Below the pieces are notes generated by a model. That model saw only the letters and a program-made list of their open reading frames with translations. It was not told the origin of the DNA and did no database searches. DNA of 61,622 bases, counting the filler, from Candidatus Woesearchaeota archaeon (GTDB lineage: Archaea > Nanobdellota > Nanobdellia > Woesearchaeales > CAZJJJ01): the NCBI GenBank assembly GCA_046538795.1. It is 4 parts of 4 records of this genome, joined end to end, with 100 filler letters (N's around TTAATTAATTAA, not from the genome) between each part and the next. Parts side by side here need not be neighbours in the genome. Positions count along the whole stretch, not along the records: positions 25,539 to 50,411 come from JBKHIF010000015.1; 3 more parts are not named here. One strand, 5' to 3'. Shown piece after piece: positions 1 through 61,622 of the stretch. How positions within the stretch are numbered: position 1 is the first letter of the stretch; each line of letters opens with the position of its first letter. The position numbers and the translations under genes were made by a program.

Positions 1-308
1 GGGATATCTAAGACTTTCAGTTTTAGGGATTAGAAATTTTTTAAATTTCTAATAGGCTTGAGCAGTGATTTTCTTTATATTTTAATTCATGATTTTTTAT
101 TATTTCTTTCTTTTTATGTTATATAATAGCTGACAAAAGTAAACTATATTTTATAAGATATTTTTGTTATTTTCTAATACAGAGTTACATTTATAAATAA
201 ACACAGATTTTCATGAATAAAACCGGTCGCTGATCGCGTCCACTGCTCCTAAAAAGGAATATGAACGATCAGAATCCAACGCGTAAATATTACGTGGGAG
301 AGATAAAA

Positions 309-1025
309 ATGGGAAAGGAAAATATTGAAGTATTGATTGAAGGAGGAAAAGCAACCGCTGCTCCTCCGCTTGGTCCGGCACTTGGCCCTATGGGTGTCAA
401 TATTGGACAGGTTGTAGCTGAGATCAACAAGAAAACTCAGGATTTCAAAGGTATGCAGGTTCCAGTGACTGTATCTATAGATACAGATACAAAGGAATTC
501 ACTATTTCTGTTGGAACTCCCCCTGCTTCACAGTTGATACTTAAAGAAGCAGGAATCCAGAAAGGTGCAGGAAACCCACTTACAGACAAAGTTGCAGACC
601 TAAGGATTGAACAGATAATAAAGATTGCAAAGATGAAAGAAGATGTTCTTCTTGGAAAGAATCTTAAGGAAAAGATAAAGGAAATAATCGGAACCTGCCA
701 GTCTATGGGTGTTATGGTCGAAGAAAAGCCAGCACATGAGACTATTACTGATATAAATTCAGGCAAGTTCGATAAAGAGATTTCTTCAGGAAAGACAGAG
801 ATCAGCGCAGAAGAGATGAAAGAGATTGAAGAAGAGAAGAAAAAGCTCGCTGCAGAGATCGAGGCAAGACGTGAAGAATTCATGAGCAAGGCAAAATCAA
901 TCCAGAAACAGATGGAAGGAAAGTCTGCCAATCAGATAAGAACTAAGATGAAGGATGAGGACATACCTCAGACAATAATTGATGAACTTGTTCCTGAAGA
1001 AAAGAAAGATGAAAAGTCCAAATAG
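309..1025 (+). CDS. rpl11: 50S ribosomal protein L11 with charged C-terminal extension
   Basis: GGKATAAPPLGPALGPMGVNIGQVV and EIIGTCQSMGV are L11 signatures; ATG at 309 follows GGGAG (296-300). Confidence 0.97.
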   Translation: MGKENIEVLIEGGKATAAPPLGPALGPMGVNIGQVVAEINKKTQDFKGMQVPVTVSIDTDTKEFTISVGTPPASQLILKEAGIQKGAGNPLTDKVADLRIEQIIKIAKMKEDVLLGKNLKEKIKEIIGTCQSMGVMVEEKPAHETITDINSGKFDKEISSGKTEISAEEMKEIEEEKKKLAAEIEARREEFMSKAKSIQKQMEGKSANQIRTKMKDEDIPQTIIDELVPEEKKDEKSK

Positions 1026-1066
1026 GCAAAATCTTTAATTTTTCTATTTTTTTTCTTTTTATTCAA

Positions 1067-1177
1067 TTAGTAATTGAATTCCCCTTCTTTTTCTTCAAAA
1101 TCCGTCCCGCATTCAGGACAGTAGTCTTCATCATCTTCAACCACTGCTCCGCATAGAGGACATTCCTGTGTTGTCAT
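1067..1177 (-). CDS. Small zinc-ribbon (CPxCG) protein, 36 aa
   Basis: Manual translation MTTQECPLCGAVVEDDEDYCPECGTDFEEKEGEFNY*; two CPxCG knuckles; GGGGTG upstream. Below the ORF-track cutoff. Confidence 0.8.
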   Translation of the reverse strand: MTTQECPLCGAVVEDDEDYCPECGTDFEEKEGEFNY

Positions 1178-1289
1178 CTGAAGCACCCCGAGTTATCAAA
1201 TTAAATAGATGATAGAATATATAAATCTATGTAATAAATAGCTTATTTTTATGATATTTATCTTATCAGGGCTTAAAATATAATTTTTG

Positions 1290-4200
1290 TTACCTGTTTG
1301 TGATTCCCATTATTCTCATATTTTTTGTATCTGCCTTATTATCTGTTTCATTATACGAAATATGATAACTTATATCATATGTGCCAAGAGGATCTATTGA
1401 ACTTATATTCCAGAAAAGGTATGTTCCTCTATTTGCTGAACTCACGTTCCAGCCGGGTTCTATTGTATAATTTATAGGATTGAAGTTCATCGGCACATAA
1501 TCTGATGCAGTTATGTTTTCTATTTTATGACTCTGGTCGTTGTTGATCGAGATTGATATATTATATATTTCAGATGATATGGCTCTTATATCTTTTCTTA
1601 TAGAGAATTCTGTGCCAAATACGTGCATGTTTTCAATAATTTCGTTTTCATATGCGTGATAATATATGTTTTTCTCGTCTGTTATGTTTGCAGTTATCGT
1701 ATGTATTCCCATAATATCAGGAGCAAATGATATCTCTGCAAATCCGTCAATGCCGCTTAGTGAAGATCCTATATATCCAGATATATCTGAATAGAAGCTT
1801 ACATTGTATGATTCGATCTCTGTACTATTGAATTTATCCATTACCTTTGCCTTGATTGTGGCAGGAACACCCAATGTTGTATTTTTTATCATAAGCTCAG
1901 TTAGGTTTCCATATGAATATGTGGTTATGTTGTCTTCTGTTTCAAGTTTATCATATAGTTCCTCATAACAGGATATGTTGTAACTATAAAATCCTGGTAC
2001 TGTTATATTGAATCCTGCTTTATACAATCCATCTTCATAGCTCATATTTCTTATTCCGTGTGAATCTATCGAGATGTTGCATATTGCATCTTCTATTGCA
2101 GATCCTGCAAGTGTTGAATAATTTGCATAGATAAAGGATGTATCATTTATGAATATAGTCCTGTTTTCCTTGTCTGCATCAGATATATCATATATTTCGA
2201 GGCTGCTTGATGCTCCTCCTACATATGCTGTAAAATGGGTTACATTGAATCTGATGTGTGAATCATTTTGCATGAACGGAATATTTGTCTTTTTCCAGGA
2301 AATGCATGATGCTGAACTTGTATTCCATTCTTCGCAGTGTAAGATGTTTGCAACAAAGTGATTTTTCTTAAGTATTATATCTGCTTCTGAGAAGTTAAAT
2401 AGCTTATTTCTTGACTCAAGCGAGAAGACCTCTGTCGCAATTTCAGGATCATCAATCGTGGTTATCGCCTGTATGCTTTCTATGTCTTCTTCATTGCTTG
2501 TATTTTTCAAAATCACTTTCACGCTTTCATCTTCAAATTCAAGATAAATGTCTGTTGAATTTGATTTGGAGAATTTTACGTCTGCATAAGTGATATTCCT
2601 TGTCATGAAGTTTTGTTTGAAAGCCTGTCCTGACGTTTTGTTTATGTCTTTGGTCATGTTTTCAGATAATCTGACTGTTGCTGAATTTATTGGACTCATT
2701 ATGCTTGGTAGTATAATTCTTTCTTTCACATACATGCTCCTGTTGACAACATATATTTTTTGTCTGATTGTCTTATTGAGTATGCTGAAACTAATATCGT
2801 AATCTCCTTCTTCTATTGCAAAGAATTCTGTGCTGTAATTATATGATTCTTTTCTTGGATTAAAGCCATACGAGATGTTGTTTGAATCTGTAATAGTTAA
2901 AACTGGATTTTCTATTGTTATAATCTCATCCTCGTAATTTCTTAAGATATCAGAAATATTTTCTGTCAGATATGATCTGAGTTTATGGTTGTTGGCGTTT
3001 GTTTCATTTTCACCTGTATTATTGTCAGATGCTGCAATCATCATTGTCTTATTCAGATATACGCTGAACTTAATCTCTATAGGTTTCTCTTTTTCATATA
3101 TTGATTCGACATGTGATTTGATCACAATATCCTGTGCAAGATTATCAGCTTCTTTGTTTGTATTATCCGATGCATTTTCATCTGTTATTATTTTATCTTC
3201 AATCTCATATGACCTGTTGATCTCCATCATGGCTGGCTCATACACTCTTATGATATAATCGCTTACGAGATCCTTGTCCATGAAAGTTGTGCTTGCTCTG
3301 ATAGTATAATTTCCAGGCTCATGGAATATTAGTCCTATTTCAGGATTCGTGTCTTCTATGACATAAGATGAATTTCCTGGTTCATCTATCTTAAGCGTGA
3401 TTGTGCTGTTCTCAGCAATCTCGTAACCAAGGATAGTTTTTGCAGTTACCAATATTGCATCATTAGTATAGTATCTTCCTGAACCTGCACTGATCCTTTC
3501 TGTCTCTATCCTAAGTTCAGGGCGTGGAAGATCGATAAAAGTATTCTCGCTTGTGCTGAAAGTCTTTTCTTCTCTTTCTATTGTAGCCTTTATCTCATAT
3601 TCTCCAGATATCAGATTATCAAGAGTGCAGTTGAATTCTGCTGTTCCGTTGACTAGATAATGGCAGATAGTAAGGTTTGAAGGTGATGATTTTGGTATTA
3701 GATTTATCTCTATTGATTCAAGTATTCTTGTTTCATTCTGCTCGACTGTAACTTCGCCATGAATGTGTCTTCCTTCATATTTTTCCCTGAATTTCAAGGT
3801 AAGATTAAAGCTTCTCTCAGTAATTTCTGTGCCTTTTTGCACAATATCTTTCTCGATGTGGCTTGATGATATATTTTCAGGTATCTTATCCTTTATCTCA
3901 TCTTCGCTTATATTTATCGTCTCATTTGCAGTCTGGTTTATCGAAGAGTTCGTATCATTGAGGATAGTTTCATTAACTGTGAAATTTTCATAACTATTTG
4001 TTTCATATAGATCATATGTCTGGTTATGATATAGTATCTTTCCATCATGATCTGTTATTCCTATTATCGTATAATATGATGCATTGGTTGATCTTATCTC
4101 CTTTTCAAGCTTGCATGAGAACGCTTTTGTCATGTTGACATAATGTGTACATATTGTCATGTTTTCATTTATCATTCCAGGATATATGTCAAGTTCTACT

Positions 4201-4598
4201 GCATATATTGTGCGATTATATTGACTATCGGATGAATTCGCGTAAGGTTGATCGTATCTTGTTTCTATGGTTCCTTCTATGAAACTTTCGTTATTTTTTT
4301 CAGCCAATCCTGAAATATTTATCCTGAATATGAATTCTCCTGATTGGTTTTTAGTCAAGTTCGGGGAAGCATCGGAAATTCCTGAACTAATATTTAAACT
4401 GCTATTTGAATTGTTAGTCAAAATATTGCTAGCAGATCTGGTGCTTATGTTTGTGTGGTTCTTGTTTGTCAAAGTCTCATTTGATTCAGAACCTATTGTT
4501 TGCGCTGTTGAGAAGACCAAGAAGAATACAAGTAGGGCAAGAGCTAAGAAGAGCTTTACATTTTGCCTTCCATGGCTTGCTCTATCTCTTGTTCTCAT
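1290..4598 (-). CDS. Large secreted surface glycoprotein (~1102 aa), no C-terminal membrane anchor
   Basis: Signal-like hydrophobic stretch (LFLALALLVFFLVFSTA), many N-x-S/T sequons, beta-rich Ig-like segments; ATG at 4598 follows AGGAGGG. Confidence 0.8.
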   Translation of the reverse strand: MRTRDRASHGRQNVKLFLALALLVFFLVFSTAQTIGSESNETLTNKNHTNISTRSASNILTNNSNSSLNISSGISDASPNLTKNQSGEFIFRINISGLAEKNNESFIEGTIETRYDQPYANSSDSQYNRTIYAVELDIYPGMINENMTICTHYVNMTKAFSCKLEKEIRSTNASYYTIIGITDHDGKILYHNQTYDLYETNSYENFTVNETILNDTNSSINQTANETINISEDEIKDKIPENISSSHIEKDIVQKGTEITERSFNLTLKFREKYEGRHIHGEVTVEQNETRILESIEINLIPKSSPSNLTICHYLVNGTAEFNCTLDNLISGEYEIKATIEREEKTFSTSENTFIDLPRPELRIETERISAGSGRYYTNDAILVTAKTILGYEIAENSTITLKIDEPGNSSYVIEDTNPEIGLIFHEPGNYTIRASTTFMDKDLVSDYIIRVYEPAMMEINRSYEIEDKIITDENASDNTNKEADNLAQDIVIKSHVESIYEKEKPIEIKFSVYLNKTMMIAASDNNTGENETNANNHKLRSYLTENISDILRNYEDEIITIENPVLTITDSNNISYGFNPRKESYNYSTEFFAIEEGDYDISFSILNKTIRQKIYVVNRSMYVKERIILPSIMSPINSATVRLSENMTKDINKTSGQAFKQNFMTRNITYADVKFSKSNSTDIYLEFEDESVKVILKNTSNEEDIESIQAITTIDDPEIATEVFSLESRNKLFNFSEADIILKKNHFVANILHCEEWNTSSASCISWKKTNIPFMQNDSHIRFNVTHFTAYVGGASSSLEIYDISDADKENRTIFINDTSFIYANYSTLAGSAIEDAICNISIDSHGIRNMSYEDGLYKAGFNITVPGFYSYNISCYEELYDKLETEDNITTYSYGNLTELMIKNTTLGVPATIKAKVMDKFNSTEIESYNVSFYSDISGYIGSSLSGIDGFAEISFAPDIMGIHTITANITDEKNIYYHAYENEIIENMHVFGTEFSIRKDIRAISSEIYNISISINNDQSHKIENITASDYVPMNFNPINYTIEPGWNVSSANRGTYLFWNISSIDPLGTYDISYHISYNETDNKADTKNMRIMGITNR

Positions 4599-5649
4599 GT
4601 TCCCTCCTTTTACTTTTATCAAAAGTTCTGGTTCTGCTATTTTCTCTGTAGAAAGAGGCCCTGCCTGTGCTTGCGAAACTCAGCTGGCCGTATTCATAGA
4701 ACCTAAACTCATTGAGCTTGAGATCCTCTCTTGCTTTTGAAATTCCTTCTAGGGCGATTTTTTGTGCGATGTAAGAATTTCTTAGAACATTTGGAGTAAC
4801 TTCGATGTCCTGTCCTGATTTTTCAGAATAGAATTTGAGAATTTGTTGTATTCTCCTTCCAGTAAGTCTTGTTGATTGTCTTGATGTAAATATGAACGGT
4901 GATTGTGATTGATATGGTTCTTTCGAATTGATAATTTCTCTGAGTTTTGATGAAAGTTCTTTTGATAATCTGCAAATTCTTAATTCTCCTGAAGCGAATC
5001 TCTTGTCATTGTGAATGGTTATCTTTCTCCTCTCGAAATCAAACTCTTTTTTTCTGAGGTTTGAAAGCTCTGAAACAGTGATTCCTGTTTCGTAGAACAG
5101 TTTCACGATAACTTTGTCTCTTTTATCCTGTATAGAACTATAGAACTTTTGAAAGGCAGTTTCTGAAAGAAATCTTTTTTTATCAAGAGATTTAAGTCCA
5201 GAAAGCTCTTTAACTGTCTCAACAGGTACATTTTTTTTGAGAAGTTCAGAAACGGCCTGTTTTCTAAGAATGGATGGCGTAATATCCTTTTTGATGTGCG
5301 CAGAAACAGATTTAAGAAGCTGCTGGACTCTTCTTGGAGTTATCTTTGAACTTTGTCTCGTGAAAAAAAGAAATTCTGTTGGAGAATAAGACTCGATATA
5401 TGCCCTGATATCTTTCAAAATCTTGTTTGAAAAGGGTATTGTCCTGTCTTTTAGAAATAGTTTTTGACCTGCAAGATCTATCTGCGAAACTCTTAGATCC
5501 ACAAGTTCAGATATTGTAATTCCAAGTTCTCTTAAAATAGAAAGAATTAGATTATCCCTTTTGTTTGAGACAAAATCCCTAATCCTGCGAAACTCATCTC
5601 TAGAAACATAGCTGTAGCTTTCAGTATTCTCTGTTGTTTTTATGGCCAT
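4582..5649 (-). CDS. Tandem tyrosine-recombinase-fold protein, apparently catalytically degenerate
   Basis: Two copies of RD..I..L..E.GIT.SEL..L / F.+RQS.+.T.RR.QQ / TP..LR; catalytic Arg and His positions are substituted in both. Confidence 0.8.
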   Translation of the reverse strand: MAIKTTENTESYSYVSRDEFRRIRDFVSNKRDNLILSILRELGITISELVDLRVSQIDLAGQKLFLKDRTIPFSNKILKDIRAYIESYSPTEFLFFTRQSSKITPRRVQQLLKSVSAHIKKDITPSILRKQAVSELLKKNVPVETVKELSGLKSLDKKRFLSETAFQKFYSSIQDKRDKVIVKLFYETGITVSELSNLRKKEFDFERRKITIHNDKRFASGELRICRLSKELSSKLREIINSKEPYQSQSPFIFTSRQSTRLTGRRIQQILKFYSEKSGQDIEVTPNVLRNSYIAQKIALEGISKAREDLKLNEFRFYEYGQLSFASTGRASFYRENSRTRTFDKSKRREHENKR

Positions 5650-5834
5650 TTTACTTAAATCACAACAAAATTTTGAGTTTCGCAATAATTATTATTACGA
5701 AACTGATATATAAGAATTTGGATTTTGTGTTAGTTTTTCTTAAAGCAGAAATTTTAATAGTTAAACCTGATAATTATATATTATTGGACATACTTTTTTC
5801 TTAATCTAAAAAATTCTAGCCAGGAGGTGGTATT

Positions 5835-6449
5835 ATGGCTGAATACAAATTACCTGAAATTGGATATAGTTATGATGCATTAGAACCATATATTGATGCA
5901 AAAACCATGGAGATACATCATACAAAACATCATCAGGCTTATGTTGACAAGTTGAATGCAGCACTTGAAAAGCATCCTGAATTAGCACAAAAAAGTCCTG
6001 AGGACCTTGTAAAGGATCTTGATTCTATGCCTGAAGATATAAAGATTGCTGTAAGAAATCATGGAGGAGGTCATGTTAATCATTCTTTTTTTTGGCAGAT
6101 TCTGAAAAAAGACGTTTCTCCTGAAGGCTCATTGATTGATGCTATAAACGAAAAATTCGGAAGTCTTGATGCATTCAAGGACAAATTTTTCAATACTGCA
6201 AAAGGCAGGTTTGGAAGCGGATGGGCATGGCTGGTTTTAAATTCAGATAAAGATCTTGAGATAATGAATACTCTTAATCAGGACTCGCCTCTTACGCAAG
6301 GAAATATTCCTATAATTGGTATTGATGTCTGGGAGCACGCATATTATCTTAAGTACCAGAACAAGAGGGGAGATTACATAAATGCCTTTTTCAATGTAAT
6401 AAACTGGAAAAAAGCATCCCAGATATATGAAACTGCTATGAAAGGCTGA
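5835..6449 (+). CDS. sod: Fe/Mn superoxide dismutase (Mn-type features)
   Basis: [45 protein letters not shown]. Confidence 0.97.
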
Positions 6450-6498
6450 ACTAGTCTGATAAATTTTTTAAATTTTTTTAAAAAGAATATTCTTTTGG

Positions 6499-6542
<44 letters not shown>

Positions 6543-6650
6543 TTAGTTATATTTCTATAAATTCATATTACATAATAAGATATAAATACTACATAATGGT
6601 ATATATCAGATAATTTTATATATAACTTTCTTACATAATAAGATTGATTG

Positions 6651-7232
6651 ATGGAACTTTCAGAACAAATACCGGATTCTGATATAGATTTCAGTACTTA
6701 TAGCAATCTAAACAAGAAGATCATCCACAGGCTTGAGGAAAGATTTTCAAAGATAGAAAAGGAATATTTGCTGTCTAAAGAGATACTAGAAAACATAAAA
6801 AGCCAAAAAATAATGATTCCCTTGTCTGTATTTCAGGACAAAATGCTTTCTGCTCTTGAACTTGTTGTCGTCTTCCTTAAGGAGATCTCAGGCCTTTCCA
6901 ATACAGATATTTCAAAACTTCTGAATCGCGATCCAAAGACGATCTGGGCAACATATTATACAGCCAGAAAAAAATCAAAAAAACAGATAAGTCTTTCTTT
7001 CAAAGCCAAGGACAAAAATACAACAAATCTTGTATTTCCTGTGTACATATTTGCAAAAAGAGACTTGAGTGTTCTTGAAACCCTAGTCGAATATCTTCAG
7101 AAAAATTATTATTTATCATACAAAGCTATAGCAGATCATCTCAATCGAAACGAAAAAACCATCGCAACAATCATAAGACGTATCAACGAGAAGAGAAAAA
7201 GATCAAAAAATGCAAAGACGAAAAAAAGATGA
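6651..7232 (+). CDS. Duplicated helix-turn-helix DNA-binding protein
   Basis: Two internal repeats: LSALELVVVFLKEISGLSNTDISKLLNRDPKTI and LSVLETLVEYLQKNYYLSYKAIADHLNRNEKTI; its stop overlaps the next start (ATGA). Confidence 0.8.
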   Translation: MELSEQIPDSDIDFSTYSNLNKKIIHRLEERFSKIEKEYLLSKEILENIKSQKIMIPLSVFQDKMLSALELVVVFLKEISGLSNTDISKLLNRDPKTIWATYYTARKKSKKQISLSFKAKDKNTTNLVFPVYIFAKRDLSVLETLVEYLQKNYYLSYKAIADHLNRNEKTIATIIRRINEKRKRSKNAKTKKR

Positions 7233-10200
7233 ATAATCACAAAATGAAAAAAGGATTTGCAGATATTATTTTCATATTCATACTTATTTTATCAGCGATT
7301 ATTATTTTCCAAAATATCCTGAAGCCTGCACAGGCAATAATTCCTGATGTATATATTAATGAGTATGGGAATCTTACAAATCTTTCAAGACCTGTCAACG
7401 GAACTTTATCATTAGGAACAGGAATAGAATATCTTGCTGTAAGGGTTAACATAACAAACATAACTGATTATGAAGCAATAGTTACACCTGATGAACAATA
7501 TGTGCTAAGTTACGATCATGGCAATGCTACCCACAAAGGTATAAGTGAGAAACTTGACGTAAGAAGATATCTTCAGAATTTAACTAAGATCCATAATATA
7601 TCAAATCTTTTTGATGCTCCTGTTGAAATCGGCATGAAAATACCTCTTCCTAATGCGAGCGAATGCAATTACAGCCATACGAGACTTAATTTTATACCTG
7701 ATAACATGAGTGTGGTTAATCAGACAGTATATCTCAATTTCACTGTCGGATCCTACCAAAACAGGCTAATTAATGTAACCTGCAGAACTCCAAATGATTT
7801 TGGCATCCTTGATTTTCCACAGTCAGAATATATCATGAGAACAGATTATACATTTACTGATGCGCAGATAAAGATACTTCCAGATACAAAAATGTCAGCC
7901 ACTAAGGAGCTTATCCCCAACCCTACACCTGACTGGAACAATGAATCTACATTAAGAAACTGGACAATAACATTTGATCTTTTCAACAAGGGAAATGTAA
8001 GCATCAACATAACAAAGATACGTCTTTGGGCAACTCCTTCAGATAACATAACAGGAAATCCTCTGGATAATGTCTTGTTCGAGAAAAACTACAGCAGCTG
8101 CCTTTATGGAGATAATATTCTTGATGGCGGTGAAAATTGTGAACAGAACAGCTGGTTTTTTTATCTCGGAGTGCCTGTGGTTTGGAGCGAGGTCTTTTTT
8201 GAAAATGTATATGATTTTGTACACGAAGGATTCTATACACTTATTGGATCATTTTACCAATACTTGTTTGGAGATTATAAGGTTCGTCTTGATAATCCTC
8301 AAAACAACTCTGTTGTTGACATCAACTATACTGTTGATTTCGAATATGCAGTTTCCAATGAATCTGATTGTCTGCTTTATACCAACATCACAGGAAATTT
8401 TAGCAGCATGGGTATGAGGCATGAAGAAGTTATTCTTGAAGATTCATTTGAATATAACACAACACCCTATGAAACCTATATCGTATGGAATGTATTATGT
8501 TATTCAACAGATGGTGTGAATGTTAAATTTTCAGAATCAAACTACTCTTTGCATATTAATGCTCTTCCCAGGATATACGGAGACAGGTTCCCTGATCTTA
8601 ACTGGTCAGAAGATGAAAACCTTACAATTAACCTCATGGACTATTTCTATGATCTGGAAGATGAAGATATGAATTTCACGATATACCCTTCAGCTATTCT
8701 TAACATATCATATGAGTACAGCAATGTCACAAAAAATATAACTTTCTCGCCTGACGAAAACTGGAATGGTTTAAGGCAGATGCAGGTTGTTGCAACAGAT
8801 ATATATGGACGGAATGTATCTTCTAATCTGGTCTATCTGAATGTAACTCCTGTGCCTGATGCTCCTGTGATAACCTGGTGGAATGTATCTAATGCTACCT
8901 GGAGTACTACCAATGAAACAAATCTCACATTTTCTGAGAATCAGACTATAAAATTCGAAGCAAATGCGACTGATCCTGACTTTTTAAATGATCCTTCATT
9001 GTGGTTCTATTGGTTCCTTGATGATGTGCTTCAGAAAATGGGAAGTTTCTGGGAATGGGGTGTTGGATGGTTCTCTTCAGGAGAGCATAATATAACCTTG
9101 ATTGTTAATGGTTCAGACGGGCTTTATGATACGCAGCATTGGTTTGTAAATATAACCAATATTAACCGGAATCCCTACTCAGATGAAATACCCAAACTCA
9201 TGTGGAAACAGAATACGACTATTATTATAAACCTCTCTGAATACTTCCACGATCCTGATCTTGAAGAACTCAACTATTCTGTTTTTGGATCTACACCTGA
9301 GAACATTACGGTGAATATCAGCAATTCGACAAAACTTGCTACATTAACTCCGAAAATCAACTGGAACGGAACAGACTATATAACCTTTAAAGCAGTAGAT
9401 CCTTATGGTGCATCAAATATCTCAAATAATGTAACGCTTATTGTATATCCTTATATTGTAAGTGCTCTTCCCAACATAACTTTCCTTGAAGATCAATATA
9501 ATGATTCCCTTTTCCTGACTAATCATTTTAACAATCATTCATATATTAAAGAAGACATAACATGGTCTATAAATTCTTCAACCTATGTAAATGTAGCTCT
9601 TCATCTCCTGACATGGCAGGTCAATTTCACATCTCAAAGCAATTGGTATGGCAATGAAAGCATCCTTTTCATAGCAAGGCATGATGATGGTTATCTGGAT
9701 AACATGTCTTTGAATGTAGAAGTCCTTCCGGTAAATGATCCTCCTATACTTGATGATGTTGAAAAGACCATTATTGAAAACACAGTTCCCCCTGTGAACC
9801 TTATCGATCTTTGGGAACACACAATTGATGTTGACAATACGTATGAAGAACTTAACTATAGCATCATAAGCAATTCTAATTCATCGCTTTTGGATTGTGT
9901 AATAATAGATAACAGATATATTAACTGTACGCCGCCTCCTGAAAACACATGGGGAAAAGTATATCTTAATGTAAGTGTTTCAGATGGTGAGTATTCTGAT
10001 TATGGTCTTATGACCATTACTGTCTATCACTATGATGTGCCTCCTGTAATAACAAACTGGACTGCGTCTGATGAAGAAAGAACTTTCAAAGGCATTGAAG
10101 GAAATTACAGCCTTGAATTTTTTGAAGATACGGAATTCAATTTTACAGTTACAGTCTATGATGTTGAAAATGACAATCTTGATTATCATTTCATATATGA

Positions 10201-12166
10201 TGGAACAGTAATATATTCTTCAGGTATCACTGACACTGCATTTTCAAACCAGACAGTGAATCTTACAAAATATTTTGATTTCCACTCTGCAGGAAGGCAT
10301 CAGCTGAAATTCATAGTCAACCAGACATCAGGAGACAGCATAGGTCTTGAGAATTCAATAACCTGGAATCTGACAATACTCAACAAGAACAGACCTCCTA
10401 CAATGGTTGATCTTATTGCTCCTGCAAATTCAAGTTTTATTTCAGGCACGCCAATATTTTTTAACTGGACTGATTCATTTGATCCTGATGCTCCCGGTCA
10501 TACTTCTTATGACTATTGGAACATATCTTATATACTTCAGATTGATGATGATGAGAACTTCTACTCAATTAATCAGGAAGAAGTTTCCCACAAATCCAAT
10601 ATTACGCTTACAAGCATATCTCTTACAGATGGAAAATATTATTGGAGGATCATATCTACAGATGGTGATGATACAGTTGTTTCAGAAACATTTGAATTCA
10701 CTTTGGATATGTGGTATCCGAAACTGCAGATGAAGATAGATCCGAATCCTGCTGAATATCAGCACAGGGATGTTACAATAACATGGAATGCAACAGATAT
10801 ATACTTGGTTGATGCATATGTAAACATCACGTATCCTTCAGGAATCCATCTTGGAACATTCAGATACAGTCCAATAATCCTATTGAAACAAAATCTTACT
10901 GAACTTGGAGATTATGACGTGGTTCTTCATGCTTATGACAGCGCAGGAAATATTGCTCAAAGACATGAAATCCTTAAGATTGTAAACGATACTACTCCTC
11001 CTGAAATAACACTATTAAGTCCTATTGATAAAAGCAAAAAGAAAACAACAACAACAATTTTCAGCTATGAATATGATGATTACGCAACCCTTGAAAACTG
11101 CACGCTTTACTATCAGGAAATAGATCAATATCTTGACATGCTTGGTTCTGTAATATTTGAAAAACCTACTGGAAACTGGATTCCAAGAAAATTTGACGCA
11201 GATATAGATCCTGGTACAAATTATTTTGTTGTTCCTGACATGCAAAATGGAGCTTACAGGTGGAATGTTCTTTGCTATGATTCTTCAGGCAATTCAGGAA
11301 TGGCTAAAAAGAATTTCACTTTCAGGATAGAAACAAAGCCAAAACCCAAGGAATATACTGAAAAACTGGCAACCATAGATTCATCAGAAACAATACTGGA
11401 ATCAACTCCTGGATTTAATCTTGTCATGAAAATACCTCGCGTATATACAATACCTGGAAAAGAGATTACTTTAAATTTTACAATAGAAAATACAGGAGAA
11501 AGCATCATACGTGATATTGGATTTGTTTCGACTTTGGAATGGATCTCTGTTGATTCAGAAGTTGATGAGATAAAACCAGGACAGATACTTGAAATTCCTT
11601 TTACTGTGAGAAGCCCATATACATTAGGAGAATTCCTTTATCATATAGTTGCAATATCAAGAAACGTAAATGTCATCTCTCCTGGTGTTGTCACAATATC
11701 TGGAAAAGGAGAAGAACCACCTGTATATGTGATAAAAGAAGTTGTTCCTTTTGATAATTATTACAACATAACTTTGTCTATAATCAATCCTCTTGAAAGA
11801 AATGTCAGGATATATGTTGAAGACTATATAGATGGAATGAGCGAAATATCTTTTGACGAAGATGATTTTTATGTGAATACTGTAAGTCCCCCTGCTCTCA
11901 TAACAAAACTTGCAGAGATCAATTCAGATACTGTTATTGAATTTGGTTATGTTGTAGGTTCACTTGATTTTGAAAAGCTTGATGAGCCTTTTGTCATATG
12001 TGATCATGAAACTGAAGTTGAGATGCATGTTGTACTGCCTCATGATAATATGATGGCATTTTTCACATATTTCCCTATTGAATATGTGCTCTTTGGAATG
12101 TGTGTCTTGTTCTTTGGAATGTACTTTTACATAAAGTACAAAAAAAACAAACCTTCTCAAAGATGA
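7229..12166 (+). CDS. Giant membrane-anchored surface protein (1645 aa) with cadherin/Ig-like repeats
   Basis: Signal peptide; repeated INL.DYF.D...L.F/Y and P..NWNG...V.PV.D.P modules; C-terminal TM followed by YKKNK. Confidence 0.85.
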   Translation: MNNHKMKKGFADIIFIFILILSAIIIFQNILKPAQAIIPDVYINEYGNLTNLSRPVNGTLSLGTGIEYLAVRVNITNITDYEAIVTPDEQYVLSYDHGNATHKGISEKLDVRRYLQNLTKIHNISNLFDAPVEIGMKIPLPNASECNYSHTRLNFIPDNMSVVNQTVYLNFTVGSYQNRLINVTCRTPNDFGILDFPQSEYIMRTDYTFTDAQIKILPDTKMSATKELIPNPTPDWNNESTLRNWTITFDLFNKGNVSINITKIRLWATPSDNITGNPLDNVLFEKNYSSCLYGDNILDGGENCEQNSWFFYLGVPVVWSEVFFENVYDFVHEGFYTLIGSFYQYLFGDYKVRLDNPQNNSVVDINYTVDFEYAVSNESDCLLYTNITGNFSSMGMRHEEVILEDSFEYNTTPYETYIVWNVLCYSTDGVNVKFSESNYSLHINALPRIYGDRFPDLNWSEDENLTINLMDYFYDLEDEDMNFTIYPSAILNISYEYSNVTKNITFSPDENWNGLRQMQVVATDIYGRNVSSNLVYLNVTPVPDAPVITWWNVSNATWSTTNETNLTFSENQTIKFEANATDPDFLNDPSLWFYWFLDDVLQKMGSFWEWGVGWFSSGEHNITLIVNGSDGLYDTQHWFVNITNINRNPYSDEIPKLMWKQNTTIIINLSEYFHDPDLEELNYSVFGSTPENITVNISNSTKLATLTPKINWNGTDYITFKAVDPYGASNISNNVTLIVYPYIVSALPNITFLEDQYNDSLFLTNHFNNHSYIKEDITWSINSSTYVNVALHLLTWQVNFTSQSNWYGNESILFIARHDDGYLDNMSLNVEVLPVNDPPILDDVEKTIIENTVPPVNLIDLWEHTIDVDNTYEELNYSIISNSNSSLLDCVIIDNRYINCTPPPENTWGKVYLNVSVSDGEYSDYGLMTITVYHYDVPPVITNWTASDEERTFKGIEGNYSLEFFEDTEFNFTVTVYDVENDNLDYHFIYDGTVIYSSGITDTAFSNQTVNLTKYFDFHSAGRHQLKFIVNQTSGDSIGLENSITWNLTILNKNRPPTMVDLIAPANSSFISGTPIFFNWTDSFDPDAPGHTSYDYWNISYILQIDDDENFYSINQEEVSHKSNITLTSISLTDGKYYWRIISTDGDDTVVSETFEFTLDMWYPKLQMKIDPNPAEYQHRDVTITWNATDIYLVDAYVNITYPSGIHLGTFRYSPIILLKQNLTELGDYDVVLHAYDSAGNIAQRHEILKIVNDTTPPEITLLSPIDKSKKKTTTTIFSYEYDDYATLENCTLYYQEIDQYLDMLGSVIFEKPTGNWIPRKFDADIDPGTNYFVVPDMQNGAYRWNVLCYDSSGNSGMAKKNFTFRIETKPKPKEYTEKLATIDSSETILESTPGFNLVMKIPRVYTIPGKEITLNFTIENTGESIIRDIGFVSTLEWISVDSEVDEIKPGQILEIPFTVRSPYTLGEFLYHIVAISRNVNVISPGVVTISGKGEEPPVYVIKEVVPFDNYYNITLSIINPLERNVRIYVEDYIDGMSEISFDEDDFYVNTVSPPALITKLAEINSDTVIEFGYVVGSLDFEKLDEPFVICDHETEVEMHVVLPHDNMMAFFTYFPIEYVLFGMCVLFFGMYFYIKYKKNKPSQR

Positions 12167-12232
12167 TTTTTTTTAGATGTTTTAATTAAGATGATCTATT
12201 TGTTGGGTCTTGACTAGAAAAACATATCTTTT

Positions 12233-12283
12233 ATTCGGTAATTCCGAATTACTGGTTTACCTAAAAATCAAAACATTTAAATA
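12233..12283 (+). promoter_or_regulatory. Putative operator palindrome plus BRE/TATA upstream of paralog 1
   Basis: ATTCGG-N5-CCGAAT at 12233-12249; AAATCAAAACATTTAAATA at 12265-12283 is identical to 20557-20575. Confidence 0.55.
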
Positions 12284-12348
12284 TGAGTTCTCCTAAAACT
12301 AATTTAGTGTGGTATAGTGGTTGAGGATATTACTAGGAGGTCATTTGG

Positions 12349-14415
12349 ATGTTGAAGTTGAATTTTACTAGTTGTCTCTTATTTGTTGCTTGTTTTGTAT
12401 TGATTCTTGTTGCTTCAGGAAATGTTGTGCAGGCGTCTACAGAAACCCTTGATGTAAGGGTTCTTGAATACATTACTGAAGTCATTGCATATGATCAGAC
12501 TCTTGGAGAGGATAATGTCATTTCAGACACCCGTGGTGAGCTGGGAGAGAATGATACTGGCATAAGCAGAACTGGTCACCAGTTGAAAAAATTCAATATA
12601 ACCGGAATAATAAATATTTCTAATACTGAAACTGTCGGAAACTCGACTGTTGTTTCTATTAATGTGACTATTAATGGTACTGAGAACATAACCCGTATCT
12701 CTTTAAGAGATCAGCCTGCAGAAAATTATCTTGTATATAATATTAGTGGAACAGATTCTCCTGTCAGAAATTCTACAATAAGCATATTCATTGCAGAACT
12801 AAGGGGCGGAGACAGTGCAGTTTTTGAGTTTGATGTGGAAGGTCATGGTGTTGGCGAGCCTCTTAATTTTACAGAAGAATATTCTTCGTGGAGAATGATG
12901 AGCGGCAATGCTACTGATATAACTCTTAATGTTACAAATTCATTCCCTACTCCAATCCGTTTAAGTGATATTGTCATAAGAAAAACTCCTGGTTGTTATG
13001 AATCTTATAATGGTGTTGCATGTTTCAGATTTTCTGATCTTACTGGTGATGATTCTGGTAATGCAACAATATCTGGAAATCCCACCATATTAGAATGGAA
13101 CGCCTCAGGAGGTTACATGGATCAGTATGATTCAAGACAGATACTTTTCAAGGCGTGGGCTCCGGAAAACGTAACTTTGATAGATCTTAACGGAAATCAG
13201 GTGAGATATAATGATTCTGAAGATTGGGCCAGCTGGATGAATATGGGTAATCTTTCTGCTTCATTTAATTTCAATGGTTCTATTACAGGTCTTGAGCTTA
13301 TCAACGTTACAGGAATAGTTCCATATTCAAGAGTGTCTGTATCTAAGGACAGGATAAATGAAAGCCACTGGAATGCGACATTCAACATAACAAATGATGC
13401 ACCTGCTCCTGTTGATTACAGGCTTAATCATATAAGCATCTGGGCAACTCAGCAGACAAATCATATTGAAGATTATAATCCTGGAAATCAGAATAATTGG
13501 GTTGAAAATACAAACGTCAGTGCTACTGGCTACTCTGGATTTTTGGGTCCTTATGCAAATGCAACATGGTGGCCTAGAGTTGATCTTTTGGCTGATGAAA
13601 ACAACGATAATTATAGTATTGTTTTCAATTACTCTCTTGTACCTGTTGTGTGGGCGCATGCCAACTTTGAACTGCTTGATGATGGAACTCAGATATTTAA
13701 GCTTAACAGGACTGAAACTATTGATGATGGCTATCTTTTCATTGAAGAGATATATGTTCTCTTGGGTGGTTATCTTGTCAAGGTTACAAAGACCGTGGAT
13801 CCTGTTGATCTTGCGCCTTTGATAAACAACTCATACCAGATAAATATAACTATTGAGAACATAGGTCAGGAAAGGACTCCTGAATGGGTGAGCATGTTTG
13901 ATCTTATCCCAAAAGATTTCAGTCCTCTTTTGAGAACAACAGACTCTTTTGCTCCAAGCCGTTCTATGACTGTTCCTAACAGGATCAATGTAACTACCTG
14001 GACTGGAAGCTGGGTTGAGCTTACATCCGGACCTGCAACATCAAGCACTGTTTTGGGTTATGCAGATACTGGTGAGATTACAAGCGGACCTTATGAAGGC
14101 TATTGGGGTTATCATATTGACTTTAATGGCATCAATGCAACTTCAAATGGAAATGGTCAGTATGATGTTTCTTATTCAGACAGGGAAATTGGAGTGAGAT
14201 ACAGGATTGCCGGAAACAAGACTATCTCAAGGGTCGAGAATGCTTACATTGTAGGTGTTGACCCAATCAGGCTTGAAGGGGGGAATCCTTCAAGATCAGT
14301 CACATCACGATTGGCTGCATCCAGCACCACTATGGAGTATGTTGTCTTGATAGGCTCTCTCTTGGTGTCTATAACAATACTCGGTCTTGGATTTGGGCTT
14401 GTCAAAAGAAAATGA
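12349..14415 (+). CDS. Surface protein paralog 1 (688 aa; signal peptide, Ig-like domains, C-terminal TM)
   Basis: AGGAGG RBS; shares AYDQTLGEDNVISDTRGELGEN, EPLNFTEEYSSWRM, YLFIEEIYVLLGGYL and NAYIVGVDPIRLEGGNPS with its neighbours. Confidence 0.85.
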   Translation: MLKLNFTSCLLFVACFVLILVASGNVVQASTETLDVRVLEYITEVIAYDQTLGEDNVISDTRGELGENDTGISRTGHQLKKFNITGIINISNTETVGNSTVVSINVTINGTENITRISLRDQPAENYLVYNISGTDSPVRNSTISIFIAELRGGDSAVFEFDVEGHGVGEPLNFTEEYSSWRMMSGNATDITLNVTNSFPTPIRLSDIVIRKTPGCYESYNGVACFRFSDLTGDDSGNATISGNPTILEWNASGGYMDQYDSRQILFKAWAPENVTLIDLNGNQVRYNDSEDWASWMNMGNLSASFNFNGSITGLELINVTGIVPYSRVSVSKDRINESHWNATFNITNDAPAPVDYRLNHISIWATQQTNHIEDYNPGNQNNWVENTNVSATGYSGFLGPYANATWWPRVDLLADENNDNYSIVFNYSLVPVVWAHANFELLDDGTQIFKLNRTETIDDGYLFIEEIYVLLGGYLVKVTKTVDPVDLAPLINNSYQINITIENIGQERTPEWVSMFDLIPKDFSPLLRTTDSFAPSRSMTVPNRINVTTWTGSWVELTSGPATSSTVLGYADTGEITSGPYEGYWGYHIDFNGINATSNGNGQYDVSYSDREIGVRYRIAGNKTISRVENAYIVGVDPIRLEGGNPSRSVTSRLAASSTTMEYVVLIGSLLVSITILGLGFGLVKRK

Positions 14416-14428
14416 ATCGATATAAAAA

Positions 14429-16465
14429 ATGGTCCTTGCTAATAAATTTTTCAGATTATTTTTGATTTTTGTATTTTCTATTTTCTTAGTTAGTTCGGTG
14501 CGGGCTTCAACACCTGCTCTGGATGTTGTTGTTCAGGAAGAGATTTCTCAGATTGTTGCCTATGATCAGACTGTGGGCGAAGATAATGTAATAGGAGATA
14601 CAAGAGGGGAGCTTGGAGAGAATAATACTGGTATAAGCAGAACCGGGGTTGAACTCAAAAATATGACTATTGTAGGTACGATCAATATATCTAATATTGA
14701 AACAATAGGTCCTACAGATCTTGTTTCTATTAATGTTACGATAAATAATACTCAAAATATTACAAATATACAGCTTAGGGATGCTCCTTCTGGAAATTAT
14801 TTTGTATATAACATAAGTACAGGCGAAAATCCTGTGGATGAGCCAGAGATAAGCATTTTTATACCTCTTTTAAAATCAGGCGATAGTGCTGTATTCAATT
14901 TTAGCGTAGATGGTGTTGGCGTACATGGAGAGCCTCTTAATTTTACAGAAGAATATACATCCTGGAGGATGATGACTGGGCGAAGCGTGGATGTCAACAT
15001 AAATGCTACAAACTCCCTTAATTCAGATGTTGAGGTATATGATATAATTGTCATAAAAGAACCAGAGGGATTTCCTGCTGTTGGCGGAGGAAATGTCTAT
15101 TTTAATTTCACTGATATATCGGGCGAGGATGCAAGCAATGCGAGTATTGACATGGAAAGCGGAATAAGTATCCTGCAATGGAATGTTTCAGATAATACTT
15201 TGACAAGAGGCGAAAGTACATGGATAAACTTTAAGGCCTGGGCTCCTCTTAATATTTCGACAGACTGGCATAATTATGAAGATTGGGGTGAATGGATGAG
15301 GATGGGAAACCTGTCAGCTTCATTCAAGCTTAATGCTTCGCTTGCAGGGTTGCAAATTAAAGACGCAAAAGCAAAAACTACAGATTTTTCAATCGGTCTT
15401 TCAAAAGATAGGATAAACGAAAGTCATTGGAATGGAACAATAAATATGTCCAACACTGCTGATGCTCCTCTTGATTATAATGTGAGTTTTGTAAGCATAT
15501 GGGCTACAAAATATCAGACCTATGATGATCCTGGAAATATAAGCACCTGGATAAATAATACGAATGTTTCAGCTTACTCTTTTTCAGATTTTCTTGGACC
15601 TTATGCAAATGTCACCTGGAGACCTTATATCAATCTTAGCGGAGGAACTGCTAATGATCAATTCAGCATGATTTTCAATTATTCTTTAGTTCCTATAATC
15701 TGGAGCGACATAGATTTCTTCATACTTGAAGATGGCAATCAGGTTCAGGAACTTGAACAAGCAGTGACAAGCCAGGATGGATATCTCTTTATAGAAGAGA
15801 TTTATGTTTTGCTTGGTGGTTATCTGATCAAATCGACAAAGACCATAACTCCTATTGAGATGGGTGATATGAACAATACATACCAGGTAAATATCACTCT
15901 TGAAAATGTGGGCACAGAAACAACTCCAGAATGGATAACTATGTTTGATATGGTTCCAAGAGGATTTAATCCTCTTTTAAGAGCCATTGATGATCTTGCT
16001 CCTAATCGCAGCATGGCAATTGCAAACAGGATCAATGTGACTACCTGGACAGGTGCCTGGGTTGACCTTACATCTGAGCTTGCTTCGTCTTCCACAGTGC
16101 TTGGTTATCAGGATTCGGGTGAAATAACTAGCGGAGCATTCGAAGGCTATTGGGGTTACAGGATTGATTTTAATGCCCTTAATTCAACATCAAACGGCAA
16201 TGGAATATATGATCCTTCACACTCAACTCAGGAGATTGGAATCAGATACAGAATTTCAGGAAACAACACTATATCTTCTATCGAAAACGCATACATAGTT
16301 GGTGTAGATCCGATAAGACTCGAAGGAGGAAATCCTTCAAGATCAGTTTCATCTCTTTTCAGGCTTACAAGCTCATCAGGAGAATATCTTCTGATAATAA
16401 TCTCCCTGGCGGTTTCTGTGATCATAATTTCCATGGGTGTGGGATTAAGAAATAGAAAACATTGA
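14429..16465 (+). CDS. Surface protein paralog 2 (678 aa)
   Basis: Same motif series as paralog 1; signal peptide; C-terminal TM plus basic tail. Confidence 0.85.
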   Translation: MVLANKFFRLFLIFVFSIFLVSSVRASTPALDVVVQEEISQIVAYDQTVGEDNVIGDTRGELGENNTGISRTGVELKNMTIVGTINISNIETIGPTDLVSINVTINNTQNITNIQLRDAPSGNYFVYNISTGENPVDEPEISIFIPLLKSGDSAVFNFSVDGVGVHGEPLNFTEEYTSWRMMTGRSVDVNINATNSLNSDVEVYDIIVIKEPEGFPAVGGGNVYFNFTDISGEDASNASIDMESGISILQWNVSDNTLTRGESTWINFKAWAPLNISTDWHNYEDWGEWMRMGNLSASFKLNASLAGLQIKDAKAKTTDFSIGLSKDRINESHWNGTINMSNTADAPLDYNVSFVSIWATKYQTYDDPGNISTWINNTNVSAYSFSDFLGPYANVTWRPYINLSGGTANDQFSMIFNYSLVPIIWSDIDFFILEDGNQVQELEQAVTSQDGYLFIEEIYVLLGGYLIKSTKTITPIEMGDMNNTYQVNITLENVGTETTPEWITMFDMVPRGFNPLLRAIDDLAPNRSMAIANRINVTTWTGAWVDLTSELASSSTVLGYQDSGEITSGAFEGYWGYRIDFNALNSTSNGNGIYDPSHSTQEIGIRYRISGNNTISSIENAYIVGVDPIRLEGGNPSRSVSSLFRLTSSSGEYLLIIISLAVSVIIISMGVGLRNRKH

Positions 16466-16475
16466 TCTTAAATAA

Positions 16476-16580
16476 TTATTGAAAATTTCTTTTCGTTTTT
16501 GTGGGTTAAATACCTCGTCCTTTGCCCTGCAAGGGTACTCTTCGAGCAGGTCGGGGAATAGCCATCGGTTTGAGTTATTT
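16476..16580 (+). repeat. Dispersed structured repeat, copy A (short)
   Basis: Begins TTATTGAAAATTT; 16521-16580 matches 34171-34230 at 59/60 nt. Confidence 0.85.
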
Positions 16581-16643
16581 CTGTTATTCCGAATTACCAA
16601 AAAACAGTAACATTTATATAGTAACTTATAGATAATTTTTTAT

Positions 16644-18749
16644 GTGTTTCGTGTGAGTGGGAGAGTAAAGACTAGAGGTATTATTATATTTGCAATTCTG
16701 TTAGTGTTTGCATTAGCTGGAACTGTTTCTGCATCGACTCCTGCTATTCGCGTTGAAGTGATAGAATACTTGACTCAGACAGTTGCTTACGATCAGAGCC
16801 TTGGCGAAAACAATGTGATTTCTGATGCAAGAGGCGAACTAGGGGAAAACAAAACTGGCACAAGCAGGACAGGAGTAGAACTTAGTGATCTTTTTGTATA
16901 TGGAATGATAAATATATCTAATGTAGAGACTCTAGGGGGACAGACTTTGGTTTCTATCAATGTGACTTTGAATGGCACAGATAATATCTCACACATATCT
17001 CTTGCTTCTGGCGCTCCTGACTATCTTGTCTATAATCTTTCTGAAGGTGAAGATCCTGTCCTGGAACCAAGGATTACTATTTTTATTCCTGAGCTAAGAG
17101 CAGGAGACAGTGCTATATTTGATTTTAATATTTCCGGGGCAGGACTGGGTGAGCCTGTCAATTTTACAGAAGAATATTCTTCATGGAGGATGCTTACAGG
17201 CCAGAGCACTCACATAACACTTAACGTAACCAATTCTTTTCCAACGCCTGTAACTTTCAGCAACCTTGTAATAACAAAGACACCTGAAGGATTTCCGTCA
17301 TCTGATGGTGGGCTTGAATATTTTAGGTTTACTGATCTTTCAGGAGACGATTCTGGAAATGCAACTATTTTTGATGATATTTCTGGAAGAACCATACTTC
17401 AATGGAATGCTTCAGATGGTGATCTTTCTCCAGGAGAAACTCGTCAGATTGAGTTTAATGCATGGGCTCCGGAAAATATTTCAGTAAGCTGGGAGAATTA
17501 TGAAGATTGGGGAGTCTGGCTTCGGATGGGTAATATTTCATCTACATTTGGATTCAATGGCTCAATGAGTGGTCTTGAAATTGAAAGTGTTGTTGGGGTT
17601 TCGCCTGCATTAAGATATGCTATCTCAAAAGACAGGGTCAATGAGACCCATTGGAATGCAACAGTTAATATGACCAATGATGCTTCTGCTGCTCTTGATT
17701 ATGAGCTTAGCCATGTTAGTATCTGGGCGACAAGAAATCTTATGGTAAGAGACCCTGCTGATCAGGATAATTGGATAAACAATACCAATGTTACTACAAC
17801 AGGAGTTTCTGGATTCTCAGGTCCTTATGCAAATTATACCTGGTGGCCCAGGATAAATCTTAGCAATGGAACCTCAAATACCAATTACAGCATATTATTC
17901 AATTACTCTCTTGTACCTATTGTGTGGGCACATGCTAACTTCATGATACTTGATGACGGCACCCAGATATTCAAGCTTAATAGAACCGAAGCTATAGAAG
18001 ATGGATATTTTTTTATCGAAGAAATCTATGTGCTTTTAGGCGGATATCTCATGAAAGTTACAAAACTTATTACGCCTCTTGAAAATCCGACTATTGATAA
18101 TTTATATGAAGTCAATGTCACAATAGAGAATGTGGGAAAAGAGAGATCGCCTGAACTTATAACCATGTTTGATCTTGTCCCGAAAGGATTCATGCCTTTG
18201 AATTACCTTACAAATGCAACAATGTCCAACAGGACCATGTATCGTCCTGAAGTATTATATGTTACTAACCGAAATGGACTCTACAGGCCTGTTTTTGCAA
18301 CTGTGGGAGATAGTATCTGGGGAGGTTCAGATACAGGAGAAGTATCTGGGGGACCCTATTCTGGCTATTGGGGTTATCATCTTGACATGATGGCTCTTAA
18401 TTCATCTTCTGATGGAGATGGTTATTATGATGCATCCTTATCTTATTCTGAAGTCGGTGTAAGATACAAGATAGTAGGTAACACGACTATATCTTCTGTA
18501 GAGAATGCTTATCTTATCGGTGTTGACCCAATCAGGCTTGAAGGAGGAAATCCTTCAAAAAGCGTTATGTCAATATTTGATCTTTGGAGCAGGTCCTGGG
18601 AACCTGTAATCATAATAAGTTCCATATTGTTGTCTTCATCTCTTTTGGTTGTCGGCATAAAATATCTTGGAAATATAAATGCTGAAAAAAAGGGTGATAA
18701 AAGTTCAAAAAATCACAGTAAAAAAAATAAGAAAAGGAGGAAAAGATGA
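16644..18749 (+). CDS. Surface protein paralog 3 (701 aa)
   Basis: Same motif series; GTG start is uncertain; C-terminal TM and Lys/Arg-rich tail. Confidence 0.85.
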   Translation: MFRVSGRVKTRGIIIFAILLVFALAGTVSASTPAIRVEVIEYLTQTVAYDQSLGENNVISDARGELGENKTGTSRTGVELSDLFVYGMINISNVETLGGQTLVSINVTLNGTDNISHISLASGAPDYLVYNLSEGEDPVLEPRITIFIPELRAGDSAIFDFNISGAGLGEPVNFTEEYSSWRMLTGQSTHITLNVTNSFPTPVTFSNLVITKTPEGFPSSDGGLEYFRFTDLSGDDSGNATIFDDISGRTILQWNASDGDLSPGETRQIEFNAWAPENISVSWENYEDWGVWLRMGNISSTFGFNGSMSGLEIESVVGVSPALRYAISKDRVNETHWNATVNMTNDASAALDYELSHVSIWATRNLMVRDPADQDNWINNTNVTTTGVSGFSGPYANYTWWPRINLSNGTSNTNYSILFNYSLVPIVWAHANFMILDDGTQIFKLNRTEAIEDGYFFIEEIYVLLGGYLMKVTKLITPLENPTIDNLYEVNVTIENVGKERSPELITMFDLVPKGFMPLNYLTNATMSNRTMYRPEVLYVTNRNGLYRPVFATVGDSIWGGSDTGEVSGGPYSGYWGYHLDMMALNSSSDGDGYYDASLSYSEVGVRYKIVGNTTISSVENAYLIGVDPIRLEGGNPSKSVMSIFDLWSRSWEPVIIISSILLSSSLLVVGIKYLGNINAEKKGDKSSKNHSKKNKKRRKR

Positions 18750-19513
18750 TGGTTTCAAAAAAAACTCTTATTTTCATTCTTATGCTGTTAGTTGTTTCAA
18801 CTATTCCTGTCGATGCAGCTGAACCTGTACAGAGAAGGACGGCAAAGATGCTGCTTCAAAGCCTTGATAATTATGTGGTGACTGTTGATATGAAAAATGA
18901 AAAAGAGGTCACAGTATCGCAGAGCTTTGATATTGTAAGCAGGCATAAGGATCCGATCATCCCCGGCAGAGCAAAACTTGTATTATATAATGGGATCAAT
19001 CCACAGAATATTCGTGCAAACATTGGTGGAAGCTACAGGGATATATCTCCTGATGAAGTTATTCTGGAAGACGGCAACAATGTAATCTATTATGAGATCT
19101 GGAGGCCTATAGCACCAGGTGAAAGGCTTAATATTGATGTAACTTTCGATACAGAGGTAGATGCCAAAGGATTTCTGTTCAAGCAGTTGGATTTAAAATT
19201 TGGAGAGCCTGAGCTTCCAATCGATAAAATGGTATTCACTTTAAACCTGCCAAGGGGAAAGAGAATAACTTATTCAGATCCTGGATTGACTGAAAGATCA
19301 GCAAATAGCGGAACCATAGAATTTGAAAGTCCGGGAGAAGATAATCAGGCATCTTTGACAGTTGAATATTCCTCGCTTCCATTGCCTGTTCTTCCTTTCC
19401 ATGGTTACTGGCTTTGGCTTCTTTTGGTGCTTGCGTCTCTTGTATTGTTTCTTGTAAGATATGTCAATAAAGACAAGTTTGAGCTTCCATCAACACCATT
19501 TTCAGGAAACTAA
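18746..19513 (+). CDS. Accessory secreted, membrane-anchored protein A (paralog of 22786-23508)
   Basis: Signal peptide; IIPG, WRPIAPG, KGFLF and VEYSSLPLP motifs mirrored in 22786-23508; C-terminal TM; start overlaps the paralog 3 stop. Confidence 0.8.
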   Translation: MMVSKKTLIFILMLLVVSTIPVDAAEPVQRRTAKMLLQSLDNYVVTVDMKNEKEVTVSQSFDIVSRHKDPIIPGRAKLVLYNGINPQNIRANIGGSYRDISPDEVILEDGNNVIYYEIWRPIAPGERLNIDVTFDTEVDAKGFLFKQLDLKFGEPELPIDKMVFTLNLPRGKRITYSDPGLTERSANSGTIEFESPGEDNQASLTVEYSSLPLPVLPFHGYWLWLLLVLASLVLFLVRYVNKDKFELPSTPFSGN

Positions 19514-19681
19514 ATACTATGAAGAAAAATGCAGAATAAGTTTTTTTATTTCTTTTTTTCAATGTCTTTTTTTATCTTCTCGAACTGATCAAGTATGTTT
19601 TCAAAAACAGTTGAGAGTATCTTTATGTTTTCGTCAATCTTGCTTATCTTGTTATCAATCTTTTCTATCTTTTCGTTGTAT

Positions 19682-20464
19682 TCATTCAAGTCCATATTTA
19701 CCATCTGTATTTGCCTTAAGCCAATTATCTGCTGATTCTACAAAGACCTCAATCTTTGTCGTAAGCCTGCTGACATTTTCTGACGCAGAATCAATTTTTT
19801 TTTCAAGCTCAGCCAACCTTTTTGCGTCTTTACTTTTTATCTTTATTTTTTTTATCTTTTTGCTTTTTTTATCTTTATGTGCTTTTTTGTCTTCTTTTTT
19901 TATTATTGCTCTTTCTTTTATCCTGCGTGTGGTTCTTTTTATGTCAGGAAGTATAAATAAAACAATTAGTGTTGAAACTATTATTATAAGTCCGTATATT
20001 GTTGTAAGTATAAATTCCTTTTTTTGATATATCGGAACATTGCTTTTGATTGTATCGTTTGCACTTTCAGATGCACTTTCGGTATTTTCCTCTGTATTTG
20101 AATATTTGATGAGCATCCGTTCTTTTGAAGGTTCATTATTTATGTATGGTTGTATTATTATATTCCCATCTTCTGTTTCAGGAAGATTATCTGGAAAATT
20201 AACAGATATCCTTATGCTTTTTTTTTCTCCTTCTGAAAGCATGAACTTATCGGGATTTACTTTTGCAAATGATTCTGAACTTTTTATCTCAAAATTCCTA
20301 AGTCCATCTTCCTCACTTGTCAGAAGCAATATAAATTGATAATTTTTTGAAGGCTGCATGTTCTTTATCTTGAGTTCAGACGGAGATAAAGAAAGTGCCC
20401 AGGCTGTTTGTGAGATTATGATTGTTAAAAATAGCAATGCCGCGATATTTTTTTTTTTCATCAT
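19682..20464 (-). CDS. Membrane protein: signal peptide, Ig-like domain, TM, basic coiled-coil tail
   Basis: LSLSPSEL..VNPDKFML beta module; TM ILTTIYGLIIIVSTLIVLFIL; heptad-rich C-terminus. Confidence 0.75.
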   Translation of the reverse strand: MMKKKNIAALLFLTIIISQTAWALSLSPSELKIKNMQPSKNYQFILLLTSEEDGLRNFEIKSSESFAKVNPDKFMLSEGEKKSIRISVNFPDNLPETEDGNIIIQPYINNEPSKERMLIKYSNTEENTESASESANDTIKSNVPIYQKKEFILTTIYGLIIIVSTLIVLFILPDIKRTTRRIKERAIIKKEDKKAHKDKKSKKIKKIKIKSKDAKRLAELEKKIDSASENVSRLTTKIEVFVESADNWLKANTDGKYGLE

Positions 20465-20646
20465 ACTAATATCTGAAGATTCTTCTATTTATAGTTTTTC
20501 TTTACTGACAATTATTTTCTTTTTTCGAAAGACGAGATTTCCGAACGAGGGAAAATAAATCAAAACATTTAAATACTAGTTATTTCATGAAATAATTATA
20601 ATGTTTTATTTTGGTGATAGTGTAATCTGAGGGCGAGGGAGTGTTT

Positions 20647-22746
20647 ATGCAAAAAAGACTAGTAATATCCACATTCATCATGTTTGTTTTTCTGGCAATG
20701 ATTTCTTTTGTTTCTGCTGACAATGTGACTTACGTCAATGTTTCTATTGAAGAAAAAGCTTTTCAGAATGTAACCTTTGCAAGAGATTTTTGGCTTGAAG
20801 AAAATGTTACCAATAAAATAGTTCATGGATATGTAAATGTTTCGAATCCAAGTCAGGAAACAGTAAGTGATATTCTTATATATCTCGATAATATGACAAA
20901 CCTTGCTACAAATTTTTCACATATGAGTGGACGCATGGGTAATCAACTTATAGTAACTGATGATACAGATGATGATGTCGTCTATTCAAATCTTAATATT
21001 ACTCCTATGCCCCTTACAGGCATAGATCTTGACCACGATAACAGAACTGATTATATGTTTTTATATAATGAGACTCATATAGCTTTTGATCTGAGTACTG
21101 AATATGATTATATATTCATTGATTCAGGAGTGGATATGTTTTCTGGTGAGGGTATCTTTTCAAACATAGAAGATACAATAACAATGAACGATGGTACTGA
21201 TGTTGGTTATTTTTTCTCAGATCAGCAGACAACTGATGTTATTGGCGGTCTTTTTGACTCTGTGACAATCACAGAATATACGCATGATTTTGTGACTTTG
21301 CACATACGTGAATTGCTGCCTGGTGAATATTCACTGTTTAATTATACTGCAACATCAGATGTTGACCCGCCTATAGATGTTGACACAAATTATACTCACG
21401 AACAGTACAGAAAAGTCCTTGCAGGAGAATGTTTCAATGTGACACAATGGGCGACAAATAACTTTGCATATGAGTTTAACATGACTGATGTTAATATTAC
21501 TATAGATGCTCTTGGTGTCACATGGAATGATACTGTCTTTAATTTCACTCTTTTTGAGCTAATGCCTAGCGGAGATTACGGCAATGTCACAAAAGCTCCG
21601 GGAGAAAATGAAAACAAGACTTGGTATTGGATTGTTAATAATGGCACGATGGAGTGGGGTGAAACCTATAATATTTCATATAGTGTGTGTGCCCCTGCAA
21701 GCGTTCCTTATTCAGACAGTTATGCTTTCATAAAAGAAAGCCTGCAATATCAGACTGATGGTACAATTTCAGGTATTGCTGTTACGCAAGTCTTGTCTGT
21801 TGCAAATACAGAATACAATTTCACTAAACGTATCGACAAGCCATCAGATACATTGAACAATACTGTTGTAACTTGGGAAGTTATTCCTAAGATAACGACT
21901 GTTAAAAATATCACATACAATGTAACAAAGATGAGTTTCTGGATAACAGAAGATCTTAATCCAAATAACAGGACGACTCTTGTTAACAGGACAGATCTTA
22001 ATATGATATATTTTCCAAACACTGTCATTAATGAAACCAGGACTTGGACCGGATCAGAATGGTTTTTTAACTATACAGATGGTTCATCGCTTGACAGTCC
22101 GCCTCCTATCATCTGGATGTATCCTTATTTCAAGATTGCTGATGTTGATGATCAGTTGACTGATTATTATCTTACTAAATCAGGAGAGGATCTCTACTGG
22201 AAATATATTTATGTTGTGAACGGCTACTGGCTGGAAATTGAGAAAAACGTAACTAATGTAGGTGAAGATAGCTACAATATTACTGTTGATGTTGTTAACA
22301 GAGGAAATGGTTATACACCAAGTGGTCTTACTGTAACTGTATATGACTTTGTCCCTGGTGAATTTGAAGCATATGGATTTAATCCAGCTGCAAGCGCTCA
22401 AAGAAGAGTCTACGGAGTATTCAATGGTACTGCATATAGATGGGACATTCCTCCGGAAAGAACAACTCAAAATGCTTCATTTGCACCAAGAGGAGAGATC
22501 AACAGCACCTGGAATACAACTTATATTGCTAATGGTACTGGTGATTACAGGATATCTGAATTATTCATTGTAGGTTTGGATCCACGGCTTGTTGATGGCG
22601 GCTCTGCTCACGAAGCGATCTCTGTTGTAAGTTCAATGGCTACTCACACAACAGAGATGGTTTATGTTGTAATTGTACTTTTCCTTGTAGGACTTAACAT
22701 AACAAACTTCATGATTTCAAGGAAAAAGGAGAAGGGCAATAAATAA
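20647..22746 (+). CDS. Surface protein paralog 4 (divergent, ~699 aa)
   Basis: VHGYVNVSN, LHIRELLPGE, KYIYVVNGYWLEIEK, VYDFVP and FIVGLDPRLVDGG align to paralog 1-3 motifs; C-terminal TM. Confidence 0.8.
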   Translation: MQKRLVISTFIMFVFLAMISFVSADNVTYVNVSIEEKAFQNVTFARDFWLEENVTNKIVHGYVNVSNPSQETVSDILIYLDNMTNLATNFSHMSGRMGNQLIVTDDTDDDVVYSNLNITPMPLTGIDLDHDNRTDYMFLYNETHIAFDLSTEYDYIFIDSGVDMFSGEGIFSNIEDTITMNDGTDVGYFFSDQQTTDVIGGLFDSVTITEYTHDFVTLHIRELLPGEYSLFNYTATSDVDPPIDVDTNYTHEQYRKVLAGECFNVTQWATNNFAYEFNMTDVNITIDALGVTWNDTVFNFTLFELMPSGDYGNVTKAPGENENKTWYWIVNNGTMEWGETYNISYSVCAPASVPYSDSYAFIKESLQYQTDGTISGIAVTQVLSVANTEYNFTKRIDKPSDTLNNTVVTWEVIPKITTVKNITYNVTKMSFWITEDLNPNNRTTLVNRTDLNMIYFPNTVINETRTWTGSEWFFNYTDGSSLDSPPPIIWMYPYFKIADVDDQLTDYYLTKSGEDLYWKYIYVVNGYWLEIEKNVTNVGEDSYNITVDVVNRGNGYTPSGLTVTVYDFVPGEFEAYGFNPAASAQRRVYGVFNGTAYRWDIPPERTTQNASFAPRGEINSTWNTTYIANGTGDYRISELFIVGLDPRLVDGGSAHEAISVVSSMATHTTEMVYVVIVLFLVGLNITNFMISRKKEKGNK

Positions 22747-22785
22747 ATGAAAACTTTTTTAACTAATTTTTTATTACTATTTTGA

Positions 22786-23508
22786 GTGATAGTTGTGAGG
22801 CTGAAAACATATTTAAGCGGTTTTTTATTCTTTTTCCTAATTAGTTCTCTGTTTAGTTCTGCTGTTTTTGCAGAAGTTGTTGTATTCAAAGAATATGACA
22901 CAAAAAATATTCTTGATGATGGCAAAATAAAAGTTGAAAAAAATATTATGATTGGGAATGATGGCAGAAACACTATAATCCCTGGAGAGCTTCATTTCAA
23001 GATATATGAATTCAATGGAAAAAAACAAGTACCTTCTGAGATAGAGAATCTCAATGCTCATAACAATTATAATTCTCTGACTGCACAGGTCGTCAAATCA
23101 CAGGATTATTCTGACATAATCGTTGATGTCTGGAATCCACTTATGCCTGATTTTGAAATTCCTATTACAATAACCTATGATCTTCTTTATAATCAAAAAG
23201 GTGTTCTCTTTCATGAATTAAATTTTCCTGTTGAAGAAACTACAGTTCCAATAGCATCTTCCACTTTAAAATTATTTCTTCCTAAAAATTTCTATGTGAC
23301 ATATGCTCCTGAGGCAGATATCACTACAGATGATATGTATAAGATAATAGAATGGAATTCTGATGAGACTGATCTTGTTGTTGAATATACCAGAATTCCT
23401 CTTCCTAAAATGGCTTTTAGATTATCGACAATGTTTTGGATTCTTGTGATAACCATACTTATAGGTATTACTATATTCTATCAGTTTTTTTACAAGAAGA
23501 AAAAATAA
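22786..23508 (+). CDS. Accessory secreted, membrane-anchored protein B
   Basis: IIPG, WNPLMPD, KGVLF, VEYTRIPLP; C-terminal TM plus KKKK. Confidence 0.8.
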   Translation: MIVVRLKTYLSGFLFFFLISSLFSSAVFAEVVVFKEYDTKNILDDGKIKVEKNIMIGNDGRNTIIPGELHFKIYEFNGKKQVPSEIENLNAHNNYNSLTAQVVKSQDYSDIIVDVWNPLMPDFEIPITITYDLLYNQKGVLFHELNFPVEETTVPIASSTLKLFLPKNFYVTYAPEADITTDDMYKIIEWNSDETDLVVEYTRIPLPKMAFRLSTMFWILVITILIGITIFYQFFYKKKK

Positions 23509-23650
23509 TTTTTCTTATGTTTTTTTAAACTAATGCTAATTATTCTTAGATATTTCTTTTCAAAAGTTTTAAATAGTTTTTGATCAATATTGTTTAGTAT
23601 TGTTGTTCAACTTCACTGATTTGCTATGTTGTTGAGCAATATTGCTCAAA

Positions 23651-23836
23651 ATGCAAATGAAAGAGCTTGTTTTTAATCTATTGAAAAAGAATACTGATGG
23701 CCTTACAGTAACAGAGATAGCTTCTTCTCTCAAAATATCCCGAAATACTGCTGCTGTAGCTTTAGCTGAACTAAAAGGAGAGGATTGTTTAAGGATAAGA
23801 GAGGTGGGGATGGCAAAACTCCATTATCTAAAATGA
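23651..23836 (+). CDS. Small winged-helix HTH protein
   Basis: GLTVTEIASSLKISRNTAAVALAEL followed by wing IREVGMAKLHY; overlaps the next start. Confidence 0.75.
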   Translation: MQMKELVFNLLKKNTDGLTVTEIASSLKISRNTAAVALAELKGEDCLRIREVGMAKLHYLK

Positions 23837-25438
23837 GATTATTTAAGATTATGTGGATCTGTATCCTGATTTTCTTATTTCTAACTTCAGTATCTGATGC
23901 AAATTCTGGAGTTAATTATACTATTGCAGATCATACTGTTGTTGATCTTTATGAAGATATTCCGCAAAAATGGATTGATGAAGTAAAAAAGATGCACCTA
24001 TCTTATCCAGGAGAAAGTCATGGCAGAGGGTTGTTTTATGGTCTTGATAATCTTGAAGTCTTAGATAGTCGTTTTCAGGTAAATCCAACATGGTCTGGTT
24101 CTCCTGAGGCTGAGACTGATTCTTACTTGAGGATATTAAGAACGATTTGGACTGGTTCAGGATGGTCTGATTCAAATGGTGAAGAAGATATCTGGACAAG
24201 TAGTCAGGCAATAGACAGGATCAATGATCACCTTAATTACAGTAATCATGAAGATGGTCTTAATAATACAATCCATGCTTTTGCCTGGGGATGGTGCTGG
24301 GATATGACAAATTCAAATCTGGCCGGTGGTATACTTGATCCAGAGCATCTTGTACATTGGGCTGGAAGAAGTTATACTTTATCTGGCGGAGATCAGGGAA
24401 GATGGGGCCTTGATGATTCAGATACTGCTCTTACAAGCAATCCCTCGGGAATCAACATGAATGATTATCTTCTTGCTTTTGACAATTATTCTGAATCCAA
24501 TCCAAATACCGCGATAATTTTCACTACTGGTCCTGTTGATGGAAGCGGAAATGATGGTGAAGAAGGTTATCAGCGATATCTGAAGCATGAGTACATAAGA
24601 AGCTGGGTTAAAAACGGTAGCAGGATGCGTTATCTTTTTGATTATGCAGATATAATTTCCTGGGACGATCAGGGAAACCAGAATAATGATACCTGGGCAA
24701 ATCCTGATGATGGTTGGGAAACATATAGTTTCCCGTATATTAACCCAAGCGATGACAGTGAATACGATGCAGGCCAGGGAAGCTGCCATATAAGTTCTGA
24801 TGCTACAACAAGGCTTGGAAAAGCGATGTGGTGGTTATTGGCACGTATTGCTGGTTGGGATGGAAATCCCGCCTATGTTCCTTCATATAATAATTTCAGC
24901 AACGAAAACACTACTGATTTCTTGTCTTTAGATGAGATTGAGATACAAAATGTGACTAATGCAAGTATCGAGAAAACCGATAAAGCTCGGATCAAGTTTT
25001 TAGGTTCAGTTAATTTTTCAGGTGTCAATCTTGATGAAGTGATAGTTATCAGAGATAATTATATTTTTGTAAACAGCTCAAATGAGACAAGACTAAACAT
25101 TTCTGCAGAACTTACTTTTTATAATATATCTTATTCAAGCACATCACTTTACAAGGATGGTCTTGAATGTATGGATTGTGAGCTATTGTCGCATACAGAT
25201 ACTACTGTTGTCTATAATGTGACCGGTTTTTCTAACTATACTGTGGTTGATATAGGTGGCGATCAGCATTCTCTTGAAATATATGATTCGTTGGAATTAC
25301 TTACTGGAGTTGTAAATAAGACAGTTATATTTTATGCTAATTATTCGAATGAGTCTTCATTGATAACTGGTGCAACATGCAACCTTTCATTAGATGATGG
25401 AAGCTCTTATATCATGGACGAGGGTCTTGACAACTATA
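23833..25438 (+). CDS. Secreted multidomain protein, truncated at the contig end
   Basis: Signal peptide; Trp/Asp-rich globular N-domain (GESHG ... CH ... KAMWWLLARIAGW); C-terminal module SLEIYD/FYANYS/CNLS shared with 1290-4598; runs into the N gap. Confidence 0.75.
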
Positions 25439-25538
25439 NNNNNNNNNNNNNNNNNNNNNNNNNNNNNNNNNNNNNNNNNNNNTTAATTAATTAANNNNNN
25501 NNNNNNNNNNNNNNNNNNNNNNNNNNNNNNNNNNNNNN
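25439..25538. other. Artificial contig linker
   Basis: N44-TTAATTAATTAA-N44, with stops in all six frames. Confidence 0.98.
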
Positions 25539-26192
25539 TTGGTGGACAGTTTGGCTGGGGTGGCACCCTGCTGAAAAGATATCAGCAGGGCCCTATGGTC
25601 AGCTCAACCGGGTCAGAAATCCGGTGTAGAGTGCAAGAGCAAAAGCTGGCCTGATTGGATTCCCCACAATAAGGTATCCAAACACTAACGTGTGGTCTAG
25701 CGAACTTCTGTGTCCTCCTAGATGGGGGCCAGAAACGACCGAAAAGTTACTCCGGGGATAACAGAGTTGTCGCGCCCGAGAGCTCCTATCGACGGCGCGG
25801 CTTGCTACATCGATGTCGGCTCTTCCTATCCTGGACGTGCAGAAGCGTCCAAGGGTGGGGGTGTTCACCCATTAAAAGGGATCGTGAGCTGGGTTCAGAA
25901 CGTTGTGAGACAGTTTGTTTGATATCTACTGGAATTGTTTGATATCTGAAGGGAAAGGGCTTCTAGTACGAGAGGAACGAAGGCCTGGTGCCACTGGTGA
26001 TCTGTTGTCTGACAAGGCAGGCAGAGCAGCTACGCACCAAGAGATAAGTGCTGAAAGCATCTAAGCACGAAACTTACCTTGAAAATAGATATCATAGGAC
26101 ACTTCTAAAAGAGAAGTTTGATGGGACTGGTGTGTAAGTACCAAGCTTACGCGAGGTATTCAGCGCGCAGTTTCCAACCGTCCGTTTCTCCT
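25539..26192 (+). rRNA. rrl: 23S rRNA, 3' fragment (domains V-VI)
   Basis: CAGTTTGGCTGGGG P-loop region, GGGATAACAG, TCGATGTCGGCTC, GAGCTGGGTTCAGAACG, sarcin-ricin loop CTAGTACGAGAGGAAC; followed by a T-tract. The 3' end is approximate. Confidence 0.96.
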
Positions 26193-26356
26193 CTTTTTTT
26201 ACAATTCTGGTTTGTTTATGGGATTTTTTGCACAGTTTTCATTTTCATTTTCTAAAATGCTTGCATTTTAGGGTTGAAGATTTCGTAAGAAATTTTCATT
26301 TTTTTTTCATTTTCTTATCAATATTAAGAAATAACAATGATTACGAGGTGTTATGC

Positions 26357-26653
26357 ATGCGTGAAGTTTCGTTATATGCTGCAAAACAAGGAAAGCAATA
26401 TTCAGTGGAAGAAGTAAGAGCAAGAGGACTTGAGTTTTGGAGAGGTCCGCATAAAGTGCTTGAAAAATATGGACTCAGAAGAGGGGCTGATGTAGAGAAG
26501 ATGGAAAAAAAAGGATTTTCCAATCTCTACAATGTAAGAGTAAATGGTAAATGTCATCTGATCTCATCTGATATTCTTTCAAAAGTATTTGTTCTTCCAA
26601 AAAAGGATACTTCTTCAGAAGAAGGCGGTCTTGAAGGATGTCTTGATGAATGA
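26357..26653 (+). CDS. Hypothetical protein (98 aa)
   Basis: GAGGTG upstream of ATG 26357; no recognised motif. Confidence 0.6.
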   Translation: MREVSLYAAKQGKQYSVEEVRARGLEFWRGPHKVLEKYGLRRGADVEKMEKKGFSNLYNVRVNGKCHLISSDILSKVFVLPKKDTSSEEGGLEGCLDE

Positions 26654-26798
26654 TTATCTGTTTTATTTTTCTATAACAAAAATCTCAGTTGAATTAATTT
26701 GATTAAAATATAAACAGTAGAGAATTTAACATTATTAGTCATCACTTTTTAGTGGTTCTTCCAGTTAATTTTATAAATAAATTATCATTCTTTTTGTT

Positions 26799-27827
26799 AT
26801 GGTTGATTATCCTATGTTGTCTGGGAAAAAGAATTTAAGTCTTGGTGTAGATGAATTTAGGAAAAAGTATTCTATTTCTCAAAGTGAGGTTGAGGAAAAT
26901 GAAGCACTTCTTGAAAAATCTCGAGCTAAAGACAGGTCTCTTTATGAACAAAGAAACAATGAGGCTCTTGAATCTTATAAAGAAAATACTGGTTTAGTAA
27001 AAAAACTTTTTGACAAAGTCAAAGGTGGTTATGTTCCTGATATTGAACCTGAAGAATCGATAGAGACCAAAGTATGGTCTGATATAGTTCACATACAGGA
27101 CAGGATAAATGAAGGTGTTTCTGTGTTTTCTAACCTTAGATCAAGAGTTGATTCTCTATATGAAGATTATCAAAAATGCGAGAGTGAAGAACTTGAACTT
27201 GAATCTATTATCAAGGATATTTCAAATAAGATTGAAAAATCTGAAAAAGCACAAAATTTTGCAAGATCAAGATATGATTCATTAAGACGAGATATTCATG
27301 ATTATTCAGATATGGAAGAAAGCGAAAGAGATAGGATTTTTGCTGAAACCGATGAGTTATGCCGTGAACTTGGTGTTTATGATTCAGATGAAGGGCAAAA
27401 ATTTTTAGAAACTTATTTTGCAAGCGGAAAATATGATATCTTTTGTGATAATCTTAAAGAAACAATTGATTTACATGACAAAGAAGTTCTTGCATTCAAA
27501 AAACAAAAAAGAGATTTCGAGTGGCATTATGAGACTGTAAAACATCAACAGGATCTTATCAATGAACAGCTTGGTGCTTTGCAAAAGTCTGTTGTTCCTG
27601 CAAGAGATAATCTTCTGAAACTTATGATGAAGTACCAAAATATAAAATCTACTGCAGATACAGCTCATGACATAATAGTTCTTAATGAGATTCGTTCTGA
27701 AACTCCAGGAATAATTTCTAAAGCAGATGCAGATATAGAAGAGCTTAGAGAAAAGGTAAGATTATCTCTTATCGAGGCAGATTTATCTGAAGAGGTAGCA
27801 GAATATGGATCTGAGAACTCAATTTAA
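26799..27827 (+). CDS. Coiled-coil hypothetical protein (342 aa)
   Basis: Long E/K/L-rich heptad pattern; TATA-like TTTATAAA upstream. Confidence 0.7.
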   Translation: MVDYPMLSGKKNLSLGVDEFRKKYSISQSEVEENEALLEKSRAKDRSLYEQRNNEALESYKENTGLVKKLFDKVKGGYVPDIEPEESIETKVWSDIVHIQDRINEGVSVFSNLRSRVDSLYEDYQKCESEELELESIIKDISNKIEKSEKAQNFARSRYDSLRRDIHDYSDMEESERDRIFAETDELCRELGVYDSDEGQKFLETYFASGKYDIFCDNLKETIDLHDKEVLAFKKQKRDFEWHYETVKHQQDLINEQLGALQKSVVPARDNLLKLMMKYQNIKSTADTAHDIIVLNEIRSETPGIISKADADIEELREKVRLSLIEADLSEEVAEYGSENSI

Positions 27828-28239
27828 ACAATATGAAGCAGCAGTCAGCACCTACGAAAGACTTTTTCCTGATGATAGTTCTGATTACGTTTCATTTGAT
27901 CCAGAAAAGATGTTTTTGACTGATTTTTTTAGTGATTGCACCAGAGTTTTATCTTCTGACATAAGTTTTCTTCTGGAACAACAATTCGGAGAAGATTATG
28001 TAAGACGTATGAGCATACTAAAGAAGATGAAATCAGAACTTGAAAGAAAAACATTTCCACCGCCGCTTCCAGATCCATACAGGTTAGAAAATGATGTGCT
28101 GAATGTTTACTTTGATAAAAACTACAAAAAAGACTACAAAATTTATTATATTAATCTCATAGATAATACTAAAATAAAGTCAAATTACTACATAAATAAA
28201 AATGTACGAAAATATGAACTTGATGAATGGTGGATCTGA
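27805..28239 (+). CDS. Tandem paralog cassette gene 1
   Basis: MDLRTQFKQYEAAVSTYERLFP and FLLEQQFGED resemble the next two genes. Confidence 0.7.
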   Translation: MDLRTQFKQYEAAVSTYERLFPDDSSDYVSFDPEKMFLTDFFSDCTRVLSSDISFLLEQQFGEDYVRRMSILKKMKSELERKTFPPPLPDPYRLENDVLNVYFDKNYKKDYKIYYINLIDNTKIKSNYYINKNVRKYELDEWWI

Positions 28240-28679
28240 AAAAACAATATGAAAAATACATGGAAGCAGTTGATCTTTATCATAGATTGTTTCCTGAACC
28301 AGATGCTTCTGTTTCAGATATTGCAGAAAAGCTTGTTGATTTATCTCATAAAGACATAGAACAGATTTTTGGAAAATTTTGTGGCGTAGGTTTTCTTATA
28401 AGTACAAGATTCGGTGATTCTTTTTATTTTAACATAAGCTGTCTTGGATATTCATATGGAAAATTCTATAAAAATGATGATGGTGGTGTTTTCCCTAAAT
28501 ATGTTCCTTCTTGTTTAAGATTCCTTGAGGAGGCCAAAATAATTCTGCCTGAAATTTACAATCTTTCTGAACAAAATCTTGCAAAATTCTATGAGTTCAC
28601 ATCTTGTTTCGATGAAATGATCCATGTTGAAGAACTAAAAAAAATAGACATGGAAATAAGAATAACTCATAATGATTAA
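28227..28679 (+). CDS. Tandem paralog cassette gene 2
   Basis: DLKKQYEKYMEAVDLYHRLFPEPDASVSDIAEKLV and FLISTRFGDSFYFNISCL. Confidence 0.7.
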   Translation: MVDLKKQYEKYMEAVDLYHRLFPEPDASVSDIAEKLVDLSHKDIEQIFGKFCGVGFLISTRFGDSFYFNISCLGYSYGKFYKNDDGGVFPKYVPSCLRFLEEAKIILPEIYNLSEQNLAKFYEFTSCFDEMIHVEELKKIDMEIRITHND

Positions 28680-28682
28680 AAA

Positions 28683-29189
28683 ATGGATTTAAAAGAACAA
28701 TCTAAACAATATGAAGCAGCAGTTGATCTTTATCATAGATTGTTTACTGAACCAGATGCTCCTGTATCAGATATTGCAGAAAAGCTTGTTAATTGTCGTA
28801 AATCAGATTTGATTGACTATTTTGAATATCTCTATTCTCTTGATCTGAATTTTCTTCTGGCAACAGAATTTGGTCATGATTTTTATTTCAACATGAGTTG
28901 TCTTATTTACTCTGTTCCGTTTGATGATGCTGATTCAGATATTGATCATCTGCTAAATCTTATAGATAATCTTGTCAAACAGAGCCGTACTTTTACTATT
29001 GTTGATACCTTGCCTGAACCATATCAGGAGAAAATTAAAGAGTTCATGAATTATTATGATACTCTCAGAATACAAACTGATTACGAGGAAGATCAGATAA
29101 GTTCCTCGCATGGTCTGCATAAAGAAAAAAGACTCACTATAGAACACGGGAGGATGAGAAAAAAAATCTCGCTGCAAAGGAATTACTGA
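28683..29189 (+). CDS. Tandem paralog cassette gene 3
   Basis: MDLKEQSKQYEAAVDLYHRLFTEPDAPVSDIAEKLV and FLLATEFGHDFYFNMSCL. Confidence 0.7.
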   Translation: MDLKEQSKQYEAAVDLYHRLFTEPDAPVSDIAEKLVNCRKSDLIDYFEYLYSLDLNFLLATEFGHDFYFNMSCLIYSVPFDDADSDIDHLLNLIDNLVKQSRTFTIVDTLPEPYQEKIKEFMNYYDTLRIQTDYEEDQISSSHGLHKEKRLTIEHGRMRKKISLQRNY

Positions 29190-29229
29190 ACTTCAAAAAG
29201 GCCATGAATAAACCATTAATCGATCTTTT

Positions 29230-29988
29230 CTAAAACAAATACAAACTAAGAGCCATGACAAACATTCCTGCGACAACACCAACCAGAGAACTTCTGTCTT
29301 TTCCTTCGCAGAAACATAGTGGAAGAAGCTCATCAAAACTTATCACTACCATTATACCTGCGACAAAGGCTAAAGAATATGCCAAAAGAGCAGGAGTAAG
29401 AAATGCAAACAAAAACAAGACTCCAAGTAGTGCTCCTACTGGTTCTGCAATACCTGCAATAAAGGAATACCAAAATGCTCTTTTCCTGCTTCCAGTAGCA
29501 TAATAGATCGGCATTGCTATCGAGAATCCTTCTGGGATATTATGTATTGCAACAGCAATAGCTAAAGAGATGCTTAGCTTGATATCGCTTAAAGAACTTA
29601 ATATTACTGCAAAACCTTCAGGAAAATTATGTATTGCAATACCTATTGCAGCAACAGTTCCTGCGCGAAGAAGCTTGCTGTGTTTTTTGCTTAAATTCAC
29701 GTTTTTTAAGATGTGATCATGAGGTATTATAAAATCAAGTATGAGTATAAAGCCTATACCTGCAAAGAATGCAAGATTACTTGGAAGAAAACCTATAACT
29801 TCAAGAGCATCAGGCAAAAGCTCAACAAGAGAAACATATATCATAACACCAGCAGAGAGTCCAAGTCCGAATGTTAAGAATTTTCTATTAAATTTTTTGA
29901 TAAATATTGCAAAAAGGCTTCCTAAAGATGTAAATAGCCCTGCGATCAAAGAAAGCAACAATGGAACCCATATTGAATTTATTTCCAT
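29230..29988 (-). CDS. zupT: ZIP-family zinc/divalent metal transporter
   Basis: AGVMIYVSLVELLP, AIHNFPEG, AIHNIPEG, AEPVGA, DELLP; multiple TM segments. Confidence 0.93.
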   Translation of the reverse strand: MEINSIWVPLLLSLIAGLFTSLGSLFAIFIKKFNRKFLTFGLGLSAGVMIYVSLVELLPDALEVIGFLPSNLAFFAGIGFILILDFIIPHDHILKNVNLSKKHSKLLRAGTVAAIGIAIHNFPEGFAVILSSLSDIKLSISLAIAVAIHNIPEGFSIAMPIYYATGSRKRAFWYSFIAGIAEPVGALLGVLFLFAFLTPALLAYSLAFVAGIMVVISFDELLPLCFCEGKDRSSLVGVVAGMFVMALSLYLF

Positions 29989-30029
29989 TGATAATTAATA
30001 ATTAAGAAGTCGGTTATAAATCTTTTGAT

Positions 30030-31976
30030 TCAATCTTCAATAATAACATCAACAATAGAATCCAGTTTCTCTATCTTAGGTACAAGATCTTCAAGTTTCT
30101 TTTCATCCATCTTGATATCAAGGGATACAATAACACGCCCGTCTTTTGCAAATCTTGAGTTTACTCCGCTGACATTATATTTTTCCTGAGCAAGCAGATT
30201 AAGTATATTTGCAAGTATGCCTATCTTATCCTCAACTATGATCATAAGCGATTTTATTACATCTTTTTGTTTATCCAGTTCAAGCTCTATTTCTTTACTC
30301 CTATCATAAGAATATATATTTATACAGTCTGATTTATGCACTGCGACCTTACCTTCTTTTGTCCTGAATGCCTTTATCCTGTCTCCAGATTTAGGGTTAC
30401 AGCATTTGGACACTTTTATAGTATATTTTTTCCCGTTGTGTATTATTGATTTGTTATTAAAATCAAGTATGTCGTTTTTTTCTTCAGTTTTTTTTCTGGT
30501 TTTTCCCGGCTTATGCTCTGTCGCGATATTAAGTGCATGCTTTATCTTTGCTTTTGTATTTGAACTTCTTGTAAAAGAAAGCCAGGATCTTGAAGGCTTT
30601 ACATTTTTTGCTGTGATAATTTCGACAATATCTCCTGGAGAAAGCCTATGGTCAAGAGGAACTACATTTCCATTTACTTTAGCCTGCTTGCAATGATTTC
30701 CAATATCAGTATGGACAGAATAGGCAAAATCAACTGGTGTTGAGTCTTCTGCTAAAGATATCGGCTGGCCTTTTGGAGTAAATACAATTATCTCTTTTTC
30801 AAAAAGATCCATCTTCAAAGACTCTATGAAATCAGTTGCATCCTGAGAAGTCATCTTCCAGTCAAGTATCTGTTTTAACCACTCTATCTGCCGATCAAAT
30901 CTTTTATCAGCATCTTCCCCCTTGTATCTTACATGAGACGCGATGCCTTCTTCTGCTGCTTGATGCATGGTTTTGGTTCTTATCTGAACCTCAAGTATCC
31001 TGCCATGGTTTCCTACAACAGTCGTATGAAGAGATTGATACCCATTAGATTTAGGAACAGCAATATAATCCTTGAATCGTTTTGGCATAGGCCTCCAGAG
31101 CTTATGAACTGTTCCAAGAGCAGTATAACACTCTTCCATAGTTTTTGTTATAATCCTTATTGCAGTAAGATCATAGATCTCGTTGAATTCTTTTTCTTCG
31201 CGCGTAATTTTCTTGTAGATGCTAAAAAAATGCTTTGCCCTTCCATAGACTTCTGCTTCGACAGCAGCTTTCTTAAGCTCTGATTTGACCATCTTGATGA
31301 TCTCTTTTACTTCTCTTTCTCTTTGCTCTTTCTTTTTAGAGATGTTTTTCTTGAAATCCTGATAGATTTTTGGTTCGATGAATCTGAACGCAAGATCTTC
31401 TAATTCTGCTTTTACATTATACATCCCGAGTTTGTGCGCGATAGGAGCATATATCTCCATAGTCTCTTTAGATATTACCTTTCTTTTATCTTCTGGAAGA
31501 TACTTAAGCGTCCTCATATTGTGAAGTCTGTCAATGAGTTTTATTATTATTACCCTGACATCTTTTGATGTTGCAAGCATTATCTTTCTTATGTTTTCAG
31601 CACGTTCTGATTCCTTGTCATCAAGAGGAACAGAATGGTCTATCTGTTCAAGTTTCGTTACACCCTGAACAAGTTCAAGTGTTTCAGAATCAAACTCTTT
31701 TTCCATTGTATCAGGCTTGATGTTGGTATCTTCCAAAACATCATGAAGTAGCCCTGCCGCAATTGTGTGAGAATCAAGTTTAAGTTCTGCAAGCATTTTT
31801 CCTATCTCAAAACAATGGATAAAATAATCTTCTCCAGATGCTCTTTTTTGTCCCTTGTGGGCTTCATAAGCAAACAGTAGAGATTTCTCTATGAATTTCA
31901 GATCTGCATTAGGATTCTTTCTTTTGACAAGATTAAGGAAAATCCTGAATTTTGTATTCATATGTTCACTTGTCAT
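30030..31976 (-). CDS. Long RelA/SpoT homolog (bifunctional (p)ppGpp synthetase/hydrolase)
   Basis: HD domain (HKGQKRASGE, LLHDVLEDT, DRLHNMRTL); synthetase (GRAKH, RFKDYIAVPKSNGYQSLHT, EVQIRT); TGS (VFTPKG, DFAYSVHT); CC motif (SKCCNP); C-terminal ACT. Confidence 0.95.
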   Translation of the reverse strand: MTSEHMNTKFRIFLNLVKRKNPNADLKFIEKSLLFAYEAHKGQKRASGEDYFIHCFEIGKMLAELKLDSHTIAAGLLHDVLEDTNIKPDTMEKEFDSETLELVQGVTKLEQIDHSVPLDDKESERAENIRKIMLATSKDVRVIIIKLIDRLHNMRTLKYLPEDKRKVISKETMEIYAPIAHKLGMYNVKAELEDLAFRFIEPKIYQDFKKNISKKKEQREREVKEIIKMVKSELKKAAVEAEVYGRAKHFFSIYKKITREEKEFNEIYDLTAIRIITKTMEECYTALGTVHKLWRPMPKRFKDYIAVPKSNGYQSLHTTVVGNHGRILEVQIRTKTMHQAAEEGIASHVRYKGEDADKRFDRQIEWLKQILDWKMTSQDATDFIESLKMDLFEKEIIVFTPKGQPISLAEDSTPVDFAYSVHTDIGNHCKQAKVNGNVVPLDHRLSPGDIVEIITAKNVKPSRSWLSFTRSSNTKAKIKHALNIATEHKPGKTRKKTEEKNDILDFNNKSIIHNGKKYTIKVSKCCNPKSGDRIKAFRTKEGKVAVHKSDCINIYSYDRSKEIELELDKQKDVIKSLMIIVEDKIGILANILNLLAQEKYNVSGVNSRFAKDGRVIVSLDIKMDEKKLEDLVPKIEKLDSIVDVIIED

Positions 31977-32107
31977 AAATATGGATAAATTGCTTGTTAT
32001 TTAAAAGCATTTCACTTTGTGTTTTGATATTGATAAAACAAAAAATTTTGAAAAAGCATTCAGAGATTAGCACAAAATTTAAATTAAACATAAAATTAGA
32101 ATCAGAT

Positions 32108-33088
32108 ATGATTGTTCTTGGTATAGAATCAACAGCGCATACTTTTGGTTGCGGGATAATAAAAGACAAAACAATACTTGCAAATGTAAAAGACACTTTC
32201 ACCACAAAATCAGGAGGCATTATTCCTGTGAAGGCTGCAGAGCATCATACAGATGTTTGCGATAAGATAATCTTATCTGCGCTTAAAAAAGCAAGACTAT
32301 CAATAAAAGAAATAGATCTTATATCTTATTCTCAAAGTCCAGGACTTGGACACACGCTGAGAATCGGAGCTTTTGCAGCAAGATCATTATCTGCTATAAA
32401 TAATATTCCTATAATCGGAGTAAACCATTGCATAGCTCATCTTGAGATCGGGCGATTGCTTACAAAAGCAAAAGATCCTGTAATGCTTTATGCATCAGGT
32501 GCAAATACTCAGGTAATAGCATATGAAGCAGGAAGATACAGGATATTTGGAGAAACTCTTGACATCGGCTGCGGAAACTTTCTTGATAGTTTTGCAAGAG
32601 AGCTTGGTCTTGGTTTTCCAGGAGGACCAAAAATATATGATCTTTCGCTTAATGCAAAAAAATATGTTGAGCTTCCTTATGTGGTAAAGGGCATGGATGT
32701 TTCTTTTGGCGGCATTCTTACAAACCTTAAGCAAAAGATAAGGTTAGGTAACTACAAAAAAGAAGATCTTGCTTATTCTGCTCAGGAAACTGTATTTGCG
32801 ATGCTGCTTGAAGTTTCAGAAAGAGCTATGGCTCATTGCGGAAAATCCGAGCTTCTTTTAGGCGGTGGTGTTTCCTGCAACAAGAGGCTTCAGGAGATGG
32901 CAAAAATCATGTGCAAGGAAAGATATGCCGGATTTTATGTTCCTGAAAATCAATTCCTTGTAGATAACGGCGCTATGATCGCCTGGCTTGGACTTCTCCA
33001 ATATGATTCCGGACAAAGGATGAAACCAGAAGATTCAGGAATAGACCCATATCTTAGAACTGATGATGTTGAAGTTTTCTGGAGATAG
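32108..33088 (+). CDS. kae1: tRNA t6A biosynthesis protein Kae1 (KEOPS)
   Basis: LGIESTAHTFG, VNHCIAHLEIG, LYASGANTQ, GETLDIG, DNGAMIA. Confidence 0.96.
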   Translation: MIVLGIESTAHTFGCGIIKDKTILANVKDTFTTKSGGIIPVKAAEHHTDVCDKIILSALKKARLSIKEIDLISYSQSPGLGHTLRIGAFAARSLSAINNIPIIGVNHCIAHLEIGRLLTKAKDPVMLYASGANTQVIAYEAGRYRIFGETLDIGCGNFLDSFARELGLGFPGGPKIYDLSLNAKKYVELPYVVKGMDVSFGGILTNLKQKIRLGNYKKEDLAYSAQETVFAMLLEVSERAMAHCGKSELLLGGGVSCNKRLQEMAKIMCKERYAGFYVPENQFLVDNGAMIAWLGLLQYDSGQRMKPEDSGIDPYLRTDDVEVFWR

Positions 33089-33131
33089 GTCTTAGAAAAA
33101 TATTAATACTTCTTTTGAAATTCAGATATAT

Positions 33132-33677
33132 ATGATAGAGACATACAGGATATCATGTTTCCCTGATGATAATGCATCCATAGAAATTAAACGGCAGATT
33201 TTATCTTTTTCAAAGCATGCAAATTGTGTAACGCCTACGCTGAATGAACCCTGTGTTGTTGTAAAGACTGATTTTGAGATTGACTCTGCACAGATCACCC
33301 AGATAGAAAACATAATAGGAGAACTGGCAAAAAACATATCAAGGTTCAATTTGAATGTCAAAAAAATTGATTCATATCCAAAAAGGGAATTCCATTATCT
33401 CATTGAGTCTTCAAAAGAACTTAATAATATACATAAGACTATCATATCATCTCTTTTAAAAAAAATGAGAATACACCCTTCTGCTGTTGAAGGCAGTTAC
33501 TTTAATTTTACGATTCCAATGCTCTATGGAGATCTTGATCCTGAAGACTATGACAAGATGGTGCTTGAGCTTGAATCATTTTATCCTGCAATAAGCTTTG
33601 AGCTTGATAATATATGCATCCAGAAAAAGATGGGCAAGATCTGGAAGCTCCATAAAAGGTTTGACTTAAGCTTATGA
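33132..33677 (+). CDS. Possible 2H phosphoesterase (2'-5' RNA ligase-like) fold protein, degenerate
   Basis: Size and layout resemble 2H proteins (EPCVVVKTDF, FTIPMLYGDL, FELDNICI..WKLHKRF), but the HxT/S motifs are absent. Confidence 0.4.
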   Translation: MIETYRISCFPDDNASIEIKRQILSFSKHANCVTPTLNEPCVVVKTDFEIDSAQITQIENIIGELAKNISRFNLNVKKIDSYPKREFHYLIESSKELNNIHKTIISSLLKKMRIHPSAVEGSYFNFTIPMLYGDLDPEDYDKMVLELESFYPAISFELDNICIQKKMGKIWKLHKRFDLSL

Positions 33678-33691
33678 TATCAATAAATAAG

Positions 33692-33901
33692 ATGAAAACA
33701 CTTTTGATTTGTTTGATCCTGTTCTTAGTACTGTTTCTTGCAACAGCTTGTTCAAGATCTGTTTTTTTTACTGAGATATCGCTTGAAGGCACAGAAGAAA
33801 ATAATGATAATAACTTATCAGAAACCAATTCACATAAGGAAACAATAGAAAAAGAAAATTCCCCTCATCTGGAACACACAGCCCAGGAAATCCTTCTTTA
33901 G
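33692..33901 (+). CDS. Small putative lipoprotein
   Basis: MKTLLICLILFLVLFLATAC: hydrophobic leader ending in a lipobox-like Cys. Confidence 0.5.
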   Translation: MKTLLICLILFLVLFLATACSRSVFFTEISLEGTEENNDNNLSETNSHKETIEKENSPHLEHTAQEILL

Positions 33902-34017
33902 GCCTTAAGCCATCTTCTTGCTATCTCAAGGGCATACTTGCTGTCTGAAACTGAGGTATTCATAAGAAGCCTGTCTCTGATTTTATCGAGCATAGCAATC
34001 TTTTCGGTTGTATTCAT
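33898..34017 (-). CDS. Small hypothetical protein (39 aa)
   Basis: Manual translation MNTTEKIAMLDKIRDRLLMNTSVSDSKYALEIARRWLKA*; GGTGGT RBS upstream. Confidence 0.5.
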   Translation of the reverse strand: MNTTEKIAMLDKIRDRLLMNTSVSDSKYALEIARRWLKA

Positions 34018-34084
34018 ATTACCACCCAAAATATAACATGTTGTTTTGATTTATAATAATTAGCTGTCATCAGATAATGGTATA

Positions 34085-34230
34085 TTATTGAAAATTTTGC
34101 ATGAATCACGATTGAAACCTTGTTTCAATATTTGCAGAAATTTAAGAAATTTCTTTTCGTTTTTGTGGGGTTTGCCCTGCAAGGGTACTCTTCGAGCAGG
34201 TCGGGGAATAGCTATCGGTTTGAGTTATTT
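34085..34230 (+). repeat. Dispersed structured repeat, copy B
   Basis: TTATTGAAAATTT ... CAGGTCGGGGAATAGCTATCGGTTTGAGTTATTT; 5' part matches copy C, 3' part matches copy A. Confidence 0.85.
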
Positions 34231-34258
34231 AGAAAAAAATAAGATAAAAAAGAAAAAA

Positions 34259-36154
34259 TCATTTAGGGACATATTTTTTAGAAAACTCTTTGATATTTTT
34301 CAGAAGAGTTTTATTGCCTGTCCAGTCAAGAGCCTTTTCAAGAACCTGTGTTATATTTGATACAGGTATTATATCTATCTTGTCAAGCTTTTTCTTTTCG
34401 ATAACAATATCGTTCACATTTGTATCTGGGACGATAACTTTCTTTATTCCGGCTTCTATGGCAGCTTCAATTTTTGAGGAAACTCCTCCTATAGGAAGAA
34501 CCTCTCCTCTTACAGACAATGATCCTGTCATGGCAACTTCCTGCTTTATCGGGATATTTTTAAGAGCCGATATTATAGATGTCGCAACAGCGATGCTTGC
34601 AGAGTCACCTTCAACCCCTTCATAGGTCTGCAGGAACTGTACAAATATGCTCTTTTCCTTAAGATCATCTTCAAAATATTTCCTGACAATTGCAGAGACG
34701 TTTGTAATAGCCTCTTTAGCAATCTCGCCAAGCTTTCCTGTGGCTGTCACCTGAGTGTCCTTGCCTCCTGCGGTAACCTCTGATTCAATAGGAAGTATGA
34801 TTCCTGAATAGCTTGAACCTCCTCCGATGACAGCAAGGCCATTTACCCTGCCTACTTCTTTTCCGTTGGTCTTTATTATCTCATATTCTTTCTTGTGCTC
34901 GATAAACTTGTCAGCGATCTGCTGTTCAAGAGGACGTGCATATCCTTTTGCTTTCTGCACATGTTTTGGCTCGACAACAGTTGCTTTTTCATCAAGAGCA
35001 ATGTCTCCTGCAGCACGTACAAGGCCTCCAAGCTCCCTTAATCTCAATGTAAGATGATTTTTCCTATTCGCTCTTCTTCTGGCTTCTTCTATTATATATT
35101 GCACTGCCTTATAGGAAAAATGAGGAATCTTTTTGTCTTTTGTAACTTCCTGCGCTACAAAAGCAGCTATCTTGTCCCTGTTCTCAGGTGTATCTTTGAT
35201 AGTTTCTCTCATGAAAACCTCATAACCATATCCTCTTATCCTTGACCTTAGCGCCGGATGCATATGCTTTATTGTTTCAAGGTTTCCTGCAGCAACCAGT
35301 ATGAAATCACAAGGCACAGGTTCAGTCCTTACCATTGCACCCGCACTTCTTTCGCTTTGCCCTGTTATTGCATATTTTCTTTCCTGAATAGCTGAAAGAA
35401 GCTCTTGCTGGGTATTTGGCTGCAAGGTTGAAATCTCATCGATAAACAATACACCCTGATGCGTCTTATGAATCATTCCTGCAACAACTCTTTCATGCGC
35501 TGGTGTTCCCAACCCCCCTGACTGGAAAGGATCGTGAAGGACATCTCCCAAAAGAGCTCCTGCGTGAGATCCTGTAGCATCCATGAAAGGAGCCTGTTTC
35601 TTCTTGAAATTATCAACTATGATCTTAGGTACAGATACTTTCTGGTTTGTCTTTTTTGCAAGCCCGAATGACATCACAAAAAGCCCTGTTATTATTATGA
35701 CACCTATAGAACTTGCTGCAAGTATTATGGTTGCAGGCGTGGGTCCGTATTCATTAAGAAAATACCTGAAAGCCCACTGTGTAAGTATTATAGAAAGAAT
35801 GAAAAAACCCAGAAGTATTATGTTTTGATTTTTCAGGAGATTCATTGATTCCATCTTTGCTTTCATCACAAGGTCTCTTGCCTCTCCTGCAGGCATTGTC
35901 CTTATGAGAGGATTATTCTCATCATTTGGATTTGGGAAAGATACAAGATCTACAAGCTTCTCTTTTGGAAGAAGTTGAGCTAAAGCTAATCCAAGCATGG
36001 ATTTACCTGTTCCTGGCTCTCCTATCAGTAGAACGTGCCTTCTTTGGGATGCTGCTTTTTTTATGATATTTACAGCATCTTCCTGTCCGATAACCTGGTC
36101 GATAATCGTATCAGATACCTTGATATCTTTAGTTGTTTTGAATTTTAATGGCAT
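34259..36154 (-). CDS. lonB: Archaeal membrane-bound ATP-dependent protease LonB
   Basis: Walker A GEPGTGKS, two-TM insertion, Walker B LFIDE, VEGDSAS catalytic Ser, [12 protein letters not shown]. Confidence 0.96.
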
Positions 36155-36261
36155 TCTTAAATTTTACAACTGTTAAGCTTTTTAAAAGTTTTTGTTTCGT
36201 TATGGTCTATAACTAAGAATCTTTGAAAATAAATTTAAAATTATGAAAAAATAAAAAATGT

Positions 36262-36747
36262 CTAGAAGACATCATCATCATCGTATGTTTCGACACCTTC
36301 CATACGCCTTGTATCTCTTTGCATCTCTTCTCTTGCCTGAAAATTCTTTTCAGCAGCCATAGGATGCTTTGTCCTGTAAATCTCTGCAAAGCTAGGTGTA
36401 ACGACGATCCAGTCATCTCCGAATCCTGCGATATCTCCTTCTATTGCATCGCATGTTTTCTTAAGCTTGTTGATCGCTCTTTTTAGCTCGACCAGATCTT
36501 TATCCTTGAGAGGCTTGATATTTACAAGGGCTATTGTGTAGCCGTCCCTCAAAGAGTCAAGTATAAGCTTTATGTCTGAGAAATCTTCTATAACAAAAGG
36601 CCGAACCATTATCTTTGTTCTTGCGCCTTCTCTTGCTCCTGTATTTAGTTCTACGTATTCTTCTTCAACTTCTTCTGGATATTCTTCCTGAGGTGATGAA
36701 AAAGCATCCTTGATCTTGTTTCTGAAATTAGCGAATGGATTTGCCAT
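36262..36747 (-). CDS. sepF: Cell division protein SepF
   Basis: N-terminal amphipathic helix; LRDGYTIALVNIKPL, ELKRAINKLK, EGDIAG, IVVTP. Confidence 0.88.
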   Translation of the reverse strand: MANPFANFRNKIKDAFSSPQEEYPEEVEEEYVELNTGAREGARTKIMVRPFVIEDFSDIKLILDSLRDGYTIALVNIKPLKDKDLVELKRAINKLKKTCDAIEGDIAGFGDDWIVVTPSFAEIYRTKHPMAAEKNFQAREEMQRDTRRMEGVETYDDDDVF

Positions 36748-36959
36748 TTTACCCTCCTCTTAAACATTATTTATCTGAATCAAGTTCAGAATTTACCCCT
36801 TTGTTTACTTTACAATGGTTAATTTAACAAGAGAGGTTAACTTTATTACCTATTTAAACTTTTTGATTGTGCAGGAGAAACAACTCATATATTGCACATG
36901 GAAATTCACATAGTAACTAAATCTGGAAAATAAGATAATAATATATATTATTTGAATAT

Positions 36960-39900
36960 ATGATGATATTTGTGCGAAAGACTATTTTCCTTGTGTTTGT
37001 ATTTATTTTATTATTTTTAGCTTTCTCAGATGCGGCTTACTCATCCTGCGAGACTGGAAGCGATACATCTATAACACAATATGGCATAACCTGGACATTT
37101 GATTCTGAATACCAGTGCGGACAGTTTGTCAATGGTGATTTCTGGGTGCTTGGTCCTGTTACAATAGTAAATATTGATCCTTCGAGCGGAGACGATGGAA
37201 CCGGAAGGATAGTTAACGGCTCGATGATAGATCCAGAGGCATCGACAAATTATCAGGGGTTTGACAGCGATGCATGGGATTATGATGGATCGCTTAATGT
37301 TGCTTTAGATATCTCTTCTTCTTCGCCTTTAATCATCCAGCCTGTATCAAGCTTGGTTTCATCAATATCATTGTTTCCTCCAGAAAGCAAGAAATCTATT
37401 GATTATCAGGCAATACTTACTGTTGTTTCTTCAATTCCTGATGCTGAGTCATTCAGGCCTCCCTGGACAGAAACAGACAAGACCATGCCTTATACATATT
37501 CAGATATAAACACCAACTTTCTGAGAAATCTTGCCCCTGTTGATAATCAACCATCCTGGGAAGATATCCAAGAAAGCATACTACCTCCTTTCATAGGCTT
37601 TTCATATTCATATTGGGTGGGTCAAAACGCTGCCAGGTTTGGTTCTGTAGGATTATCTGATTATGGAAGAGAGATTTCAGCAGACATGGGGGCTGCTGCT
37701 CTTATGATAAATACAGATGCTCCTCTTTCAGAAAAAAAGATGACTATTGCGGCTCTTGTCCAGAGAGGGATAGATGAATATGCTCTTTATCGTGCGTCAA
37801 GAATTGAAAACGACAGAATTTTTATGTGGTATAATGATGGCGGCATAAAACAGGGAAGAAAGCTTCCGATACTTCTTGCAGGTGTGCTTTTGAATGATGC
37901 TGATATGAGTAATATTGGCTTTGTAGAAGAACCTTTCCATGACGACGCGCAGACATTTTATGTAACCCAGGAATCAATAGACATTACAAACAGTGATTCC
38001 TGGGATCCTGATACAAGAGCTTATACACAGCCTTATGATGCTTCCATGATTGGCATGCCTGAATGGGGCATAAGGCATTCTACAAGACCAGAAGCAGATA
38101 ATGCTGACTGGACTGCTATGTACAGGCAGTGCTGCAATGCAATAACAAATGAGGCAACTGCCTTAGTGCTTCTTGTGATGGGGCTTAAGGAACTTTGGAA
38201 TGATGATTCTTATTTTGATTATCAGCACAGATATATGGAGATTGAACAGGGAAGACCTGATCCTTTTGGGTTTGAGGTGAACAACCAGCCTGCATCTCCT
38301 GGCTGGACTGCTGGTTCATACGGTCCATTTGGTTGGTGGAGAACAGCTATGTACTGGGAATATTGGGATGATTATTACTCGATGGATTCCTGGTATGATA
38401 AATTCCAAGATCAGAACGAAACAGATGATCCTTCGTGTATAGAATCCTGGTCTTGTACAGAATGGAGCGATTGTACAGTCGGAATGATCACAAGAACCTG
38501 CATAGATGAAAATGATTGCGGAACCGAAATTGAAAAACCGGTTGAAGAAGATTATTGTTTTGAAGGTTATGATTTTTATGATACTTTCACTGGTTCTTCA
38601 GTTGATTCAAGCAAATGGCGGGTTGCTACCTGGACTGAACACGGAGGACGCACAGGAACAGAGAGAGCATATGTTGAAGATGATGTTATTAATCTTATTT
38701 TTGAATATGATCTGAACTATTATGCTGATACAGGAAATTATCTTAGTTCAGCCATCCAATCAGTAAGGGAAGATTTTCTATATGGCAGATGGGAAGCAAG
38801 GCTTAAGCCTTCCAATCTCTCAGGTGTGCTGAATTCCATGTTCACTATTGATTGGCGTGATAATGGAGGCATGACCCTGCAGGAGATTGATATTGAATTT
38901 TTAACCCAATCTTTTGGAGGCGGGAATGGAGAGGTTCACATCGCACTTCATGCAAGGGATTATCCTAGTTTCCAGTCAAATCCAGACATAGAGTTGGGTT
39001 TTGATCCTTCAGAAGAGTTTCATGTATGGGGTTTTGACATAACTCCTGAATATATTGAGTGGTTTGTAGATGATACAATACTTTACACATATTATTATCA
39101 AGAAAATGATATTACAGTAGATGCGCCTTATATGATGAAATTTAATTCATGGAGCTCAGAACATTGGGTGGGCGGTCCGCCAGAACCTGATACAGAAAGC
39201 ATATATCAAATTGACTGGGTAAGGTTTAAGCAATATGAAAATGAATGCGCTGTCGCAGATGACTGTCCTTTTGTAGAATGCAGTGATCCATCCCAGACAA
39301 CCTGTGATGGCGGCAACTGTGTCTATGTTCCTTATGCTGACGGCACAACGTGCACTGATGACGGACTTTTTTGCAATGGAAACGAGACTTGTCAGTCAGG
39401 TTCCTGCACATCATCAGGAAATCCTTGTACTGCAGATACCATATCATGTACAAGAACATGTGATGAATCAACAGACACCTGCAATGTTCCGGATGATTCA
39501 CTTTGCACTTTGTCTTCAGGATGCACAAGCGCTTCATGCGATACTCAATTCGGATGCATATATGTTCCTGATGGATGCAATGACGTTTCAGGGATGATCT
39601 CACGCTGGGAATTTGAGACAGATGCATCTGACTCTTATGGAAACAATGATGGTTCTATGATTTCCGGAGCAACGATTACTACAGACCACGAACAGGGAAA
39701 TGTTTTGCATCTGGATGGTTCATCTCATGTAGATATCCCTTATTCCAACAGCCTTGATATAACCGCCCAGATAACAATATCTCTTTGGGTAAATGTGCAG
39801 TCATCAGGAAGCTATCCTAAGCTTTTTGTAAAGCAATATCAGGATCCATCTTCAGATCCGTGGGAACTTTATGCTATCGATCTTGGAAGTGATGGCAGGA

Positions 39901-40334
39901 CACCCAGATTTATGATTACAGATGGAGTTCCTTCAGGTCACTCAGTTTATCTTAACGGCGGGGTTATTCCGCTTGATGAGTGGCATCATCTGCTGGGAAC
40001 ATATGATGGTTCAAACGCATCTTTGTATGTTGACGGCATTTTGGCAGATAGTGAGCTTGCCTCATTTTCCATAGGATCAAACAATATGCCAATTGTCATG
40101 GGTGCAAATAATTTTGAGGGCCATATTGATGATGTGAGGTTATTTAACAGGGCTTTGACACAACAGGAGATAAGCTCTCTTGCAGGAACAGCTTATATCC
40201 ATCCTGCTGACATAAACTCAAACAGAATAATGGAATTCACAGAACTCAATTCCTATGTGCAGCAGTGGAAGACTTCTCCGTTAATATCGCTTGCACAGCT
40301 TGTGGAAGCCATTGAATTGTGGAAGGGCGGCTGA
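36960..40334 (+). CDS. Secreted multidomain protein with GH16 domain, Cys-rich repeats and LamG domain
   Basis: Signal peptide; YGRWEARLK and QEIDIEF (GH16 ExDxE), FHVWGFD; DDGLFCNGNETC; WHHLLGTYDG..LYVDG..IDDVRLFNRALT (LamG); dockerin/EF-hand-like tail HPADINSN. Confidence 0.85.
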   Translation: MMIFVRKTIFLVFVFILLFLAFSDAAYSSCETGSDTSITQYGITWTFDSEYQCGQFVNGDFWVLGPVTIVNIDPSSGDDGTGRIVNGSMIDPEASTNYQGFDSDAWDYDGSLNVALDISSSSPLIIQPVSSLVSSISLFPPESKKSIDYQAILTVVSSIPDAESFRPPWTETDKTMPYTYSDINTNFLRNLAPVDNQPSWEDIQESILPPFIGFSYSYWVGQNAARFGSVGLSDYGREISADMGAAALMINTDAPLSEKKMTIAALVQRGIDEYALYRASRIENDRIFMWYNDGGIKQGRKLPILLAGVLLNDADMSNIGFVEEPFHDDAQTFYVTQESIDITNSDSWDPDTRAYTQPYDASMIGMPEWGIRHSTRPEADNADWTAMYRQCCNAITNEATALVLLVMGLKELWNDDSYFDYQHRYMEIEQGRPDPFGFEVNNQPASPGWTAGSYGPFGWWRTAMYWEYWDDYYSMDSWYDKFQDQNETDDPSCIESWSCTEWSDCTVGMITRTCIDENDCGTEIEKPVEEDYCFEGYDFYDTFTGSSVDSSKWRVATWTEHGGRTGTERAYVEDDVINLIFEYDLNYYADTGNYLSSAIQSVREDFLYGRWEARLKPSNLSGVLNSMFTIDWRDNGGMTLQEIDIEFLTQSFGGGNGEVHIALHARDYPSFQSNPDIELGFDPSEEFHVWGFDITPEYIEWFVDDTILYTYYYQENDITVDAPYMMKFNSWSSEHWVGGPPEPDTESIYQIDWVRFKQYENECAVADDCPFVECSDPSQTTCDGGNCVYVPYADGTTCTDDGLFCNGNETCQSGSCTSSGNPCTADTISCTRTCDESTDTCNVPDDSLCTLSSGCTSASCDTQFGCIYVPDGCNDVSGMISRWEFETDASDSYGNNDGSMISGATITTDHEQGNVLHLDGSSHVDIPYSNSLDITAQITISLWVNVQSSGSYPKLFVKQYQDPSSDPWELYAIDLGSDGRTPRFMITDGVPSGHSVYLNGGVIPLDEWHHLLGTYDGSNASLYVDGILADSELASFSIGSNNMPIVMGANNFEGHIDDVRLFNRALTQQEISSLAGTAYIHPADINSNRIMEFTELNSYVQQWKTSPLISLAQLVEAIELWKGG

Positions 40335-40578
40335 TTTACTTACGAGAAACCTTTTTAAATATGGTTAAAATAATTTGACTATTTTAAAAATATTTACAGC
40401 ACGTAACTTAAGAAAAATACAACTATTCTGATTATTTGCAAAAAATGCAACTATTTTTAAATATGTATGAACAGAACTCAAACGTCTTAAAAAAACTTGT
40501 AAGTATGGAAAACTTTTTAAATAAGCTCTAGTTTTTCAAGTTGGAATAATAGTAAATAACATCTTATGGAGTATTAAA

Positions 40579-40869
40579 ATGGTACAGAGAATAGGCGGTT
40601 CAAGAAGAAAATCAAGATCAATTATGAAAAAACCCCTTAAGGAAAAGGGAAAGATTTCAATTACGAAGTATTTTAAAGAATTCAAAGATGGAGACAAGGT
40701 CCTTCTTAAGGCAGAACCAAGTGTCCAAAAAGGTCTTTTTCATCTTAGATTCCACGGCAAAGTAGGTATTGTCCAGAACAAGAAAGGAACATGCTATGAA
40801 GTGGAGATCAAAGATCTTAATAAGAAAAAGACTGTGATAGTTCATCCGTCGCATCTTAGGAAACTATAA
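40579..40869 (+). CDS. rpl21e: 50S ribosomal protein L21e
   Basis: FKDGDKV, EPSVQKG, RFHGKVG, VHPSHL. Confidence 0.96.
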   Translation: MVQRIGGSRRKSRSIMKKPLKEKGKISITKYFKEFKDGDKVLLKAEPSVQKGLFHLRFHGKVGIVQNKKGTCYEVEIKDLNKKKTVIVHPSHLRKL

Positions 40870-40925
40870 ATATTACTTTTTATTTAATCATCATTATTTT
40901 ATAATTAAAAATACTATTGATAAAA

Positions 40926-41282
40926 ATGGCAACCGAAGAAGTTCTGAACAAAACACCGTTGAGTCTTGCAGAAGTTAAGGCTAAATTATCTTCCATAAAA
41001 AAAAGAGACGAAGAGCTTAATTTCAGGGCAAACAAGGTACAGGAATACATCTCAGCTCACCACATAATGAGCCAGAAAGATGCAAAAGAGCTTGCGAGCA
41101 AGCTTGAAGAGCTTGATCTTTCCAGAATAAAGGATGTGCATATAAAAAAGATAGTTGATCTGCTTCCTGAAACTGAAGATGATCTGAAGGTTATTCTTTC
41201 CGGATATAACATAACCCAGAGTTCAGATAATGTAAAAAAGATTCTTGATGCCGTAAAAGGTTATCTTCCAAAGAACAAATAA
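40926..41282 (+). CDS. rpoF: RNA polymerase subunit F (Rpo4)
   Basis: SLAEVK..L, ELNFR, KIVDLLPETEDDLK; conserved rpl21e-rpoF-DUF655 order. Confidence 0.88.
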   Translation: MATEEVLNKTPLSLAEVKAKLSSIKKRDEELNFRANKVQEYISAHHIMSQKDAKELASKLEELDLSRIKDVHIKKIVDLLPETEDDLKVILSGYNITQSSDNVKKILDAVKGYLPKNK

Positions 41283-41417
41283 GGTTTTATTTTAGTTTTT
41301 TCTTAATATTTGTGATTCTTTAGTAAAAAGAAAAATATTTATACTCGGATTATCTACATTATATTATTAGTATTGTTTTTACTAGATAAATGTCTAGTGG
41401 TTAAGGGGGTACTGTTT

Positions 41418-41996
41418 ATGAATAATTCGCACGAAAATAAGCCTAGAGAAGAAAAAGCAATAGTATTGGATTTCCTTCCCAATGGTTATGCTTTTGAAAA
41501 GGAACAGGGATTCAGGAAAACTCCTGTAGCTCAGGCTGTCGGTGCAAATTACTTTGTGCTTCTTGAACTTGTTCCCAAAAAGGATGTTTTTCTCCAGCCT
41601 TATGAAGATGTATATATAGGAGAAGGCAAAAGGGAAAAAATCCATCATATAAGAAGCAAGATTCCTTTAGATAAGCTTACAGGTACAGCAAGATCAGAAC
41701 TTGAGTTTGTAATAAAAGATATTGTTGTAAAGAATGAGCAGAGATTTATGAGATTTTTCAATAATGCGCGTCCTCTTACTACAAGGATGCATCAGCTTGA
41801 GCTTCTTCCAGGGCTTGGCAAGAAGCACATGTGGGAAATAATTGATGAGAGAAAAGCAGGTGAATTCAAAAACTATGATGATCTTAAGAAAAGGATAAAG
41901 CTAATGCCTGACCCTGTAAAGACTATCGTTAAAAGGATACTTGAAGAACTTTCTGGAAAAGAAAAGCACTACATCTTTGTAGATGTCAATTTCTGA
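41418..41996 (+). CDS. DUF655 family putative RNA-binding protein
   Basis: VLDFLPNG, AQAVG..YFVLLE, FFNNARPLTTRMHQLELLPGLGKK. Confidence 0.92.
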   Translation: MNNSHENKPREEKAIVLDFLPNGYAFEKEQGFRKTPVAQAVGANYFVLLELVPKKDVFLQPYEDVYIGEGKREKIHHIRSKIPLDKLTGTARSELEFVIKDIVVKNEQRFMRFFNNARPLTTRMHQLELLPGLGKKHMWEIIDERKAGEFKNYDDLKKRIKLMPDPVKTIVKRILEELSGKEKHYIFVDVNF

Positions 41997-41997
41997 G

Positions 41998-42235
41998 TTA
42001 TTGAAAATTTCGCAAGAAACACGATTGAAACTTTGTTTCAATGTGCACAGAAATTTAAAAAATTTCTTTTCGTTTTTGAGGGATTGGCCCTGAAAGGGTC
42101 CTCCTTTGGAGCAATACCCGTCATTCATGGCGAAATTTTCAATCCCTCAAACCGAAGGCAAAATGCACCAAAGGTATACCCTTGTAGGGCACCCCATCCT
42201 TCAGGTCGGGGAATAGCCATCGGTTTGAGTTATTT
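41998..42235 (+). repeat. Dispersed structured repeat, copy C (longest)
   Basis: Same termini as copies A and B; several perfect hairpins; fills the whole gap between two convergent stop codons. Confidence 0.85.
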
Positions 42236-43209
42236 CAAATTTTTAGGTTTAATACCCTTGGGTAGTGATTTTCTTCATTTTCTAATATTTCTTTTGGATC
42301 ATTGATATTCTTTCCTTTCACAGGAATGAATTCATCCCAGCCAAAGTGTTCAGGATATTCTTTCCAAGGACCTTCACAGATGTTAAAATATTTGCAATCT
42401 TTGCATTTTTCATGCTTTACTTTTGCACCTTTCATCTTTTCAGCTTTAAAATCCTTAATTACCCTGTTTCTTTCTTCAATCCTTGTTGGAGGTATGTAGA
42501 ATTCAGAAACATGTTTTTCATATCCCTCCATGAAACAAAATGGGACTGCTTCTACCATGACAAATATCCCATGCGAGTTTGCTATATCAATGCCTTTTTT
42601 AAGATAAGGCACAGCGAGGCTCTTATAAGGCATCATACTTTCTATGTTTGTAAGGGCGTTTCCCATGGCGTGAACAAACGCGAACTGGAACTGATCTACT
42701 CCAAGACCGCACAAAAGCTTTGCAAGCTGAGGCGCATACCTGTAATTAGGCTTTACGATAACAGAATTCATGACAATATACTGACCCATATTTTTCAGGT
42801 TTTTTATTCCCTGGACAGTCTGCTCAAAAGCTCCTGAAGACGATGTAAGAAAATCATGTATCTCCTTTTTGTATCCATGAAGTGCAGGAGAAAACTCATT
42901 TGCGCCTGCTTTTATTATCTTTTTGCAAAAATCCTTATTTGAAAACATTCGTCCGTTGCTTTGAATCTGTATTGTGCTGAATCCAAGTTTTTTTGCAAAA
43001 CTTACAAGGCTTAATGCATCTTTTCTTAAGGTGAATTCTCCCCCTGTAAAAACAACACCTGAACAATTATCTTTTTTTGCATTAACAAGAGATTCTTTAA
43101 TCTCATCATAGTCCTTGTTGGCGTATTTTTTATTATGCGCCTGTACGCAGAATTTGCAGTTGCAGTTGCAAAGATATCCTGTCTTAATATCTACTCTTTT
43201 AAATGACAT
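42235..43209 (-). CDS. Radical SAM protein, HxsC-like, with C-terminal Cys cluster
   Basis: CNCNCKFC, FTGGEF, QSNGR, VPFC and C-terminal CKDCKYFNICEG. Confidence 0.88.
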   Translation of the reverse strand: MSFKRVDIKTGYLCNCNCKFCVQAHNKKYANKDYDEIKESLVNAKKDNCSGVVFTGGEFTLRKDALSLVSFAKKLGFSTIQIQSNGRMFSNKDFCKKIIKAGANEFSPALHGYKKEIHDFLTSSSGAFEQTVQGIKNLKNMGQYIVMNSVIVKPNYRYAPQLAKLLCGLGVDQFQFAFVHAMGNALTNIESMMPYKSLAVPYLKKGIDIANSHGIFVMVEAVPFCFMEGYEKHVSEFYIPPTRIEERNRVIKDFKAEKMKGAKVKHEKCKDCKYFNICEGPWKEYPEHFGWDEFIPVKGKNINDPKEILENEENHYPRVLNLKI

Positions 43210-43219
43210 TTTAGCATGA

Positions 43220-44821
43220 TCAGTCTGTCGCAATTTCAGTTATCCTTATGGTTGCATCTTCTTCTTCTTCTTTTGCGCCTTTTGTGGATGTTTCATTTTC
43301 TTTAAAAGGCGTTGTTATAGGATTATTTTCATAGATTCCCATAACTCCCCGCTTGTAGAAAGGCCATTTGTACATGTGTTTTTTTGCTTCAGGATCATGC
43401 AGAATCTTTTCAAAGATAAATTCGAACATTCCTTTATGTATCTTGCACCTGTAGTTTGCAGGGATATTGGTTATGAATCCCTTTTCTGTATTGTATATCT
43501 CAAGAGGGCATATTCCACAGTATGTGAACCAGGGACACTCATCGCATGTTGCAGTCAGATTAGATACAGACTGAAGGGTCTTTGTTACAGGGCAGTTGAG
43601 AAGATCCTTGTATTCAGAGGTGAATACATCTCCTACCTTGAATTCAGGCATTGTCCTTCCTTCATCACACGTATAGATGCTTCCATCATAGTCATAGACT
43701 ACCTGTCCGATGACTGCTCCGCATGGTATCTGAAGTTCAGCATATCCTGCATCAAGATTCCTTATAAGCTTGAAAAGTATCATGGATGCAATATTTTCGC
43801 TGACTTCTATTCCTTTCTTGTTGAGTTCAATCATGTAATTTATGGTCTTTTTCCATTTATCAAGATATTCTTCTGGAGAATAAGACATCTGTTCCCATGC
43901 CTTTGATGCAAATCCGAATCTTGAGATGTACTTGAATCTCACTGAATTAAAACCCTGCTTGACATATTCATCCACAATATCTTTCCATAAGTTTAATGAA
44001 TCGTTTACTATGACTGGTATAGCATTCACGCTGGGATATTTGTGTTTCTTTAGCATATCTAGAGTCTTTATGACAGATTCATAAGTTCCTTTGCCTGTTT
44101 CAGTATATTTCCTGTTTTTGTCATGGAGGTCCTTAGGTCCGTCAAGAGAAAGACACAATCCAACCTTATGTTCCTCGAGGAATTCAAGCATATCTTCTTT
44201 TAGGTATATTCCGTTTGTAACTATTGAAAAAAGGGTTGTCTTGTTATTTTCTTTCCCCATCTTTTCAGCTTTTAAGATTGCTTTTTTCACAAGATCCCAT
44301 TTGAGAAGTGGTTCTCCGCCTGTGAATTCTATTGAGTATGTCTTTGAAGGGCTTTTGAATATGAAATCAATGGTTTTTTCCATGACTTTTTCATCCATGT
44401 CAACATCTTTCTTATCAAGAGGAGCCCTAAAAGCATAGCAATATCTGCATGTGAAATTGCATCTTAAAGTAGGAACAATGATGTGCAGGCTTGTTCCGTT
44501 TGATATGTGCCAGTAATAATCATTGATCTGATGCGCAACCCTGTCCATGTTTGCATCTGTAATTATCATGAAACTTTCTTCAAGTTTTTTGAAAAGTTCT
44601 TCAGACATGTTTCCGAATAAGAAATCTTCATATTCTTTTTTGAAAAGAAACAGCCATTTTCCATAATCGTTGGTTAGAAGTACTCCGTCATCATATTTTC
44701 TTGTCCTTAACTTGACAGTTCTGAAATCTTCTCCTTCTTTGAACCCAGCTGTATTTTCTTGATTAATATCAGGAGAAGATATTTTTTTACTGTCTTTAGG
44801 ATTGAAATCAGGAATAGTCAT
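43220..44821 (-). CDS. hxsB: His-Xaa-Ser system radical SAM/SPASM maturase, HxsB-like
   Basis: SLHIIVPTLRCNFTCRYC, IEFTGGEPLL, SLDGPKDLHDKNR, PCGAVIGQVVYDYDGSIYTCDEG, CDECPWFTYCGICP. Confidence 0.85.
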   Translation of the reverse strand: MTIPDFNPKDSKKISSPDINQENTAGFKEGEDFRTVKLRTRKYDDGVLLTNDYGKWLFLFKKEYEDFLFGNMSEELFKKLEESFMIITDANMDRVAHQINDYYWHISNGTSLHIIVPTLRCNFTCRYCYAFRAPLDKKDVDMDEKVMEKTIDFIFKSPSKTYSIEFTGGEPLLKWDLVKKAILKAEKMGKENNKTTLFSIVTNGIYLKEDMLEFLEEHKVGLCLSLDGPKDLHDKNRKYTETGKGTYESVIKTLDMLKKHKYPSVNAIPVIVNDSLNLWKDIVDEYVKQGFNSVRFKYISRFGFASKAWEQMSYSPEEYLDKWKKTINYMIELNKKGIEVSENIASMILFKLIRNLDAGYAELQIPCGAVIGQVVYDYDGSIYTCDEGRTMPEFKVGDVFTSEYKDLLNCPVTKTLQSVSNLTATCDECPWFTYCGICPLEIYNTEKGFITNIPANYRCKIHKGMFEFIFEKILHDPEAKKHMYKWPFYKRGVMGIYENNPITTPFKENETSTKGAKEEEEDATIRITEIATD

Positions 44822-44909
44822 TATATTTTTGCCTCATTTATTTTCTTTTAATAATCTTATGTTGAACAGGGTTGAAAGAAAACAATAACAACTCTTTATG
44901 GTTTGAAAA

Positions 44910-45185
44910 TCATTCACATGCTTCTTCGTCTGTCATCTGGTTTTTTATCTTTCTTGTCATTATACCAAGAGTATAATTGAAAAATGAAAAAACAGCGTCT
45001 CTGACTTCATCAGAACTTTTTTTTGGCTCAATTCTTATGAAAAGAGAGTTTCCATCGTCAGCACCCTTTATGGCCACATAACAGCTTTCTGTGAACTCTT
45101 TTGCAGCTTCAATTATCGAAGGATAATCATAAAAATTGAAATCCATCTCAAATTCAGCAGAGTTCTTTTCAAACTTAATCTCCAT
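44910..45185 (-). CDS. HxsD-like small protein
   Basis: FYDYPSIIEAAKEFTE...FFNYTLG parallels the upstream HxsD-like gene; AAGGTGA RBS. Confidence 0.65.
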   Translation of the reverse strand: MEIKFEKNSAEFEMDFNFYDYPSIIEAAKEFTESCYVAIKGADDGNSLFIRIEPKKSSDEVRDAVFSFFNYTLGIMTRKIKNQMTDEEACE

Positions 45186-45729
45186 GGATTTCACCTTCTT
45201 TCTTATCTCCGTATTTTTCTTCCCAGGGAATAGCTATTCCTTCAGGATCATCGAATTCAAAATCGTCATCAAGTTCTTCATCGTCTTTGTTTATCGTGGC
45301 ATCAATCTCTTCGTCATCTTCAAAATCATCTGTATCAAAAACGTCTTCATCTTCTTCAGAAATGTCTGTTTCCTTTTGGATGTTTTTGGATGAATCTGCT
45401 TCAGTATCATAAAGATTTATGTTGTCGAATGATTTTTTCAGAAGAAGCGCCCTTAGAATCTCTTTTTTCTTTGAATTTATCTTGTAGTAAGTATAGTTTA
45501 CAAGCTGGTTCATAAAATTTTTTGCAAGAAGAGAAAGAGCTTCTTTATCATTTTTTGATTTATCCTTGTAGGATATATTTACAGTGATCTCAATTTCAGG
45601 ATCACCTTCAAAATATATGTATGAATCCTCCATAGTCTGATATGCTGCAGAATATATTGCCTCAAGATCATAAAGTCTTGGGTTTAACTCTATTACAGCA
45701 AAATCATCTTTGATCTTAAAAAATTCCAT
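45175..45729 (-). CDS. hxsD: His-Xaa-Ser system protein, HxsD-like, with acidic tail
   Basis: LNPRLYDLEAIYSAAY...NFMNQLVNY...ILRALL; Asp/Glu-rich tail ending DDPEGIAIPWEEKYG; first gene of the operon. Confidence 0.7.
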   Translation of the reverse strand: MEFFKIKDDFAVIELNPRLYDLEAIYSAAYQTMEDSYIYFEGDPEIEITVNISYKDKSKNDKEALSLLAKNFMNQLVNYTYYKINSKKKEILRALLLKKSFDNINLYDTEADSSKNIQKETDISEEDEDVFDTDDFEDDEEIDATINKDDEELDDDFEFDDPEGIAIPWEEKYGDKKEGEIHGD

Positions 45730-45872
45730 GAAATTCCCCTCCTGAACAATTGGATGCGATAATTGATTTCCTGCATTACAGGATAATAATCATCTTGGCT
45801 TTTTCTTTGCAAAGCTTAATTTTCAGGATATTGGAAACCTTTATAATTTTTTCCATTACTCCAATTTTTATT

Positions 45873-47024
45873 ATGTATGAGATTCTATTCTGGATAGGCA
45901 TACTTTTTGTTGGAGGCATAACATCCTTTACAGACATAAAATATGGCAAGATAAGAAACAAGGTGCTTCTTATCGGTATTTTGTATGCTGTGGCAATAAA
46001 TCTGATTATTTTCTTTAGCTTGGAATCTCTTAATCCCCGGGCTTATCTGCACTATTTCACAAATTCTGCCTTCATGCTTTTTTTAGGTTTTCTCCTATGG
46101 ATAGTTGGTCTTTGGACTGCTGGTGATGCCAAACTCTTTTTTGTACTTAATCTCCTTACGCCGCCTTCTATGATAACGAATTATTACCTTGGGTTGTTCT
46201 ATGGTTTTGTTTTTTTCATAAACATATTTGGCGTGATATTCTTATTTGCATTATATCGCATAATAAGGACTGTAAGCAAAAATGAACTTGTTTACAGCTT
46301 AAAAAAAACACTTGTGCCAAGAAACATACTTATGATTTCTCTATTCATTTTTTCTTTCAGCTATATTATACAATTTTTCCCTGATTTTTTTCGCCAGAAT
46401 TTTTTCATCGTGGTCATCTTGTTTTTTATCCTTTATTCTCTTTTTGAGATGATATTCGGCAAAAGGCTTATTTTGTTTATTGTTATATTATCTCTTGCAA
46501 GGCTCATAATAGATTTCAGGAATATTTTTTCTTTGGGTTTCCTTATTAATTTTGTTCTTCAGATTTTAGCCTTATTATTTCTCAGGTTTGTTTTGCTTAG
46601 GCTTAGCTATTTTGCATTCACAAAAAAAGTCAGGATAGATGACCTGAGAAAGGGAATGTTTCTTGCAGAAGACATATTTCCTGTAAATTTCATAGAGCAT
46701 GATGAGGAAAGGAGAAAACAGTATGATATTGATGATAAATCAGTTCTAAGATATGACAAACAAATGATAGAAAATCTTACTTTTATTTCTTATCTTCAGA
46801 ACAAGGATTTCAGGTCTTTTGAATATGATAAGAATCTGGGCTTAAGTGAAGACAACCTAATGTGGTTCAGGAATAATAAGAAAAACCTGCTTTTCAAGAG
46901 CATAAGAATATATGAGACTATGCCTTTTGCTCCGATAATTATGGTTGGCGTGATAATTACTTTGCTAATTAAAGGAAACATTTTTACAGGTTTGGCCGGA
47001 ATCATAAGAAATCTTTTTAACTAG
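45873..47024 (+). CDS. A24-family (prepilin/prearchaellin-type) aspartic peptidase
   Basis: SFTDIKYGKIRN (Asp1), LWTAGDAKLF (GxGD-type Asp2), many TMs, IDDLRKGMFLAE, C-terminal MPFAPII. Confidence 0.88.
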   Translation: MYEILFWIGILFVGGITSFTDIKYGKIRNKVLLIGILYAVAINLIIFFSLESLNPRAYLHYFTNSAFMLFLGFLLWIVGLWTAGDAKLFFVLNLLTPPSMITNYYLGLFYGFVFFINIFGVIFLFALYRIIRTVSKNELVYSLKKTLVPRNILMISLFIFSFSYIIQFFPDFFRQNFFIVVILFFILYSLFEMIFGKRLILFIVILSLARLIIDFRNIFSLGFLINFVLQILALLFLRFVLLRLSYFAFTKKVRIDDLRKGMFLAEDIFPVNFIEHDEERRKQYDIDDKSVLRYDKQMIENLTFISYLQNKDFRSFEYDKNLGLSEDNLMWFRNNKKNLLFKSIRIYETMPFAPIIMVGVIITLLIKGNIFTGLAGIIRNLFN

Positions 47025-47118
47025 AACGAGTATCGCGTTATTTGTTTCAGAGAGGGTTCCTTTATGGATAATCTTTGAGCCATTCAGAAGAATGGTCTTC
47101 TGAACTATTGATAATAGT

Positions 47119-48051
47119 ATGCTTAATGTCAACCAGATGATCACTATGAATGATGGATATGTATTAATCACAAGAGACTGCAACAATGACTGTCTGTTCT
47201 GTTCAGTTCCTAAGAGAGAAGAATATCTTTCAAAAGATGATATTTTTACAAGGATTGAGAATCTTATAAAAACAGGACACACCCAGATAACCATATCAGG
47301 AGGAGAACCTATCCTTCATAAGAATCTTTATGAGATTGTTAGTTTCATAAGATCAAAAGGTCTCACAGCAAGGGTTATAACAAACGGAACCCTTCTTGAC
47401 AAGAAAATAATTAATAAACTGGTGATGTCAGGACTTAACGACATAGTATTCTCAATTCACAGTCTTGATCCATCGTTATCTAAGACGATTTCTGCAAATG
47501 ACGAATATGATATTTCAAAGGTTCTGGCTTCGCTTAGATATGCTTTATCAATATCCTCTTTAGGGGTATGCTGGAACACTACTATAACAGGATTGAACTA
47601 TAAAGAGCTTCCTTATATTGCAAAAACGATATCTTCTGAATTCAAAAATATTGGAGTTATAACTCTTAATTTTGTCGATCTGAGCGGCAATGCAGCAAAT
47701 AAAAAAAATAATGATGTCAACATAACTTATGATCTTGCAGAGGTTTATCTATACAAAGCGATGCAGATATTAAAAAAAAATAATATTATTTTTAGGGCAG
47801 AGAGAATTCCTTTATGTTATCTTGTTGGGTTTGAAGATTATTCCTCTGATTACAACAGATTTTCCGGAAAAGAAAGCCTTAACACAGTTTTTACAGAAGG
47901 AAGAGTGGCAGAGACTCCGGGAAGTGATTATGTTAAGGCTTCCTGCTGCAAAGCCTGTTATAATAATAATATCTGCTTTGGTGTTCATCCCAGATATGCA
48001 AAAAACAATGGAACTGGTTCTCTTTATCCGATTTTTCATAAGAAAAAATAA
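47119..48051 (+). CDS. Radical SAM protein, HxsC-like
   Basis: CNNDCLFC, ISGGEP, TNG, IPLC and C-terminal CKACYNNNICFG. Confidence 0.88.
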   Translation: MLNVNQMITMNDGYVLITRDCNNDCLFCSVPKREEYLSKDDIFTRIENLIKTGHTQITISGGEPILHKNLYEIVSFIRSKGLTARVITNGTLLDKKIINKLVMSGLNDIVFSIHSLDPSLSKTISANDEYDISKVLASLRYALSISSLGVCWNTTITGLNYKELPYIAKTISSEFKNIGVITLNFVDLSGNAANKKNNDVNITYDLAEVYLYKAMQILKKNNIIFRAERIPLCYLVGFEDYSSDYNRFSGKESLNTVFTEGRVAETPGSDYVKASCCKACYNNNICFGVHPRYAKNNGTGSLYPIFHKKK

Positions 48052-48053
48052 GA

Positions 48054-49790
48054 TCATCTCTTCTTGCTGAATAATTTAAGGTGCATATCATAGAAACCAG
48101 CGCATCTGTTTTTGTAGGTGCAATTTTCGCATTCTTTTATTCTTTCCTTGTGAAGAGTATCGTATATAAATTTTACATATTCATAAAAATTCAGCTGATC
48201 TTGTGCCTTAATCCCTTTTATGTTGATAGTATCAAGGAACCAGTCAGTTTCAAAATGATTATTTTTTATAAATTCATCAGAGAATATGCAGTAAGGAAAA
48301 TTCCTCATGGTATAAGAGATTTTCAGATCCTTGCAGAGACTTGTGGCTCTTTCCAGATACTTAGGCAAATAATCATAGTTTGAAGCGATATTGAAATTGT
48401 CTTTTATTGACATGCCCTTATGCCAGCTTATTTCTCTTTGGGCAAAATCATAGGGATTAAGAGCAGAGAAAGAGAATCTTTTTATTCCTTTATCATAATA
48501 TTTTTTTATGATATGCACCAGGTTTGGGAGTGTGCTTTTTGTAATTAGTATATTTATCCTTGTTTGTTCGCAAATTGTTTTTGGTATATCTATTTGATTT
48601 TCTATCTTCTTGATGATGTTGTTTTTTTTGATAATATTTGGCATATCAAATTCAAATATTGTTTTTTTGTAAACCTCAGGAAACTTAAAGTTATCTTTTG
48701 GATTTTTGATTATTGTTCCTGCTTCTGGAAAATATGATCTGATCAATTTGAGGCCATTTTTATCAGTTTTTCCATTTATTATTATTTCTTTTATGTATTT
48801 TATTTCATTAAGAATTCTTATGTTTTTTTCATTTATATTTTCGTTTGGAATTATTATCCTTATTCCGTTTTCGATGTTATTTTCTGACGCTTTTTTAAAT
48901 ATGCTTTTCAAAGCCTTGCAAGTTGATTCCAGTCTGCAATATTCGCACTTTATGCCTTCGCATGCAGGGGGCATTGAAAACATGTCATCGTTCATTGATA
49001 TTGACATCTCTACAAGTTTGGTTGTGTCTTGTTTGTATATCTCATATCCTTCCATGTATTTTATCGGGGCTCTTAATACCCAGCATACAAGCTTTTTTTT
49101 CCTGCAAATCTCAAGGGCTTTCTTAAGGTAGGGTTCAACATCACTGTATTTTGGCATGATATCATTGAAATTTACAATTGCATTTCCTGCAAGAGTCGGT
49201 CCCATCAGGTCTATATCTCCTGTAATATTCAGATCGTCTGTTATGAATTTTATCATTTCAGGAAGATACTTGTAATTTTGCTTAAAGATACCCACATCAA
49301 TACTTATCAGAATTTTATTTTTTTTCAGTATTTTTACAGCTTTTTTAAGCTGTTCAAAGCTTTTTGACTGAGTGAGATAATCATGGATTTTTTTGGTATG
49401 CCCATGGAAAGACAATGTGGCCTCTGTCAATCCTGCTTTTATGCAGGCGTTTGTGAATGACTCATTTGAAAACATCCTGCCGTTGGAAATTATCTGTACA
49501 TTTTTGACAGGTCTTATTTCATTTATTTTACAGAATCTTATTATTTTTATTATGTCTGGATGTATTGTTGGTTCTCCTCCTGAAAGGATTATCTTGTTGA
49601 CATTGCTTTTGAGTGCTTCTCTTATCTCATTTTTGATGGATTCAAAATTCTTGTGCTTTTCAGAAGGATGATGTCCCTGAAGACAGAAAAGGCAGTTGTT
49701 GTTGCATTTTAGTGTAATTGTTATGTGTGCGCGATCTGTCTTATGGCTGATTACAGTTGATCCTGTTTTTAGATCTTTTTCACTTTTCAT
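48054..49790 (-). CDS. Radical SAM protein with a second degenerate module
   Basis: CNNNCLFC, LSGGEPTIHP, SNGRMF; internal CEYCRLESTC; C-terminal NFPYC ... CENCTYKNRCAG. Confidence 0.88.
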   Translation of the reverse strand: MKSEKDLKTGSTVISHKTDRAHITITLKCNNNCLFCLQGHHPSEKHKNFESIKNEIREALKSNVNKIILSGGEPTIHPDIIKIIRFCKINEIRPVKNVQIISNGRMFSNESFTNACIKAGLTEATLSFHGHTKKIHDYLTQSKSFEQLKKAVKILKKNKILISIDVGIFKQNYKYLPEMIKFITDDLNITGDIDLMGPTLAGNAIVNFNDIMPKYSDVEPYLKKALEICRKKKLVCWVLRAPIKYMEGYEIYKQDTTKLVEMSISMNDDMFSMPPACEGIKCEYCRLESTCKALKSIFKKASENNIENGIRIIIPNENINEKNIRILNEIKYIKEIIINGKTDKNGLKLIRSYFPEAGTIIKNPKDNFKFPEVYKKTIFEFDMPNIIKKNNIIKKIENQIDIPKTICEQTRINILITKSTLPNLVHIIKKYYDKGIKRFSFSALNPYDFAQREISWHKGMSIKDNFNIASNYDYLPKYLERATSLCKDLKISYTMRNFPYCIFSDEFIKNNHFETDWFLDTINIKGIKAQDQLNFYEYVKFIYDTLHKERIKECENCTYKNRCAGFYDMHLKLFSKKR

Positions 49791-49887
49791 ACTTTTTCGG
49801 GATTGTTGCAGGATTTAAAAAATATTGTTTTGTAAGGATATTTTAAAAATCAAAAATTATATAAAGATAATCTATTAGTAAATATTT

Positions 49888-50349
49888 ATGTCAAGGAAGT
49901 TTCCTTTATTCAAGAAGAAGATTTCTGATTTTTTAAGTCAGGAAGATGGAAAGATTACAAAACAGAGTGCAGTAGCTTTGGGAGCGTTTATTGTTGGAAG
50001 TGTAGTTTCCTCTATAAAGGATGTATCTGGATATATGATTCATGCTAATAGCTTTGGTGAATATAATTATAATTCTGGTACTGGTGTAGTCTCCTTGAGC
50101 CATAGCCACCACTCAAGTCATAGTACTCACAGTACTCACGGCACTCACAGCACTCATGGTAGCCACAGCAGCCATGGCAGTCATAGCAGCCACGGCAGTC
50201 ATAGCAGCCACGGCAGTCATAGTAGTCATGGCAGTCACGGCACTCACAGCACTCATGGTAGCCACAGCAGCCATGGCAGTCATAGCAGCCACGGCAGTCA
50301 TAGTAGTCACGGCAGTCATAGCAGCCATAGTAGTCACGGCAGTTATTAG
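49888..50349 (+). CDS. His-Xaa-Ser repeat precursor peptide (HxsA-like) with pilin-like leader
   Basis: Leader ..ISDFLSQEDG-KITKQSAVALGAFIVGSVVS; 27 consecutive His-led tripeptides (HSH, then 26 H-[G/S]-[S/T]) before the terminal Tyr. Confidence 0.9.
   Translation: MSRKFPLFKKKISDFLSQEDGKITKQSAVALGAFIVGSVVSSIKDVSGYMIHANSFGEYNYNSGTGVVSLSHSHHSSHSTHSTHGTHSTHGSHSSHGSHSSHGSHSSHGSHSSHGSHGTHSTHGSHSSHGSHSSHGSHSSHGSHSSHSSHGSY
50101..50343 (+). repeat. 9-bp-period coding tandem repeat
   Basis: CAY-(A/G)GY-A(G/C)Y units; a 69-bp exact duplication at 50136-50204 and 50235-50303. Confidence 0.92.
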
Positions 50350-50411
50350 AAAAATTTTATCTTTCGACCGTGAAAGTTCTGTCTTGTTTCATCTCAATCC
50401 AGTAAGCTTTT

Positions 50412-50511
50412 NNNNNNNNNNNNNNNNNNNNNNNNNNNNNNNNNNNNNNNNNNNNTTAATTAATTAANNNNNNNNNNNNNNNNNNNNNNNNNNNNNNNNN
50501 NNNNNNNNNNN
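50412..50511. other. Artificial contig linker
   Basis: N44-TTAATTAATTAA-N44. Confidence 0.98.
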
Positions 50512-50555
50512 TTTTGTAGAAAACTTTTTATATCATATCTTCCAAAAATATAGTT

Positions 50556-51929
50556 ATGGGAAGACCAAACAATCAAAATGATTCTAATTCGGGTAATAAT
50601 CAAAATATAGAGGCACCTCTTCCTCCGGAAGATGTTCCTACCGGTGCTGATTTTGACATTTCTCAAAATAAGGAGATAAAAGACATGCATGATAATATTA
50701 CAGGTGAAAATAATAATTCTTCTCAGAATCAGGATGATGGCAATACTATCGAGAACCTGTTTAACAATGCAGATGAAGAAAATATAGAGCAGCCTCCTGG
50801 AATTATGCCTGAACCTGAAAACAAAGCTCAATTGCAAAATCAACAACAGCCTCAGCAGATGCAGCAACCTGAGCAAGAAAATAGCATATCACAGCTACAA
50901 CAGGCTCCAGAGCCAGAGCAACCTGAGCAAACGAAAGCTAAAGAACCAGAAATGCAAGCTTCAACAGAGCAAGTTCAATCTCAGCCGGTTCAGCCTCAAC
51001 AGATACAACCTCAGCAGACACAAACCCAATATGATACTGTTTTTTATGAATCACAAAACATACAGCAGCCTGTCCAGAAACAAGATAAGGTTCCTTCCAA
51101 AGGTTCTGGATTAGCACAGCAAACATATGGAAATCAGGTAAAACCTATGCCTGCGCCTGTGGTTGATAGTACTTCTTCAAAAGATGATGTGATTCCAGAT
51201 AATAATCAAGTTTCGTCCAGCATGAAACTTCAGGCAAGCGATTATGCAAGTGCAAAGGATGTGGCTGAAGTGAAATCTCTTGTTAAAGAGCTGATAAATA
51301 TTTTCAAGCATGCTTCTGATGAACTCAAAGATGATGAGTTTGATCAGATGAGAAATGCTGTCGCAGGCCTTTACAGAGAGACAAAGGTCATAATAACTGC
51401 GCTTAAAGATGTAAGTGAATCAGTTGAGTATCTTGATGAAAAGATGCAGAAAGGATTTGCTGATCTAACAAGCGTTTCTGCACAGGAAACTTCACCAGCA
51501 CCTGCTGAGTCTCCTGAGCCAGAGCCAATGAATTCAAGTCAGAATATAGAAACTCAACAGTATGCTCAGGCAGATAATTCTCAATCTCCTATGCCTCCTT
51601 TAGATACTCCTGATATACCTCCTGCTCCATCTCTTGCAGGAGCAGATGATCCTGGAAATCCAGATATTCCTATGCCGCCTTCAATGCAGCAGCCTCAGGA
51701 AACGCCTGGGGAAAATCCTAGCGGGATGCAGCAGGAACCAAATATGAACAACATGGCCCAACCGCCTGGCGTTTTTTCTGATAACAATGATAATTCTCCT
51801 GATCTTCCAATACAGATTCCCAACACTTCAGGAGAAGCACCATCTAACTCTCCTATGCCTCCTCCTTCAGCAAAAGTCCCCCCTCCTGAAAAGAAAAAGA
51901 AGGGATTGTTTGGATTGGGCGGAAAGTGA
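50556..51929 (+). CDS. Pro/Gln/Asn-rich, largely disordered protein with a central helical segment
   Basis: Low-complexity N- and C-terminal thirds; helical core EVKSLVKELINIFKHASDEL; C-terminus KKKKGLFGLGGK. Confidence 0.75.
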   Translation: MGRPNNQNDSNSGNNQNIEAPLPPEDVPTGADFDISQNKEIKDMHDNITGENNNSSQNQDDGNTIENLFNNADEENIEQPPGIMPEPENKAQLQNQQQPQQMQQPEQENSISQLQQAPEPEQPEQTKAKEPEMQASTEQVQSQPVQPQQIQPQQTQTQYDTVFYESQNIQQPVQKQDKVPSKGSGLAQQTYGNQVKPMPAPVVDSTSSKDDVIPDNNQVSSSMKLQASDYASAKDVAEVKSLVKELINIFKHASDELKDDEFDQMRNAVAGLYRETKVIITALKDVSESVEYLDEKMQKGFADLTSVSAQETSPAPAESPEPEPMNSSQNIETQQYAQADNSQSPMPPLDTPDIPPAPSLAGADDPGNPDIPMPPSMQQPQETPGENPSGMQQEPNMNNMAQPPGVFSDNNDNSPDLPIQIPNTSGEAPSNSPMPPPSAKVPPPEKKKKGLFGLGGK

Positions 51930-51959
51930 TCTTTTTACTTTTAATGAGACTCTCTAAAA

Positions 51960-52814
51960 ATGTGCGCGCAGATTATACCTGAAAAAAAGGCAAAATTTCT
52001 CTTCTGGAGACTTGTAAGAAGACTCAAGCAGGAAGAATATGAAGAAAAGATGCCAGACTTAGATAAGTCTGTGCATTACAGACAGAGAATCTCTGATGAG
52101 GCTTCAAGAAAGATAAATGATCTCAATTCCCAGATAGTTGATCTTAAGGATCAGGTAAAATCACTTCTAGATCAAAAATCTGAGCGGCAGAAGCATCTTG
52201 AAGATATCGAGAAAAAGATAAAAGAAAGCGTTGAAAAAGAAGTGAAAAAGAAAAGCACAAAATCTGCTTCAAAGAAAAAAACAACCAAAAAGAAGTCTTC
52301 AAAAAAAAGAACCACAACTAAAAAACCAGAAGAAAAGATAGTACGAGTTATACATGAAAGTGCAACTGCCAAAAAGAAAAAAACTGGTTCAGATTCAAAG
52401 AAAAAATCATCTCCTAAAAAGACAACTAAAAAAATAACAAAGACTGTGAAAAAATCATCTCCAAAGACTGCCAAAAAAAACAGTTCAAAGTCAACTTCCA
52501 AATCTTCTGCTAAAAAGAAATCTGCTTCTTCAAAAAAAAGCACTGGCAAAAAAAATTCAAAAACAAGCTCTTCTGCAAAAAAATCATCTTCAAAAACAGC
52601 TTCCAGAAAAGAAAAGCGGCTTGACAAGTCTGTTACAAAAAAGATTGTAAGGATAAATAAGAAAGAAATTGCAGACCTTCAGGATCAGATAATAAAACTT
52701 GAGAAACTTCATAAGCATTATTCTAAGCATGCACCAGAACACAAGGCGCATCTTGACAAGATAAAAAAGAAAATAACTTCCTCAAAAAGGAAGCTGAATA
52801 ATATGATGAAATAA
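51960..52814 (+). CDS. Lys/Ser-rich basic protein with flanking coiled coils
   Basis: Long KKSS/KKTT/SPK-rich centre between helical termini. Confidence 0.75.
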   Translation: MCAQIIPEKKAKFLFWRLVRRLKQEEYEEKMPDLDKSVHYRQRISDEASRKINDLNSQIVDLKDQVKSLLDQKSERQKHLEDIEKKIKESVEKEVKKKSTKSASKKKTTKKKSSKKRTTTKKPEEKIVRVIHESATAKKKKTGSDSKKKSSPKKTTKKITKTVKKSSPKTAKKNSSKSTSKSSAKKKSASSKKSTGKKNSKTSSSAKKSSSKTASRKEKRLDKSVTKKIVRINKKEIADLQDQIIKLEKLHKHYSKHAPEHKAHLDKIKKKITSSKRKLNNMMK

Positions 52815-52982
52815 TCAGAGGTCGCGAGCCATTACTGTTCGTCTTCCATTTGCTTTTGCTCTTTCTTTTGCCTTGTCGATCATGTCTTTAACTATCCTGT
52901 CAAGTTCATCTGCAAAATCATTTGATACAGAAAAACCTGCTGTCAACTCTTTTATCTTTGATTTCACTACAACTTCGCTCAT
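52815..52982 (-). CDS. Small histone-fold protein (DUF1931-like), 55 aa
   Basis: Manual translation MSEVVVKSKIKELTAGFSVSNDFADELDRIVKDMIDKAKERAKANGRRTVMARDL*; GAGGTGA RBS; missed by the ORF track. Confidence 0.85.
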   Translation of the reverse strand: MSEVVVKSKIKELTAGFSVSNDFADELDRIVKDMIDKAKERAKANGRRTVMARDL

Positions 52983-53090
52983 ATATTTCACCTCTATATA
53001 TAATGGATAAAATTATCCCAAAACAACGAAATTTATCCAATTTAATGTATTATTTGTCCTATATATTGATTTCGGTGCTGAAAAATACCT

Positions 53091-54767
53091 TTAATGAGTA
53101 AACCAAAACCTATATCTGCTGTTTTCTATTGAATCAAGCCTTACAAAGCCAAATCTTTCAAATTGCACTATATCATTGACTTTTGTCAGTTTAACACTAT
53201 TTTCAGATATGCCTTTTATGATGGTCTTGTCAGGCATCATGATTTCTGTTTCAAGATTAGTTCCGTTAGCAGGGAGGAAATGTATTATCTTTTTTCCTTT
53301 CTGTTTGTACTTTTCATGATCTGTTGAGTCAAATATGAATTTATCTTTCTCTTTTTTGAAGTTCAGGCAATCCATAAGCCTGTATAAATTTCCTTCCTTA
53401 AGAGATTCATAGTCTTTTTTCTCAATGTAAAATTCTTTTCCTGTATTAAATTTTCTTTCACGTTTTTCTGAATCTGGATGGCGTTTTAGTTTAACAACTT
53501 GTTCAGGAGCGTCTTCTATGGTTATTTTTACCTTGTCATCAGATATGAAAAAATATCTTTTTGCCTCTTTGTCAAGCACGCGCCTGTTGTGTATTATAAG
53601 ATCATCCCATTCAAGAGTTGATTCTGATTTTGTTACCCCTGTGCTTATTACAAATTCGTTTAAGCCTTCAGGGGTAAATCCTCTTCTTTTCAGGGCAACA
53701 ATTGTAGTAAGTTTTGGATCATCCCATCCTATAAGCTCTCCAGACTCTATCTTTTCTCTTATGATCCTTCCTGAACTGGGGACACCTTCGAGATTGAAGC
53801 GGCCCATCTCATAAGTTTGCGTTACAGGAAGTCCAAGAGTATCCTGTATATATCTTTGAAGTTCGGCTCTTAGTTCAAATTCTTTAGTCCTTATCCTGTG
53901 AGTTATGCCTGTAAGCCCGTCCATGACTGAATTCTCAAAATCATATGTTGGCCATAAAACATATTTGTCTTTTGTTCTTGGGTGGGTCTTTTTTATTATG
54001 CGAAAGATTGTGGGATCGCGCATTGTGGTATTCTTGTGTTTCATGTCGATCTTCATGCGAAGAACGCAAGAACCTTCTTGTTGTTTTGACATCTCTTTCC
54101 AGGCTGTCATGTTAACTTCAGGACTTGTTATCCTGAATCTTGAATCAAGACCTTTTCTTCTTTCTTCTTTCATCTCTTCATGAAGCGTGAAATCGACATA
54201 TGCCTTTCCCTGTTTTATCAGATCTTCGGCAAACGAGTAGAATTTTTTCATGTAGTCTGAAGCATACACCAGCTCGTCCCATTTTATTCCAAGCCAACTA
54301 AGGTTATCTTCAATAACTTTATAAAATTCTTCTTTAACTAAATCAGGATTAGTGTCTTCAAACCTTAATGAGAACTTTCCGCCATATTGTTTTGCAAGCA
54401 TGTAATTAAGAAGTGCAGATTTTGCATGTCCTAAATGAGGATATTTTTCAGGACCCGGAGGAAATGCAGTCTTTATTTTTTCTCCTTCCCCTATATTGAA
54501 GAATGAAAAAAGATTTCTTTCTTTTTTTTCTTTCTTTTTTTCAAAAAAATCAGGATTAAGAAGCTTAAGCTCTTCTTTTTGTTTTTCTAAAGAAAGCTTG
54601 TTCACCTCTTTTATAATATGGTTAATATCTTTAGAAAGCTCTTTCATTTGAGACTTTGCATCCGGATCTTCTGCGATGATTTTACCGATTATAGCTCCTG
54701 GATTTGCTTTTCCCTTGTATTTTACTGCATTTTCAAGTGCAAGCTGCCTGATTATTAATTTGTCCAT
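53091..54767 (-). CDS. gltX: Glutamate--tRNA ligase (archaeal type)
   Basis: ALENAVKYKGKA, HLGH, LRFEDTNP, WPTYDF, GITHRIR, GWDDPKL, QFERFGF. Confidence 0.95.
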   Translation of the reverse strand: MDKLIIRQLALENAVKYKGKANPGAIIGKIIAEDPDAKSQMKELSKDINHIIKEVNKLSLEKQKEELKLLNPDFFEKKKEKKERNLFSFFNIGEGEKIKTAFPPGPEKYPHLGHAKSALLNYMLAKQYGGKFSLRFEDTNPDLVKEEFYKVIEDNLSWLGIKWDELVYASDYMKKFYSFAEDLIKQGKAYVDFTLHEEMKEERRKGLDSRFRITSPEVNMTAWKEMSKQQEGSCVLRMKIDMKHKNTTMRDPTIFRIIKKTHPRTKDKYVLWPTYDFENSVMDGLTGITHRIRTKEFELRAELQRYIQDTLGLPVTQTYEMGRFNLEGVPSSGRIIREKIESGELIGWDDPKLTTIVALKRRGFTPEGLNEFVISTGVTKSESTLEWDDLIIHNRRVLDKEAKRYFFISDDKVKITIEDAPEQVVKLKRHPDSEKRERKFNTGKEFYIEKKDYESLKEGNLYRLMDCLNFKKEKDKFIFDSTDHEKYKQKGKKIIHFLPANGTNLETEIMMPDKTIIKGISENSVKLTKVNDIVQFERFGFVRLDSIENSRYRFWFTH

Positions 54768-54805
54768 ATACAAAAAAAATCGTAGAGAATATTTAAATGT
54801 TGCTT

Positions 54806-55228
54806 TCATTTAAGGACAGAATTTATGTCAAAATTAGTCATCATTACAACACCTGTTTCATTAAAACCGAACTTCTTATAGAAATCGATCGTATTTTGTG
54901 TTGATGCGCATGATATTGTCTTTGCACCTCTTTTTTTAAAAGATTGGGTGATCGCCTTTAGAAGATGAGTTCCAACCCCTTTACCTCTTGCATCGCTTCC
55001 TATTATCAGTTGATGGATAAGTGCTCGGGAACCGTCGTAGCACCCTCTGATCATACCGAGAACTTCTTTGTTTTCTTCAGCTACTAGGAAATAGTCTGGC
55101 TGAAGTTTTAGTATCTTAAGCATTGCCTTTTTACCATCCTGTTCAGGAAAGTTGAGCATACATCCAGAAATAAGTATTTTTTGTATCTTATCGATGTCTT
55201 CTTTTTTTGCTTTTCTTATCTTCATCAT
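54806..55228 (-). CDS. GNAT-family N-acetyltransferase
   Basis: IRKAKKED, RGKGVGTHLL, FYKKFGF. Confidence 0.9.
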   Translation of the reverse strand: MMKIRKAKKEDIDKIQKILISGCMLNFPEQDGKKAMLKILKLQPDYFLVAEENKEVLGMIRGCYDGSRALIHQLIIGSDARGKGVGTHLLKAITQSFKKRGAKTISCASTQNTIDFYKKFGFNETGVVMMTNFDINSVLK

Positions 55229-55281
55229 GATTATTTTTGAAATTGCGAACTTTTAAATATTTCTTTTAATAATGGATAATC

Positions 55282-55500
55282 ATGCCAAAACCTGGAAAGA
55301 TCATACCTCTTGTTCCTTTGAAGCGCCTGATACAGGAAGAGCACAACATACGCATATCAAAAGATGCACTGGAAATCCTTTCAGATAATCTTGAAAAATA
55401 TGCTTTGGAAATATCCAAAAAAGCAATCTTTGTTGCAGCAAATTCTGGACGAAAGACAGTTAAAGGAAAAGACATAAAGACTGTAGATAAGATTAATTAA
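55282..55500 (+). CDS. Archaeal histone
   Basis: IPLVPLKRLI, RISKDA, A..SGRKTVKGKDI. Confidence 0.9.
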   Translation: MPKPGKIIPLVPLKRLIQEEHNIRISKDALEILSDNLEKYALEISKKAIFVAANSGRKTVKGKDIKTVDKIN

Positions 55501-55566
55501 ACCGATCAAATGATTTTTTCCAGAACATATAGAAGCGATTGATTCTTGAAAAATAGATATAAAATC

Positions 55567-56016
55567 TTAGTCATCATCAAGTGTTGTAATAAAAGAATTA
55601 TCTTTTCTTTTTACATTAAGCTCTTTTACATCCTTTCTGATCTCTCTTGTCCACATGAGGCCAATCTTTATCAGAGCCTTGTTGAAATTATCAGATATCT
55701 TGTATGTTTTCTTGTAAAGATCATAATCAATAAGACCCATGGATTTCATTGGAGTTAAAATTCGGTCATAGAACTGTCGCTTATTATATGATATTTTGAC
55801 TTTTTTGCCCACATATCCCGGCTCGTCTATTTCTGTTATTAGGTTTCCTTCGTGAAGCTGCGTTGCGAAAAGGCTCATCTGAGTCTTTGTCATCTCTCCG
55901 CCGTTTTCTTTCATATCTCCCATCAGAAGCTTTCCGACAATCTTCTGCTGGTTTGTGGCGAAGATGATCTCGTACACATCTTCCGGAAGGTTAAATCTAT
56001 CAAAAAGTATAACCAC
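55567..56016 (-). CDS. Hypothetical protein, possible winged-helix
   Basis: Clean 149-aa ORF; YNKRQFYDRILTPMKSMGLIDYDLYKKTY resembles a recognition helix plus wing. Confidence 0.65.
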   Translation of the reverse strand: MVILFDRFNLPEDVYEIIFATNQQKIVGKLLMGDMKENGGEMTKTQMSLFATQLHEGNLITEIDEPGYVGKKVKISYNKRQFYDRILTPMKSMGLIDYDLYKKTYKISDNFNKALIKIGLMWTREIRKDVKELNVKRKDNSFITTLDDD

Positions 56017-56235
56017 TGTTTACATCCCCGATATAAGATTTCAATATGCAAACTAATATATAAATGTTACTGAATTGTATATTAATCTATTTTTGTCTGA
56101 ATTATATGTCTTTTCAACATTTTCCAATTGGAAATATTAATTGGTATATCATTAGTATCTTCTTACTTATAATATCAATATTATGGTAAACTTTATATAT
56201 TTCCATAAAGTGTTTGTGAAAATACCGAGCTTGTG

Positions 56236-56335
56236 NNNNNNNNNNNNNNNNNNNNNNNNNNNNNNNNNNNNNNNNNNNNTTAATTAATTAANNNNNNNNN
56301 NNNNNNNNNNNNNNNNNNNNNNNNNNNNNNNNNNN
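56236..56335. other. Artificial contig linker
   Basis: N44-TTAATTAATTAA-N44. Confidence 0.98.
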
Positions 56336-56382
56336 CGAAGGTCAAATCCTTAGATTCCCAAATTAAGAGATGGAAGAAATAA

Positions 56383-56465
56383 TGCGGGGCACAGGATTTG
56401 AACCTGCGTAGACCTGTGTCAACTGGTCCTAAGCCAGTCCCGTTTGACCGCTCCGGCAACCCCGC
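56383..56465 (-). tRNA. tRNA-Leu(UAG), no intron, CCA not encoded
   Basis: GCGGGGT..GCCCCGC-A acceptor stem, CTGG-CTTAGGA-CCAG anticodon arm, long variable arm, GGTTCAAATCC T-arm. Confidence 0.95.
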
Positions 56466-56524
56466 AATGAATGTTAATGAATGAAGGTGTTGACGGTTCC
56501 GCAAGATTTTTGATCTTGAGTTAT

Positions 56525-56539
56525 CGGCAACCCCGCAAT
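56525..56539 (-). repeat. 15-bp duplicate of the tRNA-Leu 5' end
   Basis: CGGCAACCCCGCAAT at both 56454-56468 and 56525-56539. Confidence 0.85.
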
Positions 56540-56590
56540 AATTAATAAAGAATGAGTTTCGAACTTCTTTTTAAATCTAACGGTTATTTA

Positions 56591-57613
56591 TCACCTAAGA
56601 TCTATCATGTTTTCAAGGTCAGGTCCTGTAGATATTAAAGTAATTCCGTTGAAATACCTGCAATTATCTGAAAACAGCTGTGTTTTCTCATCTAGAAATT
56701 TTCTTGCATCATATGTTAATTTTTCAAGTTTTTTTCTGCCTGAGTTGCCTGGAAAAAAGCGATCAATGTTTGTTACTGCAACCTGTGTTCCTGTGCTTTC
56801 GTTCATTGCTCTTATTGCAAGATTGTCATTAAACGGAGCTGCTCTTCTTTGTCTTCCTGAAACAGTTCCATATTCATCAATGCCTCTTGTTTTAATCTCT
56901 TCAGGGGACCATTCATCTGGAAATGGCCTTTCACCTACGCATGACATCCATGGCTTGAATACAACATAGATTTCACCTGAATCTTTTGGTCCTGCGCCTA
57001 TATCTGATAATGCCTGTGAAGCAGTGCATTGCTGTGATGTGACATAAGGATAAAAATCAGGTTCAAACAAGGATAACGCATAGCCATGAGAACCTTCAGC
57101 TAAGATGCTTGCATTTTTGTCAAGTGCCTTTTGCAGGACTCCTGTTACATCTCCAACATATTCTTTTATCTCTTCACAGTCCTTTGCAAGGATTCCTGTA
57201 ATCCTGTCAATCCTTTTTTTCCTTGCAGGTCCGCAGCCTGATCCAACTGAACCAAGCCTTGCTTTATGATCCCCTGTCTCTTCCAGTTTGTTATCAACAG
57301 AAACAATTGTGCATCCTGGATCAATCTGAAGTCTTGGCCTTATGTTGTATGTATAATCATAATCATTTATTTCCTTAAGAACTCTTTCAGGATCAATAAC
57401 AGTTCCTTTACCTATTAAAAGTCTTGAATCAGGATCAAGTATTCCTGCCGGCAATTGCGCAAGCTTGACTCCTGTTATGGGTGTGTGCCCTGCCTGAGGT
57501 CCTCCGCCTGCTCTTATGCTGTAATCATATTTATCGTTGCAGACAAGGTATGCCATTACACAGCCCTTGCCCTCATCGCCATAGAATCCGCCTAAAATCA
57601 TGTCAACTGCCAT
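56591..57613 (-). CDS. purA: Adenylosuccinate synthetase (short archaeal type)
   Basis: GGFYGDEGKG, GPQAGHT, EGSHG, YPYVTS, EYGTVSGRQRR, ISTGP. Confidence 0.93.
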   Translation of the reverse strand: MAVDMILGGFYGDEGKGCVMAYLVCNDKYDYSIRAGGGPQAGHTPITGVKLAQLPAGILDPDSRLLIGKGTVIDPERVLKEINDYDYTYNIRPRLQIDPGCTIVSVDNKLEETGDHKARLGSVGSGCGPARKKRIDRITGILAKDCEEIKEYVGDVTGVLQKALDKNASILAEGSHGYALSLFEPDFYPYVTSQQCTASQALSDIGAGPKDSGEIYVVFKPWMSCVGERPFPDEWSPEEIKTRGIDEYGTVSGRQRRAAPFNDNLAIRAMNESTGTQVAVTNIDRFFPGNSGRKKLEKLTYDARKFLDEKTQLFSDNCRYFNGITLISTGPDLENMIDLR

Positions 57614-57704
57614 AAAAACAGGGGCTTTAAAATCTGTTTATTAATATTATTGTTATCAAAAATAGATTAGAAAAAATAGTATAAATAAAAAAAGTAAATT
57701 TGCT

Positions 57705-57878
57705 TTATCTCTTAGACTCTTTTTGCCATTTATATGATCTCAGCTTTGGGCTTTTCCCATAGCCGCAGCTGGAACATTCTTTTTTAGAAATGTGATAAGT
57801 CTTCTTGCCGCATCTTCTGCAGTTGATGTGGCTTACTTTTCCTGATTTTTTTCCATGCGCAGCGGTTCCTGTTCCCAT
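57705..57878 (-). CDS. rpl37e: 50S ribosomal protein L37e
   Basis: Manual translation [57 protein letters not shown]; follows SmAP as in many archaea. Confidence 0.95.
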
Positions 57879-57887
57879 CTTCTACCT

Positions 57888-58112
57888 CTATGCTGGTGAG
57901 ATCATTATGATTGTATCTCCTCTTATGAAGACTGTGCCAATCTTTCTAAGAAGCTCGCCTTCTTTCTGCTCTTCTGCATCATTAAGTACTATGTTTATGT
58001 GGATGTCAAAAGCGTTAAGTGTTCCTACGAACTGCTTTCCGTTCTTGAGTTCAATGATGACTTTCTTATTTCTTGCTTTATTAAGCGCATCTAATGGTCT
58101 TGATTGTTCCAT
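57888..58112 (-). CDS. Sm-like (Lsm/SmAP) RNA-binding protein
   Basis: RPLDAL, GTLNAFDIHINIVL, FIRGDTI..ISP. Confidence 0.95.
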   Translation of the reverse strand: MEQSRPLDALNKARNKKVIIELKNGKQFVGTLNAFDIHINIVLNDAEEQKEGELLRKIGTVFIRGDTIIMISPA

Positions 58113-58379
58113 TTTTCTTACCTCTTCAAAAATCAAATAAATGTATAATGATTGAAGGAATTGTGTTCCATATTTAAATGTTTTGGGTTTAAGCGATTCC
58201 TGAGAATGGCGATTATATAATAGTATTGGGTATATCTGCTGATTTTTCAGGTTTGTATCAAATATTTTTAAAAATTTGTTTGATTTGAAAAGTTTAGATT
58301 ATGGTATTCTGATAAGGGTATTCTGATGATATATAAAATGCAAATCTTTTTAAATATGTTGAGATTCATGCAAGTCAAA

Positions 58380-58757
58380 ATGGGAATTTCACAATTAAGA
58401 TCAAAAAGAACAAAAACAGGATCCAGATACAAGGATTCCAGAAAAAAGAAGCAGAGCGAGATTGGTTCTCTTCCTACTTTGACTAAGATCGGAAAACAAA
58501 AGGTTGCTGAAGAAAGATCTACCGGAGGCAACAAGAGCTATAAGGTCCTTTCAGCAGACATTGCTAATTGTTTTGATCCTAAGACAAAGAAATATTCCAA
58601 AGTCAAGATCGTCGCTGTAAAGGAAAATCCTGCAAACAGGAACTATGCAAGGCGAAACATAATGACAAAAGGAACAATCATAGAAACTGAGAAAGGCGAT
58701 GCAAAAGTTACTAACAGGCCTGGCCAGGATAATGTGGTTAATGCAGTTCTTGTCTGA
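58380..58757 (+). CDS. rps8e: 30S ribosomal protein S8e
   Basis: RSKRTKTG, GGNK, NPANRNYARRNIMTKG, VTNRPGQD. Confidence 0.96.
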   Translation: MGISQLRSKRTKTGSRYKDSRKKKQSEIGSLPTLTKIGKQKVAEERSTGGNKSYKVLSADIANCFDPKTKKYSKVKIVAVKENPANRNYARRNIMTKGTIIETEKGDAKVTNRPGQDNVVNAVLV

Positions 58758-58878
58758 TTCTTTTTTAATTATTATTTTCTATTTGTTTGATTTTTTGGAC
58801 TATTTATATATATGTTCTCTACAGGTTTGCTTTTTTCTTAGAAAGATTTAAAAAGCAGTTTCTTATTAGTTAATATTC

Positions 58879-59835
58879 ATGATAGATGTAAATATCTATA
58901 CCCGAAGCGGTATAAAAAAGGGATCTGTCGATGACATACATCCAAAAAGCAAGTTTGCCTGGGTTGATTGTTACAAGCCGACCAATGAAGATTTTAAGAT
59001 AATTGCTGAGAAATCAAAGATTCCTGTTCCAATTCTTAAGAGATCTTTAGATGAAGATTTAAGGCCGAGGGCTTTGGATGTTGGCGATTATTCTGAATTC
59101 ATATTCAGGGCTTACTATTCTCCAAAGAAGGGTCAGCATGAACTCAAAAATTTCTCGATATTCACGTGCGCTGACAGGAATAATCTTATTATCCTTAGAA
59201 ACCACAAGATAAAGGCTATAGAAAAGATAAACACTCTTACTCCTGAAGGAAAAAAAACTCTTACAATGAAAGGCATTGGCTATTTATTATACAGGATAAT
59301 TGATGAGATCTTGTTTGAATACTTTGAAGTGCTTGATGATATTGAGGATGAGATTGAGGCAATCGAAGAAAAGATATTCAATGCCCGCGACAAGAAAATG
59401 CTTACAAAGATATTTAACATGAAAAAGACATTGATCTATTTCTACAAAGGCATGTCTGCGAATAGAGAAGCAATCTCAAATATCCAAAAAGAATTCATAA
59501 CAGGAATCGAGAAGAAAAACACAAGGATATTTCGCGATCTTTACTCTGACTGCACTCAGATAATGGATATTGTCTCAACGTATAGAGAGCTTTTGACAGG
59601 AGCTGTCGAGATACATCTTTCAGCAGCTTCAAACAACCTTAATGAGATTGTGAAAGTTCTTTCATCATTTGCAGCGATCATAATGGTCCCTACTTTGATT
59701 ACAGGAATATATGGTATGAATTTCAAGTTCATGCCTGAACTTGCCTGGAAGTTTGGATATCCTGCTTCCATACTTCTCATGGTTGTTTCAGGAGTTGTGC
59801 TTTTCACGATTTTTAGGAAAAAACAGTGGATGTGA
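58879..59835 (+). CDS. corA: CorA-family Mg2+/Co2+ transporter
   Basis: FRDLY, SNNLNEIVKVL, PTLITGIYGMNF..MPEL.W.FGY. Confidence 0.95.
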   Translation: MIDVNIYTRSGIKKGSVDDIHPKSKFAWVDCYKPTNEDFKIIAEKSKIPVPILKRSLDEDLRPRALDVGDYSEFIFRAYYSPKKGQHELKNFSIFTCADRNNLIILRNHKIKAIEKINTLTPEGKKTLTMKGIGYLLYRIIDEILFEYFEVLDDIEDEIEAIEEKIFNARDKKMLTKIFNMKKTLIYFYKGMSANREAISNIQKEFITGIEKKNTRIFRDLYSDCTQIMDIVSTYRELLTGAVEIHLSAASNNLNEIVKVLSSFAAIIMVPTLITGIYGMNFKFMPELAWKFGYPASILLMVVSGVVLFTIFRKKQWM

Positions 59836-60176
59836 GATGAAATTGCTGAAAAAACTGCTAAAAACATGTAATTTCTTTTTAAATGAAATGCTACATTTTA
59901 TAAAATTATCTGGAAAAAACTCAGAAAAATGCAGTTATTTATTCAAAAGTGACAACGCACCAAATGTGCGGAATTTGCAGGAATCTGGCTTTTATTCGGA
60001 GGTTTGCAAAACCTCTTGCAGTGTACCTTACGAAAGTTTTATAAATGAGTTGAATATCATTTGACATGTGATTAGGCTATTTTATACAGTTTAATGGTCT
60101 GGTTGCAAAAACAAAAAAGCATGGTCATATAATATATGGCGACGTTTTATGCTAAGCCAAACACGGAGGTGTTTAG

Positions 60177-61622
60177 ATGAACGTGAAAAAGGCAATTAGG
60201 AAAATTTTGGCCCTTGGAACAGGCGCAACCATTATGGGTGCGACAATTCTGGGAGCTACAGCTGCAGATCTAGCGAATTTCCCTGCACCATTTGTCCAGG
60301 ACGGAGCATATAATGCACAGATCGTAGTCGGCGAAGGTGCGCAGGTACCTGATGTTGTAGGAGCAATTGATATTGCAACAAGATTACAGTATGAGATGAA
60401 GCAGGTTGCATCAGAAACTGGTGGAGCAGCGACTACTGTTACTGTTTCTGGAGATGCAGAAAGGGTTCAGACAACAACAGACATCCTTGAGATAGGTGAA
60501 GATCTTAATGGTGTCAGAGAAGTATTCTCTGAATCTCAACTAGATGCTCTTGCTTCTGGAACCTTTAGGAACAACAAAGGGAGTTTTTCATATGACCAGA
60601 GGATCGATCTGTCAAGTTCAACCTTGAAAGTAGATTATGTTGAAGATGATGATAGGAATGAAGCAGGAGATTATCTGTATGTTGAAAATGATGCACATAT
60701 ATATACATATGAAGTCAACTTCCCGACCGCATTGAAAACTGCAGAAGATTCAGGAGACTTAACTGATCTTACAGATAAAAGCATAAGCCTTATGGGTCGA
60801 AATTATGCGATAACGACAGCAACTGTTGATGATGCTGGAGATGTCAAGCTTGAGCTTATGGGTGGAGACATTTCAGATACTCTATTTGAGCTGGAAAGCA
60901 AGACCTATACGCTAAACGGCAAGGACTATGAGGTTACTGTAAGTTTCATCGGTTCATCTGGTGATGATACTGTTGTAAAGTTCAGTGTTGTCTATGATGG
61001 TCAGACTGAGGTTACATCATCTATTGCATCAGGCGAGTCATACATGCTTGAAGATGGTGTTGAGATCGGTGTAAGGGATGCTCTTGAGCAGAACGATCCG
61101 TCTGGTGTCATGAAGGATTTCACAGAATTCTACATGGGCGCAAACAAGGTTATCCTTGAGAATGGTGAAAGTCTTGAAGTCGGCGCAGATTCTTTGAGAG
61201 ATGCAACTGTGACAATAGATTCAACAGGAGTTGAAGATGACGAAGAGGTTACTATCAATAAGATAAGCATATCTGTTGTTGCTCCTGACAATTTGTATGT
61301 GCCTGCAGGTGGGATGTTAAGCGAAGAGCTTGAAAGCGATGAGAAAGGTCTGCTTTTTGCAGAGAACTTTGATTTCAAGTATGCTGGATTGACTGCTCCA
61401 AGTACAGAGACTGTTAAGTTTTCAACGTCAGATTCTGATAGGCAGGTAAATATTGAATTTACCAACCGCGAAGGCAGTGAGTATACTTTGCCTGTGTTCT
61501 ATTCGAACAGCGTTGCTGGTCAGACCAGTGATGGATGGTTGGGAGACAAAGACGGACAGTTATATACTGTTGAGATGAACGCTTCAACAACTGGTGGAGA
61601 CGACTTTGGCGCTTTGAGCGGT
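60177..61622 (+). CDS. S-layer protein (Methanococcales/Thermococcales-type N-terminus), partial; runs off the window
   Basis: Manual translation MNVKKAIRKILALGTGATIMGATILGATAADLANFPAPFVQDGAYNAQIVVGEGAQVPDVVGAIDIA..; GGAGGT RBS. Only the 5' part was translated by hand; absence from the ORF track fits a stop codon outside the window. Confidence 0.85.
   Translation, partial: MNVKKAIRKILALGTGATIMGATILGATAADLANFPAPFVQDGAYNAQIVVGEGAQVPDVVGAIDIATRLQYEMKQVASETGGAATTVTVSGDAERVQTTTDILEIGEDLNGVREVFSESQLDALASGTFRNNKGSFSYDQRIDLSSSTLKVDYVEDDDRNEAGDYLYVENDAHIYTYEVNFPTALKTAEDSGDLTDLTDKSISLMGRNYAITTATVDDAGDVKLELMGGDISDTLFELESKTYTLNGKDYEVTVSFIGSSGDDTVVKFSVVYDGQTEVTSSIASGESYMLEDGVEIGVRDALEQNDPSGVMKDFTEFYMGANKVILENGESLEVGADSLRDATVTIDSTGVEDDEEVTINKISISVVAPDNLYVPAGGMLSEELESDEKGLLFAENFDFKYAGLTAPSTETVKFSTSDSDRQVNIEFTNREGSEYTLPVFYSNSVAGQTSDGWLGDKDGQLYTVEMNASTTGGDDFGALSG

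Follow-up and report, generated by a model that had tools for sequence, protein, structure and literature searches.

An HXS Locus with an A24 Peptidase Gene

The window analyzed here is a stretch of 61,622 nucleotides from a Candidatus Woesearchaeota archaeon (assembly GCA_046538795.1). Judged by its sequence, the locus within it is an HxsA3-type His-Xaa-Ser (HXS) peptide-maturation system of a DPANN-type archaeon, equipped with a dedicated A24 peptidase as its probable leader protease. The gene complement comprises HxsB, three HxsC-like enzymes, two HxsD-like proteins, a precursor with 21 repeats, and an A24 protease with the FlaK fold. The initial annotation had given the range 45873–50349, which describes the segment from the A24 gene to the precursor correctly; the whole system extends further, with hxsB, the two hxsD-like genes, and another hxsC-like gene at 42235–45729.

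The radical SAM/SPASM maturase HxsB (43220–44821, minus strand) scores 414.6 bits against TIGR03978, above the cut-off of 370. HxsC-like radical SAM enzyme 1 lies at 42235–43233 (minus strand; likely start ATG 43209), enzyme 2 at 47119–48051 (plus strand), and enzyme 3, with 578 residues and two matching stretches, at 48054–49790 (minus strand). Their TIGR03977 scores (104.9, 76.9, and 128.9 bits, respectively) are all below the cut-off of 267.9, and HxsC/HxsC4 is the top family in two of the three. Enzyme 1 also matches NF038332 (HxsC4) at 155 bits (cut-off 500). For enzyme 2, an archaeal MoaA model scores close to TIGR03977 (80.4 bits), and tblastn reveals a resemblance to the other two HxsC-like proteins. 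HxsD-like protein 1, which has an acidic tail (45175–45729, minus strand), scores 37.3 bits against TIGR03976 (cut-off 50), and HxsD-like protein 2 (44910–45194, minus strand) scores 21.6 bits against NF038315 (cut-off 41) and 16.6 bits against TIGR03976; both are thus below the cut-offs, and no other family matched them. Their positions recur in relatives, where the gene for protein 1 also adjoins the A24 gene and that for protein 2 also lies between its counterpart and hxsB. PADLOC returned nothing beyond generic viperin radical SAM matches.

The precursor is a protein of 153 residues (49888–50349, plus strand) with 21 H-x-S and 6 H-x-T triplets, and it matches the HxsA4 model NF038313 at 57.6 bits (cut-off 55). 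Its open reading frame reproduces exactly the start quoted in the initial annotation. TRF identifies a 9/18-nt array at 50116–50343. The repeat count is uncertain because the contig ends 62 bases past the precursor and because assembly of the repeat region was fragmented in the one run with listed pieces covering it.

The Precursor Probably Has a Two-Part N Terminus

Residues 1–21 (49888–49950, plus strand) form a basic amphipathic tag that ends in FLSQEDG, and across relatives the helical moment of the leader is 1.52, compared with 0.99 for shuffled sequences. The site FLxxE[DE]G↓KI[ST]K (the arrow marks the putative cut) is conserved among homologous precursors, and A24 cleavage after Gly21 (codon 49948–49950) is therefore likely on sequence grounds. 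In 45 leaders, E19 is invariant and F15 and G21 are conserved in at least 90%, which is partly an effect of selection. A second glycine, at +11, is conserved as well (140/150). Positions +1 and +4 are lysines, and 192 of 193 profile-selected leaders have K or R within +1 to +5. Position +5 is Gln in the window and K, E, or Q in 45, 27, and 24 of the 108 listed pattern-selected precursors; the initial annotation had rightly cautioned that the +5 Glu of pilins is missing. It had also called the leader Flp-like, a description that holds for the resemblance of the motif and goes no further, as none of the 45 leaders matched a Flp or class III family in Pfam and NCBIfam at E ≤ 1. The HxsA3 model NF038309 aligns with residues 4–84 at 33.9 bits, below its cut-off of 65, and a word-index homologue search with residues 1–75 gave no match.

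Residues 22–48 (49951–50031, plus strand) resemble a Sec signal, with a KITKQ n-region, an h-region (residues 28–43), and a c-region that ends in V-S-G, after which (Gly48) signal peptidase I would cut. At the V-S-G position, close relatives have VEA or VSA. An AxA motif of the signal peptidase I type occurs at +24 to +34 in 73 of the 108 listed pattern-selected precursors, against 29.8 ± 4.5 in shuffled sequences (maximum 47), and in only 9 of the 108 listed in the next window downstream. The motif is found inside Ala-rich h-regions as well (46 of the 108 listed), and a strict [AV]xA is absent from 35 of the 108 listed relatives. The pattern scan gave at least 120 matches, with flanks for 80; removal of three chance matches (L085, L100, and L132) left 77, and three short loci (L166, L171, and L189) were left out of the pattern set. 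An earlier AxA tally on profile-selected leaders (139/193) was partly circular, and the count was repeated on the pattern-selected set instead. The h-region is moderate, with a median best 19-residue hydropathy of 1.5 and a median uncharged run of 17.5 residues among the matches listed. Signal peptidase I is encoded in the genome. A Tat-like role for KITKQ was considered and rejected, as the leader has no twin arginine and TatC was not found in the genome, which is 97.6% complete.

The predicted mature peptide of 105 residues (50032–50349, plus strand) has H-x-S repeats from residue 72 (50101) and a C-terminal GSY. Among relatives, the length of the mature region differs greatly, and a Hint domain or a high Cys content is seen in some. 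No peptidoglycan-binding domain was matched in the precursor by Pfam at E ≤ 0.1.

The Locus A24 Peptidase Has the FlaK Fold

The peptidase (383 residues; 45873–47024, plus strand) was assigned by profile, fold, and co-occurrence. It scores 23.8 bits against PF01478, below the cut-off of 26.5, and has a weak match to PF06819 (Arc_PepC; E = 0.009); none of the NCBIfam models matches it. As the initial annotation had described, an A24 peptidase with both catalytic aspartates lies among the maturase genes: D21 (45933–45935) in the motif SFTDIKYG and D85 (46125–46127) in WTAGDAKL. The second motif is T-A-G-D rather than the canonical G-x-G-D, and it is mostly [ST]AGD across the clade. In an alignment of 26 sequences, D21 is invariant and D85 is present in at least 90%. 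The AF2 model (pLDDT 86) superimposes on FlaK (3S0X) with a Z score of 13.0 and an rmsd of 4.0 Å over 176 aligned residues; the next chain has a Z score of 4.9. The Z scores come from a second comparison over 113 Foldseek chains, and Foldseek itself gave E = 0.14 and a probability of 0.97 for FlaK.

The clade of the locus peptidase is separate from three housekeeping A24 peptidases (support 100/100). The same genome also encodes a housekeeping A24 peptidase and pilin-like proteins with K/R-G/A↓Q sites. A paralogue of the precursor lies on another contig (C97), 2.1 kb from the housekeeping A24 gene, an arrangement given no weight as evidence here.

A complex prediction for the peptidase and the leader scored 0.39, against 0.00 for the best control; the runs share at least 85% of contacts, and the partner has a pLDDT of at least 55. 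The mark used was reached by 116 of 157 solved pairs and by 2 of 215 mismatched pairs, and at scores of 0.60 or less by 18 of the 157 solved pairs and both mismatched pairs. The modeling proposed in the initial annotation separated the pair from its controls, at a score in the range of both mismatched pairs, and suggests only weakly that the peptidase acts on the precursor.

The Peptidase Tracks the Leader

Among 401 genomes of the host phylum, the leader was found in 45, the A24 profile in 49, and hxsB in 52, with hxsB and A24 together in 42. The A24 gene is present in 39 of the 45 leader-bearing genomes and in 10 of the 356 others. Five of the six leader-only genomes have a second, diverged A24. 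In two (G084 and G104) it is adjacent; in three (G192, G351, and G378) it is unlinked, belongs to a sister clade (FastTree 0.983), and accompanies a drifted EDA↓KV site. The idea that the peptidase was lost in these three, where the site had drifted, was rejected on account of this second A24. The sixth genome (G070) has a partial match (E = 9e-6). Seven genomes have A24 without hxsB; four of these (G073, G156, G181, and G256) keep the leader and in the other three A24 is at a contig end. The presence of the protease therefore follows that of the leader and not that of HxsB.

The same pattern is seen in bacterial-labeled genomes, with A24 in 35 of 36 that have the leader and in 0 of 165 others from the phylum of genome G416. 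Of 30 bacterial A24 loci retrieved, 26 have an HxsC-like or leader ORF no more than 1.5 kb away. The immediate neighbor of A24 in bacteria is usually an HxsC-like gene, not the precursor, and A24 is often away from the precursor (8 of 36 loci, and 7 of 22 loci of at least 12 kb, among the matches listed). The leader profile matches 1,043 clusters at 50% identity. These counts overstate independence, since the genomes are related and loci anchored on the leader were the source of profiles A2 and A3. Two of the checks suggested in the initial annotation, conservation of the leader motif and co-occurrence with A24, came out in its favor, and the counts indicate that the A24 peptidase is the dedicated partner of the leader system.

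The 45 most recurrent neighbor families within 8–10 kb (23 scanned with Pfam, the rest by eye) include no pilus ATPase or platform protein; two T2SSE-family ATPases are encoded on other contigs of the genome. Beside the clusters examined there is also no recurrent ABC or double-Gly exporter, in agreement with the initial annotation, which had proposed that the usual export route is replaced.

Comparison with Known Systems

The antiphage HXS system of Pseudomonadota, HxsA/B/C/D (TIGR03976, TIGR03977, and TIGR03978; Li et al., 2026; PMC13128918), shares with this locus an HxsB above cut-off, HxsC- and HxsD-like genes, and an exported, N-terminally processed H-x-S-repeat precursor. In E. coli, and only there, an HXS system is known to introduce a +8 Da modification and to block phage DNA entry (PMC13128918). 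The present hosts are archaeal and CPR-type, and the locus has three HxsC-like genes and two HxsD-like ones where the known system has a single copy of each. Its precursor carries 21 repeats rather than 5, has a His/Ser/Gly-rich mature part without Arg or Lys, and lacks a peptidoglycan-binding domain; the locus also differs in having its own A24 protease and a leader in two parts. The main text of PMC13128918 makes no mention of archaea, prepilin, pilin, A24, or peptidase. The leader is already contained in the NCBIfam HxsA3 model (NF038309), which 44 of 45 leaders match, with the cut-off reached in 0 of 401 genomes of the host phylum; the precursor in the window passes that of HxsA4 (NF038313). 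The HxsA3, HxsA4, HxsC4, and HxsD-like models were compared by name.

With the class III signal peptidases EppA, FlaK, and PibD, the locus peptidase shares the FlaK fold, two catalytic aspartates, and a weak Arc_PepC domain. Like EppA (PMC4390842, PMC4858521), it has a longer architecture of several helices and would serve a single set of substrates. Unlike these enzymes, it is tied to radical SAM peptide genes rather than pilus genes, it has the motif W[ST]AGD, and its putative site has acidic residues on the N-terminal side of the glycine and basic ones on the other; EppA is reported to require Gln at +1 (PMC4390842).

A Proposed Export Mechanism and Its Alternatives

We favor the reading that the A24 peptidase cuts this leader and that the product is released rather than polymerized, with a probability of roughly 0.6. 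Residues 1–21 would keep the precursor in the cytoplasm during modification of its H-x-S repeats by HxsB, HxsD, and the HxsC-like enzymes. The A24 paralogue, its specificity moved from the K/R-G↓Q of ordinary pilins to E-D/E-G↓K, would then cut after Gly21. Loss of the cytosolic tag would expose an ordinary Sec signal (residues 22–48) as the new N terminus, and signal peptidase I would free a modified His/Ser peptide of ∼105 residues outside the membrane. By analogy with E. coli HXS only, its role is probably envelope defense. We are less sure of the order of steps and of the defense role than of the A24 cut and release. The fullest form of the proposal, in which the A24 paralogue serves as an export license, the tag masking the Sec signal until the radical SAM enzymes are done and cleavage of a pilin-derived site unmasking it, is tentative. 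Against the favored reading, the conserved site could equally be a binding motif for HxsD or HxsB, and A24 might have a different target, whether a second position in the precursor such as the conserved Gly+11 or some other substrate altogether. Lysine at both +1 and +4 sets the site apart from characterized A24 substrates, the first Gly of GxGD is replaced by T or S, and E. coli HxsA is cleaved with no protease gene in its operon (PMC13128918).

The initial annotation had envisaged a membrane-associated or polymerizing subunit, a proposal that fits poorly with the basic +1 and +4 positions, K, E, or Q at +5, a moderate h-region followed by enriched AxA, and the lack of recurrent pilus genes. 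Class III sugar-binding proteins offer a model for surface display of anchored monomers, and a corresponding arrangement here, in which A24 cuts after Gly21, the hydrophobic segment stays, and the modified repeats are shown on the surface as monomers, is unlikely in our estimation. It draws support from the V-S-G c-region, from the 35 of 108 listed relatives without strict AxA, and from the register G↓x-[IV]-[ST], which fits the G↓Q-[VI]-T sites of the pilin-like proteins of the genome. Class III processing takes only the charged N terminus and leaves a hydrophobic domain of ∼20 residues (PMC4858521). However, AxA is enriched 2.4-fold over shuffles exactly behind the h-region among the matches listed, and the hydropathy and uncharged run of that region, again among the matches listed, are weak for a stable anchor.

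A24 substrates need Gly at −1, and the near-invariant glycine here speaks against a second alternative, also improbable, in which signal peptidase I removes the whole 48-residue N terminus as a single extended signal or as a leader bound by the maturases. A24 would then only clear leftover signal or trim another cluster protein, and ExG would be a recognition motif for HxsD or HxsB. The amphipathic helix of the leader and the bacterial A24 gene's habit of abutting the HxsC-like gene are in keeping with this alternative, as is E. coli HxsA, which depends on HxsB, C, and D for its cleavage but on no protease dedicated to it (PMC13128918). On the other hand, A24 and leader are kept without hxsB in four genomes, though HxsD-like genes remain in two, and leader drift accompanies A24 divergence in one genus.

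Flp leaders carry the motif F-x-x-x-E-x-G, and type IV pilins have Glu at +5. Polymerization of the processed precursor into a His-repeat filament, suggested by the short basic leader in the Flp/Tad register, the two T2SSE-family ATPases elsewhere, and E or Q at +5 in 51 of the 108 listed precursors, is nevertheless very improbable given the charged +1 and +4 lysines, Glu at +5 in only 27 of the 108 listed, the absence of a Pfam Flp or class III match in 45 leaders, of nearby Tad genes, and of pilus ATPase or platform genes among the recurrent neighbor families examined, the AxA behind the helix, and the variable, sometimes Cys-rich or Hint-bearing mature regions.

Prepilin peptidases are known for their action on pilins, archaellins, and binding proteins, and a dedicated copy that trims the leader of a peptide modified by radical SAM enzymes would extend the A24 family to a new task. 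The literature search found no publication linking a prepilin peptidase with a RiPP leader, none on this HXS variant judging by titles and the openings of abstracts, and nothing on Woesearchaeota radical SAM RiPPs or on a bipartite signal with prepilin peptidase and signal peptidase I. How HxsA is processed at its N terminus and exported is left unexplained in the E. coli study (PMC13128918), and the archaeal variant supplies a candidate protease and two candidate cut sites for HXS precursors. If the export-license reading were true, it would represent an undescribed route by which a modified ribosomal peptide is secreted with no need for an ABC exporter. DPANN archaea, Patescibacteria, Elusimicrobiota, and Myxococcota would have this route in common, with Cys-rich and Hint-domain proteins as further cargo, and in cells of a lineage that lacks peptidoglycan it would serve to deliver an entry-blocking effector of the HXS type. 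A relative of this phage-entry defense system is present in about one-ninth of the sampled genomes of the DPANN phylum (45/401).

The Cluster and Its Genomic Setting

The window strings together four contigs with runs of N between them. The HXS cluster lies on contig C65 of the host genome (window 25539–50411) and is ordered, from left to right, as an HxsC-like gene, hxsB, two HxsD-like genes, the A24 peptidase gene (45873–47024 (+)), two HxsC-like genes and the precursor gene (49888–50349 (+)); the contig stops 62 bases past the precursor. In profile searches, HxsB matched TIGR03978 at 414.6 bits, above the cut-off, and the precursor scored above the HxsA4 cut-off and below that for HxsA3. 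Reading of the ORFs bore out what the initial annotation said of precursor, leader and peptidase. The span named there is part of the cluster, but the cluster reaches further left to take in the first HxsC-like gene, hxsB and the two HxsD-like genes. Sequencing run X1 has a single contig across 42207–48841, which backs the assembled connection between hxsB, hxsD and the A24 gene. A short high-copy element at the left edge (42000–42280; depth 121–210 versus 4–11), with many loose ends at 42202–42235, may mark where a small mobile element ends.

Surrounding ORFs, which we take to encode L21e, RpoF, a histone-like protein and LSm, point to an archaeal host. Among the matches listed in a pattern scan, most named records with this type of leader belong to Woesearchaeota or Nanoarchaeota, which suggests that the host is of DPANN type. 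Contig C76 carries three more HxsC-like radical SAM matches (L002:5658–8388), which may be the remainder of this HXS system, and several radical SAM genes of other kinds lie on C20 (L003). C97 carries a second precursor whose leader is of the identical type (L001:9925–10188 (−); 87 aa, only two HxS), 2.1 kb from the housekeeping A24 gene and with no hxsB near. Elsewhere in the window, tandem paralogous secreted proteins of ~690 aa with C-terminal anchors, S-layer-like by appearance only, alternate with ~250-aa proteins (12349–23508), and a secreted protein of 1124 aa has GH16 and laminin G domains (36960–40334).

Conservation of the Leader and Its Linkage to A24

NF038309, an independent NCBI model, matched 42 of 401 genomes of the host's phylum, in each case below cut-off; 14 control genomes gave no match. 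The 47 precursors recovered from these loci have the consensus P-K-[IL]-K-K-K-[IV]-x-x-F-L-x-x-E-[DE]-G↓K-I-[ST]-K-x-x-h-h-x-x-G, in which the aromatic, acidic and small positions were set in advance by the motif filter. Positions free of the filter were also kept (P−16, 38/47; K−12, 41/47; I+2, 35/47; K+4, 42/47; numbered from Lys22 as +1), although these counts are partly selected since all 47 were chosen by likeness to the leader. Less circular is the presence of the leader in 40 of 52 genomes picked by hxsB. The leader profile matched 1,043 representatives at E ≤ 0.001, and a strain variant in run X2 (one contig, depth 5.5) had 12 listed differences in the precursor ORF, none in codons 14–25. 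The motif is kept across homologous precursors, a check that the initial annotation had proposed. Many mature regions show H-x-N, a short spacer and t-H-x-H-H ahead of the HxS repeats, which may form a His-rich hairpin or bind metal, and finish in Tyr or Trp.

The pairing of leader and peptidase claimed in that annotation proved right. Among the 401 genomes, which include kin and are not independent, the leader was found in 45, the A24 profile in 49 and hxsB in 52, with overlaps of 39 (leader and A24), 42 (hxsB and A24) and 40 (leader and hxsB). Six leader genomes fell below the strict A24 threshold; five contain a diverged copy, and three of these, from a single genus, combine a drifted EDA↓KV site with a shortened A24 of a sister clade. 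Seven A24 genomes were without hxsB: four retain the leader and three break at a contig end. The ten hxsB genomes without a strict A24 match comprise three with a diverged A24 in the locus (G010, G084, G104), three with an unlinked sister enzyme (G192, G351, G378), one weak hxsB match (G291) and three in which neither leader nor cluster-type A24 was found (G040, G173, G223).

Scanning every genome contig for the leader pattern extended it, among the matches listed, to Woesearchaeota, Nanoarchaeota, Aenigmarchaeota and Iainarchaeum and to Patescibacteria, Elusimicrobiota, Myxococcota and Planctomycetota, although for several records the taxon given by the submitter looks unreliable; archaeal-type enzymes in L106 and L155 suggest that these two may be misbinned. 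Among these listed matches, the fetched flank included A24 in 27 of the 41 archaeal loci (18 of the 21 at least 12 kb long), some of which also occur in the phylum set, and in just 8 of 36 bacterial-labelled loci. Genome-wide, it was present for 35 of the 36, versus 0 of 165 other genomes of one bacterial phylum (that of G416), the only bacterial control.

The window peptidase scores below the Pfam A24 cut-off. Its structural model nonetheless resembles FlaK (Z 13.0, rmsd 4.0 Å, 176 residues; next chain, 4.9), and across 26 homologues D21 never varies and D85 hardly does. In a tree, 28 cluster-type sequences, with which the bacterial copies group, split from three housekeeping A24s with 100/100 support. 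One 553-aa A24 ORF adjoining hxsB and a precursor (L237:10061–11719 (−)) has a long extra C-terminal region.

A Sec-like Segment Follows the Probable Cleavage Site

The A24 enzyme probably cuts at G21↓K22, as first proposed, judging from sequence. Prediction of the A24–leader complex (0.39 versus 0.00 for the control) supports this weakly, and likeness to known A24–substrate geometry could contribute. Pilin-like proteins of the host itself (nine candidates, picked for hydrophobicity) carry K/R-G/A↓Q-[VI]-T and then an uncharged run. The HxsA leader site has the same G↓x-[IV]-[ST] register. This is consistent with a pilin-type signal as its ancestor and would explain the need for a second, retuned A24 enzyme. 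EppA is described as a pilin-dedicated paralogue that requires +1 Gln (PMC4390842).

The further proposal, that the product is a surface-displayed pilin hybrid, is probably wrong. Class III processing is described as leaving a ~20-residue hydrophobic N terminus (PMC4858521). The segment after Gly21 has a basic n-region and a moderate h-region (median best 19-residue hydropathy, 1.5). Position +5 is Lys in 45, Glu in 27 and Gln in 24 of 108 unique pattern-selected precursors among the matches listed, no leader matched a pilin profile, and the recurrent neighbors examined (B12-binding and other radical SAM enzymes, housekeeping genes) included neither a pilus motor nor an ABC/C39 exporter. Signal peptidase sites follow an AxA rule. 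In the same 108 precursors, [AV]xA ends at +24 to +34 in 73 (shuffle expectation 29.8 ± 4.5, maximum 47 in 1,000 shuffles) and in the next interval downstream in 9. The segment thus looks like a Sec signal, with a second predicted site in the window precursor at V46-S47-G48↓Y49. Searches of the host genome found signal peptidase I but no TatC.

Most likely, the leader tag would retain the precursor inside the cell during modification, A24 would then cut at G21↓K22, and Sec and signal peptidase I would free a 105-residue peptide (29 His, 39 Ser). What was observed directly is the gene content, the conservation and the linkage; the two cuts, the sequence in which they occur and the function are inferred.

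Relation to Known HXS Systems

HXS itself is known, and the cluster is a real, widespread variant of it with a repurposed prepilin-type protease. E. coli HxsA is reported to be exported, processed at its N terminus in an HxsB/C/D-dependent manner and modified by +8 Da, with phage DNA entry blocked; that report places 99.7% of HXS systems in Pseudomonadota, and its main text names no protease for HxsA (PMC13128918). Another source mentions His-Xaa-Ser just in passing (PMC9062424). Our literature searches, whose coverage left out most subscription papers, found no published report of an A24-linked HXS variant.

Several loci depart from the common arrangement. L251:8439–10396 and L061:6062–10101 are reduced cassettes in which A24 is accompanied by two HxsD-like genes and a short precursor, with hxsB unmatched genome-wide. 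Two hxsB-like genes in tandem adjoin the precursor in L089, L114, L120, L133, L142 and L151 (labelled Elusimicrobiota in five cases and "bacterium" in one). In L047 (13763–14533 (−)), L050 and L073, the same leader occurs on Cys/Gly-rich proteins without HxS, one with a Hint domain; their genomes lack hxsB matches and carry between one and three copies of the cluster-type A24, and the leader and its protease may together form an export module of general use.
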